Under the pieces are notes generated by a model. That model ran no database searches and had not been told where the DNA came from. It was given only the letters and a program-made list of their open reading frames with translations. From Candidatus Woesearchaeota archaeon (GTDB taxonomy: Archaea > Nanobdellota > Nanobdellia > Woesearchaeales > GW2011-AR4): a DNA stretch of 64,000 nt. Shown one piece after another: positions 1 to 64,000 of the stretch. Position 1 is the first letter of the stretch, and the number at the start of each line of letters is the position of its first letter. A program made the translations under genes and the position numbers. Where the stretch lies: assembly GCA_018303655.1 (NCBI GenBank), contig JAGVXT010000021.1:18811-82810 (forward strand), in the 5' to 3' direction.

Positions 1-91
1 TTACGTTGGAAGAAAAAACAGCAATATACCGAAAGGCAAACAGGAAACTCGAGAAAACTCAAAACAGAGATGGGAACTAGGCAATAATCTT

Positions 92-352
92 GTGTTGTTT
101 AATTCTAAATCTGAGGGATTATCTTACAATGGACTTGTAGTAAAAGATGGTACAAATATTTACGTGTTTGGAAACGATATTGACGGCGAGATAGCCGCAT
201 TGAGAAAACTTGTAGATAACCAAGAATTCTATTTTAGTAAAAGTGTAGCTTCAAGAGCGGATTATATTTCAGAACAAGATTTGGATGGTTTGTTTGTTTT
301 TGATTATCTGCATACTGATGAGAACACCGAGGTAAATATAAATGGTTTTTAA
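92..352 (+). CDS. hypothetical small protein (86 aa)
   Basis: Open frame directly upstream of and overlapping the start of the surface-protein gene. No recognisable motifs. Confidence 0.3.
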   Translation: MLFNSKSEGLSYNGLVVKDGTNIYVFGNDIDGEIAALRKLVDNQEFYFSKSVASRADYISEQDLDGLFVFDYLHTDENTEVNINGF

Positions 353-2657
353 AAACTTAAAATTAATTTTAGTGTATTTGATCTTAATACTTATAGTCCC
401 ATCTATTTTCGCATTGACACTTCAAGAACTAATTGACTCTTACAATTTTGGATATAATGACGGCACACTTAATATTAATCAGTTTTCTGATTATATGTCA
501 GACTCAAACTCAAATGGACAGAATGATACTTTAATAATAAACATTACCGTTAACTCTACTTACACTGCTTTTTTTGAGGTTTATTTTGATTTGGCAGAAG
601 AAAGTGGAACTTTGTCCAGCAAGATTAATCAAAGCATATCTTCCGGTATATCGAACGTCAATATAAGCTTTGACACTCGCTTATTAAACAAAAATAAATA
701 CAATTATTCTGTGAGAATTTATAACACGACAAATATTTTAGTCTTTAGTAAATACAGCATAGAAACAAGCACCTATAGCGAATTTGAGAATGGAACGAAT
801 ATAAACAGCATAACTGACGAGAATGTAAATGGTAATTACATAAGGATTAATTTAACGCTCAATGTCTCCCAAAATCAAGACACTAATATAACTGCCTATT
901 TAAAATTTAATGAAACCATAATAAGTGCGACAAAACCAGTAACATTATCGTCTGGAACACAAATAGTTTCATTGGATTTTGATAATGAGACTATAAAATC
1001 CACTCATTATAATGGAAACTTCACTTTAGACTCTGTGTCAATAGGTAAAAAACTGATTAAGCCGAGCTATAGCACATCAACCTATAATTATGAAGATTTT
1101 GCAAAAACCTCTTACTTCAGAAACTACAGTAGCGCAGGCATTGATACCAATGCAAATAACTTGTCAGAATTCCTAGAAGTAAACTTTACTATAGCAGTTA
1201 AAAACACAACTACTTATGAAATACAAGCTGAAATATATGACCAATTCAACAATTTTGTCAAAAATCTATCCGCATCGCAAAGCTTGTCTATTGGAAATAA
1301 GACTCTAAGCATAAGGATAAATGGCTCTGACATCTATTCTACAAAAATAAGCGGGCCATATCTATTAAGTGTCGCAAGGCTAATAGAAAATGGAAATATT
1401 ACAGACAAGCAGTTTGAACCTCATACAATAACAAATTTAACCTATACAGATTTTGAGAGACCGCCTTTGCCGGACTTGAAATTGAATATGACTGTAATTT
1501 TCAACCAAACAACAAATCAGTCTAATGTTACAATAAAACTCAACAATACCGGAGAGTCAACAGCTTTTAATGTATTCCTTGATGTTTTTAACAATGAAAC
1601 TTTTTCAGCTATAAATAGTACTGTAATACTAAATGTCAACGAATCAAAAATTTATAATTTTATAGTAAGCAATACATCCAATACAACCCTGTTCACAGCC
1701 ATAGCAGACTTTGACAATCTGGTTGATGAAAGCAACGAAAGCAACAACATTGTGCAGAATACTCCTCCAACAGTTGTTTCTTTAGCTATAGAATCAATAA
1801 CCGCAATGTACACCAATGGAACATTAAAAATCTTTGAATTTGTAATTTTAAATGATGGCGATGCAACAGTTACAGATGTCCAATGGTGGTTTGACACGAA
1901 TGACAGCAATGTAATTAACAGCACCTCAAATACCAGCTTAAGCGCAGGAGAAAGGGCATTTGTTTACTTGCAATACAACTTCTCTGATCAAGGAAGCTAT
2001 AATGTGAAGGCAAATGCAACTGGATTAAGCCAATCAACTGCTGTATCTTCTTCCTTAAGCTCCACTGTAGGCGTGGGGGATTTGGCAATAACAAGCTTCA
2101 GCGCTTCTAACATTGCTGTAACCAATGTGATATTTGAAATACAGGCTCAAAATAATCTGCTGCAAAACCTAACAAACCTAAATTGGTCGTTAACAACAGC
2201 AGACGGGAGTATAATCAACTCAACTAGCCAATTCAGCTCGATACAGCCAAATGAGACTGTGTTTATATTTGTAAGCTATGACTATGGCAAGACTGGAACA
2301 TTCAGCCCGGTTGCTTCTGTTACAAATCAAACATATTCAGACTCAAAAAGCCTAACTTTAGACATAAAGCATATACAGGCTTATAACCTGACTGTTGCAA
2401 ACGAATCTGGCTCAAAAAGAATATTTGAGTTTATAATTAAAAATTCTTTAAATACAAACTTAACAAATACAAATTGGACATTTGACACTAAAAACAGCAA
2501 TGTCATAAATGCCACTTCAAACAGCATATTGCAGCCAAATGAGCAGATGTTTATTTACATAGACTATAACTTCACAGCAACAGGAACATTTAATGTTAAT
2601 GCAACAGCAAGGAATGGAACTTTAAGCGATTCAAGGAATCTGACAATAACAATATGA
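342..2657 (+). CDS. secreted Asn/Thr/Ser-rich surface protein with N-terminal signal/TM segment, CARDB-like repeat motifs and dozens of N-X-S/T sequons
   Basis: N-terminus MVFKNLKLILVYLILILIVPSIFA is hydrophobic. Repeated blocks end in ...DFDNLVDESNESNNIV... (CARDB-like). Composition is extremely rich in N, T and S, with many NxT/NxS sequons typical of N-glycosylated archaeal surface proteins. Confidence 0.6.
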   Translation: MVFKNLKLILVYLILILIVPSIFALTLQELIDSYNFGYNDGTLNINQFSDYMSDSNSNGQNDTLIINITVNSTYTAFFEVYFDLAEESGTLSSKINQSISSGISNVNISFDTRLLNKNKYNYSVRIYNTTNILVFSKYSIETSTYSEFENGTNINSITDENVNGNYIRINLTLNVSQNQDTNITAYLKFNETIISATKPVTLSSGTQIVSLDFDNETIKSTHYNGNFTLDSVSIGKKLIKPSYSTSTYNYEDFAKTSYFRNYSSAGIDTNANNLSEFLEVNFTIAVKNTTTYEIQAEIYDQFNNFVKNLSASQSLSIGNKTLSIRINGSDIYSTKISGPYLLSVARLIENGNITDKQFEPHTITNLTYTDFERPPLPDLKLNMTVIFNQTTNQSNVTIKLNNTGESTAFNVFLDVFNNETFSAINSTVILNVNESKIYNFIVSNTSNTTLFTAIADFDNLVDESNESNNIVQNTPPTVVSLAIESITAMYTNGTLKIFEFVILNDGDATVTDVQWWFDTNDSNVINSTSNTSLSAGERAFVYLQYNFSDQGSYNVKANATGLSQSTAVSSSLSSTVGVGDLAITSFSASNIAVTNVIFEIQAQNNLLQNLTNLNWSLTTADGSIINSTSQFSSIQPNETVFIFVSYDYGKTGTFSPVASVTNQTYSDSKSLTLDIKHIQAYNLTVANESGSKRIFEFIIKNSLNTNLTNTNWTFDTKNSNVINATSNSILQPNEQMFIYIDYNFTATGTFNVNATARNGTLSDSRNLTITI

Positions 2658-2686
2658 TCTGGCAGTAACTTTAAACTATAAGAATT

Positions 2687-3619
2687 TCATCCATAAAACA
2701 ACTCTTCTTTTCCAAGATTTTCCTTGTACCAATCATAAGCTCTTTTAACTCCTTCATGTATATTGACTTCCGGCTTCCATCCTAATGATTTTAATTTTTC
2801 AATTGAAGGGATTCTTGTCATGATTTCTCTTTCTTTTGTTCTTGTGTCCTTTCCAAAGCCGACAATTTTTGGCTTTAGGCTTTTGCCGGAGACTTTGATT
2901 ATTGATTCAGCAAGCTCTTTCATTGTAATCTGGTCTGTATTTGCTATGTTGTATGCTTCTCCTTTTGCGCCTTTTTTTCTGACTGTTTCAATTCCGCTAA
3001 CAACATCGGTAATGTAAGTGAAGCACCTTACCTGGCTTCCGTCTCCAAAAACAACAGGCGCTTCATTGTTCAAAACTTTTTGGATAAAAATTGGCATGAC
3101 CCATTCAAAGCCCTGCCCTGGGCCATAAACATTAAACAGCCTAACAGGATTTATGTCCATGCCATATTCCTGAACATAGCCTTTTGCATACATCTCTGCT
3201 GTTAGTTTTGAAACTCCATAGATGCTAACAGGGCTTTTTGGGCTGTCTTCTTTTATTGGTATTTCTCTTGGCTCGCCGTAAACTTCTGAAGAAGAGGTAT
3301 AAACAATCTTTTTCACATTTGTCCCAAGCGCGCACCTGAAGACGTTTACTGTGCCGTCTATGTTGACAGCCAGTGTGTTTAAAGGCTTTTTATCGGAATT
3401 GACTACTCCAAGCTCGGCAGCAAGATGATAAACAACATCACAATCTCTCATTTCCCATCTTATGTCTTCAAGCACGGACTTTTTTACAAATTCAAGCTTA
3501 GGATGTGTAAATTTAATCGGCTTAATATCAAGAACTTTAACATCATTTCCTTCATTAAGGAGATGCCTGACTAAGGTGTGCCCTATAAAGCCATTTCCTC
3601 CAGTGACCATTATTTTCAT
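2687..3619 (-). CDS. NAD-dependent epimerase/dehydratase (extended SDR; UDP-sugar 4-epimerase-like)
   Basis: N-terminal Rossmann motif VTGGNGFIGHTLVRHLL. YxxxK (YGVSKLTAEMYAKGY). Length 310 aa. Confidence 0.75.
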   Translation of the reverse strand: MKIMVTGGNGFIGHTLVRHLLNEGNDVKVLDIKPIKFTHPKLEFVKKSVLEDIRWEMRDCDVVYHLAAELGVVNSDKKPLNTLAVNIDGTVNVFRCALGTNVKKIVYTSSSEVYGEPREIPIKEDSPKSPVSIYGVSKLTAEMYAKGYVQEYGMDINPVRLFNVYGPGQGFEWVMPIFIQKVLNNEAPVVFGDGSQVRCFTYITDVVSGIETVRKKGAKGEAYNIANTDQITMKELAESIIKVSGKSLKPKIVGFGKDTRTKEREIMTRIPSIEKLKSLGWKPEVNIHEGVKRAYDWYKENLGKEELFYG

Positions 3620-3771
3620 GTTAACTTAGTTGGATTTTTGGTATATTTTTAAATTATTTGTTTTTTAATGTGTATTTATTTCAATATAGTAAATAATTCA
3701 ATTTTATTATGTTTATTTTCAATATAGAAAAAATAAAGTTTAAATGTGGGTGGGTGTTTTCCACTTGAATA

Positions 3772-4965
3772 ATGAAAATTATTCATTTAATGGGCTATTT
3801 TGTGCCTGAGCTAGGCTATCAAGAGTACTACTTGGCGAAGAAGCACAGGGAAATGGGGCATGATGTTTATGTAGTGGCTTCTGACATGCTTTATCCCTTC
3901 CCAAACATAGAAACAATGCTAAAGGAAGCTGGCATCAAAAACACATCAAGAAAAAGAAAGGCAGGTTTCAGCGTTATTGATGGCATCAAGGTCTGCAGGC
4001 TAAAGCATTTTTTTGAGTACTCTGACTTTATTTTGGCTAGGGGATTGAAGCAGGCTCTGGCTAAGATAAAGCCGGATGTAGTTTTTGCGCATGAGAGCAG
4101 GCAGGGCTTGCCTGCATTAGCCGCTTATTATAAAAAATTGTTCAATTACAGGCTTGTTGTAGACCAGCATGACTTCTACCACAAAATTCCCAGCCATCAC
4201 TGGTGGAAGAGACTTTTCAGGTTTTTGGATTATTTTCTGTTCAGGAAGTTTATTGTGAATTACAGCCTTAACAATGCGGACAGGATTGTTGCAGTAACCG
4301 AAGAGACAAAAGAATTCCTGGTAAATATCCATAAGATAGCGCCAAAAAATATTTTATTGATACCTTTGGCAGTTGACACTGGTTTTTTTAAGTTTGACAA
4401 CAAAGCAAAGACAAGCATAAGAAAAAAATTCAATATCAAGAAAGATGACATTGTTTTGGCTTTTTCCGGGACAATAGTAAGGAGAAAGGGCATAGAATTG
4501 CTGCTGGAAGCCGTGTCTGAAATAAAAAATGGAAACATAAAGCTGCTTATTGTTGGAGGAGGCGATAATATTTATATGCAGGAGCTGAAGAATTTAAGCA
4601 AAAAGCTTGGAATTGAAAATAGGACTGTATTTACAGGATTTGTAAAAAAAGATTATGTTAAGGATTATTTTTCTGCAGCTGACATCGGAGTGTGGCCAGG
4701 AAACAACTCCGTAAGCATAATGGAGGCAATGGCATGCAATCTTCCAATAGTGATTGTGGATCTGCAGTTAAGCTATTTGGCAAGCTACAATAACGGCTTG
4801 AAATTTCCAGAGCACAATAAGGAAAAACTAAAGGCAGCATTAAAAAAACTCATTGGAAATAAAAATTTAAGATTAAAAATGGCCAATAATTCTGCATCTG
4901 CAATAAAAAGATATTATAGCTATGATGCGATTGCAGGGGAATTTTTGAATGCAGCTAAAGGCTGA
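3772..4965 (+). CDS. glycosyltransferase family 4 (GT-B, retaining)
   Basis: C-terminal GT4 signature ...GFVKKDYVKDYFSAADIGVWPG...EAMACNLPIV. Confidence 0.75.
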   Translation: MKIIHLMGYFVPELGYQEYYLAKKHREMGHDVYVVASDMLYPFPNIETMLKEAGIKNTSRKRKAGFSVIDGIKVCRLKHFFEYSDFILARGLKQALAKIKPDVVFAHESRQGLPALAAYYKKLFNYRLVVDQHDFYHKIPSHHWWKRLFRFLDYFLFRKFIVNYSLNNADRIVAVTEETKEFLVNIHKIAPKNILLIPLAVDTGFFKFDNKAKTSIRKKFNIKKDDIVLAFSGTIVRRKGIELLLEAVSEIKNGNIKLLIVGGGDNIYMQELKNLSKKLGIENRTVFTGFVKKDYVKDYFSAADIGVWPGNNSVSIMEAMACNLPIVIVDLQLSYLASYNNGLKFPEHNKEKLKAALKKLIGNKNLRLKMANNSASAIKRYYSYDAIAGEFLNAAKG

Positions 4966-6025
4966 ATTTTTTAAGTATATTGACAATATTCCTGCTCGCA
5001 TTTCCATTCCCGTAATTCTCGCTTTGCTTTCCTTTTGGATTAAAATTCCTTACTGCATACCTTATCTTTGCTTTATTTGCTCCTGCAAGAATGTTCCAGC
5101 CGTCATTCACTGTCTCCGTCCATTCTGTCGAGTCTCTCAAAGTGATGCATGGAACTTTGAAAAAATAGGCTTCTTTCTGCATCCCTCCTGAATCAGTAAT
5201 TATTTTTTTTGCGTTTTTCTCAAGAATTAAAGTATCAGCGTAGCTTAACGGCTTTGTTACAATTATGTTTGAATTTTTAAGCTTTTTATCCAGATTGTAC
5301 AGCTTAAGGCATTTTGCCGTTCTGGGATGGACCGGAAAAACAATTTTTTCGCCGATGCTGAGCAGGGCACCCATTATATTGGACAAGTTCTCCTTAATGT
5401 CCGTGTTTCCCGCACGATGCACTGTTGCAAGCAGATAGGATTTTTTGTTGAGCTTTAATTTCCCCAAAATCCTGGAATTTTTTTCAGCAATGCCGATGTT
5501 CCGCTTTATAGAGTCTATCATAACATCCCCTACTTTAAATACATTTTTTGTAATCCTTTCTTTTTTCAGGTTTTGGACAGCTGTCCATGTTGGGCAGAAC
5601 AGTATATCAGAAACTCTGTCTGTCTCTACTCTGTTGATCTCTTCAGGCATGGACTTGTTAAAGCTTCTCATCCCTGATTCAATATGGGCAATCTTGATTC
5701 CAGATTTTGATGCTGCCATTGCCCCTGCCAAAGTCGAGTTTGTGTCTCCAAAAACAATGACCAAGCTTGGCTTTTCCTTCAGAATAATCCGGCACAGGCC
5801 ATCAATCATTTTTTTGATTTGCTTGCTGCGCTCCGCTGACCCAACGCCAAGGTTATAATCCGGCTCCGGTATCCTCATGTTCTTAAAGAAAATTTTGGAC
5901 ATTTCATAATCATAATGCTGCCCGGTGTGGACTACAACTTCATCAAAGTGCTTTCTTATTTCGTGAGATAAAACAGCCAGCTTGATAAACTGCGGTCTTG
6001 CGCCGACAACGCTGAGAATCTTCAT
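4955..6025 (-). CDS. wecB: UDP-N-acetylglucosamine 2-epimerase (non-hydrolysing)
   Basis: MKILSVVGARPQFIKLAVLSHEI...HTGQHYDYEMSKIFF matches the WecB/MnaA N-terminal signature (GxRPxxIKxAP, HTGQHYD). Confidence 0.85.
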   Translation of the reverse strand: MKILSVVGARPQFIKLAVLSHEIRKHFDEVVVHTGQHYDYEMSKIFFKNMRIPEPDYNLGVGSAERSKQIKKMIDGLCRIILKEKPSLVIVFGDTNSTLAGAMAASKSGIKIAHIESGMRSFNKSMPEEINRVETDRVSDILFCPTWTAVQNLKKERITKNVFKVGDVMIDSIKRNIGIAEKNSRILGKLKLNKKSYLLATVHRAGNTDIKENLSNIMGALLSIGEKIVFPVHPRTAKCLKLYNLDKKLKNSNIIVTKPLSYADTLILEKNAKKIITDSGGMQKEAYFFKVPCITLRDSTEWTETVNDGWNILAGANKAKIRYAVRNFNPKGKQSENYGNGNASRNIVNILKKFSL

Positions 6026-6771
6026 TTTTTATCTGATTCCTTTTTCTTCAGCTCATTGGATTTTTCTATCATGTCAAGAAAATCAGACTTTACATCTTTC
6101 TTTAATATTCCTATATTGGGCATAACGCAATGCCCCCCTATGAATCCAGGGTATAATACGGGCCTCACGACATTGGGGTTTGCTATTTTACAGCCGTCAT
6201 TGTATGTTTCATTGAATCTTGTTACTGCCTGCTTAAAATCCGCATTGAATTTTTTGCATATTCTTTCCATTTCCTGATGATATGCTATGCACAGGCCATA
6301 GTATGTTGTGCCAAAAATCTTGCCAAGCTCCGTTTCCATTGGCGATTTCATAGTCTCAGTTTTCATTCCCAACGATTCGAAGTGCTTTTTTGCGTCTTCT
6401 CCTGATTTTTTGTCTGCAGGCCCTATGAACTTGACAAAAAGCAGCAGACCTTTTTTTATTTCAGGGTGCTTTCCCCTGACAGGAGAATGCACCATGCTTT
6501 TTTTGGTTTTATCGTAAATTGCTTTTGTAGTGCCCGGCCTTACAGTTGAGTTTATTACAACAAGCTTGGGATTGTATTTTTTAATGTAGTTAGCGGCTAT
6601 GCCTGCAAAATTATCCATGTAAGGTATGCATATGTGCATAATCTCTATTTCTTCATTAATTTTAATGTCTTCTATATCTCTTTTGAACAGCTTGTACTTT
6701 CCTGAATCTTCTATCACCTGACACAGAGCATTTCCAACTTCGCCTAGGCCTATCACCAATACATTTTTCAT
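6022..6771 (-). CDS. short NAD-binding dehydrogenase, UDP-glucose/GDP-mannose dehydrogenase family-like (lacks C-terminal UDP-binding domain)
   Basis: GxGxxG at N-terminus (VIGLGEVGNAL). PGFIGGHCVMPNIGILKKD resembles the catalytic-Cys motif PGxGxGGxCxPKD of UDP-sugar dehydrogenases. Only 249 aa. Translationally coupled to wecB (ATGA overlap). Confidence 0.45.
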   Translation of the reverse strand: MKNVLVIGLGEVGNALCQVIEDSGKYKLFKRDIEDIKINEEIEIMHICIPYMDNFAGIAANYIKKYNPKLVVINSTVRPGTTKAIYDKTKKSMVHSPVRGKHPEIKKGLLLFVKFIGPADKKSGEDAKKHFESLGMKTETMKSPMETELGKIFGTTYYGLCIAYHQEMERICKKFNADFKQAVTRFNETYNDGCKIANPNVVRPVLYPGFIGGHCVMPNIGILKKDVKSDFLDMIEKSNELKKKESDKK

Positions 6772-7760
6772 AAAAACACCACCTTGCTGTTTTTTGCGGA
6801 TTCGAGCATTTTTGACGCAATTTCCAGAACTTTAAGCCCGTCTTCTCCTGTTACCATTGGCCTTTTGTCCTTGATAATGCAGTCTGCAAATTCCTCGAGC
6901 TCTGCAAGCAATGGCTCTTTATAATTTATTTTTATTTTTATCATATCTCCTTCAACAATGCTTGTGATGCCTTTTGAATAATCAAATTCTTTTTCAGCAA
7001 ACTCATTTTTGTAGAAATACAATTCTTGAGTCAGGTATTTAGCAACAAACATGCCTTTTTCCCCGGTAACGTAAAGCTCCCTTACTTTTTTTGGAGTAAG
7101 CCAGTTTGTGCTTATTATGCCAACAACATTATTCTCAAATTTTATAATGGCATTGAGCATGTCTTCATGGCTTGCGTGTATCCTTTGCCCTGTCTCTGCA
7201 TAAATCCTCTTTATTTTGGCATTATTAAGGTGCATCACAATATCAATGTCATGGACAGCCAAGTCAGTTGTAACTCCTACGTCTATCACCCTGTGGGGAA
7301 ATGGGCTGAACCTATTGGCAGTTATGCTGTATACCTTTCCTAGCTCATTATTTTCAAGTCTTTTTTTAATTTCAGTAACTACCGGATTGAATCTTTCAAC
7401 ATGCCCGACCATTAATTTTACATTTTTTACTTCAGCGGCTTTTATCAGCTTTTTGGCTTCCTGAAGGCTGTCGGTGATGGGCTTTTCAATAAGCACATTA
7501 ATCCCTTTGTTTATAAAAAACATGGCAACACCCTTATGCAGCTTTGTAGGCACGCATACTGAAACAGCATCCAGCTTTTCATCAATTTCTTTATAGTCTG
7601 TAAATGGCTTTGCATTATGCTTTTTAGCTATTTCATTTGCTGCTTTTTCATCTTTGTCGCAAACAGCAATTAATTCTGCATTGCCCATATCTGAGTAAAT
7701 TCTTGCATGGCTCTTGCCCATTGCGCCTGCGCCTATGACAGCAACCTTAAGTTTTTTCAT
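6768..7760 (-). CDS. Gfo/Idh/MocA family NAD(P)-dependent sugar oxidoreductase
   Basis: MKKLKVAVIGAGAMGKSHARIY N-terminal Rossmann motif and overall Gfo/Idh/MocA architecture. Same operon as wecB. Confidence 0.8.
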   Translation of the reverse strand: MKKLKVAVIGAGAMGKSHARIYSDMGNAELIAVCDKDEKAANEIAKKHNAKPFTDYKEIDEKLDAVSVCVPTKLHKGVAMFFINKGINVLIEKPITDSLQEAKKLIKAAEVKNVKLMVGHVERFNPVVTEIKKRLENNELGKVYSITANRFSPFPHRVIDVGVTTDLAVHDIDIVMHLNNAKIKRIYAETGQRIHASHEDMLNAIIKFENNVVGIISTNWLTPKKVRELYVTGEKGMFVAKYLTQELYFYKNEFAEKEFDYSKGITSIVEGDMIKIKINYKEPLLAELEEFADCIIKDKRPMVTGEDGLKVLEIASKMLESAKNSKVVFL

Positions 7761-7861
7761 TTTGATATGGGCAAGAAAATAGAGGGGAATTTATAAATTA
7801 TATGGTTTAAGGTACATTGTTAATTTGTCAAAAAACTTAAGCACTTTTATCTGTCAGCATA

Positions 7862-8071
7862 TTAACTTTTCTTCTTCCAATAGAAAAAAACAGCTAAAAT
7901 AACCAAAACAGAAATAACAGCTATTGCAGCTAACGGACTATAATCTTTCTTTTGCATTTCTTCTTGAAATTTTTTTGTTGCATTTGCTTCTGGCTCTGTA
8001 ATATTTGCAATTTCGCTTATTGTTATATTTTCAACTGTGGGTATTTTCTCTTTAACGGATACAGCAAAATA
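7862..8071 (-). pseudogene. orphan fragment resembling the C-terminal membrane anchor of a surface protein (open frame without canonical start; internal ATG gives 31-aa MQKKDYSPLAAIAVISVLVILAVFFYWKKKS)
   Basis: The translated frame ...ENITISEIANITEPEANATKKFQEEMQKKDYSPLAAIAVISVLVILAVFFYWKKKS* has NxT sequons, then a TM helix and a Lys tail. It mirrors the C-terminus of the 970-aa surface protein immediately upstream. Confidence 0.25.
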
Positions 8072-8086
8072 TTAAAATATGGGATA

Positions 8087-10999
8087 TTAATTTAATTTTT
8101 TGTCTTTTTTTTTTGAATATATTATATATCCAAACAATGTTATTGTTATTACGGACAATATAATTAATATAATTTTTACTGCTTTAGATGTCAATTTAAT
8201 AGTTATAAACGATGCTCCAGTAATATCCGTTAGTTCTTTTATTGATTTTTCAGGTATACTTTCCCCCGTCTTTATTAAGTGAGAAGCGGCATTTCCAGAT
8301 TCTAAAACTTGAATTTGTCCAATATTATCTTGACCATAATTAACCCATCTTACAGCATTATTGATAATAGGATCAATCTCTATGGACCTTGTTATGTTGT
8401 AATCTCCATTTGGAATATTAGGTCTTAAATCTACTGTAAAGTTAACTTGGCCACCATTTGGACCTAAGGTTTCAGCAACCAATGGCAAACAATAAGGCGC
8501 TTCTGCCCTATTAGTATCGGTAGCCTTATCTTGATTAAAGCACTTTGTCTTATTTACGTCAGTAATCCAGAAGAACATCCTTAAGGGTAGTAATGCTCCA
8601 ACAGCATAGCCTTCTTTTACTGGAATGTTTATTGTATAGTCTATGCTTATATTTGAAGTAGCACTTAAAGTGTTGGTTGTGATATTTTCAAATAATATAA
8701 CAGAAGTGTCTGTTCCAGTTACTCTCTTCCAAATGTCCTTTGTTGTTTGGTTTATTGTTCTTAATAAGTCAATACATTCTCCTGAGTTGAAGCAGTTATA
8801 GAGGAATTGTAACCAATTGTGTTCTTCTGTTGTAAGACCTTTTCCTATAAGAGACATAGGCACAACTACCATCTTATTACTATCTGCAATGAACGAATCC
8901 GTTTTACCATAATGTAAATCTGCAGTATATTGACATGTATAATCATCAGGAGCAAATGTATTTGTAGCAGGAAATGGATTAGTTTTAGTTTGTCTAGTAC
9001 TAAAACCACCACAAGTAACTGACATTCTCTGACTACCTGAAAATGTCAGTGTTTTATTTGTAACACTATCTGTTAAATTAAACGTAATAGTCCAATTAGC
9101 ATAAGCAAACTGGAAAGTTTTCGAAAAGCTGCTGTTTCCAAAACCGTCATTCGCTCTTACTCTCCAGAAATAGGTATCTTCATCGTTTGAAGGCAAAGTA
9201 ACATTAACGCCAGTAACTCTATCTGAGTCTTGTGGCACAGAACTGTTGAAGTAGACTCTGTTTCCATTAAAATCACTTTGATTATTAACCTCTATTGTGT
9301 ATGTGATTGTATCAATTCCATCATCATCAACTGAATTGTTCCAATTAAATTCCGGCAAATTAGAAGGTTGATTGCCGAAGCCTGAATTGTTTGCTGGTGT
9401 CTGCAATGTAGGGGCTGTAGGCTTTGTGTTGTTGATAGTAACTATTCTTGCGCTGGATCCTGTATTACTGGAGTTATCAGTGCAGGTAACATTCCATTGC
9501 CATACATTTCTGCTTATATTTACCAGTATCCAGTTAGTTAGGGTTCCATTTTTAACACTTGAATTAGTCTGTTTTAAGGTATTATTAAAGTAAAGTCTGC
9601 AACTCATATTCAGCAATCCAAAGTCGTCAGTTGCTGTAAAGTTAAATCTAAAAGGCCTGTCTTTGAAAAATAAAATAGCATTGTTATCTGGCTTTTCCAA
9701 AGTAACTGTTGGTTGTGCCACATCAGTTAAATTTATTGTAAGATTTCCGCTTGTAGAACTTCTGTTTTGATTTCCAGCTTCATCTTTACATCCTATTGAA
9801 ATATTATATAAACCAGGAGAAGTAAATTCTTTTGTGTCTGGCAAAGTGCAAGTTAAAATATTTCCAGGTGCATTTGTGCAATTTGTTAAAGGATCATTGG
9901 CAATCATATCTGTATAGTTTAAATTTAGAGTGCTTATAGCGCAAAAAGAAGGTTCGCTTAAATTTATTTTTACTGTAGGGGTTTTATCAGAAGTTTTACA
10001 AGAATTTTGCTTGTTTGTGTTCCAGTTTGTGCAGCCTAAGCCTCCTTCAGAAGTTATATTATAAAACTTTATTTCTGGCGGTGTTGTGTCTGCTGCTGAT
10101 ATTTCTACAACTGCTATAATTGTTCCATTTCCTCCATAATCATTTCTATCAGAATTTCCATAACCAATGCCTATTCGATTAGTATTATTCATAGTTATAA
10201 AATCAGCATCACCTGTTTTGGGGGGAGTTTGACTGTTTACTGCTGTTGTAGCAAGTGTTTCACTTCCAATATTACAACCTCCAATATAACCACTGCCTCC
10301 TCCTCCAGCTCCGCCATCTCCTCCTGAAGGGTCAATACCTCCGCCTCCTCCGAAGTATCCATCTCCTCCGCCTCCTCCAACTGCCGCTCCACCTTGATGA
10401 TAACCTGTTCCTCCATTCGGAAATCCTCCAAAAGCTCTATTATCTGTAGCAACAGCTGAACTATTGCCTCCGAATAAAGAACCTCCTGCAAAACTTCCAG
10501 CACCGCCAGCAGTCTGGGTTCCACCTGAACCAGGAGTATCACCAATACCACCAGAACCACTTAATCCTTTTGTACCTCCTCCTGCACCCCCTTGTGCTCC
10601 TCCTGAACCTCCTCCACCTCCTGCAATTGCTAAAAGTTCATCATCACTTTGCCTTGCTATTTGACTTCTACCTCCTCCACCTCCTGCAAGAGGCCTGTCA
10701 ATATTTCCTGTTCCATTGCCACCTTGGCCTACAGTAAGGACTATAGTTTCACCTACTGTAAAATTAATAGTACAATTTGTAAAGCCACCAGCACCTCCAT
10801 GATTAAGCCCAGGACCTGCACCATCTCCTCCAGCTCCGCCACCTCCCCACATTAAGAAATAAACATTTGAGGTGGTGACTGGAATGACAAAAGTTTGATT
10901 AAAACCTGTAGAATTAAAGAAATACTTGGTTGTCGTAGCACTGACAAAAGGTATAACTAATAAAAACATTGCAAAAAACCAAATAAACTTCTTAAACAT
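8087..10999 (-). CDS. large secreted surface protein (970 aa) with signal peptide, glycine-rich (GGxGG) domain, sequon-rich Thr/Asn domains and C-terminal TM anchor
   Basis: N-terminus MFKKFIWFFAMFLLVIPFVSATT. About 240 aa of GGGGAGG/GGAGG repeats. Many NxT/S sequons. C-terminal KAVKIILIILSVITITLFGYIIYSKKKDKKLN is a TM helix plus basic tail. Confidence 0.6.
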   Translation of the reverse strand: MFKKFIWFFAMFLLVIPFVSATTTKYFFNSTGFNQTFVIPVTTSNVYFLMWGGGGAGGDGAGPGLNHGGAGGFTNCTINFTVGETIVLTVGQGGNGTGNIDRPLAGGGGGRSQIARQSDDELLAIAGGGGGSGGAQGGAGGGTKGLSGSGGIGDTPGSGGTQTAGGAGSFAGGSLFGGNSSAVATDNRAFGGFPNGGTGYHQGGAAVGGGGGDGYFGGGGGIDPSGGDGGAGGGGSGYIGGCNIGSETLATTAVNSQTPPKTGDADFITMNNTNRIGIGYGNSDRNDYGGNGTIIAVVEISAADTTPPEIKFYNITSEGGLGCTNWNTNKQNSCKTSDKTPTVKINLSEPSFCAISTLNLNYTDMIANDPLTNCTNAPGNILTCTLPDTKEFTSPGLYNISIGCKDEAGNQNRSSTSGNLTINLTDVAQPTVTLEKPDNNAILFFKDRPFRFNFTATDDFGLLNMSCRLYFNNTLKQTNSSVKNGTLTNWILVNISRNVWQWNVTCTDNSSNTGSSARIVTINNTKPTAPTLQTPANNSGFGNQPSNLPEFNWNNSVDDDGIDTITYTIEVNNQSDFNGNRVYFNSSVPQDSDRVTGVNVTLPSNDEDTYFWRVRANDGFGNSSFSKTFQFAYANWTITFNLTDSVTNKTLTFSGSQRMSVTCGGFSTRQTKTNPFPATNTFAPDDYTCQYTADLHYGKTDSFIADSNKMVVVPMSLIGKGLTTEEHNWLQFLYNCFNSGECIDLLRTINQTTKDIWKRVTGTDTSVILFENITTNTLSATSNISIDYTINIPVKEGYAVGALLPLRMFFWITDVNKTKCFNQDKATDTNRAEAPYCLPLVAETLGPNGGQVNFTVDLRPNIPNGDYNITRSIEIDPIINNAVRWVNYGQDNIGQIQVLESGNAASHLIKTGESIPEKSIKELTDITGASFITIKLTSKAVKIILIILSVITITLFGYIIYSKKKDKKLN

Positions 11000-11079
11000 C
11001 TTCTACCTCTATATCTTTTAAGGCAACTGAATCTATTCTTTTTTGCAACGTATTTATCCCTTGGCTTGTAATCTCAAAT

Positions 11080-11592
11080 TTAATGCATGTTTCTCCGCTT
11101 TTGATCATGGATAGAATCACAAGTTACTATATTTCCATCCAAACTGCAATAATACCCAGCTTTACCAAAATCTATTTTCTTTGTAGAGCCAGCTATACCA
11201 ATTGTATAAGCCTTTTTACTGCATACAGTTTTATTTTTCTGAACAACTTTTTCGCTTAGTTTTTCATAGCTTTGATAAGATTCAGTTCCAATTGCACATG
11301 TTACATTATAAACAAGCTGTTCTTGAGAGCAATCGGTATTTGCTCCTGATGTATTCAAACAAAGCGTGTAATTATGGTAATAAATACAATTATTATATAC
11401 ATTTCTTTCTCTAGTAACATGATCAAAAACGTCTTCTTTTGCATTGTAAAATTCAGTAGTGCAGTCTTGGATTTCATTGACGGTTACATTATTATCCAAA
11501 ACTATTGCAGAAATGACGCTTATTGTTGATAATATTGTTAAAATTGATAGAATTAGAAAGGTCTTTGATTTGAAAAGAATCATGCTCACCAC
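11080..11592 (-). CDS. small secreted cysteine-rich protein (170 aa) with N-terminal TM/signal segment
   Basis: Hydrophobic N-terminus (TFLILSILTILSTISVISAIVL). About 10 Cys. Several NxT sequons. Confidence 0.4.
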   Translation of the reverse strand: MVSMILFKSKTFLILSILTILSTISVISAIVLDNNVTVNEIQDCTTEFYNAKEDVFDHVTRERNVYNNCIYYHNYTLCLNTSGANTDCSQEQLVYNVTCAIGTESYQSYEKLSEKVVQKNKTVCSKKAYTIGIAGSTKKIDFGKAGYYCSLDGNIVTCDSIHDQKRRNMH

Positions 11593-11675
11593 ATTTAATT
11601 TCTATAAGGAAAGTTATGATATAAATATTTTTCGGTTTTTGTATTTTAATGAATGATTTGATTTTTTGCAGGCGC

Positions 11676-12329
11676 TTAATTTTTCATAACTAAAGCGTTA
11701 AATTCATTTACTTTTATTTTTTTAACAGAATTAAAACTGGATGTTTTCCCCAGCCTTGTCAGATGGCTGAATGAAGGGTAATGCACATGCTTGTAGTAGT
11801 ATGGCAGTTTTTTTAGAAATTTTCCTAAAGATATTTTAAAGGAATGTGTCGAGTATTTTTCCTTGTCGATTATTACAGCATAGCCATTTTTTCTTAGCAT
11901 GTTTTTTGCTTTTTTAAGGAATTTTGAAAAGTCATTTTTATGCAAATATTGGAAAACTTCTATAAAAAATATCAAATCATATTTTCTAACATCATCATAG
12001 TTGAGGTAATCTGCTGCTAGGAATCTTGCATTCCTGTTTTTTTTAAAAAATTTTTTTGCAGTTTCCACTCTTTTTCTGGAGAAATCTATTCCAATATATT
12101 CTATTTTTTTTGAAAATGTCAGCTGATTTATGAATCCAAACCATGTGCCATGGCCGCAACCAACCTCAAGTATATTTATCCTATCTTTTTTTTTCAGTGA
12201 ATTCAAAATTTCCAAAACGCTCTTATTGAATATCTCCCTAAAACTTTTGGAAGGTGTCCATTTTGCAAAAATGGATGTTGCCTTGTCAAAATTGCCAATT
12301 ATTTCATATTTCCTTTTTTGTTTGTTCAT
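11676..12329 (-). CDS. class I SAM-dependent methyltransferase
   Basis: Motif I ILEVGCGHGTW. The ORF track extends to 12404, but the internal Met (MNKQKRKYEI) avoids a 100-bp overlap with the upstream gene. Confidence 0.65.
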   Translation of the reverse strand: MNKQKRKYEIIGNFDKATSIFAKWTPSKSFREIFNKSVLEILNSLKKKDRINILEVGCGHGTWFGFINQLTFSKKIEYIGIDFSRKRVETAKKFFKKNRNARFLAADYLNYDDVRKYDLIFFIEVFQYLHKNDFSKFLKKAKNMLRKNGYAVIIDKEKYSTHSFKISLGKFLKKLPYYYKHVHYPSFSHLTRLGKTSSFNSVKKIKVNEFNALVMKN

Positions 12330-13356
12330 TTGCAGATTCTCCCGAAGAGGGCTTTGAGCCCTGCTCAAAAGCCTTTCTGTAAGCCGAAAAAAGCTTTGCT
12401 CCAAGGCTTGCCATCAGCGGCCTGTGGATTTTCTTGAAGCAGCTGGAATTCACCAGTTTGCCTCCAAATCTTTTTTTGAATTCCCTCACCCCGTACTCTT
12501 CACCAGGAACCCCTGCTCCCTGAAAATCAAATATCTCGTATCCGTTTTTGCACCCGTATTCCAGCACATGCCAGACCAATGCGTCATTCGGGAAAAGATT
12601 AAGGTGATCTGAAGATGCCCCCGCATAGAAATCAAACATCTTCTTTTTGTGGAGCAGTATAATCCTTCCGGCAATGCATTTGCCCTCATGCATGGCTAAA
12701 AATAGTTTGGCATTTTCCGGCATCAGGTCAAAAACCGCATTAAAAAAGGATATATCCGGAATAAGCACTCCAACTTTATCGTAGGTTTCCTTTATAAGTT
12801 TGTAAAAGCCAGGCAACGAGCTCCTGCCTGACTCAATTATCTCCAAATTTTTTGCGGCTTTCTTGATGTTTTTCCTTCTGGATTTGTGGATTGCCATGAA
12901 AACTGCATCAGGGTCTTTATCCAGGCTGATCTCGAAGTTAAGGGTTGCTGTCCTGCTGTACCCTTCCGATTCGTACAGCCCCTCAAGAAAGCTGTCATTG
13001 TCGACTTTGGCGCTTGAATAAAGGGCCTTTCTCCTTATGTATTTATCATAATGCTTGATGATGAACTCCGCTGCTTCTCTTCCATGCTCGGAATCCTCAT
13101 ACAAAGGAGCATTTTCTATTATAGCTATAGAAGTCAATGATTTAAGAAATTTTTTTGATTCTATTTTTACAAGCATGCATGCAAGGAGCTTTTCTTCCTC
13201 ATTGGAAACTGCAAGCCTGATGCCGCTTCTGTTTCCTGCACTGCTGTAAGCATCAGCCATCTCATACTTCTGGAAGACAGTGGAATGCGTGTTGCTGTCT
13301 ACAAATTCGTTCCATTTTTCCTTGCCTGGAGATATTAGCTTAAGCCCCATTTTCAT
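12304..13356 (-). CDS. FemAB-like / GNAT-fold aminoacyl transferase family protein (Acetyltransf_6-like)
   Basis: C-terminal ...FDFYAGASSDHLNLFPNDALVWHVLEYGCKNGYEIFDFQGAG...GVREFKKRFGG is characteristic of FemAB/BioF2-like N-acyl/aminoacyl transferases. Confidence 0.55.
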   Translation of the reverse strand: MKMGLKLISPGKEKWNEFVDSNTHSTVFQKYEMADAYSSAGNRSGIRLAVSNEEEKLLACMLVKIESKKFLKSLTSIAIIENAPLYEDSEHGREAAEFIIKHYDKYIRRKALYSSAKVDNDSFLEGLYESEGYSRTATLNFEISLDKDPDAVFMAIHKSRRKNIKKAAKNLEIIESGRSSLPGFYKLIKETYDKVGVLIPDISFFNAVFDLMPENAKLFLAMHEGKCIAGRIILLHKKKMFDFYAGASSDHLNLFPNDALVWHVLEYGCKNGYEIFDFQGAGVPGEEYGVREFKKRFGGKLVNSSCFKKIHRPLMASLGAKLFSAYRKAFEQGSKPSSGESANEQTKKEI

Positions 13357-13442
13357 CCTGCTGAGGTATTGAAAAACTTAGGCAAATACTTAAACATTTT
13401 GAAAAAGCCCTATTCAAGAAAATGTGTTTTCCATATTCCCTA

Positions 13443-14963
13443 TTAACTCGTCGGGGATGCTAAGTGCTTTGACAAGGACCTTATATGCCTGGATAACATG
13501 CCGGGAAGCTTTAGAATAGCAGTTGGATCTCTTTTCAGGAGATAAAGGAAAGACCATGGCCTTTTTTTGAGCTTTGATATTGTAAATTCCCTGTAGAACA
13601 TTTCCCTGTATTTTATAAGCTCTTCCTGGGGCAGGTTAGGAAGCTTAATCATGTAATCGCCGAACAATGCCAAATGGTGGTCAGTAAGGTTTTTCATATG
13701 CTCCTCCTTATCTATATAGCCGTTCTTGATGCAGTCATTGTAAAAAGCCGTGCCTGGGAGAACTGATGGGAATATAACTGTGATTTTATCCAAAGGCAGT
13801 TCCTTTGCAAATTCTATGGAATTCCTTATAGACTGGTGGGTCTCGCCTGGCATTCCTATTATGAAGTATGCATTAAGGATAAATCCCAGCTCATGGGCGA
13901 TGCCTGCAATTTCTCTTACCTTGTCAAGCGACAGCTGCTTGTTCATCACTGTATTCAGCATGTAATCATCCCCTGACTCTATGGGAAGATTCAGCGAATA
14001 GCAGCCTGATTTTCTCATAAGTGTAAGGACTTCCCTGTCCAAAGTTCTTATGGAGACTCCTGCAGGCACTTTCCAGTATATATTCAGTTTTCTTTTTATG
14101 ATTTCATTGCAGATGGCCTTTGTCCTTTCCCTGCTGACCGTAGGATTGTCATCTTCAAGCGCAATTTCTTTTGCATTATACTTCTTGACAAGATGCTCTA
14201 TTTCATCCACAACATCAATAGGGTCTCTTGGCCTCCATGTCGGCCCGCCTACAGAATGGACGCTGCAGAATGTGCATCTTTGGTGGCAGCTTCTGCTTGT
14301 TATCACGGACATCTCCCTTTTTGATTTTTTGTCCCACCTGACTGCGCTGTTTTCAAAGTATTTCTCAACTTTTAAAAGGTGCCTCGCAGGCCATGGAAGC
14401 TCGCTTGGGTTTTTTATGAATTTTGTTTTTGGGTTTTTTCTCATTTCCCCGTTGTCCATGTATGCTATGCCATCTATGTCCAGAAGATTTGGATTGTTAT
14501 TTTCAATATGATTGACAAGGTCAAGGGTTGTGAGCTCAGCTTCAGCAATTAAAACATAGTCAATGTATCCTGTCTTAAGAAAATCCTCGTAATTAACGCT
14601 GGGGTGTATTCCCCCGACAAAAACCTTGATGTTTGGGTTTATTTCTTTTATAATTTTACATGTTTCAACAGTAAATTTCATCCTTATCGCAAAAGGGCAC
14701 GATACTCCCACAACATCGGGATTTTCCTGCTTGATTCTTTCTTTAAGCTCGTCAAAAGAAAGCCCGACATGGTATATCCCTTCCTCAAATTGTTTTACAT
14801 CCCCTTCCACCGCAGCATCTATTATGCTAACTTTGTACTCGTTTTTTTCAAGAACAGCAGCTATATATGCAAGGCTCAAAGGAAGGACAACGTTTACATC
14901 CTTTTTCCTTCTTGTCCTGTTCAAATAAGGGGGATTTATCAAAAGCACTTTTGTATTTTTCAT
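13443..14963 (-). CDS. cobalamin-binding (class B) radical SAM protein
   Basis: N-terminal B12-binding-like domain (MKNTKVLLINPPY...VLPLSLAYIAAVL). Radical SAM cluster motif SCHQRCTFCS (CxxxCxxC). Confidence 0.8.
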   Translation of the reverse strand: MKNTKVLLINPPYLNRTRRKKDVNVVLPLSLAYIAAVLEKNEYKVSIIDAAVEGDVKQFEEGIYHVGLSFDELKERIKQENPDVVGVSCPFAIRMKFTVETCKIIKEINPNIKVFVGGIHPSVNYEDFLKTGYIDYVLIAEAELTTLDLVNHIENNNPNLLDIDGIAYMDNGEMRKNPKTKFIKNPSELPWPARHLLKVEKYFENSAVRWDKKSKREMSVITSRSCHQRCTFCSVHSVGGPTWRPRDPIDVVDEIEHLVKKYNAKEIALEDDNPTVSRERTKAICNEIIKRKLNIYWKVPAGVSIRTLDREVLTLMRKSGCYSLNLPIESGDDYMLNTVMNKQLSLDKVREIAGIAHELGFILNAYFIIGMPGETHQSIRNSIEFAKELPLDKITVIFPSVLPGTAFYNDCIKNGYIDKEEHMKNLTDHHLALFGDYMIKLPNLPQEELIKYREMFYREFTISKLKKRPWSFLYLLKRDPTAILKLPGMLSRHIRSLSKHLASPTS

Positions 14964-15113
14964 CTGGAATCAAGTTGCTTTATCCCTATATAAAGTTTTC
15001 TGAATCCCGGGCTTCAGATTTAGCCATTTTGGGGAATTTGTTATCTTGGATTTCTATAAAATCTGAACAAATTATTTAAATACCTGCTGTTAGCGCTGTC
15101 TTGAGGTGGCTTT

Positions 15114-15251
15114 ATGGGAAACATGATAAAAGGTGATGTGTATTTCTGTGAGGATTGCAAGCTTGAAGTGACAGTCACCAAGCCGTGCGATGAGGATTAC
15201 TGTGACATGATGTGCTGCGGGCAGCAGCTGAAAAAGAAGCATGGCAAATAA
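15114..15251 (+). CDS. desulforedoxin-like small Fe(Cys)4 protein (45 aa; not in the supplied ORF track)
   Basis: MGNMIKGDVYFCEDCKLEVTVTKPCDEDYCDMMCCGQQLKKKHGK. GDVYxCExC...CCG matches the desulforedoxin / desulfoferrodoxin N-domain pattern. Confidence 0.55.
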   Translation: MGNMIKGDVYFCEDCKLEVTVTKPCDEDYCDMMCCGQQLKKKHGK

Positions 15252-15284
15252 CAATTAAAAATGAAATGATATGGGGGAATGAAT

Positions 15285-15419
15285 ATGGAAGGAAAAGAAT
15301 GCAATGCTGACAGCGATATAGTAAAGGAAATTTTGTATATAGCTGAAATTCACGGCTTGACAAATAGGGAAAGATGCATAAAAATTGCGGATATTCTGAA
15401 CAGGCATTTTTCAAAATAG
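15285..15419 (+). CDS. hypothetical small protein (44 aa)
   Basis: ATG-initiated open frame (MEGKECNADSDIVKEILYIAEIHGLTNRERCIKIADILNRHFSK) between the desulforedoxin-like gene and the next CDS. No other support. Confidence 0.2.
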   Translation: MEGKECNADSDIVKEILYIAEIHGLTNRERCIKIADILNRHFSK

Positions 15420-15431
15420 TCTGTAAGGCAA

Positions 15432-16982
15432 ATGATTGGCATAATCCTGGAAAACACAAATAAAAAATCGCTTTACGTATTCAAAACTCTCTTTGGCATA
15501 ATGGGATTTGAATATTATTTTATCAATGAAAAAGATGCGGAAAGCTATCCTGTGGTTGTTTATTACGGAAATAATCCTAATTTAAAATCCAAATACGCGA
15601 TAGAAATACCTGTTTCAGGGGATTTCATAGGCAAAATCGGGAAGAGCCCGTACACAAGATCAAATGGAAAGATAATATTTAACATAGACATTGTATCGCT
15701 ATCTTTCTTTCTTTTGGCCAGGCAGGAGGAGATGGACAACAAGGCAAGGGATATGCACAAAAGATTTGACCATTCTGAGACAATTCTGAAGGATTTCATA
15801 AAAGAGCCCATAATTAATAATTACATCAGGCATCTGGAAGAGCTTATCATTGAAGAGTTTAGAAAGCAGAATCTGCCATTGCTTAAAAAGGCATACTGGC
15901 CTTGTGCAGAAGACTTTGCCGCTTCACTGACGCATGATGTTGATGTGCTTTACAAGTACAATTTCATCGGCTCTTTGGTTCAGGCTAAAAAAATACTGGT
16001 TTTATTTCTAAAGCTGAAATTAAAGCTTGCGTTTTCCTCTGCTTACACAATGATTCAATGCATAATCACAAACAAAAAGCCCTACTGGCAGATGCTGAAC
16101 GTCGCTGATTTCGAGAAAAAATACGGATTTGTTTCATCATTTTACCTTTGCGCGAAAAGAAGGCACAAGCTTGACCCATACTATGATGTCAGGAGCGATG
16201 AAATAAAAAATGCCATAAGAAAGCTGCACAGCATGGGCTTTGAGATTGGAGTTCATGGAAGCTACACCTCTTACCTGGATTTTGAAAAATTAAGAGAGGA
16301 AAAGGAGATACTGGAAAAGGCTTTGAACGGAAAAGTTACCGGCAACAGGCAGCATTTTGGCAGGTTTGAAGCGCCTTACACATGGAGGCTGCACAATAAG
16401 CTTTTTGCTTATGACTCAACTGTCGGGTACATCAACATGAGCGGATTCAGGGCTTCAATCTGCTTTCCATTTATTGCTTATGACGCTCTTGAAGACAAGG
16501 AGCTGGATTTGATAGAAGTACCTTTCACCACATCAGACGGAACTCTTTTTGGCCCCATGAATCTGAGCAAGGAAGACGCATGGAAGGACACGGAAAAGCT
16601 TATCGATAAGATAAGGGAAAATAACGGGCTGATTGTCCTGGACTGGCACCAGCGTGTGATATATGAGGAAGATTACCCCGGATACTGGTGGGTTTACGCA
16701 AAGGCTGTTGAGCGCATAAAAGAATTAAAAGCATACGTCGCGCCTTTAGGCGAGATAACTGAATGGTGGGCAGCAAGGGGGAATTTGATTGTTAAATCCG
16801 GCAAAAAAAACAAAAGCTACGAGATAAGCTCAAAAAAAGAATTGAAAAATGCATCTTTCCTTCTTTACAATGCAGATAAATTCAAAATTGAGGGAAACAG
16901 CAAATACGATGCAATTAAGAAAGATGGCTGTTTTTTGATAAAGTTTGAAATGCTTAAGGATGCTGTGATAAAAATTGATTAG
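15432..16982 (+). CDS. hypothetical protein, possibly polysaccharide deacetylase-like beta/alpha-barrel enzyme
   Basis: LTHDVDVLY and C-terminal ...LDWHQRV...EITEWW are reminiscent of CE4/deacetylase-like folds. The assignment is weak. Confidence 0.3.
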   Translation: MIGIILENTNKKSLYVFKTLFGIMGFEYYFINEKDAESYPVVVYYGNNPNLKSKYAIEIPVSGDFIGKIGKSPYTRSNGKIIFNIDIVSLSFFLLARQEEMDNKARDMHKRFDHSETILKDFIKEPIINNYIRHLEELIIEEFRKQNLPLLKKAYWPCAEDFAASLTHDVDVLYKYNFIGSLVQAKKILVLFLKLKLKLAFSSAYTMIQCIITNKKPYWQMLNVADFEKKYGFVSSFYLCAKRRHKLDPYYDVRSDEIKNAIRKLHSMGFEIGVHGSYTSYLDFEKLREEKEILEKALNGKVTGNRQHFGRFEAPYTWRLHNKLFAYDSTVGYINMSGFRASICFPFIAYDALEDKELDLIEVPFTTSDGTLFGPMNLSKEDAWKDTEKLIDKIRENNGLIVLDWHQRVIYEEDYPGYWWVYAKAVERIKELKAYVAPLGEITEWWAARGNLIVKSGKKNKSYEISSKKELKNASFLLYNADKFKIEGNSKYDAIKKDGCFLIKFEMLKDAVIKID

Positions 16983-17012
16983 AATTCTGCATACAGGCTT
17001 GATTATAAATAT

Positions 17013-18983
17013 TTAATAAAATTTCTTACCTGTTTTTTTATTTTCCAACAACTCGTCCACAACATTCAGGAATCTTTCTGTCGCTTTCCCGTCAATTCTG
17101 TGATAATATTCTAAAATGGATTTTTCTCTTTTTATTTTTATTTTTTTGGAGAATGATTCATCAAACAAAGAACGTTTAATAGCTGTTGGCAAATCTTTTT
17201 TGTTAGTTATTTTTATAAAAGCTTTATTCTTCATATCTCCAAAAAAGTCGTAATTTTCAATAAGGTTGAGCTGTATAACAGGCTTGCCCATAACCGATGC
17301 CTCAAGTATTACAGTTGAGCTTATGGAAACAACAAGATCTGAGCAAAAAAGCAAGGAATAAAGATCCGTATCTTTTGTGACAATTGCCTTATACTTCAAA
17401 TGAGATAGAATTTCATTATAAAAAGAACTATCATCGTCAACATGTAATTTTACAACTAATTCAACGTTCTTTATATTTCTTAGAGATTTGACAATCTCAA
17501 TCAAAGCCGTTCTTGGCTCTGAAGAATCTTCAAAAGGTTGTGATGCAAATACCACCAGTTTTTTTTTATGATCTACTCCAAATTTTCTACACAAGCTTTT
17601 TTTTGAATATTTGTTTTTATTTTCATAGAATATATCTGTTCTTGGTTGACCTGTTATAGCTATTTGATCCTGCCTGTAATTTCCGTTTTTTATCAATAAA
17701 TCTTTAAATTTTTTTCCGAATACAGCAGTCTTTTCTGCTAAGATGCAGTTTAATTTATTTTTATAGCAATGTAAATCCTTTTTACTATAATCATAAGTTA
17801 CTTTAATTGGGGCTATTACACCATGTTGGAGTCCTACTGATGGAATGTTACACATATGTGAAGCAAAAACTAAGAATCTAGAATTGCCATTCTCGTCAAT
17901 GCAGATAGTAATATCAATATTATAATTTTCAATCAGTTTTTTGCTTACTTCCATGTTTCTTGCAGCGCTTAAAAATGAGTCAAACCTGTTAAAGAAGTAG
18001 GATTTGATTTTTGGCTTTAGAATAAAACTAAGATCTATTCCATTATAAGTCAAAGTTTTCTTTAGTTTATTATCTTCATCCAGCCTGTTCCATGCCTTTC
18101 TTAGCCTTTGCCTCAAGAATCCTATATTTTTTGTTATTTCAACGTCAAAATAGCTCCTGAATATAAAATAGTCATAGGGAACAAACGGCCATTTTTTCTC
18201 CCTGATAGATTTCCATTGCGCGTTTTTATCAATCACAACATCAAGAGGCAGTACATTATGCTCGTTTTTGCGAAGCAATTCCCTTAATATGGTGTACGAA
18301 TTATGGTCTCCTCTTATGCTCTCGCTTAAGTTTGTCCAGTCCTGCGTAAACAAAAGAACATTCTTCTTTCCATGCTGCATTTTAATTTGAAAAGACCGCG
18401 TAAAACCCTGGAATATTCTGATAATTCTCGGGAGAGAGCCAAAAAAAAGCTTTTTTATTTTTATTAGATGATTAGTTTTTTCCAAATTTTTACCTTCATT
18501 ATTAATAACAATTCTGAGTCTTATGCCCTTTGTTGATTCCTGCACAATGGAAATGAATTCTTCATCATTATTTAAGAGAAGTATTCTTTTTATATTATTT
18601 TTATTTACTAAAGATCTAACAACATAAATTTCTTTCATTACCCCAACTAGTTGTTCATAAAACCCCTGCCTTACAAACCACCACATTGAATAACCATTAT
18701 ATTCAAGTAACTCTACTAAGGATTTTTCATTTAGAATTTTTTCATGGGGGAAATTTTCTACAAATTTCAATAATTTTTTTTTAAGGGAGTCTAAATTGAT
18801 GTCCTTTGTATAATCACTTATTAGCAAATATTTCAGGCCATGTTCTCTGAAATAAGTCTCCATAGAATTATTCCACAGCACAAATATTTTTTTTTTAAGA
18901 TTTAGGGGATTATTCTCAATTAGATAGTTAACAGTGTTAATATCATTTTTTTTAACTACAAATATATAAGTAATTCTATTCAT
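17013..18983 (-). CDS. GT-B fold glycosyl- or glycerophospho-transferase (TagF/CapZ/KpsC-like), 656 aa
   Basis: C-terminal ...KKLVVFASQPFEDSSEP...CSDLVVSISSTVILEASVMGKPVIQLN resembles the C-terminal domain of TagF-type CDP-glycerol glycerophosphotransferases and related GT-B capsule enzymes. Confidence 0.4.
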   Translation of the reverse strand: MNRITYIFVVKKNDINTVNYLIENNPLNLKKKIFVLWNNSMETYFREHGLKYLLISDYTKDINLDSLKKKLLKFVENFPHEKILNEKSLVELLEYNGYSMWWFVRQGFYEQLVGVMKEIYVVRSLVNKNNIKRILLLNNDEEFISIVQESTKGIRLRIVINNEGKNLEKTNHLIKIKKLFFGSLPRIIRIFQGFTRSFQIKMQHGKKNVLLFTQDWTNLSESIRGDHNSYTILRELLRKNEHNVLPLDVVIDKNAQWKSIREKKWPFVPYDYFIFRSYFDVEITKNIGFLRQRLRKAWNRLDEDNKLKKTLTYNGIDLSFILKPKIKSYFFNRFDSFLSAARNMEVSKKLIENYNIDITICIDENGNSRFLVFASHMCNIPSVGLQHGVIAPIKVTYDYSKKDLHCYKNKLNCILAEKTAVFGKKFKDLLIKNGNYRQDQIAITGQPRTDIFYENKNKYSKKSLCRKFGVDHKKKLVVFASQPFEDSSEPRTALIEIVKSLRNIKNVELVVKLHVDDDSSFYNEILSHLKYKAIVTKDTDLYSLLFCSDLVVSISSTVILEASVMGKPVIQLNLIENYDFFGDMKNKAFIKITNKKDLPTAIKRSLFDESFSKKIKIKREKSILEYYHRIDGKATERFLNVVDELLENKKTGKKFY

Positions 18984-19007
18984 GGTGCTGTCTGCTAATA
19001 AGCTCCT

Positions 19008-19850
19008 TTATAAAAACTTTACTGGCATAATAAAGACTAGTTGAAGATAATCTCTAAAACATAAAATTGTATTGTGGGCGATAGCCCTACAATACATCTC
19101 GGCTCTTTGAGACTTCATATTCAAAGAGCTGACGCTAGTTCCAAATTTTCTTTTGATGGAAAAAATCACAGATTCAGCCATGCTTCTCCTATTGTAAACT
19201 CTTTTCTTAAAATTTTTCAAAACTTTATGCCTTACAAAACCTCTGAAGGCATTCTTTCTTACTTTGACGACTGGGGCAATTCCATTGTCCCACAAAAATT
19301 CATAGAATTTCTCTGAATCGTATGCAGAATCTGCAACTAATTTGCAAGGAAATCTTGCGAACCTTTTAACCAAATATTCTGCATCTTTGATGTCATGCGA
19401 TTTTCTTGCTCTTGTCCTAAGAGCAAGAATTCTCTTGCTTCTTGTGTCAACAGCAAGAGAAATTTTTATGGGAATGTCGACGGGATATGGCTTGTCAATC
19501 CTTTTATAATAGTAAGGGCTTGGCAAAGTCCTTGACATGCCTGTTGAGTCAATCGCAGCAATCTTAACTTTCATGCTTGCTGTGGCAGCAAGCAAAGTTT
19601 GCCAAATTTCAATTGGCATTCTGTAAGCAAACTTTGCTAAGGCAGAATAAGTTGGAACTTTAAGTCCCAAATCGTTTAGCAGATTGCTTGTTCTCCTGAA
19701 ACTCAACTTACATTCTTGCTTTACAAGTAAAGCAATAACATGCTGCCAAAGCTCGTAAGTCTTTGGCCCGAATTTATTTAAATGTCTGGGCAGTTTTGCT
19801 TTCCTTAGCAAACGCTTAACTTTATTTTCTAGTCTTTTTTCCTTTTTCAT
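19008..19850 (-). CDS. IS4/IS5-family DDE transposase
   Basis: N-terminal HTH. DDE region ...KLVADSAYDSE.... Canonical Y(2)R(3)E(6)K signature VYNRRSMAESVIFSIKRK. Likely start is the ATG at 19848-19850; the ORF track extends to a GTG at 19862. Confidence 0.85.
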   Translation of the reverse strand: MKKEKRLENKVKRLLRKAKLPRHLNKFGPKTYELWQHVIALLVKQECKLSFRRTSNLLNDLGLKVPTYSALAKFAYRMPIEIWQTLLAATASMKVKIAAIDSTGMSRTLPSPYYYKRIDKPYPVDIPIKISLAVDTRSKRILALRTRARKSHDIKDAEYLVKRFARFPCKLVADSAYDSEKFYEFLWDNGIAPVVKVRKNAFRGFVRHKVLKNFKKRVYNRRSMAESVIFSIKRKFGTSVSSLNMKSQRAEMYCRAIAHNTILCFRDYLQLVFIMPVKFL

Positions 19851-19870
19851 GGTGGGGTGCACTCCCCACC
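19851..19870 (-). promoter_or_regulatory. perfect 7-bp stem hairpin GGTGGGG-TGCACT-CCCCACC immediately 5' of the transposase ATG (likely translational occlusion of the start/RBS)
   Basis: Seen directly in the sequence. A second hairpin AGCAGCC-TAAC-GGCTGCT follows at about 19872-19893. Confidence 0.5.
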
Positions 19871-19984
19871 CCCAGCAGCCTAACGGCTGCTTGGGTTATT
19901 AAATCTTGAGATTTTCAACAACGCCTGGCATAATAAAATAAATTTTTTATTAGAGAAGTCTAGAAAATATCATAAATTGACTAT

Positions 19985-21466
19985 CTAAGACTGGGCTAAA
20001 GAAGCTTTTCCTTCATCGTTCTCTGAAGTAGAGGCTCTTATTTTCATATAATAATGCTCTTCAGCATCCTTAAATCTCAAATATCCCCCTATTCTTCTTA
20101 AACATGACTTCACAGTTTTTTTAAAACCCCATAACCGATAATAGTCTACTATAAGTCTTGCAAGAATCCACGGTCTTGCATAACAATAGGCTCTCAGTTC
20201 CTTTTCAATATCATTTCTTATCTGAATTAATTCTTCATCTGTAAAATCAGTCATATTAATTTTCAAATCAGAAGCATCTCCGAGATTTTCAACGTATTTA
20301 TCCTCATCATCAATTTTATTTTTCCATTCTTCCCACAATGGCGTGCCAGGAAATGCTGTTGCAAAGAAGAAATTTGCTGGTAAGCCTATTTCCTTACAAA
20401 AATCAACAGTTTCCCTTATTGTTTTCATATTTTCCCCGGGGTATCCAAGCATGAAAGTCCCTCCTGATTTCAAGCCCAGCCCCTTTATTTTCTTGTATAT
20501 TTCTTTGGCTTTCTGCAGATCTATCCCCTTCTTCATATTATCAAGTATTGTTTGGCTTCCACTTTCTAATCCATAAGATATAGAAAAGCAGCCTGCTTTT
20601 TTCATTTTTAAGATAAGGTCCTCATACAAATATTCCAATCTGGTGAGACAATGCCACTTGAGATTTAACTTTTGTTCTATCATTTTGTCGCACATCTCTC
20701 CAACAATCTTCCTGTTAAGCAGAAATAAATCATCAAAAAACATTATTCCATTTATGTTGTATTTTTCTTTTAGATGCTTCATCTCAGCTACAATGTTATC
20801 AGCGCTTCTAAATCTCGCTTTCTCGCCCATAAATGAATGATAGCAGAACTTACAAAGAAAAGGACATCCTCGTGTTATTATCATTGGCATCATTCTTCGA
20901 TTCTGTTCAACTTCTTGTGTGTTTTTAATATAAGTTTCAAAAGGGAACAAGTCCCATTCAGGGAAAGGAATATTGTCAATATTCTCTATTATTTTTCTTG
21001 GAGAAGTATAGATTATGTTTCCATTTTCCTTATATGCAAGTCCATCGACTTTTTTTAGAGCGATGCTTTTTTCCAGAGCATCGGCAAGTTCACAAACTGT
21101 TACTTCTGCTTCTCCAATCATTAATATGTCAGAAGAAGTATATTTAAAAAGAAGATGTGGAATCTCATTAGATATATTACCACCAATAACTATAGGCTTG
21201 TCCGGGTGATATTTTTTCAAAACCGGAGTAAGAAACTTTAAATATTTGTATAATGTTATAACTCCTCCAGTACATACCATATCATAATTTAATTCTCTTA
21301 TCTTATTTTCTACTTCACTTCTATCATAGCGGAAACCATTTATGTCCAGAACCTCAACCTTATGATTGGCTTTTCTCAGAACAGCAATTAGGTATGCCAT
21401 TCCAAGAGGTAATGTAAATGGTGGAAATCTTTCACTTATTGGGCAGTTGACTAAAAGTACTTTCAT
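19985..21466 (-). CDS. cobalamin-binding (class B) radical SAM protein
   Basis: N-terminal B12-binding-like domain (MKVLLVNCPIS...LPLGMAYLIAVL). Cluster motif RGCPFLCKFCYHS. Confidence 0.8.
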   Translation of the reverse strand: MKVLLVNCPISERFPPFTLPLGMAYLIAVLRKANHKVEVLDINGFRYDRSEVENKIRELNYDMVCTGGVITLYKYLKFLTPVLKKYHPDKPIVIGGNISNEIPHLLFKYTSSDILMIGEAEVTVCELADALEKSIALKKVDGLAYKENGNIIYTSPRKIIENIDNIPFPEWDLFPFETYIKNTQEVEQNRRMMPMIITRGCPFLCKFCYHSFMGEKARFRSADNIVAEMKHLKEKYNINGIMFFDDLFLLNRKIVGEMCDKMIEQKLNLKWHCLTRLEYLYEDLILKMKKAGCFSISYGLESGSQTILDNMKKGIDLQKAKEIYKKIKGLGLKSGGTFMLGYPGENMKTIRETVDFCKEIGLPANFFFATAFPGTPLWEEWKNKIDDEDKYVENLGDASDLKINMTDFTDEELIQIRNDIEKELRAYCYARPWILARLIVDYYRLWGFKKTVKSCLRRIGGYLRFKDAEEHYYMKIRASTSENDEGKASLAQS

Positions 21467-21674
21467 TCTTAAACATCTAAACCATCAAGCTTTTATCCAT
21501 AAATATAAATATTTTTGATAATATTATTTATGGAATTACTTGACATTATTGACACCAATATTTAAATTTTCCTATAGCAAAGTGTTGAGGTCACAAAAAA
21601 TTACAGTAAATCTTATAAATCAACTAAAATTCTCATGGATAAATCTATTAGATTGGGAAGGGAGGCTTATTTAT

Positions 21675-23390
21675 ATGCGGCAAACAAAAGCTACTGAAGA
21701 GGAAAAAGAGATATACATATTGGGTATAAATTATGTTGGTGCTGATGCTTCTGCATCTTTGCTTAAAAATGCCAGAATAATTGCATCGGCTATGGAAGAA
21801 AGATTCACAAGGATAAAAAAAGATAGAAGTTTCCCTACTAATGCGATAAACTTCTGTCTAAAATATGCAAATTTAACAATTGAAGACATAGACCTAGTTA
21901 CTTACTATATGATTCCTGAAGATTTGTTTAATAATCTTGTTATACATCACCTTGGAAAGTACTATCCCAAGTCAATTCCCCTATTTACATCTACTTTAAA
22001 TAGGGCCTTAAAAGTTAACAATGTTGAGAAAGAAATAAGAGAAAGATTAAACTATCATGGAAAGATATATTTCTGCGATCATCATTTGGCTCATATAGCT
22101 TCAAGTTTCTTCTTATCTGAGTTCGATGATGCAGCTGCAATATCTATGGATGGTTTGGGAGAAATTGCCAGCACTTTTATAGCTGATGTTGAAAATAATG
22201 AAATTAAAGTATTAAAGAGAGTAGACTTTCCTCATTCACTGGGAATGTTGTATAATGCAGTTACACACTATTTAGGATTTGATGCCGTCCAAGATCCTGG
22301 TAAAGTAATGGGTTTATCTTCCTATGGGGACCCTAAAAAGTATATAGATGAGTTTAGGAAAATTGTTATTCTTAAAGAAGATGGAACATATGAATTGGAC
22401 TTGAGTTATTTTGAATTTCCATTTAGAAGGGATGTCTGGATTTCTGATAAATTCATCAAGGTGTTTGGACCCAGACGAGAGCCAGATAGTCACCTTGAAA
22501 AAAGATATGAAGATGTAGCAGCTGCATTACAAGTCAGACTTGAGGATGTTTACTTCCACATGGTAGAGTATGCCAAGAAAGCCACTAATAAAGACTATCT
22601 TTGCCTTTCTGGAGGTGTAGCTTTAAACAGTGTAGCTAATGGGAGGATTCTAAAGAAAGAGATTTTTAAGGATATATATATTCCTCCGGCATGTGGAGAT
22701 GATGGTTTATCGATAGGGGCACCATTGTATTATAATTTTTGCGTCCTAAAAAATAAAAAAAGATATCCTTTGGAAACACCTTATTTAGGACCCGAATATA
22801 GCGATGAAGAGATTGTTAAAATAATTAAAAAATTTAATTTGAAATACTACAAGTCAGATAATGTATGCAAAGAAACTGCAAAGCTAATAGCAGACAACAA
22901 AATTATAGGATGGTTTCAGGGAAGAATGGAGATAGGACCAAGAGCTTTGGGAAACAGAAGCATTCTTGCAAATCCTGCTTTAAATAATGTCAAAGAATTA
23001 CTGAATTCGAGGGTGAAATTTCGTGAATCGTTCAGACCTTTTGCTCCGAGCGTTTTAGTTGAAGATGTAAAAGACTGGTTTGAATATGACCATCCTGTAC
23101 CATATATGCTGTTTGTGTTCAAGATAAATGAAGATAAACAAAAGTTAGTGCCGGGAATTACCCATATTGATGGTACTGGAAGACTGCAAACAGTAAGTAA
23201 GACAACCAATGAAAAATATCATAAGTTGATAAGCGAATTTAAGAGATTAACTGGCATACCAATGGTTGTTAACACGTCATTTAACATCAAAGGAGAACCA
23301 ATAATTGAAAGTCCTGTTAATGCTATCAAATGCTTCTTAGGAAACGGTTTGGATTATCTTGTTATGAGTGATTTTGTAATAAAGAAATAA
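21675..23390 (+). CDS. carbamoyltransferase, NodU/CmcH/TobZ family
   Basis: ILGINYVGADASASLLKN...HHLAHIASSFF...MGLSSYGDP are NodU-family motifs. GGAGG-like RBS 8 nt upstream of the ATG at 21675. The ORF track's upstream extension from 21540 is probably not translated. Confidence 0.75.
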   Translation: MRQTKATEEEKEIYILGINYVGADASASLLKNARIIASAMEERFTRIKKDRSFPTNAINFCLKYANLTIEDIDLVTYYMIPEDLFNNLVIHHLGKYYPKSIPLFTSTLNRALKVNNVEKEIRERLNYHGKIYFCDHHLAHIASSFFLSEFDDAAAISMDGLGEIASTFIADVENNEIKVLKRVDFPHSLGMLYNAVTHYLGFDAVQDPGKVMGLSSYGDPKKYIDEFRKIVILKEDGTYELDLSYFEFPFRRDVWISDKFIKVFGPRREPDSHLEKRYEDVAAALQVRLEDVYFHMVEYAKKATNKDYLCLSGGVALNSVANGRILKKEIFKDIYIPPACGDDGLSIGAPLYYNFCVLKNKKRYPLETPYLGPEYSDEEIVKIIKKFNLKYYKSDNVCKETAKLIADNKIIGWFQGRMEIGPRALGNRSILANPALNNVKELLNSRVKFRESFRPFAPSVLVEDVKDWFEYDHPVPYMLFVFKINEDKQKLVPGITHIDGTGRLQTVSKTTNEKYHKLISEFKRLTGIPMVVNTSFNIKGEPIIESPVNAIKCFLGNGLDYLVMSDFVIKK

Positions 23391-23418
23391 TTCTAAAAAA
23401 AGAAATTTTATTTTTGGA

Positions 23419-23925
23419 TTAATTAGTCTTTTCTTCTTTCAATATTATGTCTGCAACTTCTCTTATCGCCCCTTCGCCGCCTTTCTTTTTTGTGACAATA
23501 TTTGCGGCTTTTTTAACTTCAGGATATGAATCGCTGACAGCTATTCCGATGCCGGCATATTTTATGCATTCAATATCAGTTATGTCATTCCCGATAAAAC
23601 AGACTTCCTCTTTGCTTATGCTTCTTTTTGCAAGCTCTTTTTTCAAAATTGGTAATTTGTTATTTATTCCTTGAATGCATGGAATTTTTAGCTTGCCGCA
23701 TCGCGTTTTAACGACTTTATTCTTTTCCTTTGATATCACAATAACTTCAATGCCATTCTTCTTAAGCAATTCTATTCCCAGGCCGTCTGACCTGTTGCAT
23801 ATGACCGATTCCTTGCCGTTTTCATCAACAGTGACCTTATTATCAGTCATAACGCCATCAAAATCGCATGCCAAAAGTTTTATTTTAGCAGGATTTGCAG
23901 CTTTTTTGATTTTGTTTTCTTTCAT
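23419..23925 (-). CDS. HAD-IIIA phosphatase, KdsC family (ulosonate/nonulosonate-phosphate phosphatase)
   Basis: LLACDFDGVMTDNKV... matches the KdsC motif I (DxDGVLTD). Length 168 aa. Confidence 0.75.
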   Translation of the reverse strand: MKENKIKKAANPAKIKLLACDFDGVMTDNKVTVDENGKESVICNRSDGLGIELLKKNGIEVIVISKEKNKVVKTRCGKLKIPCIQGINNKLPILKKELAKRSISKEEVCFIGNDITDIECIKYAGIGIAVSDSYPEVKKAANIVTKKKGGEGAIREVADIILKEEKTN

Positions 23926-23931
23926 AACAGC

Positions 23932-24786
23932 TTACCAACAGGTTTTCCCCCCATCAATGACTAAATTTGTTCCTGTCATATAAGAAGATGCGTCTGAAAC
24001 AAGGAATACAATCGCTGCCTTGTATTCATCCTTATCAGCCATTCTTCCCAAAGGGATAAGATTCGCTAATCTTTTGACAAACCCTTCACTCTGATCATTA
24101 TAGACTCCTCCTGGTGATATGGAATTAACCCTTATGCCTTTTTTTGCCCAGTAAGTTGCGAGATACCTTGTCATTCCGATTAGCCCGGATTTGACAACAG
24201 AGTAGGATATTGGCTTGGTAAATTGCTCCTCTTCCTTTTGCCCAGGCTCTCGGTAAATCCTTTGGTCAGGTGCTATAAGCGCCAAATCAGAAGCTATATT
24301 CAAAATAACGCCTTTTCCCTGTTTCGTCATTTGCGCTCCTATAATTTTGCTGCATAAAAATGCGCCCGTTAATCCAACATCCATGTCCTTGTTCCACGTA
24401 CGCAGCGGAAAGTTTTCCAAGCGTGACTTTAATCCGGCAGATCTGCCTTCAACTTTAGGATTGTTTGCTGCATTATTAATCAGAATGTCAACTTTTTTGA
24501 ATTGCTTCATAACCTTTGACAATAATTTTTTTACTGCTTCTTCATTGGTAATATCACAATAATATGCTTTTGCCTTGACTCCAAAAACATTTGCAATTTC
24601 TTGAGCGCATTCCTGCGCTCTTTTTTCATCAATGTCAATCAATATGGGTATGCCTCCCATTTCTGCTATGGCCTCCGCATGTTTTGCTCCAAGCAAACCT
24701 GCTCCGCCAGTGATAACGGCTACCCTGCCATTTAATGCGAAAGCTTCTTTTACAGAATCTTTATGCTTAACCATTTTATTTTTCAT
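23932..24786 (-). CDS. SDR family NAD(P)-dependent oxidoreductase
   Basis: VAVITGGAGLLGAKHAEAIAEMGG (TGxxxGxG). Y...K catalytic pair (YSVVKSG). Confidence 0.7.
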   Translation of the reverse strand: MKNKMVKHKDSVKEAFALNGRVAVITGGAGLLGAKHAEAIAEMGGIPILIDIDEKRAQECAQEIANVFGVKAKAYYCDITNEEAVKKLLSKVMKQFKKVDILINNAANNPKVEGRSAGLKSRLENFPLRTWNKDMDVGLTGAFLCSKIIGAQMTKQGKGVILNIASDLALIAPDQRIYREPGQKEEEQFTKPISYSVVKSGLIGMTRYLATYWAKKGIRVNSISPGGVYNDQSEGFVKRLANLIPLGRMADKDEYKAAIVFLVSDASSYMTGTNLVIDGGKTCW

Positions 24787-25547
24787 AATGATCGTGTTTG
24801 TCCTCCGTCCACCACTAAACAGGCTCCAGTAATAAATGATGCTTTTTCAGATGATAAGAAAAGCACCGCATCTGCAACTTCTTCCGGTTTTCCAAAGCGC
24901 TGCATAGGAACTTCTGCGGCAATGTATTTCTTAAAGAACTCCTTACGTTTTGCTAAGTTCTTTTCCCAACTTCCGCCAGGGAAAAGGATATTTCCCGGAG
25001 CAACGGCATTCACGCGAATATTCTTATCTGCCACTTCTCTGGAAAGCTGTTTCATGGCATGCAGCAAGCCAGCTTTTGCAGCAGTGTAGGGAAGATGCCC
25101 TCCAACTGTCTCTATGCCTACTATGGAAGAAATAAAAACAATAGAACCTCCTTGTTTTGTGAGATATGGGATGGATTTGCTGGCAAGCATCATGCTTCCA
25201 ATAAGGTTTGTGGCAAGCATTGACTGCCAATCTTCAAATTTTAAATCAAATCCGTTCTTTCCTGTTCCGCTTCCAATATTGGCAATTACAATATTTATTT
25301 CACCAAAATGGGAAACTGCCTTTTTGAGGGCGCTGTCAATGGTTTTAGGATTAGCCATATCGCCGTGGATCTTCAGGACATCGTTCCCTTCGCCAAGTAT
25401 ATGGCGTGCTTTCTCGAGACTTTCTGAATCTCGCCCTGTGATGGCTACCTTTGCTCCTTCTTTTGCAAAAGCCTGTGCAATAGCAAGGCCTATACCTTTA
25501 CTGGAGCCTGCTATAAACACAACCTTATTCTTGAGTTTTAAGTCCAT
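24783..25547 (-). CDS. SDR family oxidoreductase (3-oxoacyl-ACP reductase-like)
   Basis: KVVFIAGSSKGIGLAIAQAF. YTAAKAG catalytic motif. 254 aa. Confidence 0.8.
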   Translation of the reverse strand: MDLKLKNKVVFIAGSSKGIGLAIAQAFAKEGAKVAITGRDSESLEKARHILGEGNDVLKIHGDMANPKTIDSALKKAVSHFGEINIVIANIGSGTGKNGFDLKFEDWQSMLATNLIGSMMLASKSIPYLTKQGGSIVFISSIVGIETVGGHLPYTAAKAGLLHAMKQLSREVADKNIRVNAVAPGNILFPGGSWEKNLAKRKEFFKKYIAAEVPMQRFGKPEEVADAVLFLSSEKASFITGACLVVDGGQTRSL

Positions 25548-25554
25548 TTTGTCT

Positions 25555-26397
25555 TTAGTTATAGTTGCAATATTTTAAAACAAATTTTTTATTATTTTTC
25601 GCATATGCCATAGTATCAATTGAATCATCACGTGCAGCTTGCAGTATAAAAGGCCTTGTGTATTTTGCAGCTTTAATCAGTTTAAAGCATGTGGTAAAAT
25701 CCACAGACCCTTGGCCCAAAGGAACGGTCTTTCCATTAAAAATTCTGTCCTTGATATGCACGCTTCCGATCCATTCTTTAAGTATTACCAATTCCTTAGA
25801 GGGGTTGTGCCCTAATGCTGCAGCATTTCCTGTGTCATAATTAAATTTTACCAGAGGATGTTTTATTTTCTCAAAAATGTGTTTCATTGCATATGGCTCC
25901 AAATCTGTTTCTAGATGAATCTCAATTTCAGCTTTTTCCGTATCATTCAAAACTGCATTTAATACATTTAAAAGGCTTGCCTGCTGCTTTTTTGTTTTTA
26001 GCGATGAAGCATCAACAAATGGCAGTACAATATATTTAATCTTCAACATTTTTGCACGTCCAATGAGCCAGCGCAGATGCTCAACAGCATCCTTGTTAAT
26101 ATCCCCATTTTCCTGGATTAATAATATTTTCATATAGTAATCTGCGCAGATAGAGATGACTTGAACTCCTGTTTCTTTTATTTTCTTTTGTATATGTGAT
26201 ATTCCCTCATCACTTTTTACCGGGTTTTTATCCTCGTTTGGCACTTCATAAATCCATTCTATGCAGTCAATTCCGGCTTCTCTTGCAAGGTCAAACTCCA
26301 GTTTCCATGTGTCAAAAGGAAACCACTGAATCATCTTTCCTCTTGGCGGTGAAAGCCGACCTTGCATAATTCCGATTGGATTTGGGAGTTTACTCAT
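25555..26397 (-). CDS. sugar phosphate isomerase/epimerase (xylose-isomerase-like TIM barrel)
   Basis: Length and pattern of a TIM barrel with conserved His/Glu/Asp (IEIHLETD, HIKD). Confidence 0.5.
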   Translation of the reverse strand: MSKLPNPIGIMQGRLSPPRGKMIQWFPFDTWKLEFDLAREAGIDCIEWIYEVPNEDKNPVKSDEGISHIQKKIKETGVQVISICADYYMKILLIQENGDINKDAVEHLRWLIGRAKMLKIKYIVLPFVDASSLKTKKQQASLLNVLNAVLNDTEKAEIEIHLETDLEPYAMKHIFEKIKHPLVKFNYDTGNAAALGHNPSKELVILKEWIGSVHIKDRIFNGKTVPLGQGSVDFTTCFKLIKAAKYTRPFILQAARDDSIDTMAYAKNNKKFVLKYCNYN

Positions 26398-26824
26398 TCA
26401 GCACCTCGACCAATTCTATCCATGCTCCGTTAGGGTCTCTGCAAAAAACAACTTTAGCATAGCCATCTGGAGAAGCCTCTGGAGAGGAATTGAATTTTAT
26501 CCCTTCTCCAAGCAATCGCTTATATTCTTTTTCCACATTATCCACTGTAAATGCTATATGGGAGCATCCTAATCCGGTAATATAGGTATTTTCTGGTTTT
26601 TTTGGATGTGATTTAAAATATAATAATTCAATTAAATTTCCATCTGGCGCTTTCATTTTTATTGTTCTTACTGAGGCATTTTTAAGGGACAGTACAGAAT
26701 CAATATAATTTCCGGATTCTAATTTATCCTTGACTATTTCAAATCCAAGCAAGTCTCTGTAAAAATGGAGTGATTTATCCAAATCACTCACAACTATGCC
26801 TGTATGCCTTATTGCCTTGATCAT
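26390..26824 (-). CDS. VOC/glyoxalase-bleomycin-resistance family protein
   Basis: IRHTGIVVSDLDKSLHFYRDLLGF is a typical VOC N-terminal module. 144 aa. Confidence 0.65.
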   Translation of the reverse strand: MIKAIRHTGIVVSDLDKSLHFYRDLLGFEIVKDKLESGNYIDSVLSLKNASVRTIKMKAPDGNLIELLYFKSHPKKPENTYITGLGCSHIAFTVDNVEKEYKRLLGEGIKFNSSPEASPDGYAKVVFCRDPNGAWIELVEVLNE

Positions 26825-28164
26825 TGCTTTTCAGCCTCTTCTATAGCTTCTTCAAAAACTTCCAATCCTTCATCTAAAGCATTGTCTGGTATTGTCAGCG
26901 GAGGTCCTATCTTTATAGACTCCCTTCCTGTATGAACCAACAAAAGCCCTTTTTCCATGGCTTTGTAACACACCTTTGTGGCAAAGTCTGCATCGGGCTT
27001 TTTTGTCTTTGGATTGATAAATAATACGCCAGCCAATAATCCTTTGCCTAAAACATAAGATATTCTATTAGGATATTTTTCTTTAATTTCATTTAATCTG
27101 GAATGCAAAATTTTTCCCTTGCGCTCGGATTCTTTGATTAAATTTTTGTCAAATAGTTCTTCGAGAACAGCCAACCCTGCTGCACAACAGACTGGATTAG
27201 CGGAATGCGTGCTGCTCATAGAGCCAACATCTGGTATATCCATTACATCTTTTCTTCCCAATACCGCCGATAGTGGAAGGCTTGAGCTAATCCCTTTCCC
27301 GCAGCATATAATATCCGGCTCGATATCATAATGCTGGTATGCAAATAGCTTGCCGGTTCTTCCAAATCCTCCCTGAATATCATCAACACAAATCAAAATA
27401 TTATGCTCTTTGGCAAATTTGGAAAGTTCTTGAATATAATCGCTTGGATAAAAAACAGCTCCCCATCCTATATAGGCTTCAAGCATGAACCCAACTATGT
27501 CTTTATTGATATTAACTTTCTCTTCTAATTTTTTGATGTCATGCCTAAATTTTTCTTTGCCTGATATTTTGCCATTAAGCACCCATGGATATGGAAATTC
27601 CAGCCTGTGTACATTTGGGTCGTCAAAGCCTATCCATGCTCTTGACTTTTGGTTTCCACCCAGCATTTGCGCCCCCATGGTTCTTCCATGCATGCTGCCC
27701 TCAAAGGAGATTATTCCGGGTTTTCTCTTTCCAACTTTATGGGAGTACATGCGCATTAATTTTATTGCGCATTCCGTAGCTTCAGTGCCAGATGATAATA
27801 AAAAGGCTTTTTCAAATTGTTTTGGCACAGATTTTATAAGTTTTTTGATATACCTTGCTCTGATTTCTGTTATGAATGTATAGCTATGTAAAAGGTCATT
27901 GTCAATAATGCTGCTGATTGCCTTTTTTACTTTGGGATTTGAATGCCCGACATTAGCCACGAAAATAGTTGAGGTGAAGTCTATCCAGCAATTCCCCTCT
28001 TTATCCCAGACTTGGAAATTCTTTGCCTTGTCCCATACAACAGGCAATTGCCCATGCATGGACCTGACTTCATATTTTTTTAAGTTATTGATTAGGTTCA
28101 TAGCATTGGAGTTGGGGATTTTGGTGACTATTCTCCTGAATTTTGTTTTAATCATTTTAATCAT
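26821..28164 (-). CDS. class III PLP-dependent aminotransferase
   Basis: 447 aa. LSSGTEATECAIKLMR and DDIQGGFGRTGKLFA (catalytic Lys region) are class III motifs. Confidence 0.75.
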   Translation of the reverse strand: MIKMIKTKFRRIVTKIPNSNAMNLINNLKKYEVRSMHGQLPVVWDKAKNFQVWDKEGNCWIDFTSTIFVANVGHSNPKVKKAISSIIDNDLLHSYTFITEIRARYIKKLIKSVPKQFEKAFLLSSGTEATECAIKLMRMYSHKVGKRKPGIISFEGSMHGRTMGAQMLGGNQKSRAWIGFDDPNVHRLEFPYPWVLNGKISGKEKFRHDIKKLEEKVNINKDIVGFMLEAYIGWGAVFYPSDYIQELSKFAKEHNILICVDDIQGGFGRTGKLFAYQHYDIEPDIICCGKGISSSLPLSAVLGRKDVMDIPDVGSMSSTHSANPVCCAAGLAVLEELFDKNLIKESERKGKILHSRLNEIKEKYPNRISYVLGKGLLAGVLFINPKTKKPDADFATKVCYKAMEKGLLLVHTGRESIKIGPPLTIPDNALDEGLEVFEEAIEEAEKQ

Positions 28165-28192
28165 AATGACCTTGTATTTTTGTAATCTGATT

Positions 28193-28906
28193 TTAGGATT
28201 TTGTATAAAGGATGCCCTTTTTTTCTATTATGAATTGTAAATACTCAAAATCTTCCGGCTGGTCAACTTCCGCAGAGAAGGGGGTTATAAAGGCCAATAT
28301 TTTTGGCCCATGAAGGTTGTTGTGCTTCATTATAAAGTCTGGTACGAGCACATCAACATAGCCATTAGGATGGTAAGCTGGCGGAAAGCTTTGTCTTGGC
28401 AGGTTATAATATTCCGGCCTGGTGTCATCAGGAAACATGCCCACTAGAAATCCATTATTGATTTCGAATGCCTTGCGCGGAGATTCAGCCATTTCATGAA
28501 CTGATCGCAAAGATGATGCCTTATCATTGTTTTTTAAGGCCTTGATCGCCTTGTCAATTAATGATGGCTCCCTTAAAGGTGTTGTAGGCCTGAGGTGCAC
28601 CAGCAACTCCGGCAGACTGCCTTCCTTTTTTTTATGCCATTCTAAAAAATGGGATATAAATTCTATATCTGTAGACGTATCAATAGCCAACTCTCTGGGC
28701 CTCAAAAATGGGACCTCTGCCCCGTATATTTTGGCTATGTCTGCAATTTCCTGGGAATCCGTTGAGACTATTACCCTGTCAATATTTTTTGATCGCTTCG
28801 CTGCAATAATCGAATAAGCTATTAATGGGTAGCCTCCAAGAGGTTTGATATTCTTCTTTGGAATCTTTTTTGACCCGAACCTAGCAGGGATTATTGCAGT
28901 TATCAT
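28193..28906 (-). CDS. neuA: acylneuraminate (nonulosonate/ulosonate) cytidylyltransferase
   Basis: MITAIIPARFGSKKIPKKNIKPLGGYPLIAYSI is the CMP-NeuAc/CMP-Kdo synthetase N-terminal signature. Confidence 0.8.
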   Translation of the reverse strand: MITAIIPARFGSKKIPKKNIKPLGGYPLIAYSIIAAKRSKNIDRVIVSTDSQEIADIAKIYGAEVPFLRPRELAIDTSTDIEFISHFLEWHKKKEGSLPELLVHLRPTTPLREPSLIDKAIKALKNNDKASSLRSVHEMAESPRKAFEINNGFLVGMFPDDTRPEYYNLPRQSFPPAYHPNGYVDVLVPDFIMKHNNLHGPKILAFITPFSAEVDQPEDFEYLQFIIEKKGILYTKS

Positions 28907-28908
28907 TG

Positions 28909-29943
28909 TTAATCTAAATTTTCTACCTTCCTTAATTTTTTAAGGATTGGGATCTCTGACTCGTAAATTCTTTTTTTCCCATCCCCCAGATATAAGGGCA
29001 TCAATCTTGCCACCTCGCAAATGATCTCTATGCCTTTTCTTTCCAGGCTTGCAGACTGGTCGCTTCCGAACATGGATCTGTCCAGAGTTATATGGCGCTC
29101 TACCATGCAAGCTCCCAATGCTATGGCAATCAAAACCGGGTACACCCCTGGCTCATGGCCGCTGTAGCCAACAGGGCAATTGAAGAATTTCCTGAAGGTT
29201 TTTATGACATTTAAGTTATGCTCATTTGGCGGAGTGGGGTATGTTGAAGTGCAGTGCATGATGATTAGATTATTTTCCCCTAAAATATTTACAGCCTTTT
29301 GTATCTGCTCCATTGTGCTCATCCCAGTAGACAATATAATTGGCTTGTTGGTTGATTTTACTTTCATTAAAAGTTTTTTATTAGTCAGCATTGCTGATGC
29401 AATCTTATGGCATGACACATCAAATTTTTCCAGAAAATCAATGCTTTCTTCATCCCAGGCAGATGCAAACCAGATGATATTTTTTTTCCTGCAGTACTCA
29501 TCAATTTCCTTGTATTCATCATAGCCAAATTCTAATGCGCGCTTCAAGTCACCATTGGTTTTGCCAAAAGGGCTTTCTCTGGACATTTCCAGTTCTTCTT
29601 TTGGGTAAACTTTCTCAATAGTCCTCTTTTGAAATTTTACCGCATCACATCCGGATTCAGCTGCAATATCAATCAATTTTTTGCAAATTTCCATGTTTCC
29701 ATTATGGTTTATTCCAATTTCAGCTGTGATAAAAACTGGTTGGTCATGACCCACAAGCTTGCTTCCAATCATAACAGGCTTAGGGTTTCTTTCTTCGAGA
29801 TACATCTTCTCATAAATTTTCCAAGCCTGGGAAATTGCCTGAGTTTTGTTGGGGATAATCCCCTGGCTGTTGTTCACTAATTCAGTAATTTTTCTATTTA
29901 ACTCTTCTGGAATTGTTATTGACTCATATCCTTCTTTTGGCAT
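28909..29943 (-). CDS. neuB: NeuB-family PEP-condensing nonulosonate/ulosonate synthase with N-terminal RHH-like extension and no C-terminal SAF domain
   Basis: ITAEIGINHNGNMEICKKLIDIAAESGCDAVKFQK...ILSTGMS...HCTSTYPTP...VGYSGHE is the NeuB TIM barrel. The about 60 N-terminal residues SITIPEELNRKITELVNNSQGIIPNKTQAISQAWKIY fit a beta-alpha-alpha ribbon-helix-helix pattern. The protein ends right after the barrel. Confidence 0.8.
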   Translation of the reverse strand: MPKEGYESITIPEELNRKITELVNNSQGIIPNKTQAISQAWKIYEKMYLEERNPKPVMIGSKLVGHDQPVFITAEIGINHNGNMEICKKLIDIAAESGCDAVKFQKRTIEKVYPKEELEMSRESPFGKTNGDLKRALEFGYDEYKEIDEYCRKKNIIWFASAWDEESIDFLEKFDVSCHKIASAMLTNKKLLMKVKSTNKPIILSTGMSTMEQIQKAVNILGENNLIIMHCTSTYPTPPNEHNLNVIKTFRKFFNCPVGYSGHEPGVYPVLIAIALGACMVERHITLDRSMFGSDQSASLERKGIEIICEVARLMPLYLGDGKKRIYESEIPILKKLRKVENLD

Positions 29944-29965
29944 TCATATCACCCAAACCTTGTGG

Positions 29966-30025
29966 GTACGGTACGTATATTTAAATATATCTGTTTTTTA
30001 GAGAAATTCTGTAAAAGTACCGTAC
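29966..30025. promoter_or_regulatory. inverted repeat GTACGGTACG ...(41 bp)... (A)GTACCGTAC flanking a palindromic TATA-like box (TATATTTAAATATA) in the neuB / methyltransferase divergent promoter
   Basis: Seen directly. The arms are GC-rich in an AT-rich intergenic region. The left arm lies about 23 bp upstream of the neuB start codon. Confidence 0.45.
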
Positions 30026-30119
30026 TTTAAATAACAATTTGATGTTAAAAGGAAGGGGCGGTTTTCTCAAATACTAAACAAAATCGCTTTCAATAAAATT
30101 TATATATTAAAGGGGACTG

Positions 30120-31182
30120 ATGGTTGGCATGCTAAATAAAAGATATGAATTTGATGGAAAACCGACACTTAAATTAAATAAGCTCCAGCTGAAAAATAAA
30201 AAGCTTGTAGAAGATAAAATTAATTCAAAAGAATACACCTTTGAAAAGGTTAATTGCGTTATTTGCAATGGCTCTGATTTTGAATTATTGGCAGAGAAAG
30301 ATAGATATGGTTTATATGTTCCTACAGTAATTTGCAAAAAATGTGGTTTACTTCAAACAAATCCGAGAATGAATCAGGAATCCTACAATAAGTTTTATGA
30401 TTCAAATTATAGGAGATTATACGAGGGAGGGGAAAACGAAGAGAACATTGCATCCTTCTTTAATAAACAAGTATCTCATGGAGAGTCAATCCTAATGCTT
30501 ATAGAGAGAGAGAGCAAATAATAGATTTGAGAATAAGTTTGTTGTTGAAATTGGAGCAGGTGCAGGAGGCATACTGCAGGCTTTTAAGAACAGAAACAAC
30601 AAAGTCTTTGGCTTGGATTTAGGAACAGAGTACATTAAATTTGGAAAACAAAAGGGCATAAACTTAGAGATAGGAACCATTAAGGAACTAAATAAATTAA
30701 AAGAAAAGCCTGACTTAGTAATTTATTCTCATGTTTTAGAACATATATTAAATCCCTATGAAGAACTAAGAAGATTAAGGAAATACCTAAAGAAAGACAG
30801 CCTAGTCTATATTGAAGTCCCAGGCGTTAAAAACTTAGAGCAATCCTACAACCAGGATTTCCTCAAGTATCTCCAAAATGCACATGTGTATCACTTTTCA
30901 TTGAAAACTTTAGGAAATCTGACAAAGAAAGCAGGTTTTGATTTAATTTATGGAAATGAAAGAATTAATTTAATATTAAGAATAGGGAAAGCGAATAACC
31001 ACTTCCATAGCGATTACAAAGAAACAATTAGCTTTTTGATGAATCTCGAAAGAAGAAGAAAAAATCCACTCAACATGCTTAGAATAAAGAGTCAGGTTTT
31101 TGATTTCCTAATATCCCTAAGCAGAAGAACTAGCACTTTTAAAATAGGAAGAAAAATATATCATTCAATTAAACGTAAATAA
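30120..31182 (+). pseudogene. class I SAM methyltransferase with N-terminal Cys4 zinc ribbon, split by a frameshift at an (AG)6 tract
   Basis: Frame 0 (30120-30521) encodes the CxxC...CxxC zinc-ribbon N-terminus and ends ...IERESK*. Frame +1 opens at 30505 and encodes motif I VVEIGAGAGG followed by ...VIYSHVLEHI.... The junction lies in agagagagagag (30503-30514). (AG)7 or (AG)4 would restore one ORF of about 355 aa. Confidence 0.6.
30503..30514 (+). repeat. (AG)6 dinucleotide tract at the frameshift site
   Basis: Seen directly. Confidence 0.9.
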
Positions 31183-31341
31183 GAGAAAACTGCCCAGAAT
31201 TATTGTTCTTGAGGTATCGCATTCGCTCAATAGATAGAACACTCCTGAAAATTACTTGCTCCGTTTCACTCCGCACCACGCTGCGCTCTTGGCTTAGCCT
31301 ATTAATAGGGTCCCGATGAAAAACGTTTTTTATTTTGAATA

Positions 31342-32832
31342 TTAGGTAGCTCTAAGCCTCCTTAATAATTCTTTTACTTCAGAAACAGTCACCAATCCCC
31401 ATATGAATAAAGATATAACATAAATTGCTCCTGAAACTAATAATATAAGCGGTATTTTAACAAATAAATTCATGGTCATTTGTAGATTGAGGTAGTTCAC
31501 TATTAAAAGGAAGACTATAGAAATGGCAAGATTCTTTATCCATCTAATATACGGTATCTGTATAAGATTTTTCTTTTTAAGAATATAAAGTCCTAAAAGC
31601 GCCATTGATAGGTAAGATATTGCAGTTGCTACTGCAGCTCCCGTAAATCCGAATTTTGGTATTAAGAGAAAATTGAAAAATATGTTTAATATTGCACTTA
31701 TTCCTATTATTTTCGTATTAATACCTGGTTCTCCTATACCAGAAAAAATTCCGCCATTTATTCCCTGAAATGTATGGAACATGATGCCTATTGCCAATAT
31801 TTTCAGAGCCATGCTTCCAATCACATAATTGCTGCCATAAAATAATTCCAGAATTATACTGGAAAATATGATTAATAATGATAAAACTGGCAAGATTAAA
31901 ATCAAAGAAAATCTGTATAATAACCCTATTCCCTTTTTTAGCTCCGTTTTCATTCCTTTATTCCATAATTCAGAGGTAATAGGTAAAAGAACATATCCAA
32001 TAGCACTGGTTATATACCATGTAAGCATTGCAGTGGGTAATACCGCACTGTAGATGCCAACTTCTTCCAACCCTCTAAAATAAGTGATCATTAACTGGTC
32101 AGAATATCCTATCACTATTCCTACTGAAGAAATTAAAATTACTTGTATTCCGTACTTTCTCAGCCTCTTGAATAATGGCTTATCCCAAAAAAATTTATTT
32201 TTAGTAAACGCATCAAAATTTTTATATAAAAACGGAAAGTAAACAAAAAGCAGGATTAAAGAGGTAATAATGTATGCTATAACGGGGCTTAATATGCCAT
32301 AATCCATTTTAAAAAATATTAAGGATATGGCAAGTATCAATATCATTCTTATGATATCTACGCTTGAGAATAGTCCCATCTTTTGGAATCCTTGAAATGA
32401 TGATTTTATTAAAAGTACAAAACTATCAACGAACAAACTTATTGCCATTAATATCAGAACTATCGGTCCAAAGTCGTGTTTTAAAAAATTGACGCCTAAA
32501 TATTTTGCAAAAATCAAAATAATAATTAGAAATATAATATTATTTACTAATAAAACGATGCTAGCGTATATTATTGAATTTTTTATATTCTGGAATTCTG
32601 ACTTTGCTGTAAATTTAGGGATAAAAAAAGCCAAAGCGGTATCTAACCCCAAACCTTTAAAAAAACTAAAGAATCCCAAAAACGCTATTGTTGCGTAGAA
32701 AAGCCCGAATTCTTCAACAGTCAAATTTCTTGCAAAAAAAATCCTAACAAAGTATCCAATAAAAGCCGCGACTATAGAAATCACAAAAACTATTACTACA
32801 TTTTTCAAAGCCTTTTTTGTGTAATTAGTCAT
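31342..32832 (-). CDS. Wzx-like oligosaccharide flippase (MOP/polysaccharide biosynthesis protein family)
   Basis: 496 aa with about 12-14 predicted TM helices. Sits in a glycan-locus context. Confidence 0.7.
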   Translation of the reverse strand: MTNYTKKALKNVVIVFVISIVAAFIGYFVRIFFARNLTVEEFGLFYATIAFLGFFSFFKGLGLDTALAFFIPKFTAKSEFQNIKNSIIYASIVLLVNNIIFLIIILIFAKYLGVNFLKHDFGPIVLILMAISLFVDSFVLLIKSSFQGFQKMGLFSSVDIIRMILILAISLIFFKMDYGILSPVIAYIITSLILLFVYFPFLYKNFDAFTKNKFFWDKPLFKRLRKYGIQVILISSVGIVIGYSDQLMITYFRGLEEVGIYSAVLPTAMLTWYITSAIGYVLLPITSELWNKGMKTELKKGIGLLYRFSLILILPVLSLLIIFSSIILELFYGSNYVIGSMALKILAIGIMFHTFQGINGGIFSGIGEPGINTKIIGISAILNIFFNFLLIPKFGFTGAAVATAISYLSMALLGLYILKKKNLIQIPYIRWIKNLAISIVFLLIVNYLNLQMTMNLFVKIPLILLVSGAIYVISLFIWGLVTVSEVKELLRRLRAT

Positions 32833-32861
32833 GCTGCATATTAGATTATTTAATTTTGATG

Positions 32862-34718
32862 TTAAGCAACCTCAAATATTATCATTCCATTATTGCTGAA
32901 AACGGATCTGAACTTGCTTGATTTTATAAGCCCCTGAATCTTGTTATTTGTTTCATTTGCTCCAAACTTTCTAGCGGTTTGGCCGTCAATCACAATGTAT
33001 TCATACTGGCCTTTCTTAAGCCATTCATAATTCTGCTCAGCTGTCAGGTTAAATCCATTGCGCTGATAGGTTCTGGTGTCATCGCACCAATGGCATATAA
33101 ACTTATCAAGGCCAAGTATCAGCGCATTGTTCGAAAATGTGAATGTTTTTTTTCCAGGCGCTATGTTTTCCTTAAACCAAATGTAGCCCTGGATTTCCTC
33201 GTTTGATGTCCAAAATCCTCCCGGAGGCCATAAGGCTGTGTTTACTGTATACTTAGGAATAAAAGATGTTGTGATGATGCCATAAAACAAAATTCCAAGC
33301 ATGAGCAGCGAAGCTGCAGTTATTGCCGCATTTGATTTTGTAATGCTTTTAACAAGGCTTTTGGCAAAATTTTCTATCAAGCTTATAGCCTCTCCGGACA
33401 ATAATGAGACAGGGATTGCAAGCAGCATCCATGCCCTGAACGGGGATAATTTTATTGGAAACCTGGCAGCATTGACTGCATAAAAAGCAAAAGCAAGCCA
33501 CAGTAATGTGACAAGCCTGCTGTAATTTTCCTTCCTGAACATTTCCTTGTATTTTGAAACAAGAAAAATAATGCCTATTGCTGTTAATAGGGAAAGAATA
33601 ACTCCTATCCCTATTGGATTATTTATCATGTTAACTCCCTTGGCAAAAATAAAATCAGATAAATTGTAAATTCTGTCTCCGGTGCCTGCTATGCCTACAA
33701 CACTGGGATTTGTGCCTAAAAAAGTTCTTACAAGACCATTAAAGCCATAAGCCTTTATCATCGGCATCCACCATAGAATGAAAGACAGCAATAAGCCGGA
33801 AAATCCCGCAAGAAATTCGTACATAAAAAATTTCCTTTCAACTAAAATTCTGCCAATGAAGTATATTAGGAGAAATAAGCCAAAATAAGTGCTGTGGGTT
33901 GGGGATGAAGTCAATGTTGGCGCAATAACTATTGCAGATGCCATCCACCATGCTTTGTCATCTTTTATTTTTTCAATAGCATAAAATGAAACAAAGAACA
34001 ATGGCATTGTCAAGGCGATTGCCCATATAAAATGGCTTAAGAAAGATGGTATGGCAAATAGTGAGAATGCTGCAAATAATGCTTTCTTTGGGCTGTTTGT
34101 GAATGCTTTCGCAAAAAAATAGAAGAATATGATGCTTAATGACACAATTAATGCATTGAAAAACTTGAGAGTCCAGTAAACTGAATTATTTGACTGGTGC
34201 AGAATTCCCATGAGCATATCATATGCAGGGGGATAAGGGTCTATGTAATGGAAAGGGTTTCCAACATTTCGTGCAAAAACGGTCTTTTCAATGGATACAT
34301 ACTTGACGCCCATGGCATGGCTCCATGAATCATCATCCTCTAAATAGGGATATGCAAAAGCCCCTTTAGCATTCATATAAAGAGAAGCAGAAAATAAGAT
34401 AAGCGCTATTAGTGGAAATATGCTTATTGAAAAGTCTTTTGAGTTTTTAAAAATAATTCTGCCTTTCTTGAAATCTTTAAATATCCTGATAAAAATCAGC
34501 AAAATGCTTGCCAACAGGAATATCCTCCAGTCCAGGGGAATTCCGATAAGGTTGAGCAGCAAGCCAAAGGATATCATAGCTCCAAGCCCAATCCCAATCC
34601 TCATTATGTTTCTCTCTAAAAAGTCCTCTGACTCCCTGGCTAATAAGCCAGCACCTAGTCCAAATCCCCATGTGTACAAAAAAAATAAGATTATGCTTAA
34701 TGCAAACATCAATAACAC
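32862..34718 (-). CDS. GT-C-like integral membrane protein (multi-TM N-terminal domain + C-terminal soluble domain); candidate membrane glycosyltransferase/polymerase
   Basis: 618 aa. About 12 TM helices. Acidic loop motif YLEDDDSWSHA after TM1. No WWDYG motif seen, so not a confident AglB/STT3. Confidence 0.4.
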   Translation of the reverse strand: MLLMFALSIILFFLYTWGFGLGAGLLARESEDFLERNIMRIGIGLGAMISFGLLLNLIGIPLDWRIFLLASILLIFIRIFKDFKKGRIIFKNSKDFSISIFPLIALILFSASLYMNAKGAFAYPYLEDDDSWSHAMGVKYVSIEKTVFARNVGNPFHYIDPYPPAYDMLMGILHQSNNSVYWTLKFFNALIVSLSIIFFYFFAKAFTNSPKKALFAAFSLFAIPSFLSHFIWAIALTMPLFFVSFYAIEKIKDDKAWWMASAIVIAPTLTSSPTHSTYFGLFLLIYFIGRILVERKFFMYEFLAGFSGLLLSFILWWMPMIKAYGFNGLVRTFLGTNPSVVGIAGTGDRIYNLSDFIFAKGVNMINNPIGIGVILSLLTAIGIIFLVSKYKEMFRKENYSRLVTLLWLAFAFYAVNAARFPIKLSPFRAWMLLAIPVSLLSGEAISLIENFAKSLVKSITKSNAAITAASLLMLGILFYGIITTSFIPKYTVNTALWPPGGFWTSNEEIQGYIWFKENIAPGKKTFTFSNNALILGLDKFICHWCDDTRTYQRNGFNLTAEQNYEWLKKGQYEYIVIDGQTARKFGANETNNKIQGLIKSSKFRSVFSNNGMIIFEVA

Positions 34719-34750
34719 AATGGGTAAGAAAGGAAAGGCGTATAAAAAGC

Positions 34751-35461
34751 TTACCTTTGTATCAGGAACTCAACATGCCATGTCAGAAATTCGTTAAAAA
34801 ACGGGATTTTTGCAAGATTTATTGGAAAATGTCTTGTCGATACGCCTATTGTCTTTAACCCGCTTTCCCTGATCAGCTTTTTTGCTTTGCTGATTGCCAT
34901 GATGTACAGTTTTCCATATTCATCATCATAAGATGAGTAGCTTCTCACCTTATAAAATTTTCTCGCCAGTTTTATTGCTGTTTTTTCCCCAAAATAATGG
35001 AAAGGCTTGAACTGGTGGGCCCCGACCGGGCTCCAGAAAGGAGGGAAGCTTAGGTAGCATATGCCTCCTTTTTTTAATATCCTTCTTATTTCCAGCAGCA
35101 TTTTTTTAGGCTCTCTTAGGTGCTCTATAACGCTGGAGCAGAAAACAATATCAAAGCTGTATGGCTTAAATGGAAGGATTGCAGCGTCCGCATTGACAAA
35201 TCTTTTATTAATTGCATTGAATTTTTTGCTGTCCATGTCCAGAGAAATGACATGCGCGCCATTCTTGGTTAGCGCGTAAGAATATCCTCCCCTGCCTGAT
35301 CCTATATCAAGAACTCTGGTGCTTTTTAACATGATATTTTTTCTTTTTAGCGACTTTATGACCATCTCTGCCTGAAATTTCTCAAATTCAAAATAGTCCA
35401 TTTCAGACTTATTTCTACTTTTGGCAAGCTTGTAAAGTTTTATGTATTCTTTTATATGCAT
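34751..35461 (-). CDS. class I SAM-dependent methyltransferase
   Basis: Motif I VLDIGSGRGGYS. Motif post-I ...ISLDMD.... 236 aa. Confidence 0.7.
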   Translation of the reverse strand: MHIKEYIKLYKLAKSRNKSEMDYFEFEKFQAEMVIKSLKRKNIMLKSTRVLDIGSGRGGYSYALTKNGAHVISLDMDSKKFNAINKRFVNADAAILPFKPYSFDIVFCSSVIEHLREPKKMLLEIRRILKKGGICYLSFPPFWSPVGAHQFKPFHYFGEKTAIKLARKFYKVRSYSSYDDEYGKLYIMAISKAKKLIRESGLKTIGVSTRHFPINLAKIPFFNEFLTWHVEFLIQR

Positions 35462-35531
35462 CTTTGCGCTAATTTCAACAACAATGCAGGATTAAAATGA
35501 TTTCCCCGACACAGAAAGGTATTTAAATAGT

Positions 35532-36431
35532 TTGCCTTTTTGGAATGCTATGAAAATTGTTGTTACAATACCGGCTTTTAACGAGGCAAAAAGCATTGGA
35601 AGGCTGATAAAAGATATAAAAGAAGCCATGGGCAGCAGCAGGTACAGCTACAGCATTTTAGTTGTAGATGACGGGAGCACGGATAAAACTGCGGAGATTG
35701 CAAAAAAATCAGGAGCCGTTGTTTACTCGCACCCTAAAAATTATGGGCTTGCGGAAACTTTCAAGACAGAAATAAAAAAGTGCCTGGAATTAAAAGCAGG
35801 TGTAATAGTTCACATAGACGCTGATGGCCAGTATCTTCCTAAAGAGATTCCCAGGCTGTTGAAAGAAATTAAAAATGGCTACGACCTTGTCTTGGGTAGC
35901 AGATTTGAAGGCAAAATAGAGTACATGCCGCTAATAAAGAGGATTGGAAATGCTGCATTCTCCAAGGTTGTGTCCCAAATAACCAGAATAAAAATAACAG
36001 ACGCCCAAACTGGCTTTCGGGCATTCACAAAAGAAGTTGCGCAGCTTCCGGTAATTTCAAACCACACCTACACCCAAGAGCAGATTATAAGGGCTGTAAA
36101 AAATAAGTTTAAGATTAAAGAAGTGCCGATTTACTTCGCAAAAAGAGATGGAGAGAGCAAGCTGATAAGAAATCCCTTTGAGTATGCTGCAAAAGCTTGG
36201 ATAAACATCATAAGGATTTACAGGGACTTTGAGCCATTAAGATTTTTTGGGATTTTTGGGAGCCTCATATTTGGAGTCGGGATTGTGCTTGGGCTTTATC
36301 TTGTTTATTTCCAGTTTTTTGGAGGAGGCGCTTTCCGGCATTTGGGATTGATGATGCTTGATATTTTAATCTTAAGCATCGGCTTGCAGGTAATAATATT
36401 TGGGTTCCTGGCCGATATGTACGCAAAATAA
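35532..36431 (+). CDS. GT2 polyprenol-phosphate hexosyltransferase (Dpm1/GtrB/AglD-like) with C-terminal TM helices
   Basis: IVVTIPAFNEAKSIGRLI. DxD (VDDGSTD / DADGQ). Two C-terminal TM helices typical of GtrB-like enzymes. Confidence 0.8.
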   Translation: MPFWNAMKIVVTIPAFNEAKSIGRLIKDIKEAMGSSRYSYSILVVDDGSTDKTAEIAKKSGAVVYSHPKNYGLAETFKTEIKKCLELKAGVIVHIDADGQYLPKEIPRLLKEIKNGYDLVLGSRFEGKIEYMPLIKRIGNAAFSKVVSQITRIKITDAQTGFRAFTKEVAQLPVISNHTYTQEQIIRAVKNKFKIKEVPIYFAKRDGESKLIRNPFEYAAKAWINIIRIYRDFEPLRFFGIFGSLIFGVGIVLGLYLVYFQFFGGGAFRHLGLMMLDILILSIGLQVIIFGFLADMYAK

Positions 36432-36434
36432 ACC

Positions 36435-37175
36435 TTAATTTTTTGCAGTTTTTGTAATGAAGAAGTAAATTCTTTCCTTGCCTTTATAGAGCTTGAAAAC
36501 AGGCACAAGCAGCTTCAGGGCTGTCCTGCTTGGCAGCTTGGTGAGGATATTCTTGTCAAGCAGATTCAGATAATATGCCAGCCTGGGATGTGTCCCGTAT
36601 TCTGTCCTTAGGGTGTAATTATCATTTTTACTTAAAAAACTGTTTATTTCATCAATGTCGGGGGAGCCTTTGACCTTTATGTCATGGATGCCCTTGGATA
36701 TCGTGCCAGTTTTGTTCCATTTGCTTAATATTTTTTTATGCCACTTGTGAAGCCCGAAAATGGTGGTAAACGCGACATATTTTTTTGAAACCCTGTACAT
36801 TTCCTCCAGAGTTCTTCTTCTTTTCCCGCTTGGAAGGTGCTCGTAGCAGTCAGTTGATATCACAACATCAAACTCGTTATTTTTGAATGGGAATTTTTCA
36901 ACAGCCGAGTGCTTTAATTGCTTTAGGTACGGGCTTGGCTTGCCATGAAATTGTATGTCTATTCCTGTGACGGGAGTTTTTATGAATTTGGTGATTCCGG
37001 CACCTCCTGAGCCTATCTCCAGAATTCTTAAGTTTTTATTTTCCTTCTTGAGTTTTTTTACGAAGTTAACGATAGGCCGGTTTCTTAAAACCTGGTTTAC
37101 AGGTATAGCTAGCATTGAATCATAGCTGAGCTTTTCCCTTAAAAAATTTTTTAGATTCATTTCAAGGACTATCAA
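36435..37175 (-). CDS. class I SAM-dependent methyltransferase
   Basis: Motif I ILEIGSGGAGIT. 246 aa. Confidence 0.65.
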   Translation of the reverse strand: MIVLEMNLKNFLREKLSYDSMLAIPVNQVLRNRPIVNFVKKLKKENKNLRILEIGSGGAGITKFIKTPVTGIDIQFHGKPSPYLKQLKHSAVEKFPFKNNEFDVVISTDCYEHLPSGKRRRTLEEMYRVSKKYVAFTTIFGLHKWHKKILSKWNKTGTISKGIHDIKVKGSPDIDEINSFLSKNDNYTLRTEYGTHPRLAYYLNLLDKNILTKLPSRTALKLLVPVFKLYKGKERIYFFITKTAKN

Positions 37176-37312
37176 TCATTAAAGTTTTATATATTTTATT
37201 TTTTAATTTTGACGTATATCTAATTTAATGTCCGGGTTGATTAGTATTATTTAAACCTTATTATTTGTTTTTGGGCATGGCCAACGCCCCACAAAACACT
37301 TAAATACAGAAA

Positions 37313-38422
37313 TTGTTTCTTTCTCCGCATATGAAAATACTGGTTTTTACAAGCAGGTACACTGCATCAAGGGACATAATCAGCGAGGACTTCGGAAGAC
37401 AAGTGAGGCTGTTTGAGCAGCTGGGAAAATTCGGGCATAAGATAGACTTTTTCTGCGTGGATTACAAAAAATTGGAAAACAAGGATACAAAGCTCCATGG
37501 CATGAATATTTTCATCAGGTCGTTCAAGCCTGCAGGATTTTTCAGCTTTTTATCGGATTTGAGGAAAGTAATAAGCAATAAAGATTACGACTTGGTCATC
37601 GCCACTTCTGACCCGTTGTGGGGCGTCATAGGCTATTTTTTATCAAAGAAGTGCAAAAAAAGATTTGTATATGACATACAGGACAACTATTTAGTCTATA
37701 AAAGCTACAAGCTGCCGTTTTTCGGGTTCTTTGAGAGGTATGTGACGAGAAACTCTGATTTGGTCATATGCGCAAGCGACATTTTGGCAAATAATGCAAA
37801 AAAAATAAGGAAAAAGAAAACTGTGACAATACCAAACGGCGTTGACACAAAAATTTTCAGGCCTTTGGACAAGGCAGATTCCAGGAGAAGGCTAAGGCTG
37901 CCTATTGATGCCAAAATAATATCCTACATAGGTTCCATACAGAAAATACAGGGAATGGATATATTGATAAAAGCTTATGAAGAGTTGAGGAAGGAAATAA
38001 AAAATATCAACTTGCTGGTTGCCGGAAGAGTCGGAACCGTCTTCAGGGAAAATTTTGATTTTAACAAGGAAGGCATTATATATCTAGGCTCGCTGCCGCA
38101 AAAAAAAGTTGTTTATGCCATTAACGCCTCTGATGTATTGGTGATTCCCTATCCCAAAAACATCTTTACAGATGTCATGTTTGCGCCTTACAAGATTGTG
38201 GAATTCATGGCCTGCAACAGGCCTATCGTGATTACAGATGCAGGGGAAATGCACAGGCACATAAAAAACAAAAAAATGATTGCAAAGGCCGGAAATATTG
38301 GGGACTTAAAGGAAAAAATAAAGTATGCCCTCAAATTGGAAAAATCCAATTCCAGAAATGCAGCAATGAAGTTTGACTGGAAGAATATTGCGAGAAAGCT
38401 GAATAAGGCTATAAAAGAATGA
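37313..38422 (+). CDS. glycosyltransferase family 4
   Basis: GT-B C-terminal domain. ...EFMACNRPIVITDAGE... matches the GT4 E-x7-E region. Confidence 0.7.
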   Translation: MFLSPHMKILVFTSRYTASRDIISEDFGRQVRLFEQLGKFGHKIDFFCVDYKKLENKDTKLHGMNIFIRSFKPAGFFSFLSDLRKVISNKDYDLVIATSDPLWGVIGYFLSKKCKKRFVYDIQDNYLVYKSYKLPFFGFFERYVTRNSDLVICASDILANNAKKIRKKKTVTIPNGVDTKIFRPLDKADSRRRLRLPIDAKIISYIGSIQKIQGMDILIKAYEELRKEIKNINLLVAGRVGTVFRENFDFNKEGIIYLGSLPQKKVVYAINASDVLVIPYPKNIFTDVMFAPYKIVEFMACNRPIVITDAGEMHRHIKNKKMIAKAGNIGDLKEKIKYALKLEKSNSRNAAMKFDWKNIARKLNKAIKE

Positions 38423-38469
38423 AATAATAATCTTTATAAGCTGTTATAGGCTTCTTAAGAGCGATTTAA

Positions 38470-39498
38470 ATGTTGAATATTGGCGTTATAGGGTGCGGCT
38501 ATTGGGGTCCGAATTTAGTGAGAAATTTCAGTCAGATTAAGGAATGCAATGTTCTATGGTGCTCTGACTTAAGCGATGACCGGCTTCAGCAGATAAAAGA
38601 AATTTATCCAAGAGTAAAAACCACAAAAAACTACATGGAGGTTATAGAAGATAAAAATGTTGATGCTGTTGCAATTGCAACCCCTGTTTCCACACATTTT
38701 GAACTTGCAAAAACAGCATTGCAAAACAACAAGCATGTGCTTGTTGAGAAGCCTTTGGCTGACAACTCAGAACACGCCAAGGAACTGATAGAAATAGCTG
38801 AGAAAAACAAGAAGATTATGATGGTTGACCATACATTTGAGTATGCATCTGCAATAAACAAGATAAAAGGAGTACTGGAGGCTGGGGAGCTTGGGAAGCT
38901 CTTTACAATTGACATGATCAGGGTGAACCTTGGATTGTTCCAAAAGGATATCAATGTTGTATGGGACCTGGCGCCGCATGACATATCCATATTGCTCTTT
39001 TTATTGGGAAGAATGCCAACAAGCGTCAAGGCTGATGGAATGGCTTACATTTTGGAAAATATAGAAGATGATGCGCATATAACCTTGAAATTTCCGGATA
39101 AAATAACAACGCATATGCATGTAAGCTGGCTGGACCCGCTAAAAATAAGAAAAACCACAATAGTCGGAAATAAAAAAATGCTTGTTTATGACGACACTGA
39201 GCAGACAGAAAAAATAAAAATATTTGACAAAGGAGTGACTTTGGAGAAAAATAATCTTCCAAAAGACGAGTATTATGCCACCTGGGAAGAATTCAGGCTG
39301 GTTTACAGGAGAGGCGAAGCCAAAGTCCCTGTTTTGGACAATAAGGAGCCTTTGAATGTCATGTGCAGGCATTTTGCGGAATGTATCAAAAATAATAAAA
39401 AGCCGCTAAGCGACGGGCTTTCAGGCTTGAGGGTTGTTCAGGTTATAGAGGCCATACAGGAATCCCTCAGAAGCAAGGGCAAAGATGTTTTTCTTTAG
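38470..39498 (+). CDS. Gfo/Idh/MocA oxidoreductase (WbpB-like UDP-sugar 3-dehydrogenase candidate)
   Basis: MLNIGVIGCGYWGPNLVRNF. Followed by the acetyltransferase and aminotransferase genes, in the wbpB/D/E order. Confidence 0.75.
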   Translation: MLNIGVIGCGYWGPNLVRNFSQIKECNVLWCSDLSDDRLQQIKEIYPRVKTTKNYMEVIEDKNVDAVAIATPVSTHFELAKTALQNNKHVLVEKPLADNSEHAKELIEIAEKNKKIMMVDHTFEYASAINKIKGVLEAGELGKLFTIDMIRVNLGLFQKDINVVWDLAPHDISILLFLLGRMPTSVKADGMAYILENIEDDAHITLKFPDKITTHMHVSWLDPLKIRKTTIVGNKKMLVYDDTEQTEKIKIFDKGVTLEKNNLPKDEYYATWEEFRLVYRRGEAKVPVLDNKEPLNVMCRHFAECIKNNKKPLSDGLSGLRVVQVIEAIQESLRSKGKDVFL

Positions 39499-39527
39499 CG
39501 AATAAAGCAAATTTTTTAAACTGAATT

Positions 39528-40016
39528 GTGCAACCAACAAAAATGGGACACAGCATAATAGACAAGGTTAAGCTGGGAAAGAATGTGCAGATATACAATT
39601 TCGCAAACATATACGGCTGCGAGATAGGCGACAACACAAAGATAGGAAGTTATGTGGAAATAAGGGAGAATGTTAAAATAGGAAAAAACTGCAAAATACA
39701 GGCTTTTGCGTTCTTGCCACAGGGCGTCATTCTGGAAGATGAGGTTTTTATTGGGCCTCATGCATGCTTTATTAACGACAAAATACCAAGGGCCGCAGTA
39801 AAAGGCAAGTTAAAGCAGATAGGTAAGGATTGGAAGCCGCTGGCAACAATAGTTAAAAAAGGGGCTTCCATAGGCGCTAATGCAACTATACTTGGGGGAA
39901 TTACAATTGGAGAGAACTCCATTGTAGGAGCCGGGTCTGTTGTGACTAAAGATGTTCCAGATAATGTAATTGTTGCGGGAAATCCTGCCAGAATATTAAA
40001 AAAATTAGGCAAATAA
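39528..40016 (+). CDS. hexapeptide-repeat (LbH) sugar N-acetyltransferase (WbpD/PglD-like)
   Basis: Tandem [LIV]-G-x4 hexapeptides ([25 protein letters not shown]...[25 protein letters not shown]). Confidence 0.75.
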
Positions 40017-40017
40017 A

Positions 40018-41124
40018 ATGCAAATCCCCCTTGTTGATTTAAAAAAGCAATATCTAAGCATAAAAGATGAGATCGATTCCGCTATACAGGAAGTGCTGGA
40101 CAATACAGCATTTATACTTGGAAAAAAGGTCGAAGATTTTGAAGGGAAATTTGCAAGGCTGTGCAATGCAAAGCACTGCGTTGGCGTAAATAACGGAACT
40201 TCTGCATTAAGGCTGGCTCTCCTTGCACTTGGCATCAAAGCTGGCGATGAAGTTATAACAACGCCATTTACATTTATAGCAACAGCAGAGGCAATCTCCC
40301 ATATTGGAGCCAGTCCGGTTTTTGTTGATATAGACGAAAAAACTTATTGCATTGACCCGGAAAAAATAAGGGAAAAAATAACAAAAAAAACCAAAGCCAT
40401 AATTCCTGTTCATTTATTCGGCCAGTCTGCAGATATGGATCCTATACTCGAAATCGCAAAAAAGCACAACTTAAAAGTCATAGAAGATGCTGCCCAAGCC
40501 CATAATGCGCTGTATAAGGATAAAAAAGCCGGCTCTATGGGTGATGCAAGCTGCTTTTCATTTTACCCCGGCAAGAACCTGGGAGCATATGGGGAAGCTG
40601 GCGCTGTATGCACCAATAATAAAGAAATTGCAAAAGAGCTTGTCTTGCTGAGGCAGCATGGAGAGCTGACAAGATATTATCATGACATAATAGGCGACAA
40701 CTGCAGAATGGAGGCAATTCAGGGCGCTGTGCTTGGAGTGAAGATAAAATACATAGAGGAATGGACTGAAAAAAGAAGAAAAAATGCGGAACACTACAAT
40801 AAATTACTGAAAGAATCCGGTATAGCGTTGCCTTACGAGGCAGATTATGCAAGGCACGTTTATCATATTTATGCAATAAGGTTAAAAAACAGGGACATGC
40901 TGAGAGAGTTTCTTGGAAAAAACGGCGTATCCGCAGGAATACACTACCCTATTCCGGTTCATCTGCAGAAGGCTTATTCCTTTATGGGCATGAAGAAAGG
41001 CTCATTCCCAGTATCTGAAAAAGTTGCTGGCGAAATTCTATCCCTTCCGATGTATCCGGAGCTTTCAGAAGAGCAGATGGAGTACGTCTCAAATAGTATA
41101 AATGATTTCATCAAAAATGCGTAA
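40018..41124 (+). CDS. DegT/DnrJ/EryC1/StrS family sugar aminotransferase (WbpE/PglE-like)
   Basis: Fold-type I sugar aminotransferase pattern, including the SFYPGKNLGAYGEAGAV (catalytic Lys) region. 368 aa. Confidence 0.85.
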   Translation: MQIPLVDLKKQYLSIKDEIDSAIQEVLDNTAFILGKKVEDFEGKFARLCNAKHCVGVNNGTSALRLALLALGIKAGDEVITTPFTFIATAEAISHIGASPVFVDIDEKTYCIDPEKIREKITKKTKAIIPVHLFGQSADMDPILEIAKKHNLKVIEDAAQAHNALYKDKKAGSMGDASCFSFYPGKNLGAYGEAGAVCTNNKEIAKELVLLRQHGELTRYYHDIIGDNCRMEAIQGAVLGVKIKYIEEWTEKRRKNAEHYNKLLKESGIALPYEADYARHVYHIYAIRLKNRDMLREFLGKNGVSAGIHYPIPVHLQKAYSFMGMKKGSFPVSEKVAGEILSLPMYPELSEEQMEYVSNSINDFIKNA

Positions 41125-41126
41125 AA

Positions 41127-41723
41127 ATGCTGAAATTTTTCATTAAAGCCGTAACAAGAATTCTCTCCACTGATTTTTTTGCAAAGCTTCTGTTTGGGAT
41201 TGACTGCAGCAAAAGCACAGCTGGCTATCAGATAGGATTTTCAACAATTCTGATGAAAAAGGCGCTTAAAAAACTTGTAAAAAGCAATGACAAGGTGCTT
41301 GACATCGGCACTGGCGCATTGGCCATACACGGCATCTGGATAAGAAAGAATATTGGCGCTGATGTGGTTGCTACTGAGATAAGCGATAAATATATAGAAA
41401 GCGCGAAAAAGGTTGCAAAATATAATAATATTAACATCAAGATACTAAAATCAGACCTGTTCAAAGGGATAAAAGGCAGATTTGACTGGGTTATATTCAA
41501 TCCGCCATTCAGAAACAGGAAAGATTCCAACGGGTACAGGATAGTTGAAAGGCTTCTGAAGGATGCCCCGGAAAACACAAGGCTGATGATTGTTGTAAAT
41601 GCCTTTTACGCAAACCAAAAAAGGATTGAAGAAACCATTAAGAATAATGACTATGCGATAAAAGATACCATAACAAAATTTCTTAATCCGTCAAAAGTCT
41701 ATATAGTTGAAAAACAGGCTTAG
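41127..41723 (+). CDS. class I SAM methyltransferase with NPPF motif (HemK/RsmC-like small MTase domain)
   Basis: VLDIGTGALAIHG (motif I) and VIFNPPF (motif IV). Confidence 0.6.
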   Translation: MLKFFIKAVTRILSTDFFAKLLFGIDCSKSTAGYQIGFSTILMKKALKKLVKSNDKVLDIGTGALAIHGIWIRKNIGADVVATEISDKYIESAKKVAKYNNINIKILKSDLFKGIKGRFDWVIFNPPFRNRKDSNGYRIVERLLKDAPENTRLMIVVNAFYANQKRIEETIKNNDYAIKDTITKFLNPSKVYIVEKQA

Positions 41724-43909
41724 GATATTACCACGCGCTTTGCATTAGAAGGTATACCATACATAATTAGGTTCTTTCCAATAGGTTTGTATTGAACATC
41801 TGCATAATTTTTATTGTCTGTGGTGAACTGCATTTTATTTATTTTTTTCCTTATATGCTGCATTAAGGTGATGTCGGTATAAAAATAATTAGGCAGATTA
41901 TTTTCCAGCTCTATTGAAAACCTGCTTCCCTGCTTTTTTACCCTGCTTATAGCCAATGTTTCCCTTGCTTTATAGTATTTTATTATATCATCAGCGCTGG
42001 CAAACCATACGTCACTGTATTTCTGGAAGAAGTTAAACATGCCAGTAACGAATTTTGGGCATTCTTTATCATATTCCGGAACATGCCCTGATATAATCAT
42101 GTAGTCGCAGCCGCTTCTGTATCTTCTGATGAACTCTTGCCTGACCTTGGTGCAGTTTTTTTTATCAAACATCTCCCCTATGCAAACTCCCCAGAAAAGC
42201 TTTGCAGGAAGGAAAAAATCCAAAGGGGCATTAGGAATAGGCCATTCTCTTATCCATTGGATATACTTTGAGGCTGAAAATGCAACTTTCTCCATAGTGC
42301 CTTTTTCAGTTGCAATGCCGTATGGGGCAGCATAGGAAAAAACATGGGACAATGGGATTTCATTGCGCCATTTGCCAATCCATATTCTCTCAGAGCTTTG
42401 TATTTCGCTTGTTATCGCATCTGCATCGAGCCTGTAAATTCTTGGATGCGTATTTGTATGCAATAAATATGACAAATCCTTATTTTGAAATCTTTTTCTC
42501 AACGGCTTGCCTATTCCTAAAAAGCAAAATAAGGTGCTTAATAATGTCGAGAGCAAAGGATATTCTTTCAGATAAAATATTCTATTGCCGATATAGCAAA
42601 AGCGGTGATAGCCTATTCCCAAAGTCCTTGTGGCTATTGCCATTTGAACCCATCTCGGCATTTTTCCTTTTGCCCTGTAAAGGTAATCGTTTATCTTTGC
42701 GTCATCGGTGATTGCGTTAAATGCCATTTTTTTATTTGACTTCCATCTTGTTATGTAGGCGTTTGAAACAGGTTCTGAGCTCAGATGCACAATATTTCTT
42801 GTCTTAGGCTGGTAAGAGAAAATAGAAGCTATATCATCTATATTTTTTTTTTCAGTGTCAAAGTACATTCCTATTTTCCAGTAGGCTCTTAATGAATGTG
42901 CTGGATAATACCCCTGCGGCTTTCCGGTATACTCTTTTTTGTCAATCTGTTGCCAGTAAGGCCTTTTTGGCTCTGACATTGAATGCCAACTGGCTCCGAA
43001 GAAATTCTTTCCTTTTTCCATGTGAATTCCGTCATTCGGCAGCGCCAGATAAGGGCACATTGCAAAAAATGCATTTTTATCTTTAAAGCAGGCATAGTAA
43101 GGATGTTTTAATGTTGTTATATTTCCCCCATCCGTTTTATTTGAATAAAAAGAATTGGTAGATAATTCTTTATGGATATTATCAAGCCTGAACCAAACCA
43201 AAGAGTTCAGAAATTCAACCTTGTTTCCATCCATGTCCTTTGCTTTGTCGTATTCCATCTCTATCTCTGCTTTTGCAATCATATTTTTGCCGTTGGAGCT
43301 CCAGAAATAATATGTTATTGCTATCGGCAAATATCCTTCCTTTGCGCATTTGTTTCCAAAAATCTTCATTGTTCCGCTTATTTTAATTATCTTGATGATG
43401 TTGGAATCAGAAATAATGCTGAAGTTTGTATCTTGCATGTATTTTTGGAGAAATAAATTTCCTCCGGAAGTGACTAATTGCAGAGGCCCGTACTCATTTT
43501 TATTGATTTTTATTTTTTCTATAGAATAGCCGTTTTTTTCAAATAGAATTGATATTTTTTTTGTTGAAATAGCAAGATAAGAATTATTTTTCATTTCAAT
43601 TTTTTTTTTAGGAATTGCATATTTGCTTGGATTTTTTGATATACTATAAAAAATCCGGATGTATTTTATATTGCTTCTATTCGCTATGATTGCTATATTA
43701 TTTTGACTTATATTATTGGAATAATTCAATTTTTGGGCATAATCTTCCTTGTCTATTAAATCAAACAGCAGTTCTCTGCCGTTGTTGTCAAGAACCTTTA
43801 TGCTGCCAAAATCCGTATTCTCAGGAAATTTCAATTCATCAAAACTTACCAATAATAAAGAATTTTTAATTATTGGATAAACATTTAAAATTATACTTTC
43901 TTTTTTCAT
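41720..43909 (-). CDS. large hypothetical protein (729 aa), possibly glycan-modifying hydrolase/deacetylase-like
   Basis: No decisive motif. The C-terminal ...ISGHVPEYD...VWFASADDIIKYY loosely resembles deacetylase-type barrels and the C-terminus of the 15432-16982 protein. Confidence 0.3.
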   Translation of the reverse strand: MKKESIILNVYPIIKNSLLLVSFDELKFPENTDFGSIKVLDNNGRELLFDLIDKEDYAQKLNYSNNISQNNIAIIANRSNIKYIRIFYSISKNPSKYAIPKKKIEMKNNSYLAISTKKISILFEKNGYSIEKIKINKNEYGPLQLVTSGGNLFLQKYMQDTNFSIISDSNIIKIIKISGTMKIFGNKCAKEGYLPIAITYYFWSSNGKNMIAKAEIEMEYDKAKDMDGNKVEFLNSLVWFRLDNIHKELSTNSFYSNKTDGGNITTLKHPYYACFKDKNAFFAMCPYLALPNDGIHMEKGKNFFGASWHSMSEPKRPYWQQIDKKEYTGKPQGYYPAHSLRAYWKIGMYFDTEKKNIDDIASIFSYQPKTRNIVHLSSEPVSNAYITRWKSNKKMAFNAITDDAKINDYLYRAKGKMPRWVQMAIATRTLGIGYHRFCYIGNRIFYLKEYPLLSTLLSTLFCFLGIGKPLRKRFQNKDLSYLLHTNTHPRIYRLDADAITSEIQSSERIWIGKWRNEIPLSHVFSYAAPYGIATEKGTMEKVAFSASKYIQWIREWPIPNAPLDFFLPAKLFWGVCIGEMFDKKNCTKVRQEFIRRYRSGCDYMIISGHVPEYDKECPKFVTGMFNFFQKYSDVWFASADDIIKYYKARETLAISRVKKQGSRFSIELENNLPNYFYTDITLMQHIRKKINKMQFTTDNKNYADVQYKPIGKNLIMYGIPSNAKRVVIS

Positions 43910-45123
43910 TTTATTTGGGAAATTAATTCATTAAACTTTCTTCCTATCAAATCCCAGGAGTATATTTTTTTTACTTTCCTTTTGCCATTTAGTGCCAGGC
44001 TTTTCCTAAGCTTTTCATTATGCAATAATTTTATTATAGCAGCTGACAATTGCTTTGAATCTTTCTGCCTTACAAGAAGCCCAGTCTTGTTATTCTCTAA
44101 TATATCTGGGATTCCGCCGACATTGCTCCCTATTACACAAGTTCCTGATGCCAGCGCCTCAAGGAAGACAACTCCAAGCCCCTCCGTGTCGCCGCTTTCT
44201 GTAATTATGGACGGGCCTACAAATAAATCGGCAGTGGCGTAAAATTCCGGCAGATGCATGTTTTCCATTCCTCCGGCAAAGAGCACGTTTTTATCAAGCT
44301 TGAGCTTTTTTGTGAGAATTTCCAGGTTGCTTCTTTCCGGGCCATCCCCAACAACAACAAGCTTCGCTTCAGGAAATTCTTTCACAACATCTTTCATCGC
44401 CATTACAAGGTATTTAATTCCCTTTTTTTCAGCGAGCCTGCCTACGCTCAGGATAAGTTCTTTTTTTACACCAAGTTTTCTTCTTAAGCTTGTATTCCTG
44501 TTTTTCTGCGTGAATAGTTTCAGGTCAACGCCCATTGGAATTATATTTATTTTTTTTTGACCTGAGATTTTTTCCAATTCTTTTTTTGTATAACTGCTGT
44601 TCGCAGTGCAAAAATCCGAATTGCTCACAGCTAAATAGGAGAGGAATCTGAATAATCTGTTTTTCAGCGGAAAAACATCTCCGGCATGGGCTGTTACAAT
44701 ATAAGGAACTCCGAACATTTTTTTGCATAAATAAGCTAGAAAACCCTGGGGCACTGTCCAGTGCGCATGTATCACATTAATTTTCTCCTTTTTTATTAAT
44801 ATTATAGTATTAAAAAATTCAAAGGCAACAAGCAGCGGCAATTGAATGTAGGCAATTTTATATCTTTTTAAGTTTGCAAAAATCCCGCCTTCATAACAAA
44901 CCTTTTGCAGCTTGTACGGAAAGAAATAGCTGAACCTGTATATATTTACATTGTCAATAACTTCATGCTTCTTCGCTTTGTGGAAATGCGGCGCCAATGC
45001 AACTACCTTATGGCCATGGCTGGCCAACAGTCTGCTTAGCACAAAGACAAAATTCGGCTCCGTGTCATTCCTCCATCTAGGGAATGTCGTAGCTGTCACT
45101 AAGATGTTTTTATTGGACATCAA
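43906..45123 (-). CDS. glycosyltransferase family 4
   Basis: ...GVVFLEALASGTCVIGSNVGGIPDIL... is a canonical GT4 motif. Confidence 0.75.
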   Translation of the reverse strand: MMSNKNILVTATTFPRWRNDTEPNFVFVLSRLLASHGHKVVALAPHFHKAKKHEVIDNVNIYRFSYFFPYKLQKVCYEGGIFANLKRYKIAYIQLPLLVAFEFFNTIILIKKEKINVIHAHWTVPQGFLAYLCKKMFGVPYIVTAHAGDVFPLKNRLFRFLSYLAVSNSDFCTANSSYTKKELEKISGQKKINIIPMGVDLKLFTQKNRNTSLRRKLGVKKELILSVGRLAEKKGIKYLVMAMKDVVKEFPEAKLVVVGDGPERSNLEILTKKLKLDKNVLFAGGMENMHLPEFYATADLFVGPSIITESGDTEGLGVVFLEALASGTCVIGSNVGGIPDILENNKTGLLVRQKDSKQLSAAIIKLLHNEKLRKSLALNGKRKVKKIYSWDLIGRKFNELISQIK

Positions 45124-45162
45124 GTAAAGAATATAGTTATTTATTTAAAAAGCTTGTTAAGC

Positions 45163-46653
45163 CTAGGAAGCCAAGACATTTCTTAAGGTTTTATATACTT
45201 TAAGCTCCGGTGTAAAGGAAAAAAGTCCGTGCTTCCATCTGAATTCCAGCCATTTCATGGCTATCGAATAGGGAAGCTTGTTCCATTTGGGAAAAAGGTA
45301 TTTGAACCAGTCTGAGTTTAAGTATGATATCTGCTGTATGTTGTCCAGGTATTTCCTGTCTGTTTCGCACAGGCTAAAATTAACCAAAGTGCTTCCCCAA
45401 TAAAACTTTGACCATTCTTCAAAGCTTTTTGGCGGCTCAAAGCCGTGCTTTATGGCAAGCTCGTACAAGGGAGTTCCGGGATATGGTGTGTAGATGCCTA
45501 TTCCATGGACCTGGGCTCTTGAATTTTCTTCCTTCAGTTTGACCACCATCCTGCACGTCATCTCTATTTCCTCTTTGGTTTCTGTCGGGAAGCCCATCAT
45601 AAAGCTGTACATTGGAGCTATATTATATTTTTTAGTGTCCCTGTTTACCTCATACACCTGTTCTGCCGTATTCGGCTTGTCAATCATCTTGAGTATTCTG
45701 GGGCTTGCGCTCTCTATTCCAAACCTGAATGAGGAGCATCCTGATTTCACTACCTTTTCCTTTATTTCATTTGGCATTTTTGTGTATGTAAAAACCGTGA
45801 TGCCGGAGGAAGTCCACTTTACATCCATGTTTTCCTTTATCATCAAGTCTGCAACATTTTCAACTCTCTTTAAATCCACGAAATAATTATCGTCATGCGC
45901 CCAGATTCCGTCAACCTTGAAGTCATCTACCACCTGCTTGAACATCTCAAAAGTTTTGTCAGCAGGCATGCCCCTCCAGTACATCCTGTTGAAAAAAAGA
46001 TTGTAGCAAAAAGAGCATTTATGCGGGCATCCCCTGCTGGTCACGCCTATGTCAAGCATCCGCCTTACTTCCCCGTCAAACATCATGCTTCCCTCATTGA
46101 TGTACTTTTCAACATCCACAAGGTGCCATGGAGTTGGCTTTATCTCGGCAAGGTTCATCATCTTTTCATCAGGAGTGTGAATTTTTTTTCCGTTTTCCTT
46201 AAAGGAGATGCTGTTTATTTTTTTTAGGTCTTCCTTGTTTTTTAGTGAATTGACAAGCTTCCTGAAGTTTATGTCGCCTTCGCCTCTCACAATTATATCT
46301 ACATATTCATTCTCCAAAGTCTGGTCCGCAAGCATGCTTGCATGAACGCCGCCCCACACAAGCGGTATCGTGTTATCAGCCAAAGACCTGATGTATTTTG
46401 CAGTCTCCAGCCCGTAATTGATCGGCAGGCCTGTCATTGCAGATATGGCAATGCATACAGGCTGTTGGTTTACATAACTGGTAAGCTTGCTTTTCCAGTG
46501 GGGATCCACCCTCTGGTCCAGGATTTTTACATTATATTCATCAAGAAGCTCCGAGGCGATAGACATCAGGCTATGTGGCGGAGAGAAAGCTGTTTTTTTG
46601 TTGGTTTCCCCTCCGGATGGATAGATTAATACTACATCAACACTTTCTGCCAT
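45163..46653 (-). CDS. cobalamin-binding (class B) radical SAM protein
   Basis: B12-binding-like N-domain. RGCPHKCSFCYN. The likely start is the internal ATG at 46651-46653 (MAESVDVVLIYP); the ORF track extends to 46776. Confidence 0.8.
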   Translation of the reverse strand: MAESVDVVLIYPSGGETNKKTAFSPPHSLMSIASELLDEYNVKILDQRVDPHWKSKLTSYVNQQPVCIAISAMTGLPINYGLETAKYIRSLADNTIPLVWGGVHASMLADQTLENEYVDIIVRGEGDINFRKLVNSLKNKEDLKKINSISFKENGKKIHTPDEKMMNLAEIKPTPWHLVDVEKYINEGSMMFDGEVRRMLDIGVTSRGCPHKCSFCYNLFFNRMYWRGMPADKTFEMFKQVVDDFKVDGIWAHDDNYFVDLKRVENVADLMIKENMDVKWTSSGITVFTYTKMPNEIKEKVVKSGCSSFRFGIESASPRILKMIDKPNTAEQVYEVNRDTKKYNIAPMYSFMMGFPTETKEEIEMTCRMVVKLKEENSRAQVHGIGIYTPYPGTPLYELAIKHGFEPPKSFEEWSKFYWGSTLVNFSLCETDRKYLDNIQQISYLNSDWFKYLFPKWNKLPYSIAMKWLEFRWKHGLFSFTPELKVYKTLRNVLAS

Positions 46654-46775
46654 ATAACTCGCTCTATGGTCATTCTTTAATAGAGTTTCGTATTTAAAGT
46701 TTTCTAAAACCTGCTGCAGCTGGTGCCAGTGATAAAACCAAATCTTTAAATAAAAAGCAGTCGCTTCTTTGGGCA

Positions 46776-48230
46776 ATGAGCAGCGTCAGGAGAATTGCCG
46801 TAAATACTGTATCTTTGGGCATTGCAGAGATAGTTGCAAAGGTTGCCCAATTCATTATTTTTGTTTATGTAGCCAGGCAATTGGGCAATGCTATGTTTGG
46901 AAGATTCAACTTTGCCTATTCATTTTCATTGATAGCGGTGATATTTGCCGATATAGGAATAAACTATATGATTATCAGGGAGATTTCCAGAAAAAAAGAG
47001 CTGTTGAATAAGTTCATTAGCAACTCTTTCTTAATAAAAATAGTGCTGGGCACTATAATTTTTATTTTAAGTGTTGCTGTTCTGAACGCTTTCAATTATC
47101 CCAAAGAGACCAGGATTCTGGTTTATTTGTTTTTAGTGTATATGTTTTTGCGCTCCAATACGGAGCTTCTATTTTCTGTTTTTAAGGCATTTGAAAGGAT
47201 GCACTATGAAGCTTTGATAAAAAGCTTGGGAATCATCTTGATTCTTATTTTAGGCATATACAGCCTGATGTTTGCGAAAAACATAATTTTTCTCGGCTTT
47301 CTGTATGTCCTGGTCGAGCTTTCAGTGTTCTTGGTGACTTTGGCCGTTGTGACGACTAAATTCGTGAGGATTAAACTGGAGGCTGACTTTGCCTTCATTA
47401 AGAAGATAATAAAGCTTGCATTCCCGTTTACATTGGCTGTTATTTTTTCAGGGGTTTATTTTTATATTGACACAATCATGCTTTCATTCATGAAGGGTGA
47501 TGTTCCTGTAGGGGTATACAGCGCTTCCTATAATATAACGTTGGCTTTGTTGTTTATACCAAGCATGTACACCTTTGCCATATACCCGATCCTGGCAAGC
47601 AGTTATGATAAATCTAAAAAAAAGGTTACTTTTATATATGAAAGATCTTTCAAGTACCTGTACATACTTGGCTTGCCTATAAGCATTGGCCTTTTTATTA
47701 TTGCAAGAAATATAATTCTTTTTGTTTACGGGCAGAATTATTCATCCTCAATAATTGCACTGAAAATTTTGGCATGGTTTGTGCTGTTTAAATTTTTAAG
47801 CTACCTGACCGGGATTGTGCTTTCCTCAATAAATATACAAAAATACAGGACCTACAGCCAGGGCACAGCTGCGTTTTTGAACCTTGGGCTGAACCTTATA
47901 TTAATCCCAAAATATAGCTTTATAGGGGCCGGAATTGCCACTTTAACAAGCGAGATAGTTTTATTTGCGCTTACTTTTGCCTTTGTTTCCATGCATTTTC
48001 ATGCTTTCAATGTGCTGAAAATTCTGTATAAGCCATTAATTGCTGCGGCTGTAATGGCAATTGCAGTTATTTTTTTGGAGCTGAACATGTTTTTGGTCAT
48101 AATAATCGGTGCTGTTGTGTACTTCACGGTTTTATTTTTGCTAAAATCATTTGATGAAAAAGATTATTCATTGATGAAAAAATTGATAAAAATAGGCAAT
48201 CCTGATAAACATGAAATGTCATCCAGCTAG
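46776..48230 (+). CDS. Wzx-like oligosaccharide flippase (MOP family)
   Basis: 484 aa with about 12-14 TM helices. Confidence 0.7.
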   Translation: MSSVRRIAVNTVSLGIAEIVAKVAQFIIFVYVARQLGNAMFGRFNFAYSFSLIAVIFADIGINYMIIREISRKKELLNKFISNSFLIKIVLGTIIFILSVAVLNAFNYPKETRILVYLFLVYMFLRSNTELLFSVFKAFERMHYEALIKSLGIILILILGIYSLMFAKNIIFLGFLYVLVELSVFLVTLAVVTTKFVRIKLEADFAFIKKIIKLAFPFTLAVIFSGVYFYIDTIMLSFMKGDVPVGVYSASYNITLALLFIPSMYTFAIYPILASSYDKSKKKVTFIYERSFKYLYILGLPISIGLFIIARNIILFVYGQNYSSSIIALKILAWFVLFKFLSYLTGIVLSSINIQKYRTYSQGTAAFLNLGLNLILIPKYSFIGAGIATLTSEIVLFALTFAFVSMHFHAFNVLKILYKPLIAAAVMAIAVIFLELNMFLVIIIGAVVYFTVLFLLKSFDEKDYSLMKKLIKIGNPDKHEMSSS

Positions 48231-49455
48231 AAAATATTCTGTTTTGGAAAGCATAAAAAACAGGAAAGAAGTTAAAGAAGATGCAGCAATAAATTTTTTG
48301 CAAGGAGAATTGCATGACATAGCCTATTCTTATGTTAACGGGGGTTTTTCCAGAAAGGGCTTTGTTTTTTATCCGTTGATGAAGGGTTTGTCGAACGAAA
48401 ATAAAAATAAAATAATTGGATTGAGAACAGTTGCTGAATTTCTTGATGAGCGTGGCTATGATTTCAGCAGCACGTTGGGCTTATTCAAAAAATTTAAGGT
48501 AAATGGAAAGAGCGCGCCTTTGTTTTTATCCTGTTTGTATAATGATTTTTCAAATGCAGGGAAGCCGAAAACAGAAACCAGAAGAGTGGGATGCGAAGAA
48601 TTTGACTTGAGCAGTTATCCAAGGGAAGATTATGGGTATTTGAAACCGGTAGTGGAGCTAAAGGGGTTTGCTGAAGGTAAGTTGGAGGAATATTTAGTGG
48701 ATCTGCACATACACGGGAGCATAGCCACCAGAGATTATGTAAGGGGCTGGAGCGACTTAGACACGCTTATCATAATAAAGAAAAGTGCCTTGGACAGTCC
48801 TAAGCTGCTTGTTAAGCTGAGGGATTTGCTTTACATGTCTAAAAAGTATTTTTACAAAATTGATCCTTTGCAGCACCATGGCCACATGGTTATAACAGAA
48901 TATGACCTTGATTATTACTGCCAAACATTTTTCCCTTTGATTTTATTTAAGTACTCAAAATCTGTTTTTGGGAAAAAAAGCCTAAATGTCAAAGTTAGAG
49001 ACAGCAAGACAGAGAATGTAGATCGCTTTTGCTCTTTCGCGGATTATTTCAGGAACCTGTACCTGAACAAGAAGTTTTCTATGGGCAGCTACGAGCTGAA
49101 ATTCCTTTTTCATGCCATTGCCCTGTTTCCGACATTGTACCTGCAGGCCAAGGAAATACATGTCTATAAAAAATTCTCATTTGGCATGGCAAGAAAGGAT
49201 TTTGATGAAGTGCTGTGGAATCCGATAGATGAAGTCACCAGTATAAGAAAGGAATGGAAGGCACCAGGCGAGATGCCATTTATTGGGACAATCTCAAGCA
49301 TAAATCCTTTGCTTGCTTATCAGATAAATTCAAAATATCTGGATATGTCCAATAAAATTCAGAGATTAAATAATTTTGACATTAAGAAGATTGTTGTGGG
49401 GATGTATGCGCTTTCGGAAAGTGCATTGAGCAAGATAAAGCCTAGTGATTCCTGA
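48211..49455 (+). CDS. Pol-beta superfamily nucleotidyltransferase-fold protein (414 aa)
   Basis: HIHGSIATRDYVRGWSDLDTLIII matches the minimal NTase motif hG[GS]-x9-13-Dh[DE]. Followed by a HHGH-type segment. Confidence 0.5.
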   Translation: MKCHPARKYSVLESIKNRKEVKEDAAINFLQGELHDIAYSYVNGGFSRKGFVFYPLMKGLSNENKNKIIGLRTVAEFLDERGYDFSSTLGLFKKFKVNGKSAPLFLSCLYNDFSNAGKPKTETRRVGCEEFDLSSYPREDYGYLKPVVELKGFAEGKLEEYLVDLHIHGSIATRDYVRGWSDLDTLIIIKKSALDSPKLLVKLRDLLYMSKKYFYKIDPLQHHGHMVITEYDLDYYCQTFFPLILFKYSKSVFGKKSLNVKVRDSKTENVDRFCSFADYFRNLYLNKKFSMGSYELKFLFHAIALFPTLYLQAKEIHVYKKFSFGMARKDFDEVLWNPIDEVTSIRKEWKAPGEMPFIGTISSINPLLAYQINSKYLDMSNKIQRLNNFDIKKIVVGMYALSESALSKIKPSDS

Positions 49456-50647
49456 AAAGGCTCCTAAATGAAAATAATATTCTTCTGAAAGCAGAACTGC
49501 TTGTTATGAGAATGAATGCGAGTATTAGCTTGTTCTTGAAGCCTCTTTCAGTCTTGTAGCCCAAGGGGAAGAAGCATGGGTAATGAGAGTGCTTAAGCTT
49601 ATTGGCGTACTCAACCTGATCATTTAATATCTGGATTCTTTTTTTTATGATTGGGTCAATATTGCTCTGCATGCATTTTATGGAAAGCCTTTTTTTTATA
49701 TATCTGCTTAGCCTTCCGTCAGCGCTTGAATAGCAGCATAATTGATTCAATAGGCTTATGGGAAGTATGGAGTAAAAGTTCTTGTATTTCACAAAGTGAT
49801 TTATCATCTGGCTTACCGCTCTTTCATTGTTCCATTCCTTCACGAATGAAATCCTGTTTTTGTTGCCCTTAAATATGATGTTTTGTTTTTTTGCGTTTAT
49901 AAGGTTGTTTTTATCCCTTGATAGGAATGCGTTGAATTCCGTAACAAAGTCCATTGACACATAAACCGCCTCTTTCAATAAATCGAAAAGCTCTGCTTCT
50001 CTTGGCTTTTCATTTAGCCTAAACCAATTTTTCCTGAGGTTGTTTACCCTCCCAGAAAAATTTTTCCATGCTGGTTTTTTTAAGCCGGCAATTTCATTGA
50101 AAATATTGAAACTGTGACCTAATGCATTGAGCCTTACCAGAACCATCCTGGCATTAAGCCTTTTTGAAAGGAGTATGTAAAGGTAATCAACCGGAAAATG
50201 CCTTAAAATAACGTCTGCTGTAAGGCAAGTTTTGATTTTTTTAAGCTCTGATTTTGAAGGCGTGTGGATGGCAATTTCCTTTCCGTATATTTTTATGAAA
50301 TTTGAGTTTGGATAGATGTATCTCATGTTTTTCATGATATCCTCAGTTATGATAAAAAAAGGATGAAAAACCAGATAGCTTGAGTCTTTATCGGTGTAAG
50401 TTCTCCTAAGAAATGATGGAAGCCTTGAGCCTTCTTTCAGCACAAATATAAGGTCTATGTCGGATATTCCTGGGACGCTTACATGCCCGAATGTATAGAC
50501 TGAAAGTATTTCCTTTGTTTTTTCTGCTTTGCGCCTTATCTTATCCAGCACACGTTCATAATCTTTTAGCCCGTACTTAATGGGGTGCGCATAGAATGAA
50601 ATATCTTCCTTTTTTAAATTCTCAATGTAGCGGTTTTTTATTTTCAT
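49442..50647 (-). CDS. Pol-beta superfamily nucleotidyltransferase-fold protein, paralog of 48211..49455 (401 aa)
   Basis: FGHVSVPGISDIDLIFVLK (GS..DxD) followed by ...VFHPFFIITED.... Same architecture as the neighbour. The two genes are convergent with a 14-bp 3' overlap. Confidence 0.45.
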   Translation of the reverse strand: MKIKNRYIENLKKEDISFYAHPIKYGLKDYERVLDKIRRKAEKTKEILSVYTFGHVSVPGISDIDLIFVLKEGSRLPSFLRRTYTDKDSSYLVFHPFFIITEDIMKNMRYIYPNSNFIKIYGKEIAIHTPSKSELKKIKTCLTADVILRHFPVDYLYILLSKRLNARMVLVRLNALGHSFNIFNEIAGLKKPAWKNFSGRVNNLRKNWFRLNEKPREAELFDLLKEAVYVSMDFVTEFNAFLSRDKNNLINAKKQNIIFKGNKNRISFVKEWNNERAVSQMINHFVKYKNFYSILPISLLNQLCCYSSADGRLSRYIKKRLSIKCMQSNIDPIIKKRIQILNDQVEYANKLKHSHYPCFFPLGYKTERGFKNKLILAFILITSSSAFRRILFSFRSLFRNH

Positions 50648-50653
50648 GCAGCA

Positions 50654-51454
50654 CTATCTGTACCTTATCGGGTTTCTCTTTTTCATTTCTGCGTACAAGT
50701 AATTGAATTCCTCTCCTGTTATTTCTTTGTTGTTCAGCTTTTTCAGTATGATGCCGAAGTTATAGGGCCCTTCCGCAACCCTGAAGTAATCTATTACCTT
50801 GAATCCAAGAAACTGGAAATATGTTTCATGAAGGCTGCTTATGTAAGCTCCATGGCAATGCACGCTGTAACCATCCTTTTTTGTAAGATCAGATAGAATG
50901 GCATAAATTTCCATGGCCCTGCAAACGTTTGAATGCTTTTCGTCCTCGATGCTTGGGTTGTCGTGCAGCAGGTTGTTTGAAAAGGTTATGTCAAATTTTT
51001 TGCTTGCTTTTGAACCAAAATTTTCCAGACTCAGAATTTTTCCATTGTCTTTTGCCATCAAGCTGGTGGTGTTTGCCCTTGTCTTGCCTAAGAAGCCCAA
51101 ATGTTCGGTTTTTGCATCAACAGGCAATATTTCCAATAAATCAATGCCTGAGAAATCAACGTTTGACAGTACCTTTCTAAGCTCGCTTATTTTTGACTCT
51201 TCAATCTCAAAAATGTTTTTTGCCAGGTTAAATTCAACAAATGGCTCTATAATCGTGAAAAATTCATTTAACCTGTTCTTGGCAAGAAAAGAGCAGTTTA
51301 TGATATTCAAGAGCAAAGGGTCATAGCTGGAATTCAATATTTTTGGAAATTTGTCCTTTTCAAACAAGACTATTCCGTTTCTTGTTTTTTCATGAAAAAT
51401 TTGCACTTTGCTGTTAATTGTGTCATCAATGCCTTTCCTGATGTCAACTTCCAT
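50654..51454 (-). CDS. hypothetical protein (266 aa)
   Basis: No recognisable motif. Confidence 0.3.
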   Translation of the reverse strand: MEVDIRKGIDDTINSKVQIFHEKTRNGIVLFEKDKFPKILNSSYDPLLLNIINCSFLAKNRLNEFFTIIEPFVEFNLAKNIFEIEESKISELRKVLSNVDFSGIDLLEILPVDAKTEHLGFLGKTRANTTSLMAKDNGKILSLENFGSKASKKFDITFSNNLLHDNPSIEDEKHSNVCRAMEIYAILSDLTKKDGYSVHCHGAYISSLHETYFQFLGFKVIDYFRVAEGPYNFGIILKKLNNKEITGEEFNYLYAEMKKRNPIRYR

Positions 51455-51582
51455 AAGCTTGGATTATAAACCTGTTTTATAAAACTTTCCTCAATATTTA
51501 TGCCGATAGTTGGGTGTTTTATTGTCGTTGTATCACAGAAAACTTTATATATGGCAATACATACTTAACAATTGTGAATTAA

Positions 51583-52986
51583 ATGAAAGTATTGCTTATA
51601 CTGCCTCCAAATATAGGAAGGTATGTTGTTGCTACAGTCCCGCATGCCGGCCTTGCTTATCTTGCAGCTATTTTGGAAAGGGATGGCCATCAGGTTGAAA
51701 TACATGACATGAGGATTTATTCTGATGACAGGCTTTTGGCAAAAAAGATTGAAAGCTTCAAGCCAAGGCTTATAGGCCTTTCAACAGCAAGCATCGGGTA
51801 TAAGATGTCTTATGAAATAATCAACACGATAAAGAAAAAATACCCGAATATCCCATTGGCCATCGGTGGGTCATACGCTTCCACGGTTCACACAAAAGTT
51901 TTGGAGGATACTAAAGCAGATTATGCTGTTTATGGGGAAGGGGAACAAACCTTTTTGGACTTGGCAAAAGGAATTGCTCCGAGCAAAATAAAGGGGCTTA
52001 TCTGGAGGGATAACGGGGAGATTATAATGAATCCGCCTTATCCGCTTGTGCAGGATCTTGACAGCATGCCTTTTCCAAAATATGAGAAATTTGAATTAAG
52101 CAAGATGCTTGAGAAAAGGATTCCAATAGTAAGCTCAAGAGGATGCCCGAACAGGTGCACTTTTTGCTCCATACAGCTTGTCATGGGATATCCGTTCAGG
52201 ACCCGAAGCCCTGAAAATGTCTTGAAGGAAATTGAATACTGGTATAAGAAAGGCTACGACACATTTGAGTTCAGCGATGATAATTTCACCTTCAACATGC
52301 CGAGGGCAGAAAAGATATGCGACTTAATAATAGAAAGCGGCATGAAAATAAAGATAATTTTTGGCAATGGCTTGAGGGCTGACAGGGTTAACGCAAATCT
52401 GCTTAAAAAATTAAGGGAAGCAGGATGCATCTGGATAGGCTACGGGCTTGAGACTTCTGATTTGCACAGCCTGGAGCTGTTGAAGAAAGATTTGGATGTA
52501 AACCAGCTGAAATGGGCTGTCAAGGAGTCAAAAAAGCTGGGAATTGAAGTGCAGGTCCATAACATAATCGGAACGCCTGGGTCAACATTTGACACTTTTA
52601 TGAAAGACATTAAGCTTGCGGATGACTTGGGCATTGACCAAGTAAGATTCTTTAACATGATTCCGTACCCCGGAACTGAGATGTTTGAATGGGTAAAGCA
52701 GAATGGCAGGTTTTTGCACCAGCCTGATGAATATCTGAACAGCCTGGATTACTGGGCTGAAGAGCCTGTTTTTGAGACAGATGACTTCACAAGAGAAGAA
52801 AGAATCAAAGCTTTCCGCATAGGCCAGGACAAGGTTATGGAGCTTCATTTAAGAAGGCACTTTGGCAAGGGCTTGGGAAGAATGGGCTTTAAATTATACA
52901 AGAACAGCCTGATAAAAAAGTATGGCATGAAGCCGGCTACAAAAGCTTGGATTATGCTCAAAAGATTAAGAATAAAGCAGCATTAA
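51583..52986 (+). CDS. cobalamin-binding (class B) radical SAM protein
   Basis: [10 protein letters not shown]...[23 protein letters not shown]. Confidence 0.8.
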
Positions 52987-53924
52987 TCCTGATTTTTATT
53001 ATATTTAAAAAAATCTATAGTTTTTCTCAAGCCTTCTTTTAACTCGATTTTCGGCTCCCATTTCAGCATTTTTTTTGCCCTTGATATGTCAGGGCATCTT
53101 ACATGCGGATCATCTATTGGCAATGGCCTGAAAACAATTTTGCTCCTGCTTTTTGTAAGCTCTTTTATTAATTCAGCAAACTCGAGAATGGTGTGTTCTT
53201 CGGGATTTCCAAGATTGACAGGCTCGCTTATGTTTGAAAGCATTAAATTGTATATGCCCTCAACCAGATCGTTCACATAGCAGAAGCTTCTTGTCTGGTT
53301 ACCTTTTCCATAAACGGTCATCGGTTCGTTTTTTAATGCCTGCGTTATGAAGTTCGGCACAACCCTTCCGTCATTTTTTCTCATCCTTGGGCCATAAGTG
53401 TTGAAAATCCTGACAATTTTTGTGTCAAGTTGGTGTATCCTATGGTAGGCCATTGTAAGCGCTTCCGCAAACCTTTTGGCTTCGTCATAGCATCCCCTTA
53501 TTCCAATGGGGTTGACATTGCCCCAGTAAGTTTCAGGCTGCGGATTTACCAGTGGATCGCCGTAAACCTCTGATGTTGAGGCAAGCACATACTTTGATTT
53601 TTTAGCCAATGCCAATCCAAGAGTGTTATGTGTGCCAAGGCTTCCAACCTTTAATGTCTGTATAGGTATTTTCTGGTAGTCAATCGGGGATGCAGGCGAT
53701 GCAAAGTGCAGCACAAAATCAAGCTTTTCATTGACAACAATATGCTTGCTTACATCATGGTAAATATAAGTAAAATCTTTGCTGCTTCTCAAGTGGCTTA
53801 TGTTGCTTATGCCGCCTGTTGCAAGATTGTCCATGGCGATTACCTTGTATCCTTTGCCTAAAAGAAACTCGCAAATGTGGCTTCCGATAAATCCTGCTCC
53901 TCCTGTTATTAATGCTGTTTTCAT
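52983..53924 (-). CDS. UDP-glucuronate decarboxylase (UDP-xylose synthase)-like NAD-dependent epimerase/dehydratase
   Basis: [22 protein letters not shown]...STSEVYGDP...YDEAKR is the UXS/ArnA-type signature. Confidence 0.75.
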
Positions 53925-54655
53925 TTTTGCTTGTAATATCTGTTTGCCTTTTCCAGCTGCTCAATGCTTCCTATATCATACCATTTCTTATCTGTAACAA
54001 AGGAATGCACCTGCTCCCTTTTGTGAAGCCATTCTATGAAATTGCCGGTTTTGTCAGGGTTGTTACCCTGCTCAATGTATTTTTTTATTAAGGGTATTGT
54101 CTTCTTTGGGAACAGATAAATTCCTGTTGAAGCAAGTGTTGATTTTGGGGCAACAGGCTTTTCCTCAAAATTCACGATGATGCCATTATCTATATCAACA
54201 ATTCCATAATGCTTCGCTAATTTAATGTCCTTTACATCATAAAGGACGATAACATTTGATTTTTTCTTTTTGAAGAAATTGGCAGCATCCTCTAAGGGCA
54301 TCTCAAAAAGGTTGTCGCCTGCAACCACTATGATATCATTGTCAAGGTTTTTTTTGGTGATGGTGTGGTGTATGTCGCCCAAAGCGCCAAGCCTGTCTTC
54401 ATTGCTTTTGGTGCCGTCGTTTATTATTTCAATCGGGTTTTCTGCATTAAAATTGTTGATCCATTTTTTGAAATGCTGCTCGAATTTGTCGTTTGTGACA
54501 ATGTAGATTTTATTGATTGAATCTATCTTGCTTAATTTTTTTATTATATGTTCTATTATGGGCTTTCCTGCAACATTCAGCAACGGCTTTGGAGTGTTTT
54601 CTGTCAGGGGATACAGCCTTGTTGCATATCCTGCTGCCAATATTATCGCGTCCAT
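53921..54655 (-). CDS. sugar-phosphate nucleotidyltransferase (short RmlA/GalU-like)
   Basis: [26 protein letters not shown] is the G-x-G-T-R-L...K-P signature. Confidence 0.75.
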
Positions 54656-55957
54656 TTAGTGCACTTCCTTTCTTCCAATGCTGATGTACGTGAAGCCATC
54701 ATTTTTCATGTCTTCTAGCCTATAAATGTTCCTACCGTCAATGATTAATGGATGCTTCATCAGGGATTTTATTCTTTTCATATCAATTTCTTTGAACTCG
54801 TCCCATTCCGTGACTATGACAAGAGCGTCTGCATCTTTTGCGGCGTCGTAAGTGTTGCTGCAATATTCAATATTTTTCAGTATGCCTTTTGATTTTTCCA
54901 TTGCCTTCGGATCATATGCCTTTATTTTTGCCCCTTCTTTCTGCAACTCTGTTATGATGTCAACAGAAGGCGCGAATCTCATGTCATCAGTGTTTGGCTT
55001 GAATGCCAGCCCCAGAATGCCGATTGTCTTGCCCTTTACAATCCACAATGCCTTTTCTATCTTGCTTACAAAATGATTTCTTTGATTATTGTTTATTTCC
55101 TGAACTGCCTTGAGCAGACTGAAATCATATCCGAATTTTTCTGATATCCTTATGAATGCTTCTGCATCCTTTGGAAAGCAAAAGCCCCCATATCCAATTC
55201 CTGCGTCAAGGAAGCTTCTTCCGATTCTTTTGTCATAGCCCATTCCTTCCGCCACTTTTTCGACATCAGCACCTGCTGCCTCGCAGATGCTTGCTATTGC
55301 ATTTATGAAGGATATTTTTGCTGCAAGAAATGAGTTTGATGCGTGCTTTATGATTTCAGCGCTTTTTATGTCTGTGAATATGATTGGAGCCTTTAATGGT
55401 GAGTACAGTTTTTTCATTATATCTTTTGCCCTTTCGCTTTCGCACCCAATCACTATCCTGTCAGGATGCATGAAGTCATTGACAGCGCTTCCTTCCCTCA
55501 AAAATTCGGGATTGCTGACAACATCAAAATCAACTTTGTGCGCATTGTAGCTTTTTATTGACTTTGCAATTTTATCCCCCGTTTCAACAGGCACGGTGCT
55601 TTTCTCAACAATTATCTTGTAAGAGTCCATTACATCCGCAATAGTTCTTGCAACGTCTTCAACGTAGCTCAAATCAGCTTCCCCATTCTTCTTTGGAGGA
55701 GTGCCTACGCAGATGAATATTATATCTGATTCTTTTATTGATTTTTTAAGGTCTGTTGTGAAGCTTATTTTTCCTTTTTTCCTGTTTTTTATTAATAACT
55801 CCTCCAAACCGGGCTCAAAGATTGGAATAATATTGTTATTCAGATTCTTTATCTTGTCCTCTTCTATATCAACGCAGACAACATCGTTTCCAAGCTCTGC
55901 AAAGCAAGCCCCCGTGACCAAGCCAACATAGCCTGCTCCCACAACTGCAATTTTCAT
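54656..55957 (-). CDS. ugd: UDP-glucose 6-dehydrogenase
   Basis: MKIAVVGAGYVGLVTGACFAELGNDV. GGFCFPKD catalytic Cys motif. 433 aa. Confidence 0.85.
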   Translation of the reverse strand: MKIAVVGAGYVGLVTGACFAELGNDVVCVDIEEDKIKNLNNNIIPIFEPGLEELLIKNRKKGKISFTTDLKKSIKESDIIFICVGTPPKKNGEADLSYVEDVARTIADVMDSYKIIVEKSTVPVETGDKIAKSIKSYNAHKVDFDVVSNPEFLREGSAVNDFMHPDRIVIGCESERAKDIMKKLYSPLKAPIIFTDIKSAEIIKHASNSFLAAKISFINAIASICEAAGADVEKVAEGMGYDKRIGRSFLDAGIGYGGFCFPKDAEAFIRISEKFGYDFSLLKAVQEINNNQRNHFVSKIEKALWIVKGKTIGILGLAFKPNTDDMRFAPSVDIITELQKEGAKIKAYDPKAMEKSKGILKNIEYCSNTYDAAKDADALVIVTEWDEFKEIDMKRIKSLMKHPLIIDGRNIYRLEDMKNDGFTYISIGRKEVH

Positions 55958-56021
55958 ATAGCTTTAGAACAGAAACATATTTAAATATCTTACCATTATC
56001 CTACTTTATCATACCTTTAAA

Positions 56022-56822
56022 ATGCCTAAAACTAAAATATCCATAACCATCAATGGGAAGACTTTGCAGGACATAGATTCTATCATTGACAATATATATA
56101 TTCGCAACAGAAGTCAAGCTATAGAGCACCTTGCGAAGAACGCTTTGGGAGAGAACAAGGCTGCTGTTATTCTACTTGGGGGCAATGACGGGCATTTAAG
56201 AATCTCAAAGGAAGATTACAGGCCGACTGCAAGAATAAAAAATAATTCTGTTATAGAACTGGGGCTGAAAAAGCTGAGGGAAAACAATTTCAAGACTGTG
56301 TTCATTGTCGCAAGGCATAATTTATTGACAAAATTGTTTGAAATGCTGAAAGACGGCACAAACTATGGCGTAAAAATAAATTATATTGAAGAAAAATCCT
56401 CCAATGGCACTGCAGATTCTTTGAGGCTGTTAAAAGGAAGGGTTAATGCCAATTTCCTTGTTGTTTACGGCGATTTAATCTTTAACAAGATAAACATTGA
56501 GGAATTGTGGAATGACCACATAAAGCAGAATGCAATTGCAACAATAATGCTTACAACATCTTCAAAGCCAAGCGAAAAAGGAACTGTAAGGGTTGAGGGC
56601 AATAAAGTACTTGCCTTTACGCAAAAGCCTAAAAAATCCGATATTTACCTTGTGTTTTCCCCTATATTTGTTGCAGAGCCCCAGATTTTTGAGTACTCCG
56701 GAGCCAGCCTGGAATTCAATGTTTTTCCTGAACTGGCTGACAAAGGGCTTTTGAACGGACATTTGAGTTCCGAGAAAGAGGTACACATTCATACAAAAAG
56801 AGACGTTGAGAATTTAAAATAA
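56022..56822 (+). CDS. NTP-transferase-fold (sugar nucleotidyltransferase-like) protein with N-terminal RHH-like domain
   Basis: Core: ...AAVILLGGNDG...GTADSLRLL...FLVVYGDLIF. The pyrophosphorylase signature is divergent. The N-terminal about 45 aa KISITINGKTLQDIDSIIDNIYIRNRSQAIEHLAKNAL fit a ribbon-helix-helix pattern. Confidence 0.5.
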   Translation: MPKTKISITINGKTLQDIDSIIDNIYIRNRSQAIEHLAKNALGENKAAVILLGGNDGHLRISKEDYRPTARIKNNSVIELGLKKLRENNFKTVFIVARHNLLTKLFEMLKDGTNYGVKINYIEEKSSNGTADSLRLLKGRVNANFLVVYGDLIFNKINIEELWNDHIKQNAIATIMLTTSSKPSEKGTVRVEGNKVLAFTQKPKKSDIYLVFSPIFVAEPQIFEYSGASLEFNVFPELADKGLLNGHLSSEKEVHIHTKRDVENLK

Positions 56823-56862
56823 GGTGGACAGCTTTTCCAGTTTCCCACACATAAGTGAAGTA

Positions 56863-56970
56863 CTGCTGGAAACGGAGGCTTGCTTAACTTCCGTGAACCC
56901 GGAAAGTGCTTGGTGCACATCCTTTCGGGATGGGAACGGGTGAACCAAGCCCCTATGACCGTCCAAGCAG
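56863..56970 (+). ncRNA. candidate structured ncRNA within a GC-rich island (56823-56975); class unknown
   Basis: About 52% GC in a roughly 33% GC genome. Closing helix CUGCUGG/CCAAGCAG. Hairpin ACGGAGG-9nt-CUUCCGU. Hairpin CCCGGAA...UUUCGGG enclosing GUGC-UUGGU-GCAC. Hairpin GGA(A)CGG...CCGUCC. Loop-loop complementarity GCUUGGU (56908-14) / ACCAAGC (56944-50). Strand is uncertain. Confidence 0.35.
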
Positions 56971-57003
56971 ATGAGTAGATTTGGAGGATTTAAAAAGGTT
57001 TCT

Positions 57004-58116
57004 CTATATTTCTACAATAACCTTCCTCTCTTTTTCATTAACTTCTTTTATTGTTTTGTGATTTTTTAATTTTTCCTTAATCTCTTTCCATGAATGTTTT
57101 TTCGATGCCTTATTGAGTTCGTCAATAATTTCTTTTATCAGCTGGTAGTTCTGGTAAATAAGCTCTCCTTTCTGCCTTGATTCGTGCTCTTCCTTTCTAA
57201 GCTCTCTTATTGTCTGCTGCTGGCTTTCGATGATTCTTTGCAGTTCCTTTAGCTTCTTGTCAAACTCTGTTTCTTTTGGCTCCTTGAAATGAGAGAAGAA
57301 AAATGAGACAGCCTCGCTGAATGCTGGAAATGATTTTTTTTGGTTATTTTTATAAAATTCAAAATCAAACGGAATGACATCAGCAACATTGTTATTTTCA
57401 TCGAAAACAACAAAAGCCTCAATTTTTTTATTTGTTATCTTTTTAATTGAGTTTGTGATTAATTGTGCTTGTTTTTTGTCAATGTTTTTCGGATTAATGC
57501 TTTTGTCAATATTTGAAATCAGGCAGACCTCCTCTGAATACAGGCCTCCTAAGCCAAGCTCTGTTGCCAGAGAAGTCACTAACGAGTCTTTTTTGGAATT
57601 TTTTAACAGAATTGCTAAATCCTCTTCCTTTAACTCAAATAAGTTATAGCTCATCACAGGATATACATATTTCAGTTTTGGCTTTATGCTCCTTTCCCGG
57701 AAATCATGGTGCTCAAGCGCATTCATAATTACATTATGCTCGTCGCAGAGAATTGCGTTTCCTTTTCCAAAGAATTCAGCATAAAGGAATTTCTTTTCTT
57801 CTTTGGCCCTGAACGTTAATTTTATGATTCTTTCAGGATTTATCTGTTCCATCTCTGTCAAAAAATACCCATCAATATGCTTCCTTAAAAACTGCCCGAA
57901 GCCAAGGATTTCCTCATAAGATTCCTTTTCTTCTGCAATGAAAATGGATTTTCCTATGTCAATCCGCAGAAGCCTTTTGCCTGCATTGGTCTTGTAAAGG
58001 CTGAAAACTATCAGTTCTTTCTCAGGCTGGTATATCTTGTCTATTCTTGAGTCTTTCAAGGCTTGCAGCTCTTTAACAAGGTAATGCAAATCTATTGACG
58101 ATAGCTGTTTTTTCAT
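57004..58116 (-). CDS. NFACT-family protein (archaeal Rqc2/FbpA homolog), apparently C-terminally truncated (NFACT-N + HhH + coiled coil only)
   Basis: N-terminus MKKQLSSIDLHYLVKELQALKDSRIDKIYQPEKELIVFSL...LRKHIDG...ERIIKLTF matches NFACT-N. LATELGLGGLYSEEVC is the HhH. A long coiled coil follows. 370 aa, versus about 600+ for full-length forms. Confidence 0.7.
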   Translation of the reverse strand: MKKQLSSIDLHYLVKELQALKDSRIDKIYQPEKELIVFSLYKTNAGKRLLRIDIGKSIFIAEEKESYEEILGFGQFLRKHIDGYFLTEMEQINPERIIKLTFRAKEEKKFLYAEFFGKGNAILCDEHNVIMNALEHHDFRERSIKPKLKYVYPVMSYNLFELKEEDLAILLKNSKKDSLVTSLATELGLGGLYSEEVCLISNIDKSINPKNIDKKQAQLITNSIKKITNKKIEAFVVFDENNNVADVIPFDFEFYKNNQKKSFPAFSEAVSFFFSHFKEPKETEFDKKLKELQRIIESQQQTIRELRKEEHESRQKGELIYQNYQLIKEIIDELNKASKKHSWKEIKEKLKNHKTIKEVNEKERKVIVEI

Positions 58117-58490
58117 GCTTTCTTCAGAACTACCAAATCGCCGTTCTTAACACTGGAAAAGACTTTTGCATTTTTAACATTTCCGAAAACATTGACTTTT
58201 GAAGCTGCCCTTATTTCATTTCCTTTGGAAGCTGGAGTCTTGCCAAAAAATATGCAAAAGCAGCTGCCTTCAGGCCAATAGGCAATATCCCCTTCTGAGA
58301 CAACTTCTTTTGCATCAGGCTCAGCTTCAATATTTGCAGGAATCACAAAATAAATCTCGTCTTCCCACCTGTTCGCAGAGCCTTCTATCGGCAAAGCGTC
58401 ATAAACAGCTTTTGCTGTTGGGGTATTTTTAAGCTCTGCAACAGCATTTATTTGTCCAGAAGTAATTTTCATTTTCATTTTCATTTTCAT
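58113..58490 (-). CDS. cyclophilin-like fold protein (DUF369/Cyclophil_like family)
   Basis: MK(MK)3ITSGQINAVAELKNTPTAKAVYDALPIEGSANRWEDEIYF...GDIAYWPEGSCFCIFFG pattern. The upstream part of the ORF-track ORF (to 58607) crosses a GC-rich hairpin region and is probably not coding. Confidence 0.5.
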   Translation of the reverse strand: MKMKMKMKITSGQINAVAELKNTPTAKAVYDALPIEGSANRWEDEIYFVIPANIEAEPDAKEVVSEGDIAYWPEGSCFCIFFGKTPASKGNEIRAASKVNVFGNVKNAKVFSSVKNGDLVVLKKA

Positions 58491-58500
58491 TTTAATTTTA
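58465..58500 (-). repeat. hexanucleotide tandem repeat (ATTTTC)4(ATTTTA)2 encoding an in-frame MKMKMKMK N-terminus on the minus strand
   Basis: Seen directly. Confidence 0.9.
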
Positions 58501-58682
58501 ATATAGGTATAGGCGAGGCAAAAATTATTGGTAGGAAAATTTTTGCCGAGCACAGTGAGCTGAGCGAGTGAGATGCTTGCGAGTCCGACGAGCAAGCTCG
58601 CGGACAAGTCGAGCTATCGCATTTGACTGTTGTTGCGAAGCAACGGATTAAAATTGTGTACTATTTTAATGATTTTTAATTA

Positions 58683-59864
58683 TCAAATTTCTTCATTTTC
58701 TATTTTGACAGCCTTCTGCTTAAGCCAGTTCTCTATCCTGTCCATGCCTCTCTCAATCTCCTTTATAGAGGTTGCATAGCTTAATCTTACGTGCCTGTCG
58801 CTTCCAAATGCAATTCCGGGAACAACAGCAACAAGTGCTTCATCAAGCAGCTTTGATACAAATTCCATTGATGACATTCCAGTTTCACTTATATCGGGAA
58901 AAGCGTAAAACGCGCCTTCAGGCTCAACGCAGCTTATTCCGCCAATTTCGTTCAGCCTTTTATGGATGAATTTTCTTCTTTCATCAAAGGCATGCACCAT
59001 CTGCCTTACACTCTCTTGAGGCCCGTTCAACGCTTCCAATGCAGCATACTGGGCAATGCTTGTAGGATTGCTTGTGGAATGGCTTTGCAGGTTGTCCATT
59101 GCCTTGATGATTTCCTTCGGGCCTGCTGTATATCCAATTCTCCATCCGGTCATTGCATAAGTTTTTGAAACAGAATTGGACAATATCGTCAGGTTTTTGA
59201 TTTCTTCATTTAAAGAGCCAATGCTTAAGTGCTTCACATCTCCATAGGTGAAATGCTCGTAAACTTCATCAGACAAAACATAGAAATTGTGCTCAACAGC
59301 AAGCTTTGCTATTTTTTTTATTTCCTCATGGCTTACTATTGCGCCGCTGGGATTGCTTGGAGAATTTAGGATAAGCATCTTTGTCCTTGGGGTTATTTTT
59401 TCTTCTACCATGTCTGCTGTTAATTTAAATTTCTCATCAGTTTTGCATAACACCGGCTTTGCTTCAGCTATCTTTATCATCTCCTCGTAGCTTACCCAGT
59501 AAGGAACAGGCAAGATTGCCTCATCACCTTTGTCAAGAACAGCCATTGCAATGTTGAAAAGCGAATGCTTGCCTCCGCAGCTTACCAGTATTTCAGAAAC
59601 ACCATAATCTATGTTATTATCCCTTTTTAGCTTGTCAGCTACAGCCTTCTTTAATTCCGGAATGCCTCCAACAGGAGTATATCTTGTAAAATTGCTGTCA
59701 ATCGCCTTCTTTGCAGCAAGCTTTATGTTATCTGGGGTGTTAAAGTCAGGCTCCCCTGCCCCGAAGATAACAACATCCTTGCCATCTTTCTTAAGATGCT
59801 TTGCTTTGGCATCAATTGCAAGCGTAGCACTCGGCGCAATGTTTCTTACCCTTTGTGCTATCAT
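58683..59864 (-). CDS. aspC: aspartate aminotransferase (class I PLP aminotransferase)
   Basis: ...VIFGAGEPDFNTPDNIK...NSPSNPSGA...SKTYAMTGWRIGY are class I AspAT signatures. 393 aa. Confidence 0.85.
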   Translation of the reverse strand: MIAQRVRNIAPSATLAIDAKAKHLKKDGKDVVIFGAGEPDFNTPDNIKLAAKKAIDSNFTRYTPVGGIPELKKAVADKLKRDNNIDYGVSEILVSCGGKHSLFNIAMAVLDKGDEAILPVPYWVSYEEMIKIAEAKPVLCKTDEKFKLTADMVEEKITPRTKMLILNSPSNPSGAIVSHEEIKKIAKLAVEHNFYVLSDEVYEHFTYGDVKHLSIGSLNEEIKNLTILSNSVSKTYAMTGWRIGYTAGPKEIIKAMDNLQSHSTSNPTSIAQYAALEALNGPQESVRQMVHAFDERRKFIHKRLNEIGGISCVEPEGAFYAFPDISETGMSSMEFVSKLLDEALVAVVPGIAFGSDRHVRLSYATSIKEIERGMDRIENWLKQKAVKIENEEI

Positions 59865-60004
59865 TCAACCACCCAGTTTTTTTTTTGGCTATCAAACTTA
59901 TGTCAAAAACCAAGTATTTATAATACTTTTTATATTGGTTTTTGAGCGGTGACATGCGAAAGCTCGCTTTCGCTCGCTTATGTCGGGCGAAAATCTCCTA
60001 TGTA

Positions 60005-60517
60005 TTATTTAATAAGTTTGGAAATTTTTGACATATTAAAGCTTTTTGTAGTGTCAATCTCTATTATCTTGTGTTTTTTCTTTTTTGCCTCTTCAAGGCA
60101 CACATTGAATATTTCTGCCTGAATGTTTTCCTCTATTTTATTTTTTGAATATTTTCGCTTTTTCAGCCTTTTATTCAGTTCTTTGATGTTGCACTTTGTG
60201 ACAATGCAGAAATCAACATATTTTTTGGGCAGATAATGCGAAAGGTGCGAGTCAATAACTATCCCTTTGTATTTTTTAATTCTATTTTTAGTAATGTTTG
60301 ATTTTTTTAATGTTTTGATTTTTTTAATGAGAAGTTTATTAAGTTTTTTAATGTCTACAATTTTTGTTTTTCTCTTTCTGTCGTAGCCTTCTGACAATTT
60401 GTATTTGTTTATGATCTTGTTAACATCCAGATAATGATATTTCAGCCTATTGGCTAGTTTTTTTGCTATAGTTGTTTTTCCTGTTCCAGGCGTTCCTGTC
60501 ACTATTATGGTTTTCAT
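60005..60517 (-). CDS. P-loop NTPase, Fap7/adenylate kinase isoform 6-like
   Basis: MKTIIVTGTPGTGKTTIAKKLA Walker A motif. About 170 aa with a Lys-rich C-terminus. Confidence 0.55.
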   Translation of the reverse strand: MKTIIVTGTPGTGKTTIAKKLANRLKYHYLDVNKIINKYKLSEGYDRKRKTKIVDIKKLNKLLIKKIKTLKKSNITKNRIKKYKGIVIDSHLSHYLPKKYVDFCIVTKCNIKELNKRLKKRKYSKNKIEENIQAEIFNVCLEEAKKKKHKIIEIDTTKSFNMSKISKLIK

Positions 60518-60571
60518 TGAGGAAAGCTAACCATCATTATATTTAAATATTCTTAATCAATTCTATGGCTT

Positions 60572-60982
60572 ATGCAGGAAGAGATTATTTTATCAACCTC
60601 AAAAAAGCAGGAATTGGCTGATATAACCGATAAGGTAAACGGCATAATTAAAAAGTCAAAAGTCAAAAATGGAATATGCAGCGTATTTGCAGCCCATGCA
60701 ACAGCAGCAATAATTATAAATGAGAACTACGACCCAAACATATGCCTGGATTTGCTGGATGCATTAAACAAATTGATACCAGCAGGAGTCTGGCGGCATG
60801 ACAGAATTGACGGGAATGCAGATGCCCATATAAAATCAGCAATATTGGGCCCAAGCGAGACAATACCTATAAAAAATGGCGAGCTTGATTTGGGTAGATG
60901 GCAGTCGTGCATGTTTGTAGAATTGGACGGCCCGAGAAGCAACAGAAAGATAATTGTAACAATACTGGGTGATAAAGATTAA
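60572..60982 (+). CDS. YjbQ/UPF0047 family protein
   Basis: ...CSVFAAHATAAIIINENYDPN...WRHDRIDGNADAHIKSAILGPSETIPI... is the UPF0047 pattern. 136 aa. Confidence 0.7.
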   Translation: MQEEIILSTSKKQELADITDKVNGIIKKSKVKNGICSVFAAHATAAIIINENYDPNICLDLLDALNKLIPAGVWRHDRIDGNADAHIKSAILGPSETIPIKNGELDLGRWQSCMFVELDGPRSNRKIIVTILGDKD

Positions 60983-61436
60983 CTGCGACTTGTGCGGCAA
61001 AACAACGGAAAGCCTTGCAAAAGCAATAATTGAAGGAGTGCAGCTTGATGTCTGCAGTGACTGCGCGAAATTCGGAAAAGTAATTGAAGCTGTAAAAAGA
61101 CCAAGCGCAAAAGAGCAACATAAGCAATATATCAAGCAGCAAGCAAAGGAAGAAAAGGTTGAGCTTCTTGTTGAAGATTACGCTGAAATAATCAAAAAGA
61201 AGCGTGAATCGATGGGATTGACGCAAAAAGACTTTGCAAACAGGATAAATGAAAAAGATGTTACAATCCACAAGATTGAAACAGGCTCATTTAACCCTCC
61301 TTTGCCTTTGGCCAAAAAACTTGAAAGATTTCTTGGAATAAAGATCATTGAGCAGCACGAGGAAAAATTTGAAAGCTCAAGGAAAAATAAAGATGAGGGA
61401 TTTACTTTAGGAGACTTTATTAAGCTTAAGAAGTGA
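60969..61436 (+). CDS. mbf1: archaeal multiprotein bridging factor 1 (aMBF1): N-terminal zinc ribbon + C-terminal XRE-type HTH
   Basis: CDLCGK...CSDC zinc ribbon. ...MGLTQKDFANRINEKDVTIHKIETG is the HTH. Confidence 0.8.
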   Translation: MIKINCDLCGKTTESLAKAIIEGVQLDVCSDCAKFGKVIEAVKRPSAKEQHKQYIKQQAKEEKVELLVEDYAEIIKKKRESMGLTQKDFANRINEKDVTIHKIETGSFNPPLPLAKKLERFLGIKIIEQHEEKFESSRKNKDEGFTLGDFIKLKK

Positions 61437-62808
61437 TTCTTCTGTAGATTTCATATCTACAAGAACCTTTTTCTTTTTCATACACTTTTTTGAACTTGGC
61501 AAGGGTGCTTTGCAGTATTTTCACATTTTCTTCGCACAAAGTGTCAATTTCGGCAGATGGGCAGGGAAGATCGCAGTTATTAAAAAGCACTATATCAGCT
61601 TTGTCTTTGTCTTTGCTGATAAGATTAATCATCTGCTGGGAAGAATACAAAAGGCCGCTGATTTTGATGTCAGAATGAAGCGCATATAATGGGTTTGTAA
61701 TCCACACATTGCCTTTATTGTCTTTAAGATAATTCTGAAGCTGCAAAAACCCTTCATCATCTGCCTGGGATATGTAGTTGACTTCGTTGAATGATTCAAA
61801 AACCGTTGAAATCCAGAACACACATATAATGCAAAATAATGCCAATGCGGTTTTTTTATAGCGTATTTTTTTGTATATTTCCAAAAGACAATGTGATGTA
61901 AGCAGGTACAGAAAAGGAAGAACAAGAAGCATAAACCTCATTTCCTTTTGCTTGACAAGAGTAAAGATGACAATATAGATTAATGGAGATAAAAATATTG
62001 AATAAAATGCAGGATTTCTTTGGAATGCAAACGGCAAAAAGAACAGCAATATCAAAAAGAAATTTTCTTTGAGCAGTCCGGTAATATAAAACCCACCTTC
62101 TTTGTACATCGGCCACCCGGTTGTCCTTGCCAGATAGCTTTGAGTTTTATAAGGCAGCAGCATATCGTGATACAAATAATGATTAACCAAAAGGTACAGC
62201 ACAATTGGCAGCAAAAACCCTATAGTTATGTAAAACAACCTTTTGTGAAAATTAGGTTTTTTATAAAAATAAATCAAAAATGGGATATAAAGTCCCAACA
62301 AAGCAAACACCTGGAAAAACCTTGTCATTACGGCAATGCCTGAAAAAAGCCCCATGAGAAAAAATTTATTGCTTAAAAAAAAGTAGAAAGCCAATAGCGC
62401 AAAGAAAGCAGATGGTATCTCTGTCAGTATGTTTGAGCTGAAAAAAAGAAAATTAAATGAAAATGCGGTAAAAAACGCTGCCAATAATCCTATTTTCTTT
62501 GAAAAGAGATTTAATCCAATTCTATAAGTCATAAAGATGGTAAGAACTGCAAATACAACAGACACAATCCTTGCAAAATATATGGCATCAAAGCCAAGCT
62601 TCCAGCCTATGCCGAGTATAAACGGGAATATCAATGGCCTTGACTCCTCCCACAAGCCTGATTTTCCTGATGAGAATATGTACTTTCCCATGCTGATATA
62701 TACAGAACTATCCCACCAGACATCCTTATAGAAATTAATAAAAAGCGCATTTGCGCAGATAAAAGCAAGCATTATTATGATTATTCCAATGTTGTTCTTA
62801 AGCCTCAT
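61426..62808 (-). CDS. GT-C-like / PMT_2-like integral membrane glycosyltransferase candidate
   Basis: 460 aa with about 11-13 TM helices. N-terminal loop ...YKDVWWDSSVYISMG carries an acidic motif, as in ArnT/PMT-type enzymes. Confidence 0.4.
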   Translation of the reverse strand: MRLKNNIGIIIIMLAFICANALFINFYKDVWWDSSVYISMGKYIFSSGKSGLWEESRPLIFPFILGIGWKLGFDAIYFARIVSVVFAVLTIFMTYRIGLNLFSKKIGLLAAFFTAFSFNFLFFSSNILTEIPSAFFALLAFYFFLSNKFFLMGLFSGIAVMTRFFQVFALLGLYIPFLIYFYKKPNFHKRLFYITIGFLLPIVLYLLVNHYLYHDMLLPYKTQSYLARTTGWPMYKEGGFYITGLLKENFFLILLFFLPFAFQRNPAFYSIFLSPLIYIVIFTLVKQKEMRFMLLVLPFLYLLTSHCLLEIYKKIRYKKTALALFCIICVFWISTVFESFNEVNYISQADDEGFLQLQNYLKDNKGNVWITNPLYALHSDIKISGLLYSSQQMINLISKDKDKADIVLFNNCDLPCPSAEIDTLCEENVKILQSTLAKFKKVYEKEKGSCRYEIYRRITS

Positions 62809-62851
62809 TTTGTTAAAAAATACTCAGGAATAAATAATACTTTCTAAAGAA

Positions 62852-63943
62852 TCAGTCAATCTTGTTGCCGTGCTTGTTCAGCATGTACCATTCCATTGGG
62901 GTCTTGGACAATGCTTTGAAAATGCCGACATTCACATAATATGTGACAACCAATCCATAGCTGAATGAAGATGCTAACATTGGCAAAGACAATCTTGCCT
63001 TGTTTGCCTTTATAAGAGCAATGCAGCTTGCAAACAGCAAGCCGCTGGTCAATGCTATATTCCTTGTTAATTCGTAAAGGAATCTGCCCCATTCAATTGG
63101 GGCTGGAGCATGGGTTATAAAGCTCAGTGTTCCTGTTATGAAAAGCCCTGCCAAAAGCACTGAAATCAGGTAACCGCTGCAGAATATTCCCTGCATGTAA
63201 AACTTGTCTATAAAATTAAGATGATTGCTCTTAGCAATGTCTCTAAAATGCCTCTTCCATGAGTAGATAACCCCATAGGCCCATCTCATTTGCTGTTTGT
63301 ACAGGTCTTTAAGCGTGTACGGGACTTCACTATCACATTCTAGGTCATCAAGATATTTTATTTTATATCCTCTCTCAAGAAGCCTTAGGGAAAACTCTAT
63401 ATCCTCTGTCAGGTTTCCGCTTTCCCAGCCGCCAAGCTTGATTAGTACATCTTTCCTTACAGCTTCTGCAGAACCGCACAGAAAAGTAATCTTTCTCCTG
63501 TTGTATATGAATGGTATTGTTATATGGTGGCATGTTGAAACAATTGCCGCTCCAAGAGCAGTTATCATGTTCTGATTTGCATTTACCAATTTCCATCTTG
63601 CCTGCACGCCTGCTATTTTATCGTCTTTCATGAAAGGCTGCACAATTTTTTTTATAAAGTCTTCGTGCGGCATGAAATCAGAGTCAAAAATAACAAGGAT
63701 AGAGCCTTTTGAATGCTTCAGCATGTTGTTAAGGTTGCCTGGCTTATAGCCTTCATTGCTTTTTCTCTTGATTATTTTTACTAAATCATGCTCGTTTGCA
63801 AACTCCTGCAGTTTTTCTGAGATTTCCGGCTTGTTGCTGTCATCCCCTATTATTATTTCGTACTTGTCTTTTGGATAATCAAAACTCAAGCAGCTTTTGG
63901 CGCATCTTATGGCTGCAAGCTCATTAAATGTGGGAATCTGCAC
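62852..63943 (-). CDS. GT2 processive beta-glycosyltransferase (cellulose/chitin-synthase-like) with C-terminal TM helices; N-terminus may extend beyond the ORF-track start
   Basis: IPTFNE (ribosyl-binding region). DSD (DxD). QQMRWAYG (QxxRW). The first ORF-track residue already sits in the conserved IIP.YNE region, so the true start is probably upstream toward the window edge. Confidence 0.7.
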   Translation of the reverse strand: MQIPTFNELAAIRCAKSCLSFDYPKDKYEIIIGDDSNKPEISEKLQEFANEHDLVKIIKRKSNEGYKPGNLNNMLKHSKGSILVIFDSDFMPHEDFIKKIVQPFMKDDKIAGVQARWKLVNANQNMITALGAAIVSTCHHITIPFIYNRRKITFLCGSAEAVRKDVLIKLGGWESGNLTEDIEFSLRLLERGYKIKYLDDLECDSEVPYTLKDLYKQQMRWAYGVIYSWKRHFRDIAKSNHLNFIDKFYMQGIFCSGYLISVLLAGLFITGTLSFITHAPAPIEWGRFLYELTRNIALTSGLLFASCIALIKANKARLSLPMLASSFSYGLVVTYYVNVGIFKALSKTPMEWYMLNKHGNKID

Positions 63944-64000
63944 AGTGACAAAAGGTAGTTCTCCATCATAGCTTTTCTCATTTTTATGCTCCCGCTTCTT

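Follow-up and report, generated by a model that had tools for sequence, protein, structure and literature searches.

The methyltransferase gene at 30120–31182 of the window (the whole 64-kb stretch of DNA that was analysed) is broken by a frameshift at a dinucleotide repeat, and we read it as a slipped-strand contingency locus that is currently OFF, with a probability of roughly 0.6. The repeat differs in length within the natural population and unstable repeats are found at the same spot in methanogen and bacterial relatives; the gene therefore looks like a repeat-driven on/off switch. A phase switch at this position had been put forward in the original prediction. Whole-unit polymorphism of the repeat, an otherwise intact gene and the repeats at the junction of homologs speak for it, but both natural alleles are OFF and the searches yielded none that is in frame.

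The frame is broken at the (AG)6 dinucleotide tract AGAGAGAGAGAG, which lies at 30503–30514 on the forward strand. Translation in frame 0 starts from an ATG at 30120 or 30129 and ends at the TAA at 30519–30521, five bases beyond the tract. This N-terminal ORF (30120–30521, forward strand) encodes the OFF product of 133 amino acids, or 130 amino acids from the ATG at 30129, with the C-terminus ...LMLIERESK. Homologs begin with MLNKRY, which matches the start at ATG 30129. The N-terminal ORF covers the first helices as well as a zinc ribbon with four Cys (CxxC...CxxC); the exact protein was present on 13 contigs from several samples. The last stop codon of frame +1 is the TAG at 30502–30504, after which the frame is open from 30505 to 31182 (forward strand) and encodes the end of the junction, motif I (VVEIGAGAGG, 30541–30570), a Rossmann-type SAM domain and C-terminal helices. 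Given the stop in frame 0 and the last stop in frame +1, the shift is confined to 30505–30518. Both frames are open only across these 14 bases, 10 of which belong to the tract, so the break lies at the repeat named in the original prediction. Its arithmetic was also right: a single ORF of about 355 amino acids is restored by the gain of one AG unit (354 amino acids) or the loss of two (352 amino acids). The in-frame lengths of the tract are (AG)4, (AG)7 and (AG)10, which give 352, 354 and 356 amino acids respectively.

Within the ~354 codons, the tract falls at codon ~128, in the junction between the domains. It is the longest dinucleotide repeat of the 64-kb window, in which only three such repeats reach at least four units, and no other comparable repeat was found there. 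(AT)5 tracts are present at 22672 and 56092. Dinucleotide-preserving shuffles gave a chance expectation of 0.01 (AG)6 tracts per window. The locus thus has a repeat inside an ORF, with a unit not divisible by 3 and a length greater than composition predicts, as contingency loci do. A functional split gene was also considered and rejected because the first start codon of the downstream frame, the TTG at 30613, lies after motif I. The 210-amino acid NCBI model that starts with MGAGAGG was rejected likewise; ATG, GTG and TTG are all absent at that position.

Heterogeneity in (AG)n length, which the original prediction had proposed as a check, was looked for in public assemblies and was found. Alleles were located via exact protein look-ups and the contigs encoding those proteins. 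The tract was (AG)6 in 14 independent assemblies of this Woesearchaeota population and (AG)8 in 2 others (L007/L013/L084 and L008), on an otherwise identical background, and is therefore length-polymorphic in whole units. Alignment of L008 with the window revealed the additional AGAG to be the sole difference, with 0 SNPs over 2284 nt. L007 also has the additional AGAG, and its remaining differences from the window are confined to part of neuB. These neuB SNP clusters were tried as haplotype markers for (AG)8 and are uninformative on linkage because they are also present, with partly different bases, on the (AG)6 contig L014. Whole-unit length variation among near-identical genomes, a property of contingency loci, is therefore present here in data that are all consensus assemblies, apparently from one aquifer, and in which the two (AG)8 contigs may come from the same physical sample.

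The same assemblies bear on the idea of a sequencing or assembly artefact, according to which the real genome would have an in-frame tract. Short repeats are classic sites of indel errors and the window comes from a metagenome-assembled genome. However, the 14 assemblies with (AG)6 came from several assemblers and pipelines (JGI, ENA MEGAHIT k141, ANAN16 scaffolds and Logan), (AG)8 was recovered twice by two pipelines, and a repeat of 12–16 nt is far below the k-mer and read lengths used. The recovery of both lengths leaves the error considered in the original prediction with a negligible probability, and we regard it as excluded.

None of the 16 assemblies is in frame, and the majority state was OFF in every recovered sample. 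The two lengths, 6 and 8, flank the in-frame length 7, and alleles on both sides of 7 are as expected from single-unit steps away from an ON state. A full-length homology search for an in-frame allele returned none, the best match having 71% identity. This search appeared to return only proteins of similar length to the query (a short query gave short proteins, and an identical 189-amino acid fragment was missing from the matches to the full-length query), and the absence of a full-length near-identical match was therefore taken as informative. The products expected of (AG)4, (AG)7, (AG)10 and single-base repair had no exact match among 15 billion proteins. Additionally, the 90% cluster of N-terminal fragments comprised 5 members, 0 of them ON, and the contigs reached through neuB and the flippase gene encoded the split gene only, with no in-frame allele. 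A scan of metagenome_contigs for DNA with the flanks of the tract on either side of a variable gap gave 0 matches, (AG)6 included; this collection evidently does not hold these samples. The coexistence of ON and OFF lengths in nature, which is a further mark of contingency loci, was not seen, as the consensus assemblies show only the OFF lengths 6 and 8.

The uniformly out-of-frame state of the 16 assemblies and the lack of an ON allele in the databases searched are also what a recently inactivated pseudogene would give. The gene would then have been killed once, by slippage or by a single-base insertion in an AG-rich stretch, followed by neutral drift from (AG)6 to (AG)8. We consider this possible but rather doubtful. 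The majority sequence has no lesion but this one, and it departs from the family at 0 of 87 highly conserved columns (homolog mean 4.2); since the homologs were picked by similarity to the query, the 87-column consensus used in this comparison is biased towards it. Neither the several disabling mutations nor the lost conserved residues of an old, fixed pseudogene were found in this consensus genotype. A change from (AG)6 to (AG)8 by the usual single-unit steps would, moreover, go via the in-frame (AG)7. On the other side, second lesions were present in two minor contigs: a 4-nt deletion at 30456–30459 in L009 and a change of AAA to TAA at 30637 in L004. Relaxed selection would give this pattern. 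The fixed pseudogene that the original prediction listed as an alternative is at odds with the majority genotype, second lesions being confined to these two minor contigs. The family is also dispensable and decays elsewhere; the family member L069 is frameshifted without any repeat and is an ordinary pseudogene.

The length of the junction also has to be weighed on the side of a pseudogene. The gap between the IE and NKF codons is 25 nt in the window, 24 nt in 18 of the 19 closest homologs and 21 nt in P0009. In the protein alignment (A1), the junction is accordingly one residue shorter than that of the (AG)7 product in 18/19 closest homologs and two residues shorter in P0009. With 25 nt against 24 nt, the insertion of one base in a stretch that was AG-rich by chance is an equally economical origin, and it is possible that the tract arose in this way. 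Deletion of G30514 gives IERETNN..., which is near the IEKKTNK... of P0001. As the lesion itself, a single-base insertion was favoured at first and then rejected; it leaves (AG)8 without an explanation and the junction varies between 20 and 23 amino acids across the family. The G121–E144 stretch was 20–23 amino acids long in 117/118 homologs and would be 22 in the (AG)7 product, and to judge from these sequences the junction is tolerant of length change. The attainable lengths (AG)4, (AG)7 and (AG)10 are each predicted to yield a complete ORF with all 87 conserved columns, as a contingency locus should.

Comparison with orthologs, also proposed in the original prediction, provided independent support for the contingency locus in the form of other repeats at the same junction in Methanohalophilus and Bacteroidales. 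The homology search gave 742 hits for the family, and 80 of 189 confirmed loci were kept. The Bacteroidales locus L064 has (ATAC)9 at the same interdomain junction and is OFF, and 8 or 11 units would give an ORF of 338 or 342 amino acids. The exact product predicted for (ATAC)7 was present on another contig. The only frameshift in the homolog of Methanohalophilus sp. WG1-DM (L090) is at a C8 tract (L090:4386–4393), again at this junction, where C9 or C6 would give 346 or 345 amino acids. P0144, a 90% identical relative of L090, has MGTPPHNL, the product expected of C9, in frame with the SAM domain, and this Methanohalophilus relative appears to read C9. No paper on Methanohalophilus sp. WG1-DM turned up in a literature search. 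Three distant lineages have unrelated repeat types at this one junction, and in two of the three the repeat is also length-polymorphic; chance does not account for this, which argues against a pseudogene. Perfect repeats should also erode without selection, and the C tract was apparently kept between the 90% identical Methanohalophilus relatives.

A second repeat hot spot was found at residues ~286–292, in the loop before the C-terminal helices. L167 has (AATCAAC)6 at this position and is OFF, and 5 or 8 units would restore the tail; the other repeats at the second hot spot, (ACAAG)4, G8 and C8, are in frame. This further set of repeats is likewise beyond chance and weighs against a pseudogene. 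With criteria set after the data had been seen, 149 kb of family genes contained 7 long repeats and 488 kb of flanks contained 1. These loci suggest a broader proposal, to which we give about even odds: that the zinc-ribbon nucleotide-sugar methyltransferases, a family that spans domains of life and is usually found with nonulosonic-acid glycan clusters, have repeatedly gained mono-, di-, tetra-, penta- and heptanucleotide repeats, each time independently, at two permissive loops as ON/OFF switches.

Correction of the frameshift during expression, either by a ribosomal +1 shift at AAA_TAA (30516–30521) or by slippage of RNA polymerase on the tract, is very unlikely. As we read the sequence, AAA stands before a stop codon and AAT is available in frame +1, an arrangement similar to that of known +1 shift sites, and the resulting product, ...IERESK-NRFENKF, would have the exact 8-residue spacing of 18/19 closest homologs. 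However, (AG)8 puts the upstream codons in the third frame, in which AAA_TAA is not read and a different shift would be needed. The +1 ribosomal shift was set aside because this allele is in another frame. Additionally, the AAA_TAA site is conserved in no homolog, the homologs in A1 are single ORFs, and the shifted homologs break at their own repeats with no common slippery motif. A site and frame relation conserved across alleles and homologs, as in programmed ribosomal frameshifting, was not found. Slippage during transcription is an established phenomenon at long A/T runs and is not known to occur at (AG)6.

The repaired protein matched Pfam Methyltransf_23 with 62.5 bits (cut-off 27) and has the glycine-rich motif I, which together identify it as a class I SAM-dependent methyltransferase. 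It aligned end to end with single-ORF homologs of ~350 amino acids, with a best identity of 71%, and C46, C49, C72 and C75 were invariant in alignment A1. The model of the 71% identical homolog P0001 (pLDDT 92) was compared with TcaB9, MtmC and KijD1, which are nucleotide-sugar C3-methyltransferases. This revealed TM scores of 0.51–0.55 and E values of 1e-17 to 1e-13 over ~330 columns, and an apparently shared architecture of N-terminal zinc-binding module, class I SAM domain and C-terminal module. The identity is only 13–18% and the RMSD 8–9 A, and the family profile matches the three enzymes in the SAM domain only (E 6.7e-9). The modelled fold points to that of nucleotide-sugar methyltransferases. 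The label of glycan O-methylation given in the original prediction was not established, as the fold indicates a methyltransferase of nucleotide sugars.

Two divergent neighbours on the reverse strand encode a NeuB-family nonulosonic acid synthase (28909–29943) and a CTP_transf_3 CMP-sugar synthetase (28193–28906). NeuB and CMP-sugar synthetase genes also flank the Methanohalophilus homolog and are near the L080 homolog. The convergent neighbour, likewise on the reverse strand, encodes a Wzx/MurJ-type polysaccharide flippase (31342–32832) and belongs to a surface-glycan cluster, in which glycosyltransferase genes, genes for two more methyltransferases and one for a DegT aminotransferase follow. 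The glycan cluster and the fold place the gene in a class, surface-glycan modification, that is typical of contingency loci. TcaB9, MtmC and KijD1 use dTDP-sugars of antibiotic pathways, whereas the substrate suggested by the context of the window gene is a CMP- or NDP-sugar belonging to a nonulosonic-acid glycan. The most likely substrate of the methyltransferase is a nucleotide-activated sugar from the nonulosonic-acid/surface-glycan pathway encoded next to it.

The (AG)n tract lies at the end of the helix leading into strand beta-1 of the SAM domain. In the mechanism that we propose, strand slippage during replication would add or remove AG units. With (AG)4, (AG)7 or (AG)10 the full three-module enzyme would be made, comprising the zinc ribbon, the Rossmann SAM domain and the C-terminal helical module. 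With all other lengths, translation would stop within 5 to 100 nt, leaving the zinc-ribbon fragment only. As in-frame lengths would give the full enzyme and others the fragment, the locus would behave as a phase-variable switch for one surface-glycan decoration. We infer that (AG)7 arises often enough to be of use, that it encodes an active protein and that switching is reversible and selected.

Several known systems resemble this locus. In Campylobacter jejuni, phase-variable poly-G/C tracts occur in the flagellar glycosylation, capsule and LOS loci, with multiple lengths coexisting (PMC8355987, PMC8437040); examples are cj1325 in the flagellar locus and cj1420 and cj1426 in the capsule locus. 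These are hypermutable coding repeats in accessory surface-glycan enzymes, those of legionaminic and pseudaminic acid glycans included, that slip between ON and OFF, and the window gene likewise adjoins NeuB and a CMP-sugar synthetase. The C. jejuni tracts are homopolymeric G/C at dozens of loci of a host-associated bacterium in which switching and phenotypes have been demonstrated, whereas the tract of the window is a dinucleotide repeat and the only one of its kind in 64 kb; the organism is a DPANN archaeon, free-living or episymbiotic, and only OFF alleles were seen. The type III mod gene M.MmyCI of Mycoplasma mycoides subsp. capri is OFF with (AG)12 and ON with (AG)10 (PMC3498834). It shares with the window gene an AG repeat in a methyltransferase gene, an OFF frame that ends at a TAA just past the repeat and a two-unit gap between alleles (PMC3498834). 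M.MmyCI, however, methylates DNA as part of a restriction-modification system, and it was shown to be active in an isolated ON clone. The window gene encodes a sugar-pathway methyltransferase, its tract is shorter (6–8 units) and both observed alleles are OFF. Dinucleotide tracts in the outer-membrane protein genes of Helicobacter pylori typically have about 6–11 units. Coding CT/AG tracts in these genes, for example sabA, switch the frame of translation by slipped-strand mispairing (PMC2715451), as proposed for the coding dinucleotide repeat of the window. The H. pylori repeats are near the 5′-end of adhesin genes, whereas the window tract is well inside an enzyme gene, at an interdomain junction.

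Repeat-driven phase variation has been worked out almost wholly in host-associated bacteria, and a 2025 review places the distribution of such loci across archaea in future work (PMC11868660). The original prediction held that the mechanism is rarely documented in archaea, and our literature searches for a worked archaeal example of repeat-driven phase variation found none. The window adds whole-unit length variation at a coding repeat of a surface-glycan gene in a population of an uncultured DPANN archaeon. If the broader proposal for the family is true, the aquifer DPANN Woesearchaeote and the methanogen Methanohalophilus would have the first concrete repeat-driven phase-variable loci in Archaea, and contingency loci would operate in free-living environmental microbes and not in pathogens alone. 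The Methanohalophilus homolog with C8, whose relative appears to have C9, may offer an archaeal system for measuring switching and a glycan phenotype, if a culture of the strain is to be had. With the host attachment and virus exposure of DPANN archaea, stochastic methylation of a surface sugar would be a plausible bet-hedging device. Diversity-generating retroelements have already been described in DPANN lineages, and a repeat switch would be the second such device there. That unrelated repeat types have recurred at two loops of one enzyme family would be a clear example of mutability evolving by convergence.

The intergenic region at 31183–31341, in which many contigs end, gave no match to Rfam and no repeats when searched. 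Upstream of the gene there is an A/T-rich element (30098–30119, forward strand) with TTTATATA at 30100–30107, ~26 nt before the ATG at 30129, followed by GGGG. This element may be an archaeal TATA box or a ribosome-binding region.

The methyltransferase gene at 30120–31182 of the window was divided between two reading frames, as the original prediction had described: the frames met across AGAGAGAGAGAG at 30503–30514, and one AG unit more, or two fewer, restored a single ORF. The N-terminal ORF (+ strand, frame 0) ran from an ATG at 30120 to a TAA at 30519–30521, ending ...GESILMLIERESK*; the start of the homologs (MLNKRY) corresponded to the second ATG, at 30129. The final stop in frame +1 was a TAG at 30502–30504, after which this frame was open from 30505 to the stop at 31180–31182. 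This region (30505–31182, + strand) encoded RERANNRFENKFVVEIGAGAGG... and then the remainder of a class I SAM methyltransferase. Given the positions of the TAG and the TAA, both frames were open only over 30505–30518, i.e. the tract plus CAAA. The repaired ORF was 354 aa (one AG added) or 352 aa (two removed); its protein scored 62.5 bits against Pfam Methyltransf_23 (cut-off 27) and aligned over the full length with ~350-aa homologs encoded by single ORFs, the top identity being 71%. Three dinucleotide repeats of at least four units were present in the 64-kb window, of which (AG)6 was the longest, and dinucleotide-preserving shuffles gave an expectation of 0.01 such tracts per window. Slipped-strand mispairing at the coding (AG)n would toggle the reading frame, and with a probability of about 60% we read this as a contingency locus that controls a single decoration of the glycan and is currently OFF (out of frame) in the sampled aquifer population.

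The 133-aa N-terminal fragment was an exact match to NCBI MBS3105441.1, a hypothetical protein of Candidatus Woesearchaeota archaeon. The locus was recovered, at 99.3–100% identity over the stretches compared, in many independent assemblies, including JGI 3300002105 and 3300002529, Logan SRR3989342, ENA MEGAHIT assemblies ERZ272547xx/548xx and ERZ49031xx, and ANAN16 scaffolds (BioSamples SAMN0384243x). (AG)6 followed by CAAA was found in 14 assemblies. This replication excluded the reading of the frameshift as a sequencing or assembly artefact, sequencing error having been raised at the outset, and we give it practically no weight. The 90% cluster of the N-terminal fragment had five members, two of which (165 and 168 aa) ended ...LMLIEREREQIIDLRISLLLKLEQ..., corresponding to the third reading frame. 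The contigs of these two members, L007 (ENA ERZ27254836, 5.4 kb) and L008 (JGI 3300025311, 2.3 kb), carried (AG)8. The four extra bases were the sole difference between L008 and the window, with 0 SNPs in 2284 nt; L007 had the four extra bases and a cluster of changes within neuB, the methyltransferase gene being otherwise unchanged. Length change by whole units that outpaces point substitution, as between (AG)6 and (AG)8, is the signature of a slippage-prone repeat. The length heterogeneity that the original prediction proposed to look for was therefore seen among consensus assemblies, 14 with (AG)6 and two with (AG)8, which apparently represent one aquifer, and both (AG)8 contigs may share one physical sample. 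The observed lengths of 6 and 8 were both out of frame and flanked the in-frame length of 7.

Other differences were seen among the contigs of this population. L007 and L013 had 17 mostly synonymous differences in ~110 nt of neuB (29593–29707, codons 79–117) and were otherwise identical to the window except for the additional AGAG. Contig L014 had 14 mostly synonymous differences in the same neuB stretch and a second cluster at 32464–32646 in the flippase gene, the remainder being identical to the window. The neuB clusters suggest recombination with a related neuB, or chimeric assembly from one. Contig L018 began six bases upstream of the tract; a branch of the assembly graph there would fit this start, but proves nothing.

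The distance from the conserved IE to NKF was eight residues (24 nt) in 18 of the 19 closest homologs and seven in homolog P0009. In the window this spacing was 25 nt, such that (AG)7 gives nine residues and (AG)4 gives seven. The nearest homolog reads ATA GAG AAA AAA ACT AAT AAA at the position of the tract and has no AG tract; the tract could therefore have arisen just as economically by insertion of one base into AG-rich sequence as by (AG)7 losing a unit. Both the (AG)7 and the (AG)4 product fell inside the natural length range of the segment G121–E144, which in 118 homologs was 21 aa (n = 94), 22 aa (n = 13), 23 aa (n = 7), 20 aa (n = 3) or 16 aa (n = 1). Ribosomes shifting by +1 at AAA_TAA would produce a junction of homolog length; this reading is very improbable, since it does not work for the (AG)8 allele and the shift site was not conserved.

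A full-length homology search with the repaired protein revealed no ON (in-frame) allele, with no match above 71% identity. As this search appears to list proteins of similar length (a short query returned only short proteins), a full-length allele would presumably have shown up. The products of (AG)4, (AG)7 and (AG)10 (two starts each) and of two single-base repairs had no exact match among 15 billion proteins, and contigs reached via neuB (n = 17) and the flippase (n = 18) showed split arrangements only. Second lesions were present in two minor contigs: TTCT was absent at 30456–30459 in L009, and AAA was changed to TAA at 30637 in L004. In L009 the flippase gene was also interrupted, at 1892–1993 (ANAN16 scaffold_71691, window ~31848), by ~100 nt of repetitive, GT-rich, unrelated sequence together with a stretch of N; this is probably a scaffolding artefact, which lowers confidence in the 4-nt deletion in its methyltransferase gene. 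The majority genotype had a single lesion, and its repaired product agreed with the consensus at 87 of 87 columns (at least 85% conserved in 112 near-full-length homologs, whose own mean deviation was 4.2), although picking the homologs by similarity to the query biases this consensus in its favour. The long-fixed pseudogene offered earlier as an alternative did not fit the majority genotype. The strongest competing explanation is a gene that died recently and has a repeat length that drifts neutrally, which we regard as possible though rather doubtful. It accounts for the failure to find an ON allele and for both second lesions, but leaves unexplained the recurrence of unrelated repeat types, some of them ON and others OFF, at these two loops in distant lineages.

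Species-representative genomes were scanned, giving 60 loci encoding relatives, which were compared by tblastn with the repaired protein. Two were frameshifted, L064 and L069, both at the junction where the window gene is shifted (query residues ~124 to ~142). L064 (Bacteroidales MAG, DAOOPK010000023.1) had (ATAC)9 at 3355–3390, exactly at the junction; nine units are OFF, and eight or 11 give an ORF of 338 or 342 aa. The predicted 130-aa (ATAC)7 product had an exact match encoded by a different 35-kb contig, so this tract too would be polymorphic, with alleles flanking the in-frame length. The frameshift in L069 (Dehalococcoidales MAG) was without a repeat and is an ordinary pseudogene or an error.

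Truncated relatives were recovered by a separate search with the N-terminal module alone. One of these, L090 (Methanohalophilus sp. WG1-DM, GCA_004104135.1, RRBA01000017.1), had C8 at 4386–4393 as the sole frameshift of the gene, which lay immediately downstream of NeuB and a CMP-sugar synthetase. This C8 was the lone G/C run of at least 6 in 8.4 kb of 36% GC DNA; C9 gives 346 aa and C6 gives 345 aa. This OFF product was encoded on six contigs, from NCBI, Logan and JGI. An 82% ortholog, P0053, had MEKAPHNL in place of the MGTPPHNL of the C9 product, equal in length and tract-free. The protein of a 90% relative, P0144, reads MGTPPHNL... as C9 would give, with the SAM domain in frame, and its gene appears to carry C9. 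On the short metagenome contigs L094–L096 (P0130) the family match ran through an in-frame TGA (...VYV*ENMKRGIANARIVEIG), with more frame changes downstream; the gene could be decaying, with the TGA as a nonsense mutation, or the organism could use TGA as sense.

No frameshifted genes were found among the best-scoring 80 of 189 metagenome loci. In these 80 loci repeats clustered at a second place, residues ~286–292, and with L050 of the genome scan this cluster spanned residues ~282–292, in the loop ahead of the conserved C-terminal helices. (AATCAAC)6 at 2354–2395 of L167 truncates the product with loss of these helices, and five or eight units restore it. The repeats in L152 ((ACAAG)4, 1366–1385), L123 and L149:2358–2365 (G8) and L175 (C8, 1779–1786) were in frame, and L050 had (AAATC)3 at 3835–3849 (~residue 282). 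With criteria set post hoc (G/C runs of at least 8, or at least four copies of longer units), there were seven long repeats in 149 kb of family genes versus one in 488 kb of flanks, and all those in the family lay in the two short hot-spot windows. Separately, three metagenome loci (L160:292–312, L165:297–317 and L168:313–333) shared the heptanucleotide repeat (AGTTAAA)3, located ~1.2 kb upstream of their methyltransferase homologs.

On a structure model of P0001, the closest full-length homolog (mean pLDDT 92), the first hot spot comprised the end of helix 106–127 and loop 128–134, ahead of strand beta-1 (FVVEI, 135–139), and the second was loop 284–293, from the last strand to the C-terminal helices. 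Both hot spots connect structural modules in the model, and on general grounds insertions there should be tolerated. Foldseek matched the model to MtmC, KijD1 and TcaB9 (TM 0.51–0.55, ~330 columns), nucleotide-sugar C3-methyltransferases with an N-terminal zinc module; the family sequence profile reached these proteins in the SAM domain only, and NCBIfam gave no specific match for the methyltransferase. The surrounding surface-glycan cluster encoded NeuB, a CMP-sugar synthetase, an aminotransferase, a carbamoyltransferase, a radical SAM enzyme, a Wzx-type flippase, glycosyltransferases, two more methyltransferases and DegT, and the association with NeuB and CMP-synthetase was seen again at L080 and L090. 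We infer that the enzyme is a methyltransferase whose substrate is a nucleotide-activated sugar from a glycan that contains nonulosonic acid.

The mechanism proposed for the window gene matches that of bacterial contingency loci. Functionally, the closest parallels are the glycan-modification genes of Campylobacter jejuni that are under poly-G control, among them genes of the flagellar glycosylation locus (PMC8355987; PMC8437040), and the closest at the sequence level is the (AG)12/(AG)10 methyltransferase gene of Mycoplasma mycoides (PMC3498834), whose OFF allele, like that of the window gene, stops at a TAA just past the repeat. For archaea, the literature search returned only genome-wide homopolymer and repeat statistics (PMC2831843; PMC3315296), and the archaeal distribution of such loci is still to be explored (PMC11868660). 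One preprint states that contingency loci have been described in archaea, but of the three references it cites, one is a review on bacteria and another reviews repetitive elements in human disease.

Many independent contigs stopped at 31228–31333, in the intergenic region bounded by the stop codons of the methyltransferase (31182) and the flippase (31342). L002, L004, L005 and L016 ended at 31228–31277 (from the left) and L085–L087 ended 9–84 nt past the flippase (from the right). This region (41.5% GC) had no Rfam match and no second copy in the window; the contig ends may stem from structural differences between strains, or from a repeat elsewhere in the genome. ARAGORN predicted no tRNA genes in the window; a 5S rRNA gene was present at 56823–56966 (− strand; Rfam RF00001, 55.7 bits). 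Additionally, 10300–10623 contained several tandem repeats that were imperfect and overlapped one another (periods 9, 21 and 27 nt), with abundant CCTCC and CCACC; on one strand they presumably code for a low-complexity segment.

Follow-up and report, generated by a model that had tools for sequence, protein, structure and literature searches.

The two neighbouring genes described here, A and B, constitute an obligate, widespread and sometimes fused two-component module of surface-polysaccharide clusters, and their recognition as such a module is the main new result of this analysis. A homolog of B adjoins A in 44 out of 44 A-anchored loci; conversely, A is adjacent to B, fused to it or at most 3.3 kb away in 66 of the 67 informative B-anchored metagenome loci. 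The A~B fusion proteins found number at least 12, every one of them in the order A then B, and the pair spans DPANN, further archaea and six or more bacterial phyla. Both proteins have a nucleotidyltransferase (NTase) fold with intact metal-binding motifs, and their glycan-locus context recurs in two domains of life. As to function, we propose, with a probability that we would put slightly below one half (about 0.45), that A and B form a heterodimeric, KNTase-like two-subunit enzyme, which would transfer a nucleotide-derived phospho group to a sugar of a lipid-linked glycan unit.

The pair and its genomic neighbourhood

The window, i.e. the whole stretch of 64,000 nucleotides from the MAG of a Candidatus Woesearchaeota archaeon, carries A at 48211..49455 on the + strand (414 aa; AF2 pLDDT 92.9; predicted soluble) and B at 49442..50647 on the - strand (401 aa; AF2 pLDDT 90.9). 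These are exactly the two convergent ORFs delimited by an earlier reading of the DNA, made from the sequence alone (hereafter the sequence-only reading), and they share 14 nt at their 3′ ends. The start of A is overlapped by 20 nt by the gene of a Wzx-type flippase (Polysacc_synt; 46776..48230, +), and gene C (50654..51454, -; 266 aa) lies directly upstream of B on the same strand. The module is flanked by genes for two B12-binding radical SAM enzymes (B12-rSAM), one at 45163..46776 (-), likely of the class-B methyltransferase type, and the second at 51583..52986 (+); a GT4 glycosyltransferase is encoded at 43906..45123 (-). Together with genes for UDP-Glc dehydrogenase, sugar-1-P NTP-transferases, SDR, DegT and NeuB, the Wzx and GT4 genes bear out the glycan-locus setting that the sequence-only reading had proposed.

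The convergent layout is a rearrangement that is shared by close relatives of the window; A>B in tandem, translationally coupled, is the usual arrangement and was observed in 61 loci, where the median overlap is 11 nt. In two proteins, P0319 and P0248, a methyltransferase (MTase) domain is fused to A; three lineages have MTase genes inserted between A and B, and some fusions carry TPR repeats. Family A falls into about 1,600 clusters at 50% identity; neither Pfam nor NCBIfam has a specific family for it, and our literature search found no paper on it. That A and B make up an obligate, sometimes fused two-component module had been missed by the sequence-only reading.

The neighbours of the pair in 113 non-redundant loci include GT4 (52 loci), Wzx (40), SDR (31), sugar-1-P NTP-transferase (21), UDP-Glc dehydrogenase (20), DegT (12) and AsnB-like genes (11); Wzy_C, acetyltransferases and carbamoyltransferase were also met. 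The module is found in archaeal loci and also in bacterial operons of the O-antigen/capsule type, with Lunatimonas salinarum KCTC 42988 among its cultured carriers; in most of the archaeal loci the Wzx flippase is directly upstream of A. An MTase or B12-rSAM gene lies within three genes of A/B in 34 of 73 loci, and B12-rSAM genes are found near the pair in 25 of the 113 loci, nearly all of which are of the window's type. Gene C, for which no match to a known family was obtained, is kept beside A/B in 22 loci of the window's type, and all of those with a known taxon belong to DPANN-like archaea. GT4 is the most frequent neighbour class, but the accompanying GT4s do not form one orthologous subfamily, and no donor-synthesis gene is conserved with A/B among the neighbours in the 113 loci. 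Together these two observations suggest that the module is a self-contained cassette using a housekeeping donor.

Fold and conserved residues

Both proteins had been assigned a Pol-beta NTase fold in the sequence-only reading, which pointed out the motifs GS-x10-SDLD in A and G-x5-G-x-SDID in B. The motifs are present as described, and a relaxed regular expression matches exactly A and B among the 57 called genes, about 0.6 matches being expected in shuffled proteins; by itself, a short motif of this kind is weak evidence. The assignment is supported independently by family-level Pfam matches (NTP_transf_2 is matched by 32 of 46 A homologs, Polbeta by 15 of 36 B homologs) and by Foldseek, for which every top match of A and of B is an NTase. 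The superfamily motif, hG[GS] followed 9-13 residues on by [DE]h[DE]h, appears as H-G169-S170-x11-D182-L-D184 in A and as F-G54-x8-D63-I-D65, with a variable second position, in B. No further Pfam domain was found in either protein, in keeping with the earlier description of them.

Archaeal forms of A, and only these, start with a helical domain (about residues 7-115), which is followed by the Pol-beta NTase core (about residues 145-262) and by a C-terminal helical domain (about residues 266-409; 49006..49437, +) with the invariant basic residues K297, K320 and R346, plus W349. In the AF2 model, helices at 145-158 and 197-217 accompany strands at 162-168, 184-189, 225-229 and 256-262. The catalytic core motif H168-G169-S170-x10-S181-D182-L-D184 (48712..48762, +) aligns with the NTP_transf_2, CdnD and ANT(3'') cores; in the locus-set alignment, which includes archaea and bacteria, all 44 sequences have G169, S170, S181 and D182, and 43 of them have D184. 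A family-signature motif, D218-P-L-Q-H222-H223-G224 (48862..48882, +), stands immediately ahead of the third core beta-strand, at the place expected for the third metal ligand or base. D218 and H223 are invariant in a pattern-independent alignment of A, and D-P-L-Q-H-H-G is kept in a further A alignment and also in the locus set, the 44 sequences of which were, however, partly recruited by this very pattern.

B begins with the Pol-beta NTase core (about residues 27-122; in the AF2 model a helix at 27-42 and strands at 47-52, 66-70, 98-101 and 118-122) and continues with a helical domain (about residues 132-351) in which R167 and R205 are invariant across archaea and bacteria. Its catalytic core motif, G54-x5-G60-I-S62-D63-I-D65 (50453..50488, -; in full G54-H-V-S57-V-P-G60-I-S62-D63-I-D65), keeps S62, D63 and D65 in all 44 sequences and G54 in 43 of them; position 55 is variable (E, G, S, D, K), which makes the [GS] position degenerate. 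The catalytic acidic residues, whose absence from alignments the sequence-only reading had named as contrary to its proposal, are conserved in both families (D182, D63 and D65 throughout, D184 with one exception). The candidates for a third carboxylate are not strictly conserved: E230 of A, after the signature motif, is found in 32/44 sequences and E102 of B in 27/44. The equivalent in B of H222/H223 of A is H95 (50363..50365, -; 43/44 conserved), followed by I-I-T-E102. D218 and H222/H223 of A and H95 of B are located just upstream of these candidates and may substitute for the third carboxylate. A His-rich segment had been ascribed to both proteins; it exists in A (Q-H222-H223-G-H225, with H222 and H223 invariant) but not in B, where H95 is the one conserved His. 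Archaeal forms of B end with a hydrophobic/amphipathic tail (residues about 370-398; 49454..49540, -), which contains one weakly hydrophobic segment (374-392; Kyte-Doolittle 1.74), shows two helices in the AF2 model and may be a membrane-association helix; bacterial B homologs end at about HMM position 350.

The paralogy of A and B, also put forward in the sequence-only reading, is convincing on profile comparison but remote. It is undetectable pairwise (BLASTP of A against B gives nothing significant, E = 0.77), the HMMs of the two families show no cross-matches, and with narrow profiles hhalign reaches a marginal probability of 39%; with broad profiles, however, the probability rises to 92% in local and 96.6% in global mode, over 216-267 columns at 16-18% identity. 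R346/W349 of A align with R205/W208 of B.

Structural relatives and proposed function

In Foldseek searches of the PDB, the best 10-13 matches of A are AAD(9), AadA, ANT(3'')(9) and KNTase (probability 0.6-0.94) and the best six of B are ANT(3'')(9) and AadA (probability up to 0.99), with MntA also among the top matches of B. A and B align over 270-335 columns to whole AadA, AAD(9) and ANT(3'')(9) chains (probability 0.84-0.99, E 0.01-0.1, TMt 0.31-0.44). The likeness to these aminoglycoside nucleotidyltransferases (ANTs) is architectural and modest (TM 0.25-0.44): a profile search of the PDB gave an ANT(3'') match with E = 0.05 over the core only, no ANT model of NCBIfam matches A/B, and no Pfam match was obtained beyond the generic core. 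AadA, ANT(3'')(9), AAD(9) and KNTase (ANT(4')) have, like A and B, a Pol-beta NTase domain followed by a helical domain, with a G-S...D-x-D metal and nucleotide site and basic residues coming from the helical domain. ANT enzymes adenylylate sugar hydroxyls of aminoglycosides, the acceptors being hydroxyls of amino sugars, and KNTase is a dimer in which the active sites are formed by both subunits, a parallel to the pairing that we infer for A and B. The module differs from ANTs, which are monomers or homodimers, by being an obligate hetero-pair or fusion, by the family-specific D-P-L-Q-H-H-G motif and the R-x-x-W motif shared by A and B, by the extra N-terminal domain of A and the C-terminal tail of B in archaeal forms, and by being encoded in glycan biosynthesis operons instead of resistance or mobile-element contexts.

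In the reading that we favour, A and B would be the subunits of one enzyme, a heterodimer of anciently diverged paralogs built like aminoglycoside O-nucleotidyltransferases, with a helical domain for substrate binding next to the Pol-beta NTase domain, and they would, by analogy with the KNTase dimer, pack with active sites shared between the subunits. Such an enzyme would belong to a Wzx-dependent glycan pathway and act on its cytoplasmic side. A common donor, NTP or an NDP-linked group, would be bound via Mg2+ at the S-D-x-D dyads, the G-S loop and the conserved Lys/Arg, and an NMP or a phospho-substituent would be transferred to a sugar hydroxyl of the lipid-linked repeat unit, which would be flipped afterwards; in many lineages, a methyltransferase would belong to the same sequence of steps. 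A more far-reaching proposal, which we consider speculative and rather unlikely, is that the pair represents an unrecognised class of glycan-tailoring enzyme, a self-sufficient hetero-dimeric or fused NTase in which one subunit would activate a small phospho-compound with NTP and the other transfer it, or which would directly nucleotidylylate a sugar. On this proposal, the surface glycans of DPANN archaea and of diverse bacteria would bear a decoration of the phosphodiester or nucleotidyl type, in many cases methylated afterwards, and we know of no enzyme family so far assigned to such a modification.

Alternative explanations

The sequence-only reading had likened A and B to the LicD/fukutin family, in which case a phospho-alcohol (glycerol-P, ribitol-P or phosphocholine) would be transferred from a CDP-alcohol onto the glycan with release of CMP. 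LicD/FKRP enzymes do have the same NTase fold and hG[GS]...DxD signature and act on glycans (PMC6965139; PMC11666461); location of the pair in glycan loci is as expected for them, and the recurrent methyltransferase association would suit a modifiable phospho-substituent. As a statement of family membership, however, the analogy did not survive. The profile comparison with LicD that this reading had recommended was negative, since none of 82 family members (46 A and 36 B) matches PF04991 at E ≤ 0.1, nor do the window's own A and B at E ≤ 1; PDB profile searches do not return FKRP, and FKRP, fukutin and ANT(2'')-Ia are missing from the top 50 Foldseek matches of the A or the B model, where clade-4 ANTs dominate. 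The structural clade of AadA and KNTase is distinct from the one that contains FKRP and ANT(2'')-Ia (PMC11646218; PMC6965139). A CDP-alcohol synthase is usually encoded near LicD-type genes; among the neighbours of A/B in the 113 loci, none (TagD, TarI or LicC-like) is conserved, and the only nearby cytidylyltransferase (28193-28906) is a CMP-nonulosonate synthetase, to judge by its pairing with NeuB, which the other CTP_transf_3 genes seen share. The TagF-like gene invoked in support (17013-18983) does exist (Glyphos_transf, 40.5 bits), but it is separated from A/B by 30 kb that include an IS element, and it is not conserved together with them. LicD enzymes have not been described as obligate two-protein modules and, to our knowledge, none occurs as an obligate paralog pair. 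We thus regard a LicD/fukutin-type enzyme as unlikely, while LicD-like chemistry, with a sugar hydroxyl receiving a phospho-linked group from a nucleotide donor, is plausible by analogy. Equally doubtful in our opinion is that A/B makes an activated precursor by nucleotidylylating a phosphate-bearing small molecule or lipid or, in a variant, that one subunit makes NDP-X from NTP and X-P and the other transfers X-P to the glycan. Two non-identical intact active sites are conserved, with a full G-S in A and a degenerate second position in B, and self-sufficiency would explain the absence of a conserved donor-synthesis gene. Tam41, an NTase-fold enzyme that makes CDP-diacylglycerol, is very weakly among the structural matches of B, but with E = 1.3 this match is not significant; moreover, the known nucleotidylyltransferases of sugar phosphates and alcohol phosphates have other folds (RmlA/GlmU-like or cytidylyltransferase), the loci already contain genes of this kind, and nothing points directly to different roles of the A and B subunits.

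A regulatory or conflict system, be it an AMPylating pair directed at a pathway protein, an MNT/HEPN-like toxin-antitoxin or a CD-NTase-type defence in variable glycan islands, seems to us very unlikely. KNTase-type C-terminal domains are HEPN-related, TPR repeats are present on some fusions, and the core motif weakly resembles those of CdnD, CD-NTase cyclases, MntA and DrrA/SidM; but the latter matches span only the 45-65-residue GS...DxD core with ≤ 25 bits, the HEPN motif Rx4-6H is not conserved (R172 of B is found in 26/44 sequences), and in distant phyla A/B is embedded, co-directional and translationally coupled in glycosyltransferase operons. MNT/MntA (PDB 2rff) and the CD-NTases (CdnD, CdnE) share with A/B the Pol-beta core motif, with weak HMM and Foldseek matches over the core. 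A CBASS cyclase was rejected, given a PADLOC match of 21.4 bits over residues 150-196 of A (47 residues) and of 14.6 bits for B, and given the glycan neighbours; Foldseek probabilities of A against CdnE and CdnC are 0.11-0.18. No effector or Cap genes occur in the A/B loci, no mobile-element association was seen, and a search for phage or plasmid homologs of A/B found none, so the dismissal of CBASS in the sequence-only reading was right. A type VII MNT-HEPN system was rejected too: with 414 and 401 aa, A and B exceed MNT proteins (about 100-150 aa) three- to fourfold in size, both partners are NTases and neither is a HEPN toxin, and the one homolog that matches the NCBIfam MntA model does so with a score of 16.5 bits, the cutoff being 60. 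The best structural matches are provided not by MNT antitoxins, CD-NTases or LicD/FKRP but by the aminoglycoside O-nucleotidyltransferases AadA, AAD(9) and KNTase. Finally, one or both proteins could be catalytically dead scaffolds with a purely structural NTase fold, e.g. adaptors placing GT4s and Wzx at the membrane, which we find hardly credible. The third carboxylate is not strict in either family, B is without the [GS] residue, archaeal B has its possible membrane-association tail, and TPR repeats on some fusions are protein-interaction modules; yet pseudoenzymes usually lose active-site residues, whereas here G169-S170, the S-D-x-D dyads, H222-H223/H95 and a number of Lys/Arg stay strictly invariant at an overall identity of only about 20-25%, as is expected for active sites.

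Two convergent genes encode NTase-fold proteins

The two genes lie in the window at 48211-49455 on the forward strand (A, 414 aa) and at 49442-50647 on the reverse strand (B, 401 aa), exactly where the sequence-only reading had placed them. They are convergent, with a 14-nt overlap of their 3' ends, and the start of A shares 20 nt with the upstream gene for a Wzx flippase (46776-48230). At the protein level the window is 100% identical to 'hypothetical protein J4234_04320' of a Candidatus Woesearchaeota MAG. The motifs quoted in that reading were both found: GS-x10-SDLD in A (G169 to D184) and G-H-V-S-V-P-G-I-S-D-I-D in B (G54 to D65). A relaxed regular expression for the motif matches A and B alone among the 57 called genes of the window; since about 0.6 matches are expected in shuffled proteins, the motif is weak by itself and independent support is required. 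There is no hydrophobic segment in A, and a single weakly hydrophobic one at the C-terminus of B (374-392), which is confined to archaeal forms.

That both proteins have an NTase fold, as had been proposed, is now virtually certain, being supported by family-level Pfam searches, profile searches of PDB sequences and Foldseek. With single sequences, Pfam gave 16.5 bits for NTP_transf_2 in A, below the cutoff of 21, and no match for B. At the family level, NTP_transf_2 is matched by 32 of 46 A homologs (best E = 2e-6) and Polbeta by 13; for B the figures are 4 and 15 out of 36. In profile searches of PDB sequences the core of A aligns to CdnD, ANT(3'') and DrrA, and that of B to the minimal NTase 2rff. 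The best Foldseek matches in the PDB are AAD(9) (6xz0, 6sxj), AadA (5lpa, 5g4a, 5luh, 6fzb), ANT(3'')(9) (7uy4) and KNTase (1kny) for A, and ANT(3'')(9) (probability 0.99), AadA and MntA antitoxins for B. Because the scores are modest (E of 0.01-0.1, TM-scores of 0.25-0.44), we take A and B to resemble AadA, AAD(9), ANT(3'')(9) and KNTase in their architecture, and claim no orthology. A resistance ANT is ruled out by the absence of any match to a curated ANT model in NCBIfam and by the biosynthetic context.

The two proteins had also been called paralogs, which stands only in a remote sense: BLASTP of A against B finds no relationship (E = 0.77), and hhalign with a first, narrow pair of alignments gave a probability of 39% across a 64-column core. 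When the profiles were broadened to 354 A and 94 B sequences, the local alignment reached 92% (E = 6e-7, 216 columns, 18% identity, A 122-369 against B 7-228) and the global one 96.6%. The alignment runs on through the helical domain, and the equivalent positions are H168-G-S170 of A and F53-G-H55 of B, S181-D-L-D184 and S62-D-I-D65, H222-H223...I-T-E230 and H95...I-T-E102, and I-R346-K-E-W349 and L-R205-K-N-W208. Given this remote match and the lack of any cross-match between the two family HMMs, A and B are, as judged from their profiles, two distinct families that arose by an ancient duplication.

Conservation was counted across 44 sequences per family. In A, G169, S170, S181, D182, D184, D218, L220, H222, H223, G224, P242, K297, K320 and R346 are kept in 43 or 44 sequences and W349 in 42; the genome loci were recruited by the D-P-L-Q-H-H-G motif itself, but D218 and H223 showed no variation even in alignments A1 and A3, which had been built independently of the pattern. 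In B, Y30, G54, S62, D63, D65, H95 and R167 are kept in 43 or 44 sequences and R205 in 41. The putative metal-binding dyads are thus retained in both subunits. Conservation of the canonical third carboxylate is incomplete (E230 of A in 32/44, E102 of B in 27/44) and the position following G54 of B varies; the two predicted sites are therefore not equivalent and depart from those of textbook NTases.

A and B form an obligate pair

When 185,579 species genomes were scanned with a degenerate pattern for family A, a procedure limited to loci that match the pattern, 40 loci were found. Their archaeal sources are Woesearchaeota, Nanoarchaeia, Methanosarcinales-labelled MAGs, one Methanomassiliicoccales MAG and one Nitrosopumilaceae MAG; the bacterial ones are Bacteroidota, a gammaproteobacterium, Algimonas, Spirochaetes, Aminicenantes, Verrucomicrobiota and Pirellulaceae. 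The sole cultured isolate seen among the carriers is Lunatimonas salinarum KCTC 42988 (Bacteroidota, locus L041), in which the pair is found at about 291.4-293.3 kb of NZ_JACVCV010000005.1. Together with the window and three further distinct loci from an exact-protein look-up, this gave 44 A-anchored loci, and a B homolog adjoins A in all 44 (HMM searches of six-frame ORFs). The reciprocal test started from B in a separate, independent collection of metagenomes and comprised 80 loci: A lies within 300 nt of B in 61, is fused to it in 2 and lies within 3.3 kb in 3, and in 13 the locus is truncated beside B, so that A is near or fused to B in 66 of the 67 informative loci.

In a set of 113 non-redundant loci, the prevailing layout is a tandem with A first (61 loci, median overlap 11 nt); the others are convergent (18), tandem with one to three genes between (9), B before A (5), fused (6) or incomplete through truncation (14). 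The convergent arrangement of the window is nearly restricted to its close relatives and thus looks like a clade-specific rearrangement. Six further full-length fusions of 786-1122 aa were found within the best 150 of the 1,633 representatives returned by an exhaustive search, so that at least 12 fusions are known, the 610-aa protein of L042 and P0199 among them; A precedes B in all 12. Genes that stay adjacent in both archaea and bacteria, are coupled in translation and have fused repeatedly classically encode subunits of one enzyme, and we are confident that A and B are functionally and physically coupled. Recognizing them as one two-subunit (or fused) enzyme predicts a heterodimer with shared active sites of the KNTase kind.

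Some loci deserve separate mention. L085, whose B-like ORF (6209-7501) is flanked by 2.5 kb or more on both sides, is the sole informative one without a detectable A; it may hold a divergent A, be degenerate or represent a solo B. The proteins P0319 and P0248 have class-I SAM methyltransferase-like N-termini fused to A, and TPR repeats follow the fusion of A and B in P0237, P0255 and L092:3516-6851. The A/B loci of MAGs titled 'uncultured Methanosarcinales archaeon' (L011, L012, L014, L016-L018, L021, L023) encode proteins with 33-50% identity to those of Woesearchaeota (best aligned segment) in a synteny of DPANN type, and these bin labels may be wrong.

A large family without a name

The pair is not a one-off, since family A spans two domains of life. 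At 50% identity the exhaustive profile search returned 1,633 representative clusters, of which 1,441 remain at E <= 1e-10 and 881 at E <= 1e-30, and a word-indexed search at least 1,001 bacterial-type homologs. Nearly all of the ~1,000 homologs come from metagenomes, and their source names are all 'hypothetical protein', 'predicted nucleotidyltransferase' or similar. No NCBIfam family exists for A or B, the only Pfam matches are to the generic core, and literature searches found no paper that describes the pair. The MeOPN transferases Cj1421/Cj1422 of Campylobacter (~600 aa) were considered as possible relatives; there is no Campylobacter protein among the 120 matches listed from the word-indexed search. 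The NTase fold itself is familiar: what is new is an obligate hetero-pair dedicated to glycan loci and with signature motifs of its own.

The pair is a self-contained cassette in glycan loci

Few parts of microbial genomes vary as much, or are understood as poorly, as the loci for surface glycans, which govern how cells interact with hosts, phages and symbionts. In DPANN archaea, Woesearchaeota included, which spend their lives attached to other cells, the surface plays a central part in the way of life. In the window, A and B are preceded by genes for a GT4 (43906-45123), a B12-radical SAM enzyme (45163-46776) and the Wzx flippase; B is followed in map order by gene C (50654-51454, 266 aa, reverse strand, hence upstream of B on the same strand), a second B12-radical SAM gene (51583-52986) and genes for an SDR, a sugar-1-P NTP-transferase and a UDP-Glc dehydrogenase (52983-55957). 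Clustering of the neighbours in the 113 loci, where genes were called by a simple longest-ORF heuristic, gave the following raw counts, taken within these loci alone: GT4 52, Wzx 40, SDR 31, B12-radical SAM 25, C 22, NTP_transferase 21, UDP-Glc dehydrogenase 20, DegT 12 and AsnB-like 11. B12-radical SAM genes and C are nearly confined to window-type loci. Other neighbours seen are PglD-like, GNAT and FemAB-like acyltransferases, Wzy_C, an ABC exporter, a carbamoyltransferase and, in a few loci only, NeuB/CMP-NulO genes. A role of A and B in glycan biosynthesis is thus highly probable.

A three-gene module with a specific GT4 was rejected, the GT4s near the pair being non-orthologous between lineages (35-95 bits), and no conserved donor-synthesis gene (cytidylyltransferase or similar) was found among the neighbours of the 113 loci. 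From these two results it follows that the pair is a self-contained cassette, inserted in the manner of tailoring enzymes into Wzx-type glycan loci whose other genes vary. A methyltransferase is a recurrent, though not universal, partner: genes for a methyltransferase separate A from B in Algimonas and Bacteroidota and, less clearly, in a spirochaete, and a methyltransferase or B12-radical SAM gene lies at most three genes from the pair in 34 of the 73 loci with enough context (again a raw count within these loci).

Possible function and alternatives

KNTase is a homodimer in which each NTase domain faces the helical domain of its partner. By analogy, A and B would form a heterodimer with each NTase domain opposite the partner's helical domain, and a common nucleotide donor would be bound through Mg2+ at the S-D-x-D dyads, the G-S loop and conserved Lys/Arg residues. 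The enzyme would transfer a nucleotide-derived phospho-containing group, which could be an NMP, as with ANTs, or a phospho-substituent, as with LicD, onto a sugar hydroxyl of a lipid-linked repeat unit before flipping by Wzx, with a methyltransferase often acting in sequence. We give this reading as a whole a probability of about 0.45. It points to a possible, so far unrecognized decoration of glycans of the phospho- or nucleotidyl type, linked to methyltransferases.

The sequence-only reading had favoured the LicD/fukutin family, with a TagF-like gene as support. That gene is real (Glyphos_transf, 40.5 bits), but it is 30 kb away and is not co-conserved with the pair. No PF04991 match was found in 82 proteins of the A and B families, and FKRP is absent from their PDB sequence-profile and Foldseek matches. 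The catalytic domain of FKRP has its nearest counterpart in ANT(2'')-Ia (PMC6965139); AadA and KNTase, the proteins that A and B do resemble, belong to another structural clade (PMC11646218). The LicD assignment is therefore rejected on Pfam and fold evidence; a LicD label would be wrong, as would the aminoglycoside-resistance label that fold-based annotators might apply, and a strictly LicD-like CDP-alcohol transferase is unlikely. Activation of a precursor, or a two-step enzyme that both activates and transfers, is to be judged similarly improbable. A regulatory, toxin-antitoxin or defence role, for which the shared NTase core might speak, is very unlikely: matches to CBASS and MNT-HEPN proteins are limited to the core motif (at most 25 bits, and core-motif noise only in PADLOC), neither an effector nor a HEPN partner is present, and plasmid and phage collections contain no homologs of A or B. 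CBASS and MNT-HEPN are both rejected, the former having rightly been dismissed from the sequence. A non-catalytic scaffold is hardly to be expected either.

Other features of the glycan region

Gene C lies beside the pair in 22 window-type loci, whether B is convergent or in tandem. Its product has no relatives in Pfam, NCBIfam, PADLOC or the PDB; a 'FDITFSNNLLHD' stretch in it recalls, at the level of sequence, a class-I methyltransferase motif. Four B12-binding radical SAM enzymes are encoded in the glycan region of the window (13443-14963, 19985-21466, 45163-46776 and 51583-52986), two of them flanking the A/B module, in what is a small-genome DPANN archaeon; the related loci L008 and L009 have up to three such genes in a row. 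This set suggests that glycan precursors undergo radical reactions of an unusual sort, methylation or otherwise.

The TagF-like protein (656 aa, with an Epimerase_2-like region as well) is encoded in the segment 17013-19862 on the reverse strand, where a DDE_Tnp_1 transposase gene (19008-19862) directly adjoins its gene; an insertion sequence thus interrupts that part of the region. A nonulosonic-acid block at 26821-29943 (reverse strand) comprises a class-III aminotransferase (26821-28164) and a CMP-NulO synthetase-like cytidylyltransferase (28193-28906) that pairs with a NeuB-family synthase (28909-29943); NeuB, CTP_transf_3 and NeuC-like genes are near the pair in the bacterial loci L025, L093 and L112. 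A NodU/CmcH-type carbamoyltransferase (21540-23390, forward strand), hinting at O-carbamoylated sugars, also occurs near the pair in the bacterial L036, L039 and L044.

Three other proteins of the window were noted. One of 729 aa (41720-43909, reverse strand), with no Pfam match and no hydrophobic segment, is conserved beside the GT4 in at least seven window-type loci. A polytopic membrane protein of 618 aa (32862-34718, reverse strand), with many hydrophobic segments and no Pfam match, adjoins another flippase of Wzx-like type, the second one (31342-32832); it is a candidate for a Wzy-like polymerase or for a protein resembling oligosaccharyltransferases. Finally, a protein of 970 aa (8087-10999, reverse strand), in which only weak matches to glycine-rich and Ig-like domains are seen, is a candidate surface or S-layer-type protein on which the glycosylation machinery would act.

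Follow-up and report, generated by a model that had tools for sequence, protein, structure and literature searches.

Introduction

Is a protein that joins a DNA-binding-like head to the body of a sugar-activating enzyme a catalyst, a transcription factor, or both? The question is raised by a gene of a Woesearchaeota (DPANN) archaeon located in the window, the whole 64-kb stretch of DNA analyzed here. From the letters of this DNA, it had been proposed that the gene product, which we call REG, carries a ribbon-helix-helix (RHH)-like N-terminus on a nucleotidyltransferase-fold core of altered or lost function, and that it belongs to a family of metabolite-sensing regulators built on enzyme scaffolds. 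In this study, we describe the family, the head, the body and the DNA next to the gene. Our results indicate that REG is most likely an undescribed switch for cell-surface sugar synthesis in tiny uncultured archaea, because an RHH head, a probably inactive enzyme body and a near-invariant 35-bp site alongside the gene are found together.

REG and its family

56022..56822, plus strand: gene for REG, a 266-aa RHH + nucleotidylyltransferase-like protein (open reading frame)

The open reading frame agrees exactly with the original prediction in position, strand and length, and both peptides quoted there are found in its translation. REG is 100% identical to a database entry, a hypothetical protein of Candidatus Woesearchaeota. 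The recovery of 799 homologues indicates that the gene is real. The best 120 of these 799 are 72-100% identical to REG, and 119 of the 120 reach at least 81%. The AlphaFold2 monomer model has a pLDDT of 91 and a pTM of 0.83. After clustering at 50% identity, the RHH + nucleotidylyltransferase architecture is common to about 120 clusters. A related-loci search seeded with a 13-sequence alignment returned a close subfamily of 205 species, over which REG is a single-copy, syntenic gene with no partner gene. Family members come from metagenomes throughout.

At present, the only annotations of the family are "hypothetical" and "NDP-sugar pyrophosphorylase". Among the matches listed, the precomputed Pfam annotations include an RHH domain in none of the relatives, and hence the family is invisible as a regulator. 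We found no description of this architecture in the literature, and the phage records searched with REG returned weak matches to the body domain only. The distant members of the family lie in operons alongside phosphohexomutases and GlmU-like enzymes. One distant member, from Candidatus Gugararchaeum, bears the label AglF.

The divergent ugd operon

54656..55957, minus strand: ugd, UDP-glucose 6-dehydrogenase; divergent neighbor and probable target (Pfam UDPG_MGDP_dh N, central and C domains; NCBIfam TuaD model, 618 bits)
53921..54655, minus strand: canonical sugar-1-phosphate nucleotidylyltransferase (AglF-like; UGPase-like) with an intact signature (Pfam)
52983..53924, minus strand: UDP-glucuronate decarboxylase (UDP-xylose synthase) (match to human UXS1, 4gll/2b69, E~4e-106)

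The operon next to REG encodes the route from UDP-glucose to UDP-glucuronate and on to UDP-xylose. A divergent ugd gene is found at most 450 bp from REG in 63 of 77 species loci, and the genes for the AglF-like enzyme and the UDP-xylose synthase are each co-located with REG in most loci. Since a canonical enzyme is encoded next door, REG would be dispensable for the pyrophosphorylase step. A pairwise comparison of REG with this AglF-like neighbor revealed no significant similarity (E=0.34).

Family profiles and a predicted model confirm the RHH head

56022..56156, plus strand: RHH head, residues 1-45 (family profile, RHH_1 matches, AlphaFold2 model)

The head is predicted to consist of a strand (K5-I10), helix A (residues 12-20) and helix B (residues 30-42), the latter capped by N29-R30-S31. 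A profile built from 65 diverse family N-termini matched the RHH domain of Escherichia coli NikR (1q5v) over all 45 residues with an E-value of 1.6e-10, followed by Pyrococcus horikoshii NikR (2bj1; E=7e-7) and CopG (E=4e-3). RHH antitoxins, namely Rv0298 and HicB3, were matched by this profile too. Among the 65 members, Pfam RHH_1 is matched by 59 at E<=1 and by 35 at E<=1e-3, the best value being 8e-11. The signal is weak when REG is taken alone. Neither the whole protein nor its 46-aa head gave an RHH match in a Pfam search, the NCBIfam NikR models matched residues 4-47 at E=0.006-0.02, and 2bj1 was matched at E=0.45. As the single sequence falls below significance, the head of REG is settled only through the family profile, and it is at this level that the RHH-like N-terminus originally proposed becomes significant.

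A different placement, with the head as a strand of the body sheet, is not what the model predicts. The AlphaFold2 monomer begins with an extended, unpaired stretch (residues 1-11), continues with two helices (residues 12-20 and 30-42) and enters the Rossmann-like body at residue 46 with a strand comprising residues 46-52. Across 173 subfamily sequences, the mean consensus fraction is highest in the head (0.90), followed by the body (0.86), and lowest in the signature loop (0.66). Altogether, the profiles and the model confirm the N-terminus of REG as an RHH domain.

NikR provides the best sequence match of the head, and the helix-B cap NRS(E/Q)AI is present in both proteins. Moreover, NikR and REG have an N-terminal RHH domain followed by a C-terminal ligand-binding domain, or a putative one in REG, within one polypeptide. 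However, the sensor of NikR is an ACT-like metal-binding domain of approximately 80 residues, whereas that of REG would be a 220-residue nucleotidylyltransferase fold. The C-terminal ACT-like tetramerization and metal-binding domain of NikR is absent from REG, as the NikR models match residues 4-47 only. The archaeal regulators CdrS and CdrL contain an RHH domain alone or together with a double zinc ribbon, and they are reported to be absent from DPANN archaea (PMC7439475). We rejected them as relatives of REG on account of this different architecture.

A nucleotidylyltransferase-like body, probably inactive

56157..56819, plus strand: body resembling sugar-1-phosphate nucleotidylyltransferases, residues 46-266; probably a pseudo-enzyme that binds a ligand (Pfam, Foldseek)
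56178..56222, plus strand: degenerate signature loop GGNDGHLRISKEDYR, residues 53-67, replacing GGxGTRLxPLTxxxPK (alignment to RmlA 3hl3)

The fold of the body is clear from both sequence and predicted structure. Pfam NTP_transferase (PF00483) covers residues 48-226 (E=4.7e-21; 75.9 bits against a cut-off of 21.2). The top Foldseek matches (E~1e-18, TM 0.70-0.74) are the VTC1 GDP-mannose pyrophosphorylase (7x8j), tlr0611 (8x7s) and RmlA (4ecm, 3hl3 and 1fxo), and the fold matches further include structures of the GMPPA/GMPPB complex (7d72 and 7d74). REG shares with RmlA, GalU, AglF and GMPP (PF00483) the fold, the order of the motifs and the nucleotide- and sugar-contact residues. Unlike these enzymes, it lacks the conserved GxGTRL, the catalytic Lys, the Glu of EKP and the second metal Asp, it has the additional RHH head, and it scores under every curated enzyme cut-off. 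All 16 NCBIfam enzyme models tried were far under their cut-offs, the best being Arch_glmU with 71.9 against 292 bits.

The divergent signature that had been noticed on this fold reads GGNDGHLR in REG, where GGxGTRL is expected. Position 56, which corresponds to the second Gly of GxGTR, is Glu in 154 and Asp in 13 of the 173 subfamily sequences. The position of the catalytic Arg (58) is occupied by His (67), Arg (36), Asn (32), Lys (12), Ser (9) or Asp (6), and that of the catalytic Lys (67) by Arg (154), Ser (12), Lys (4), Ala, Met or Cys. The loss of the P-K-P Lys at position 67 is not decisive for the chemistry, a basic residue being usual there. EKP has become QKP, and the second metal Asp, in W-x-D, has become an invariant His (H255) inside E-x-H-x-H. 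This residue belongs to an invariant four-His cluster (H166, H247, H255 and H257), where canonical relatives have W-x-D-x-G. On the other hand, the nucleotide- and sugar-contact residues are kept across the same sequences. The first metal Asp (D151) is retained in 172 of the 173, and G53, G54, E124, G129-T-A, D151, G187 and K202 vary little or not at all. Some members of the wider family have even lost the signature loop outright. This residue pattern argues for the altered or lost pyrophosphorylase function put forward earlier, and the body of REG is probably an inactive copy of a sugar-activating enzyme.

A precedent for such a protein is GMPPA, a nucleotidylyltransferase-fold protein without catalysis that binds its product nucleotide sugar, GDP-mannose, for feedback control and regulates GMPPB (PMC11228364). 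GMPPA differs from REG in having a C-terminal left-handed beta-helix and in acting allosterically on GMPPB, whereas REG carries a head of the DNA-binding type and its output would be transcriptional. Pfam gave no beta-helix (Hexapep/LbH) match in REG, which ends at residue 266. The resemblance to GMPPA is functional only.

Alternatively, REG might be a bifunctional "trigger enzyme", that is, an active nucleotidylyltransferase, perhaps with unusual substrates, that also binds DNA through its RHH head in the manner of PutA. We consider this unlikely. In PutA, an RHH head is fused to proline dehydrogenase/P5C dehydrogenase, and the protein regulates its own pathway from a divergent promoter region. 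Similarly, REG combines an RHH domain with the scaffold of a metabolic enzyme, and its position at a divergent promoter would let it regulate the corresponding pathway genes. However, the enzyme domains of PutA are fully active and its switch is redox- and membrane-driven, whereas the body of REG looks catalytically degenerate; the enzyme families and the organisms are different as well. The basic residue at position 67, mostly Arg, and the retention of D151 and K202 leave room for residual or altered catalysis, and the GG and GTA motifs are also kept. Moreover, three family members (P0271, P0272 and P0273) combine full canonical motifs with an RHH head and lie in biosynthetic operons, and in the NeuB protein of the same window a probable RHH head precedes a catalytic domain that is conserved. 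The fully canonical catalytic motifs of P0271 and P0273 suggest that the ancestral state may have been an active enzyme with a DNA-binding head. For REG itself, catalysis is opposed by a signature loop that is the least conserved segment in the 173 sequences, with an acidic residue for the second Gly, by the variability of the Arg position (H/R/N/K/S/D), by the change of the second metal Asp to an invariant His and of EKP to QKP, and by the deletion of the loop in other family members. In addition, REG scores well short of the cut-off with every NCBIfam enzyme model, and a canonical enzyme is already present in the adjacent operon.

A near-invariant 35-bp block between REG and ugd

55980..56014, plus strand: 35-bp block TTTAAATATCTTACCATTATCCTACTTTATCATAC, nearly invariant; a candidate operator that overlaps the promoter shared by REG and ugd (conservation over species loci)
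55980..55987, no strand assigned: TATA-box-like element TTTAAATA, 23-30 bp from the ugd ATG (spacing to the ugd start)
55986..55993, plus strand: direct repeat 1 TATCTTAC (TATCnTAC repeat)
55997..56004, plus strand: direct repeat 2 TATCCTAC, 11 bp past repeat 1 (TATCnTAC repeat)
56007..56014, plus strand: direct repeat 3 TATCATAC, TATnCkAy across species, 10 bp past repeat 2 (conservation)

The region between REG and ugd contains a 35-bp block made up of a TATA box and three TATCnTAC direct repeats spaced 10-11 bp apart. We found the block in 75 of 80 species loci, with one copy in each and always in the orientation of REG. It is missing from L037, L050, L075 and L093, the last of which has a degenerate copy; the fifth locus, L071, includes no upstream DNA. 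The information content is about 2 bits at those block positions that the search pattern did not cover, against about 0 in the flanks. Repeat 3 (positions +20 to +27) is conserved, although it lies outside the search pattern. Moreover, the block is constant while the identity of REG drops to 58% and the flanks become unalignable. In the window it is unique, even when 3 mismatches are allowed, and so is the tandem pair of repeats 1 and 2, for which 0.01 occurrences are expected by chance. In metagenomes, 85 of 87 full-block copies adjoin REG and/or ugd. A scan of metagenomes for a wider regulon returned 130 core matches, including 43 without the flanking block that represent satellites or chance occurrences in DNA of no relation to the locus, and revealed no further targets.

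Archaeal promoters have their TATA box centered about 26 bp upstream of the start site. In most loci the block lies 30-31 bp from the ugd start, and by this geometry the TATA-like element would be the promoter of a leaderless ugd transcript. Given that the TATA box lies inside the block, part of the conservation reflects promoter function. An 18-bp imperfect palindrome (AACATATTT/AAATATCTT, 55974-55991) was considered as an operator and rejected. Its left arm (-13 to -8) is not conserved, with less than 0.6 bit across species, and for this reason the direct repeats are preferred. A scan for sigma-70 promoters and terminators was set aside because the host is an archaeon, and no known RNA was found in the REG-ugd intergenic region.

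In principle, the block could be just a strong bidirectional core promoter or the site of another factor, which could bind the repeats. REG would then bind elsewhere, or its head would serve in oligomerization or in binding the neighboring pyrophosphorylase, as in the allostery of GMPPA. The block includes a TATA box whose distance from the ugd start is fixed at 23-30 bp, in line with this explanation, and GMPPA provides a precedent for an inactive paralogue that controls a catalytic one. We nevertheless regard it as improbable, as 27 bp are conserved past the TATA box in the form of three phased repeats. The block also accompanies REG where ugd is absent (L046, L053, L055, L063, L064, L066, L089 and L007); its distance from REG is fixed at 58 bp in the loci without an adjacent ugd gene and in L007. 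Furthermore, related TATCnTAC-type repeats are found upstream of family members with 32-53% identity in other gene contexts, and the putative DNA-contact strand of the head, K-I-S-I-T-I, is invariant in the same genomes as the block. In its arrangement the candidate operator is unlike that of NikR, which binds two inverted half-sites, whereas the REG locus has three direct repeats.

The notion of REG as a type II toxin-antitoxin-like fusion, with an RHH antitoxin and a nucleotidyltransferase toxin, draws on the abundance of RHH domains in antitoxins and on the Rv0298 and HicB3 matches of the head profile, and we reject it as highly implausible because the body has the PF00483/RmlA/GMPP fold instead of a Pol-beta-type toxin fold and the gene is single-copy, syntenic in 205 species, linked to ugd and devoid of a partner.

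Proposed mechanism

We think it likely that REG is a one-component regulator in which an RHH head is coupled to a pseudo-enzyme sensor, and that it controls itself and UDP-sugar synthesis. The RHH heads would dimerize, and several dimers would occupy the three direct repeats, which follow each other at intervals of one helical turn and adjoin the TATA box in the region separating REG from the ugd operon. From this position, REG may control its own promoter as well as the UDP-glucuronate/UDP-xylose operon, either by interfering with TBP, TFB and RNA polymerase or by assisting them. The body, presumably derived from a sugar-1-phosphate nucleotidylyltransferase, would have kept the binding residues and lost those of phosphoryl transfer. 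This combination of lost phosphoryl-transfer residues and retained nucleotide and sugar contacts suggests that the body acts as a sensor. It could sense a nucleotide sugar, or else an NTP or a sugar-1-phosphate, and thereby set the affinity for DNA. The likeliest ligand would be a UDP-sugar from the neighboring pathway.

A second RHH-capped sugar enzyme in the window

28909..29943, minus strand: synthase of the NeuB family whose residues 1-50 probably form an RHH head; the first fusion of the original prediction (Pfam NeuB, residues 89-323)
29966..30025, no strand assigned: two GTACSGTAC palindromes upstream of neuB, at 29966-29974 and 30017-30025, with a TATA-like element between them (motif scan)

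The NeuB-like protein probably bears a second RHH head with palindromic sites of its own. This head is common to 56 long DPANN homologues and aligns with the head of REG at 95.7% probability in hhalign. RHH_1 is matched by 5 of 38 heads of the NeuB type, and the predicted model has an unpaired strand followed by two helices. The catalytic domain behind the head is conserved. GTACSGTAC has just two matches in the window, against a chance expectation of 0.02, and the same pair is found upstream of neuB in three further loci (L215, L216 and L217). A window scan for the REG-type block found none in the neuB promoter. Given their intact catalytic motifs, NeuB and some distant REG family members would be enzymes with a DNA-binding head and not pure sensors.

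The broader claim made earlier, of a family built on enzyme scaffolds, accords with the RHH + nucleotidylyltransferase clusters, with the repeats upstream of distant members and with the probable head and palindromes of NeuB. A more general scenario, which we offer tentatively as possible, is that DPANN archaea have repeatedly capped nucleotide-sugar enzymes with RHH heads. The result would be a class of enzyme-scaffold regulators ranging from autoregulating active enzymes to pure sensors, each reading its own nucleotide-sugar pool and directly setting the transcription of surface-glycan genes. The active end of this class might be represented by RHH-NeuB with its GTACSGTAC sites and by the RHH-pyrophosphorylases with canonical motifs in phosphohexomutase operons. 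The sensor end would be the Woesearchaeota subfamily, with its decayed catalytic loop and invariant four-His cluster.

Significance

DPANN archaea are uncultured and have tiny genomes. To our knowledge, their gene regulation is almost unexplored, and we know of very few recognizable transcription factors in them. The REG family is a candidate regulator family so far unannotated as such, and the hypothesis now has a protein, a candidate 35-bp operator defined to the base, a target operon and a short list of candidate ligands. Moreover, the annotation of REG genes as pyrophosphorylases would distort metabolic reconstructions of glycan synthesis in DPANN archaea. The family may also offer a natural series, on one scaffold, that leads from an intact enzyme to a sensor of the pseudo-enzyme type, which bears on how the ligand-sensing domains of transcription factors may originate from enzymes. 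If the wider class exists, RHH-capped enzymes would constitute a main regulatory logic in DPANN archaea.

Results

REG and its family

The gene of REG, a 266-aa protein of a Candidatus Woesearchaeota (DPANN) archaeon, had been placed exactly (56022..56822, + strand), both peptides cited in the original prediction are present in it, and a deposited 'hypothetical protein J4234_04355' has the identical sequence. A word-indexed search returned 799 homologues, the best 120 of which share 72-100% identity with REG, all except one at least 81%. Hence, the gene is real and strongly constrained. We scanned 1.84 billion cluster representatives exhaustively with HMMER and obtained 5163 matches. Of the best 150, about 120 are full-length (235-300 aa) and align from REG residue 1-5 onward, so these relatives also carry the head (residues 1-45). 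Relatives occur in 205 species (scan with one genome per species), all labelled Woesearchaeota, Nanoarchaeota or similar DPANN bins. No RHH domain appears among the precomputed Pfam matches of the homologues listed; existing annotation therefore overlooks the head. Our literature search found no description of an RHH plus nucleotidylyltransferase-like architecture.

The head is an RHH domain

The RHH-like N-terminus proposed for REG is only weakly visible in the window sequence alone: a Pfam scan gave no RHH match, NCBIfam NikR models aligned to residues 4-47 at E=0.006-0.02, and P. horikoshii NikR reached E=0.45. The matter was settled at family level, by a profile built from 65 family N-termini.

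Matches of the profile of 65 family N-termini
E. coli NikR RHH domain (1q5v), over all 45 residues: E=1.6e-10
P. horikoshii NikR (2bj1): E=7e-7
RHH antitoxin Rv0298: E=1.7e-4
CopG: E=4e-3

Scanned singly, 59 of the 65 heads reached E<=1 against Pfam RHH_1; for 35 of them the E-value was 1e-3 or lower (best 8e-11). In the AlphaFold2 monomer, residues 1-11 are extended and unpaired, helices span 12-20 and 30-42, and the Rossmann-like sheet starts only at residue 46; the N-terminus is thus not an integral strand of the body sheet, the arrangement that had been named as speaking against an RHH head. The head is also the most conserved segment of REG (mean consensus fraction 0.90 in 173 subfamily sequences). 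Its strand presumed to contact DNA, K-I-S-I-T-I, does not vary within the subfamily with the invariant DNA block described below, but does so across the wider family.

The body is a nucleotidylyltransferase fold with altered catalytic positions

The Pfam scan assigned residues 48-226 to NTP_transferase (PF00483; E=4.7e-21). The AlphaFold2 model, computed with 50 homologues as input, is of high confidence (pLDDT 91, pTM 0.83), and its closest solved structures are sugar-1-phosphate nucleotidylyltransferases (E about 1e-18, TM 0.70-0.74), including Arabidopsis VTC1 (GDP-mannose pyrophosphorylase), tlr0611, several RmlA, MurU and the human GMPPA/GMPPB complex. By its head REG belongs to the RHH superfamily, and by its fold to PF00483. 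None of the curated NCBIfam enzyme models came near its cut-off for REG, the best scoring 71.9 against 292 bits.

We aligned 173 close-subfamily sequences with four canonical-motif family members, taking positions from RmlA-type enzymes (RmlA 3hl3). G53, G54, the base contact E124 and G187 are kept in all 173 sequences, D151 and K202 in 172 each, and the three residues of G129-T-A in 169, 155 and 167, respectively. At the catalytic motifs, an acidic residue (Glu or Asp) replaces the second Gly of GxGTR in 167 of 173, the position of the catalytic Arg is mixed (67 His, 36 Arg, 32 Asn, 12 Lys, 9 Ser, 6 Asp), and the catalytic Lys position (67) holds Arg in 154, Ser in 12 and Lys in 4. Moreover, the Glu of EKP is Gln in 171, the Gly of NAGIY is Pro in 161, and E-x-H-x-H, in which H255 never varies, stands in for W-x-D-x-G. 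Conservation is lowest in the signature loop (mean consensus fraction 0.66), which other branches of the family have lost altogether. Judged by its catalytic motifs, REG thus does not qualify as an active nucleotidylyltransferase, in line with the altered or lost pyrophosphorylase function first suggested for it, and catalysis has probably been lost. Some residual activity is still conceivable, given the Arg at position 67 and the conservation of D151 and K202. The pattern as a whole suggests that ligand contacts were retained and the chemistry lost, as expected of a pseudo-enzyme sensor.

Four histidines (H166, H247, H255 and H257) are invariant or nearly so in the 173 sequences. H255 and H257 occupy the place of the W-x-D-x-G metal-site motif of canonical relatives, and the four could form a metal or ligand site.

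REG faces genes of nucleotide-sugar synthesis

Three genes on the - strand are divergent from REG.

Genes and block upstream of REG
52983-53924, - strand: UDP-glucuronate decarboxylase (human UXS1, E=3.6e-106)
53921-54655, - strand: canonical AglF-like nucleotidylyltransferase, signature intact, 1.4 kb from REG
54656-55957, - strand: UDP-glucose 6-dehydrogenase, ugd (TuaD model, 618 bits)
55980-56014: conserved 35-bp block, candidate operator

Together, these enzymes form the pathway from glucose-1-phosphate to UDP-xylose. With a canonical AglF-like enzyme so close, REG is not required for the nucleotidylyltransferase step, and since pairwise similarity between the two is not significant, REG is not a recent duplicate of it. 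Among 77 loci with enough upstream sequence, ugd is divergent from REG within 450 bp in 63 (median spacer 94 bp) and within 2.5 kb in 9 more. Two distant members with fully canonical catalytic motifs (P0271 and P0273, 33-39% identity) sit in operons with phosphohexomutases and GlmU-like enzymes, which ties the family as a whole to nucleotide-sugar synthesis. Sugar genes are missing from the neighbourhood of two other members (45-53% identity).

One Nanoarchaeota contig (L009) carries two family members (2602-3375 and 4261-5109). One has a candidate operator of the Woesearchaeota type and faces a UXS-like gene; the other has canonical catalytic motifs and opens a phosphohexomutase/GlmU-like operon. 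The pair suggests a division of labour between a sensor and an enzyme paralogue.

Downstream, a convergent 5S rRNA gene (56823-56966, - strand, Rfam 55.7 bits) begins one base past the REG stop codon, an arrangement shared by L016, L020 and L034. The match covers 144 nt against a 120-position model in the window, L016 and L017, suggesting an insertion. Most of the window is a large glycosylation island, amid which a 284-aa ORF (19008-19862, - strand), going by its sequence, may encode a transposase.

A conserved block lies between ugd and REG

The strongest new result is the block itself. Alignment of ugd-REG spacers gave the consensus T[TA]TAAATATCTTACCnTTATCCTACyTTATnCkAy, which is essentially invariant as identity falls from 93% to 58% in REG and to about 40-50% in ugd, with flanking DNA unalignable. 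Searching 80 species loci with the probe ATCTTACCnTTATCCTAC only (up to 3 mismatches), we found one copy in 75, on the REG strand every time; it is absent from four loci with upstream sequence (L037, L050, L075 and L093). Seven positions 5' and ten 3' of the probe, outside the search pattern, carry about 2 bits each, and those farther out about 0. A TATA box (TTTAAATA) is followed by the direct repeats TATCTTAC, TATCCTAC and TATnCkAy, whose starts are 11 and 10 bp apart, so that the three lie on one helix face. With 3 mismatches allowed, the block is single in the 64-kb window (tandem pair expected by chance, 0.01). Public metagenome contigs contained 130 core matches. The full block is present in 87, of which 85 adjoin REG and/or ugd (62 both), and the 43 that match in the core only belong to satellite repeats or fall by chance in unrelated DNA; hence no wider regulon is seen in these contigs.

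In most loci the block begins 30-31 bp from the ugd start codon, which puts the TATA box 23-30 bp from the ATG. In archaeal promoters the TATA centre lies about 26 bp from the start site, so the ugd transcript is probably leaderless; the BRE position would overlap repeat 1. The REG start codon is 29-39 bp from the block start (35 bp in the window) or exactly 58 bp, and loci with the 58-bp spacing have a second TATA-like TTTATATA after repeat 3. The repeats would thus be sandwiched between two divergent core promoters or overlap one shared core promoter, and a protein bound there would act on both genes. The conservation of the block is in part owed to promoter function. Where ugd and REG have parted, the block in some loci remains 30 bp from ugd, with 150-1100 bp inserted before REG. 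In seven loci (L046, L053, L055, L063, L064, L066 and L089) it lies 58 bp from REG with no ugd adjacent, and in L007, a locus of 53% identity where sugar genes are absent, the block reads TATAAATATCCTACCTTTATCCTACTTTAT and is 80 bp upstream of REG. The block is thus tied to REG itself, which favours autoregulation, with REG as the protein that binds.

Related elements upstream of distant family members
L014, P0272 (32% identity to REG): TATCATACTTTATCATAC
L012, P0307 (45%): TATATATCTTACCTTTATACTACCTTATCCGATA
L009, second paralogue (41%): GTCTTACCTTTATCCTACTTTGTAGG
L009, P0273 (33%): GTATTACGTTGTATTACGTT, abutting the start codon

Inserts of 150-450 bp between block and REG start (L016-L018, L020, L028, L032, L034 and L088), where the block stays 30 bp from ugd, contain short perfect hairpins (e.g. 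GGAACTTTTT/AAAAAGTTCC) and sequence common to different species. They may be miniature mobile elements; an Rfam search of them found no known RNA.

A probable second fusion, on a NeuB-family protein

A second sugar-pathway protein for which an RHH-like head had been proposed is encoded at 28909-29943 (- strand). This NeuB-family protein has a 50-residue extension before its NeuB domain (residues 89-323), common to 56 DPANN homologues; homologues of about 290 aa, including one bacterial (Candidatus Staskawiczbacteria), do not have it. The top solved-structure match of the head profile is CopG, over the full RHH length (E=0.17, not significant), RHH_1 matches 5 of 38 heads (best 1.3e-4), and the head profile aligns with that of the REG head at a probability of 95.7%. 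The model shows an unpaired strand and then two helices, as in REG. Upstream, GTACSGTAC palindromes at 29966-29974 and 30017-30025, the only two in the window (0.02 expected by chance), flank a TATA-like element, and the pair recurs upstream of neuB in L215, L216 and L217 (58-70% identity). Based on the head and the palindromes, this fusion is probably real, with its own candidate operator. The catalytic domain shows no sign of decay, so the protein would be an enzyme that carries a DNA-binding head, not a sensor.

Directly upstream of an RHH-NeuB gene, L216 encodes an RHH plus nucleotidylyltransferase-like paralogue with the signature loop deleted (645-1397), preceded by AGTAATACT repeats; AGTAATACT is also present in the neuB promoter of L217. 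GTATTAC, the reverse complement of the repeat core GTAATAC, is in tandem upstream of P0273 in L009.

Discussion

We regard REG as representing a widespread DPANN regulator family that had gone unrecognised, with a candidate operator that is precisely delimited, on an analysis that draws wholly on metagenome-derived sequence and prediction. REG resembles NikR in joining an RHH to a ligand domain, but it has no ACT-like domain; like PutA it sets an RHH on an enzyme scaffold, but without proline-catabolic domains; and its body parallels GMPPA but lacks the beta-helix. It is a member of none of the three. Within the nucleotidylyltransferase fold, the pseudo-enzyme sensor proposed here has a precedent in GMPPA, which is not catalytic but binds GDP-mannose and regulates its paralogue GMPPB (PMC11228364).

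The architecture, family, synteny, candidate-operator conservation and residue pattern of REG are matters of observation, and we strongly infer DNA binding by REG. We propose that REG is a one-component regulator whose RHH dimers would bind the three phased repeats in the promoter region that it shares with ugd. Its nucleotidylyltransferase-like body would bind a nucleotide sugar or precursors, altering DNA affinity or oligomeric state; our guess at the ligand, prompted by the operon, is a nucleotide sugar of the pathway. In other organisms, UDP-glucose dehydrogenases are subject to feedback inhibition by UDP-xylose. In these archaea, REG would put the synthesis of UDP-glucuronate and UDP-xylose, together with its own expression, under feedback control.
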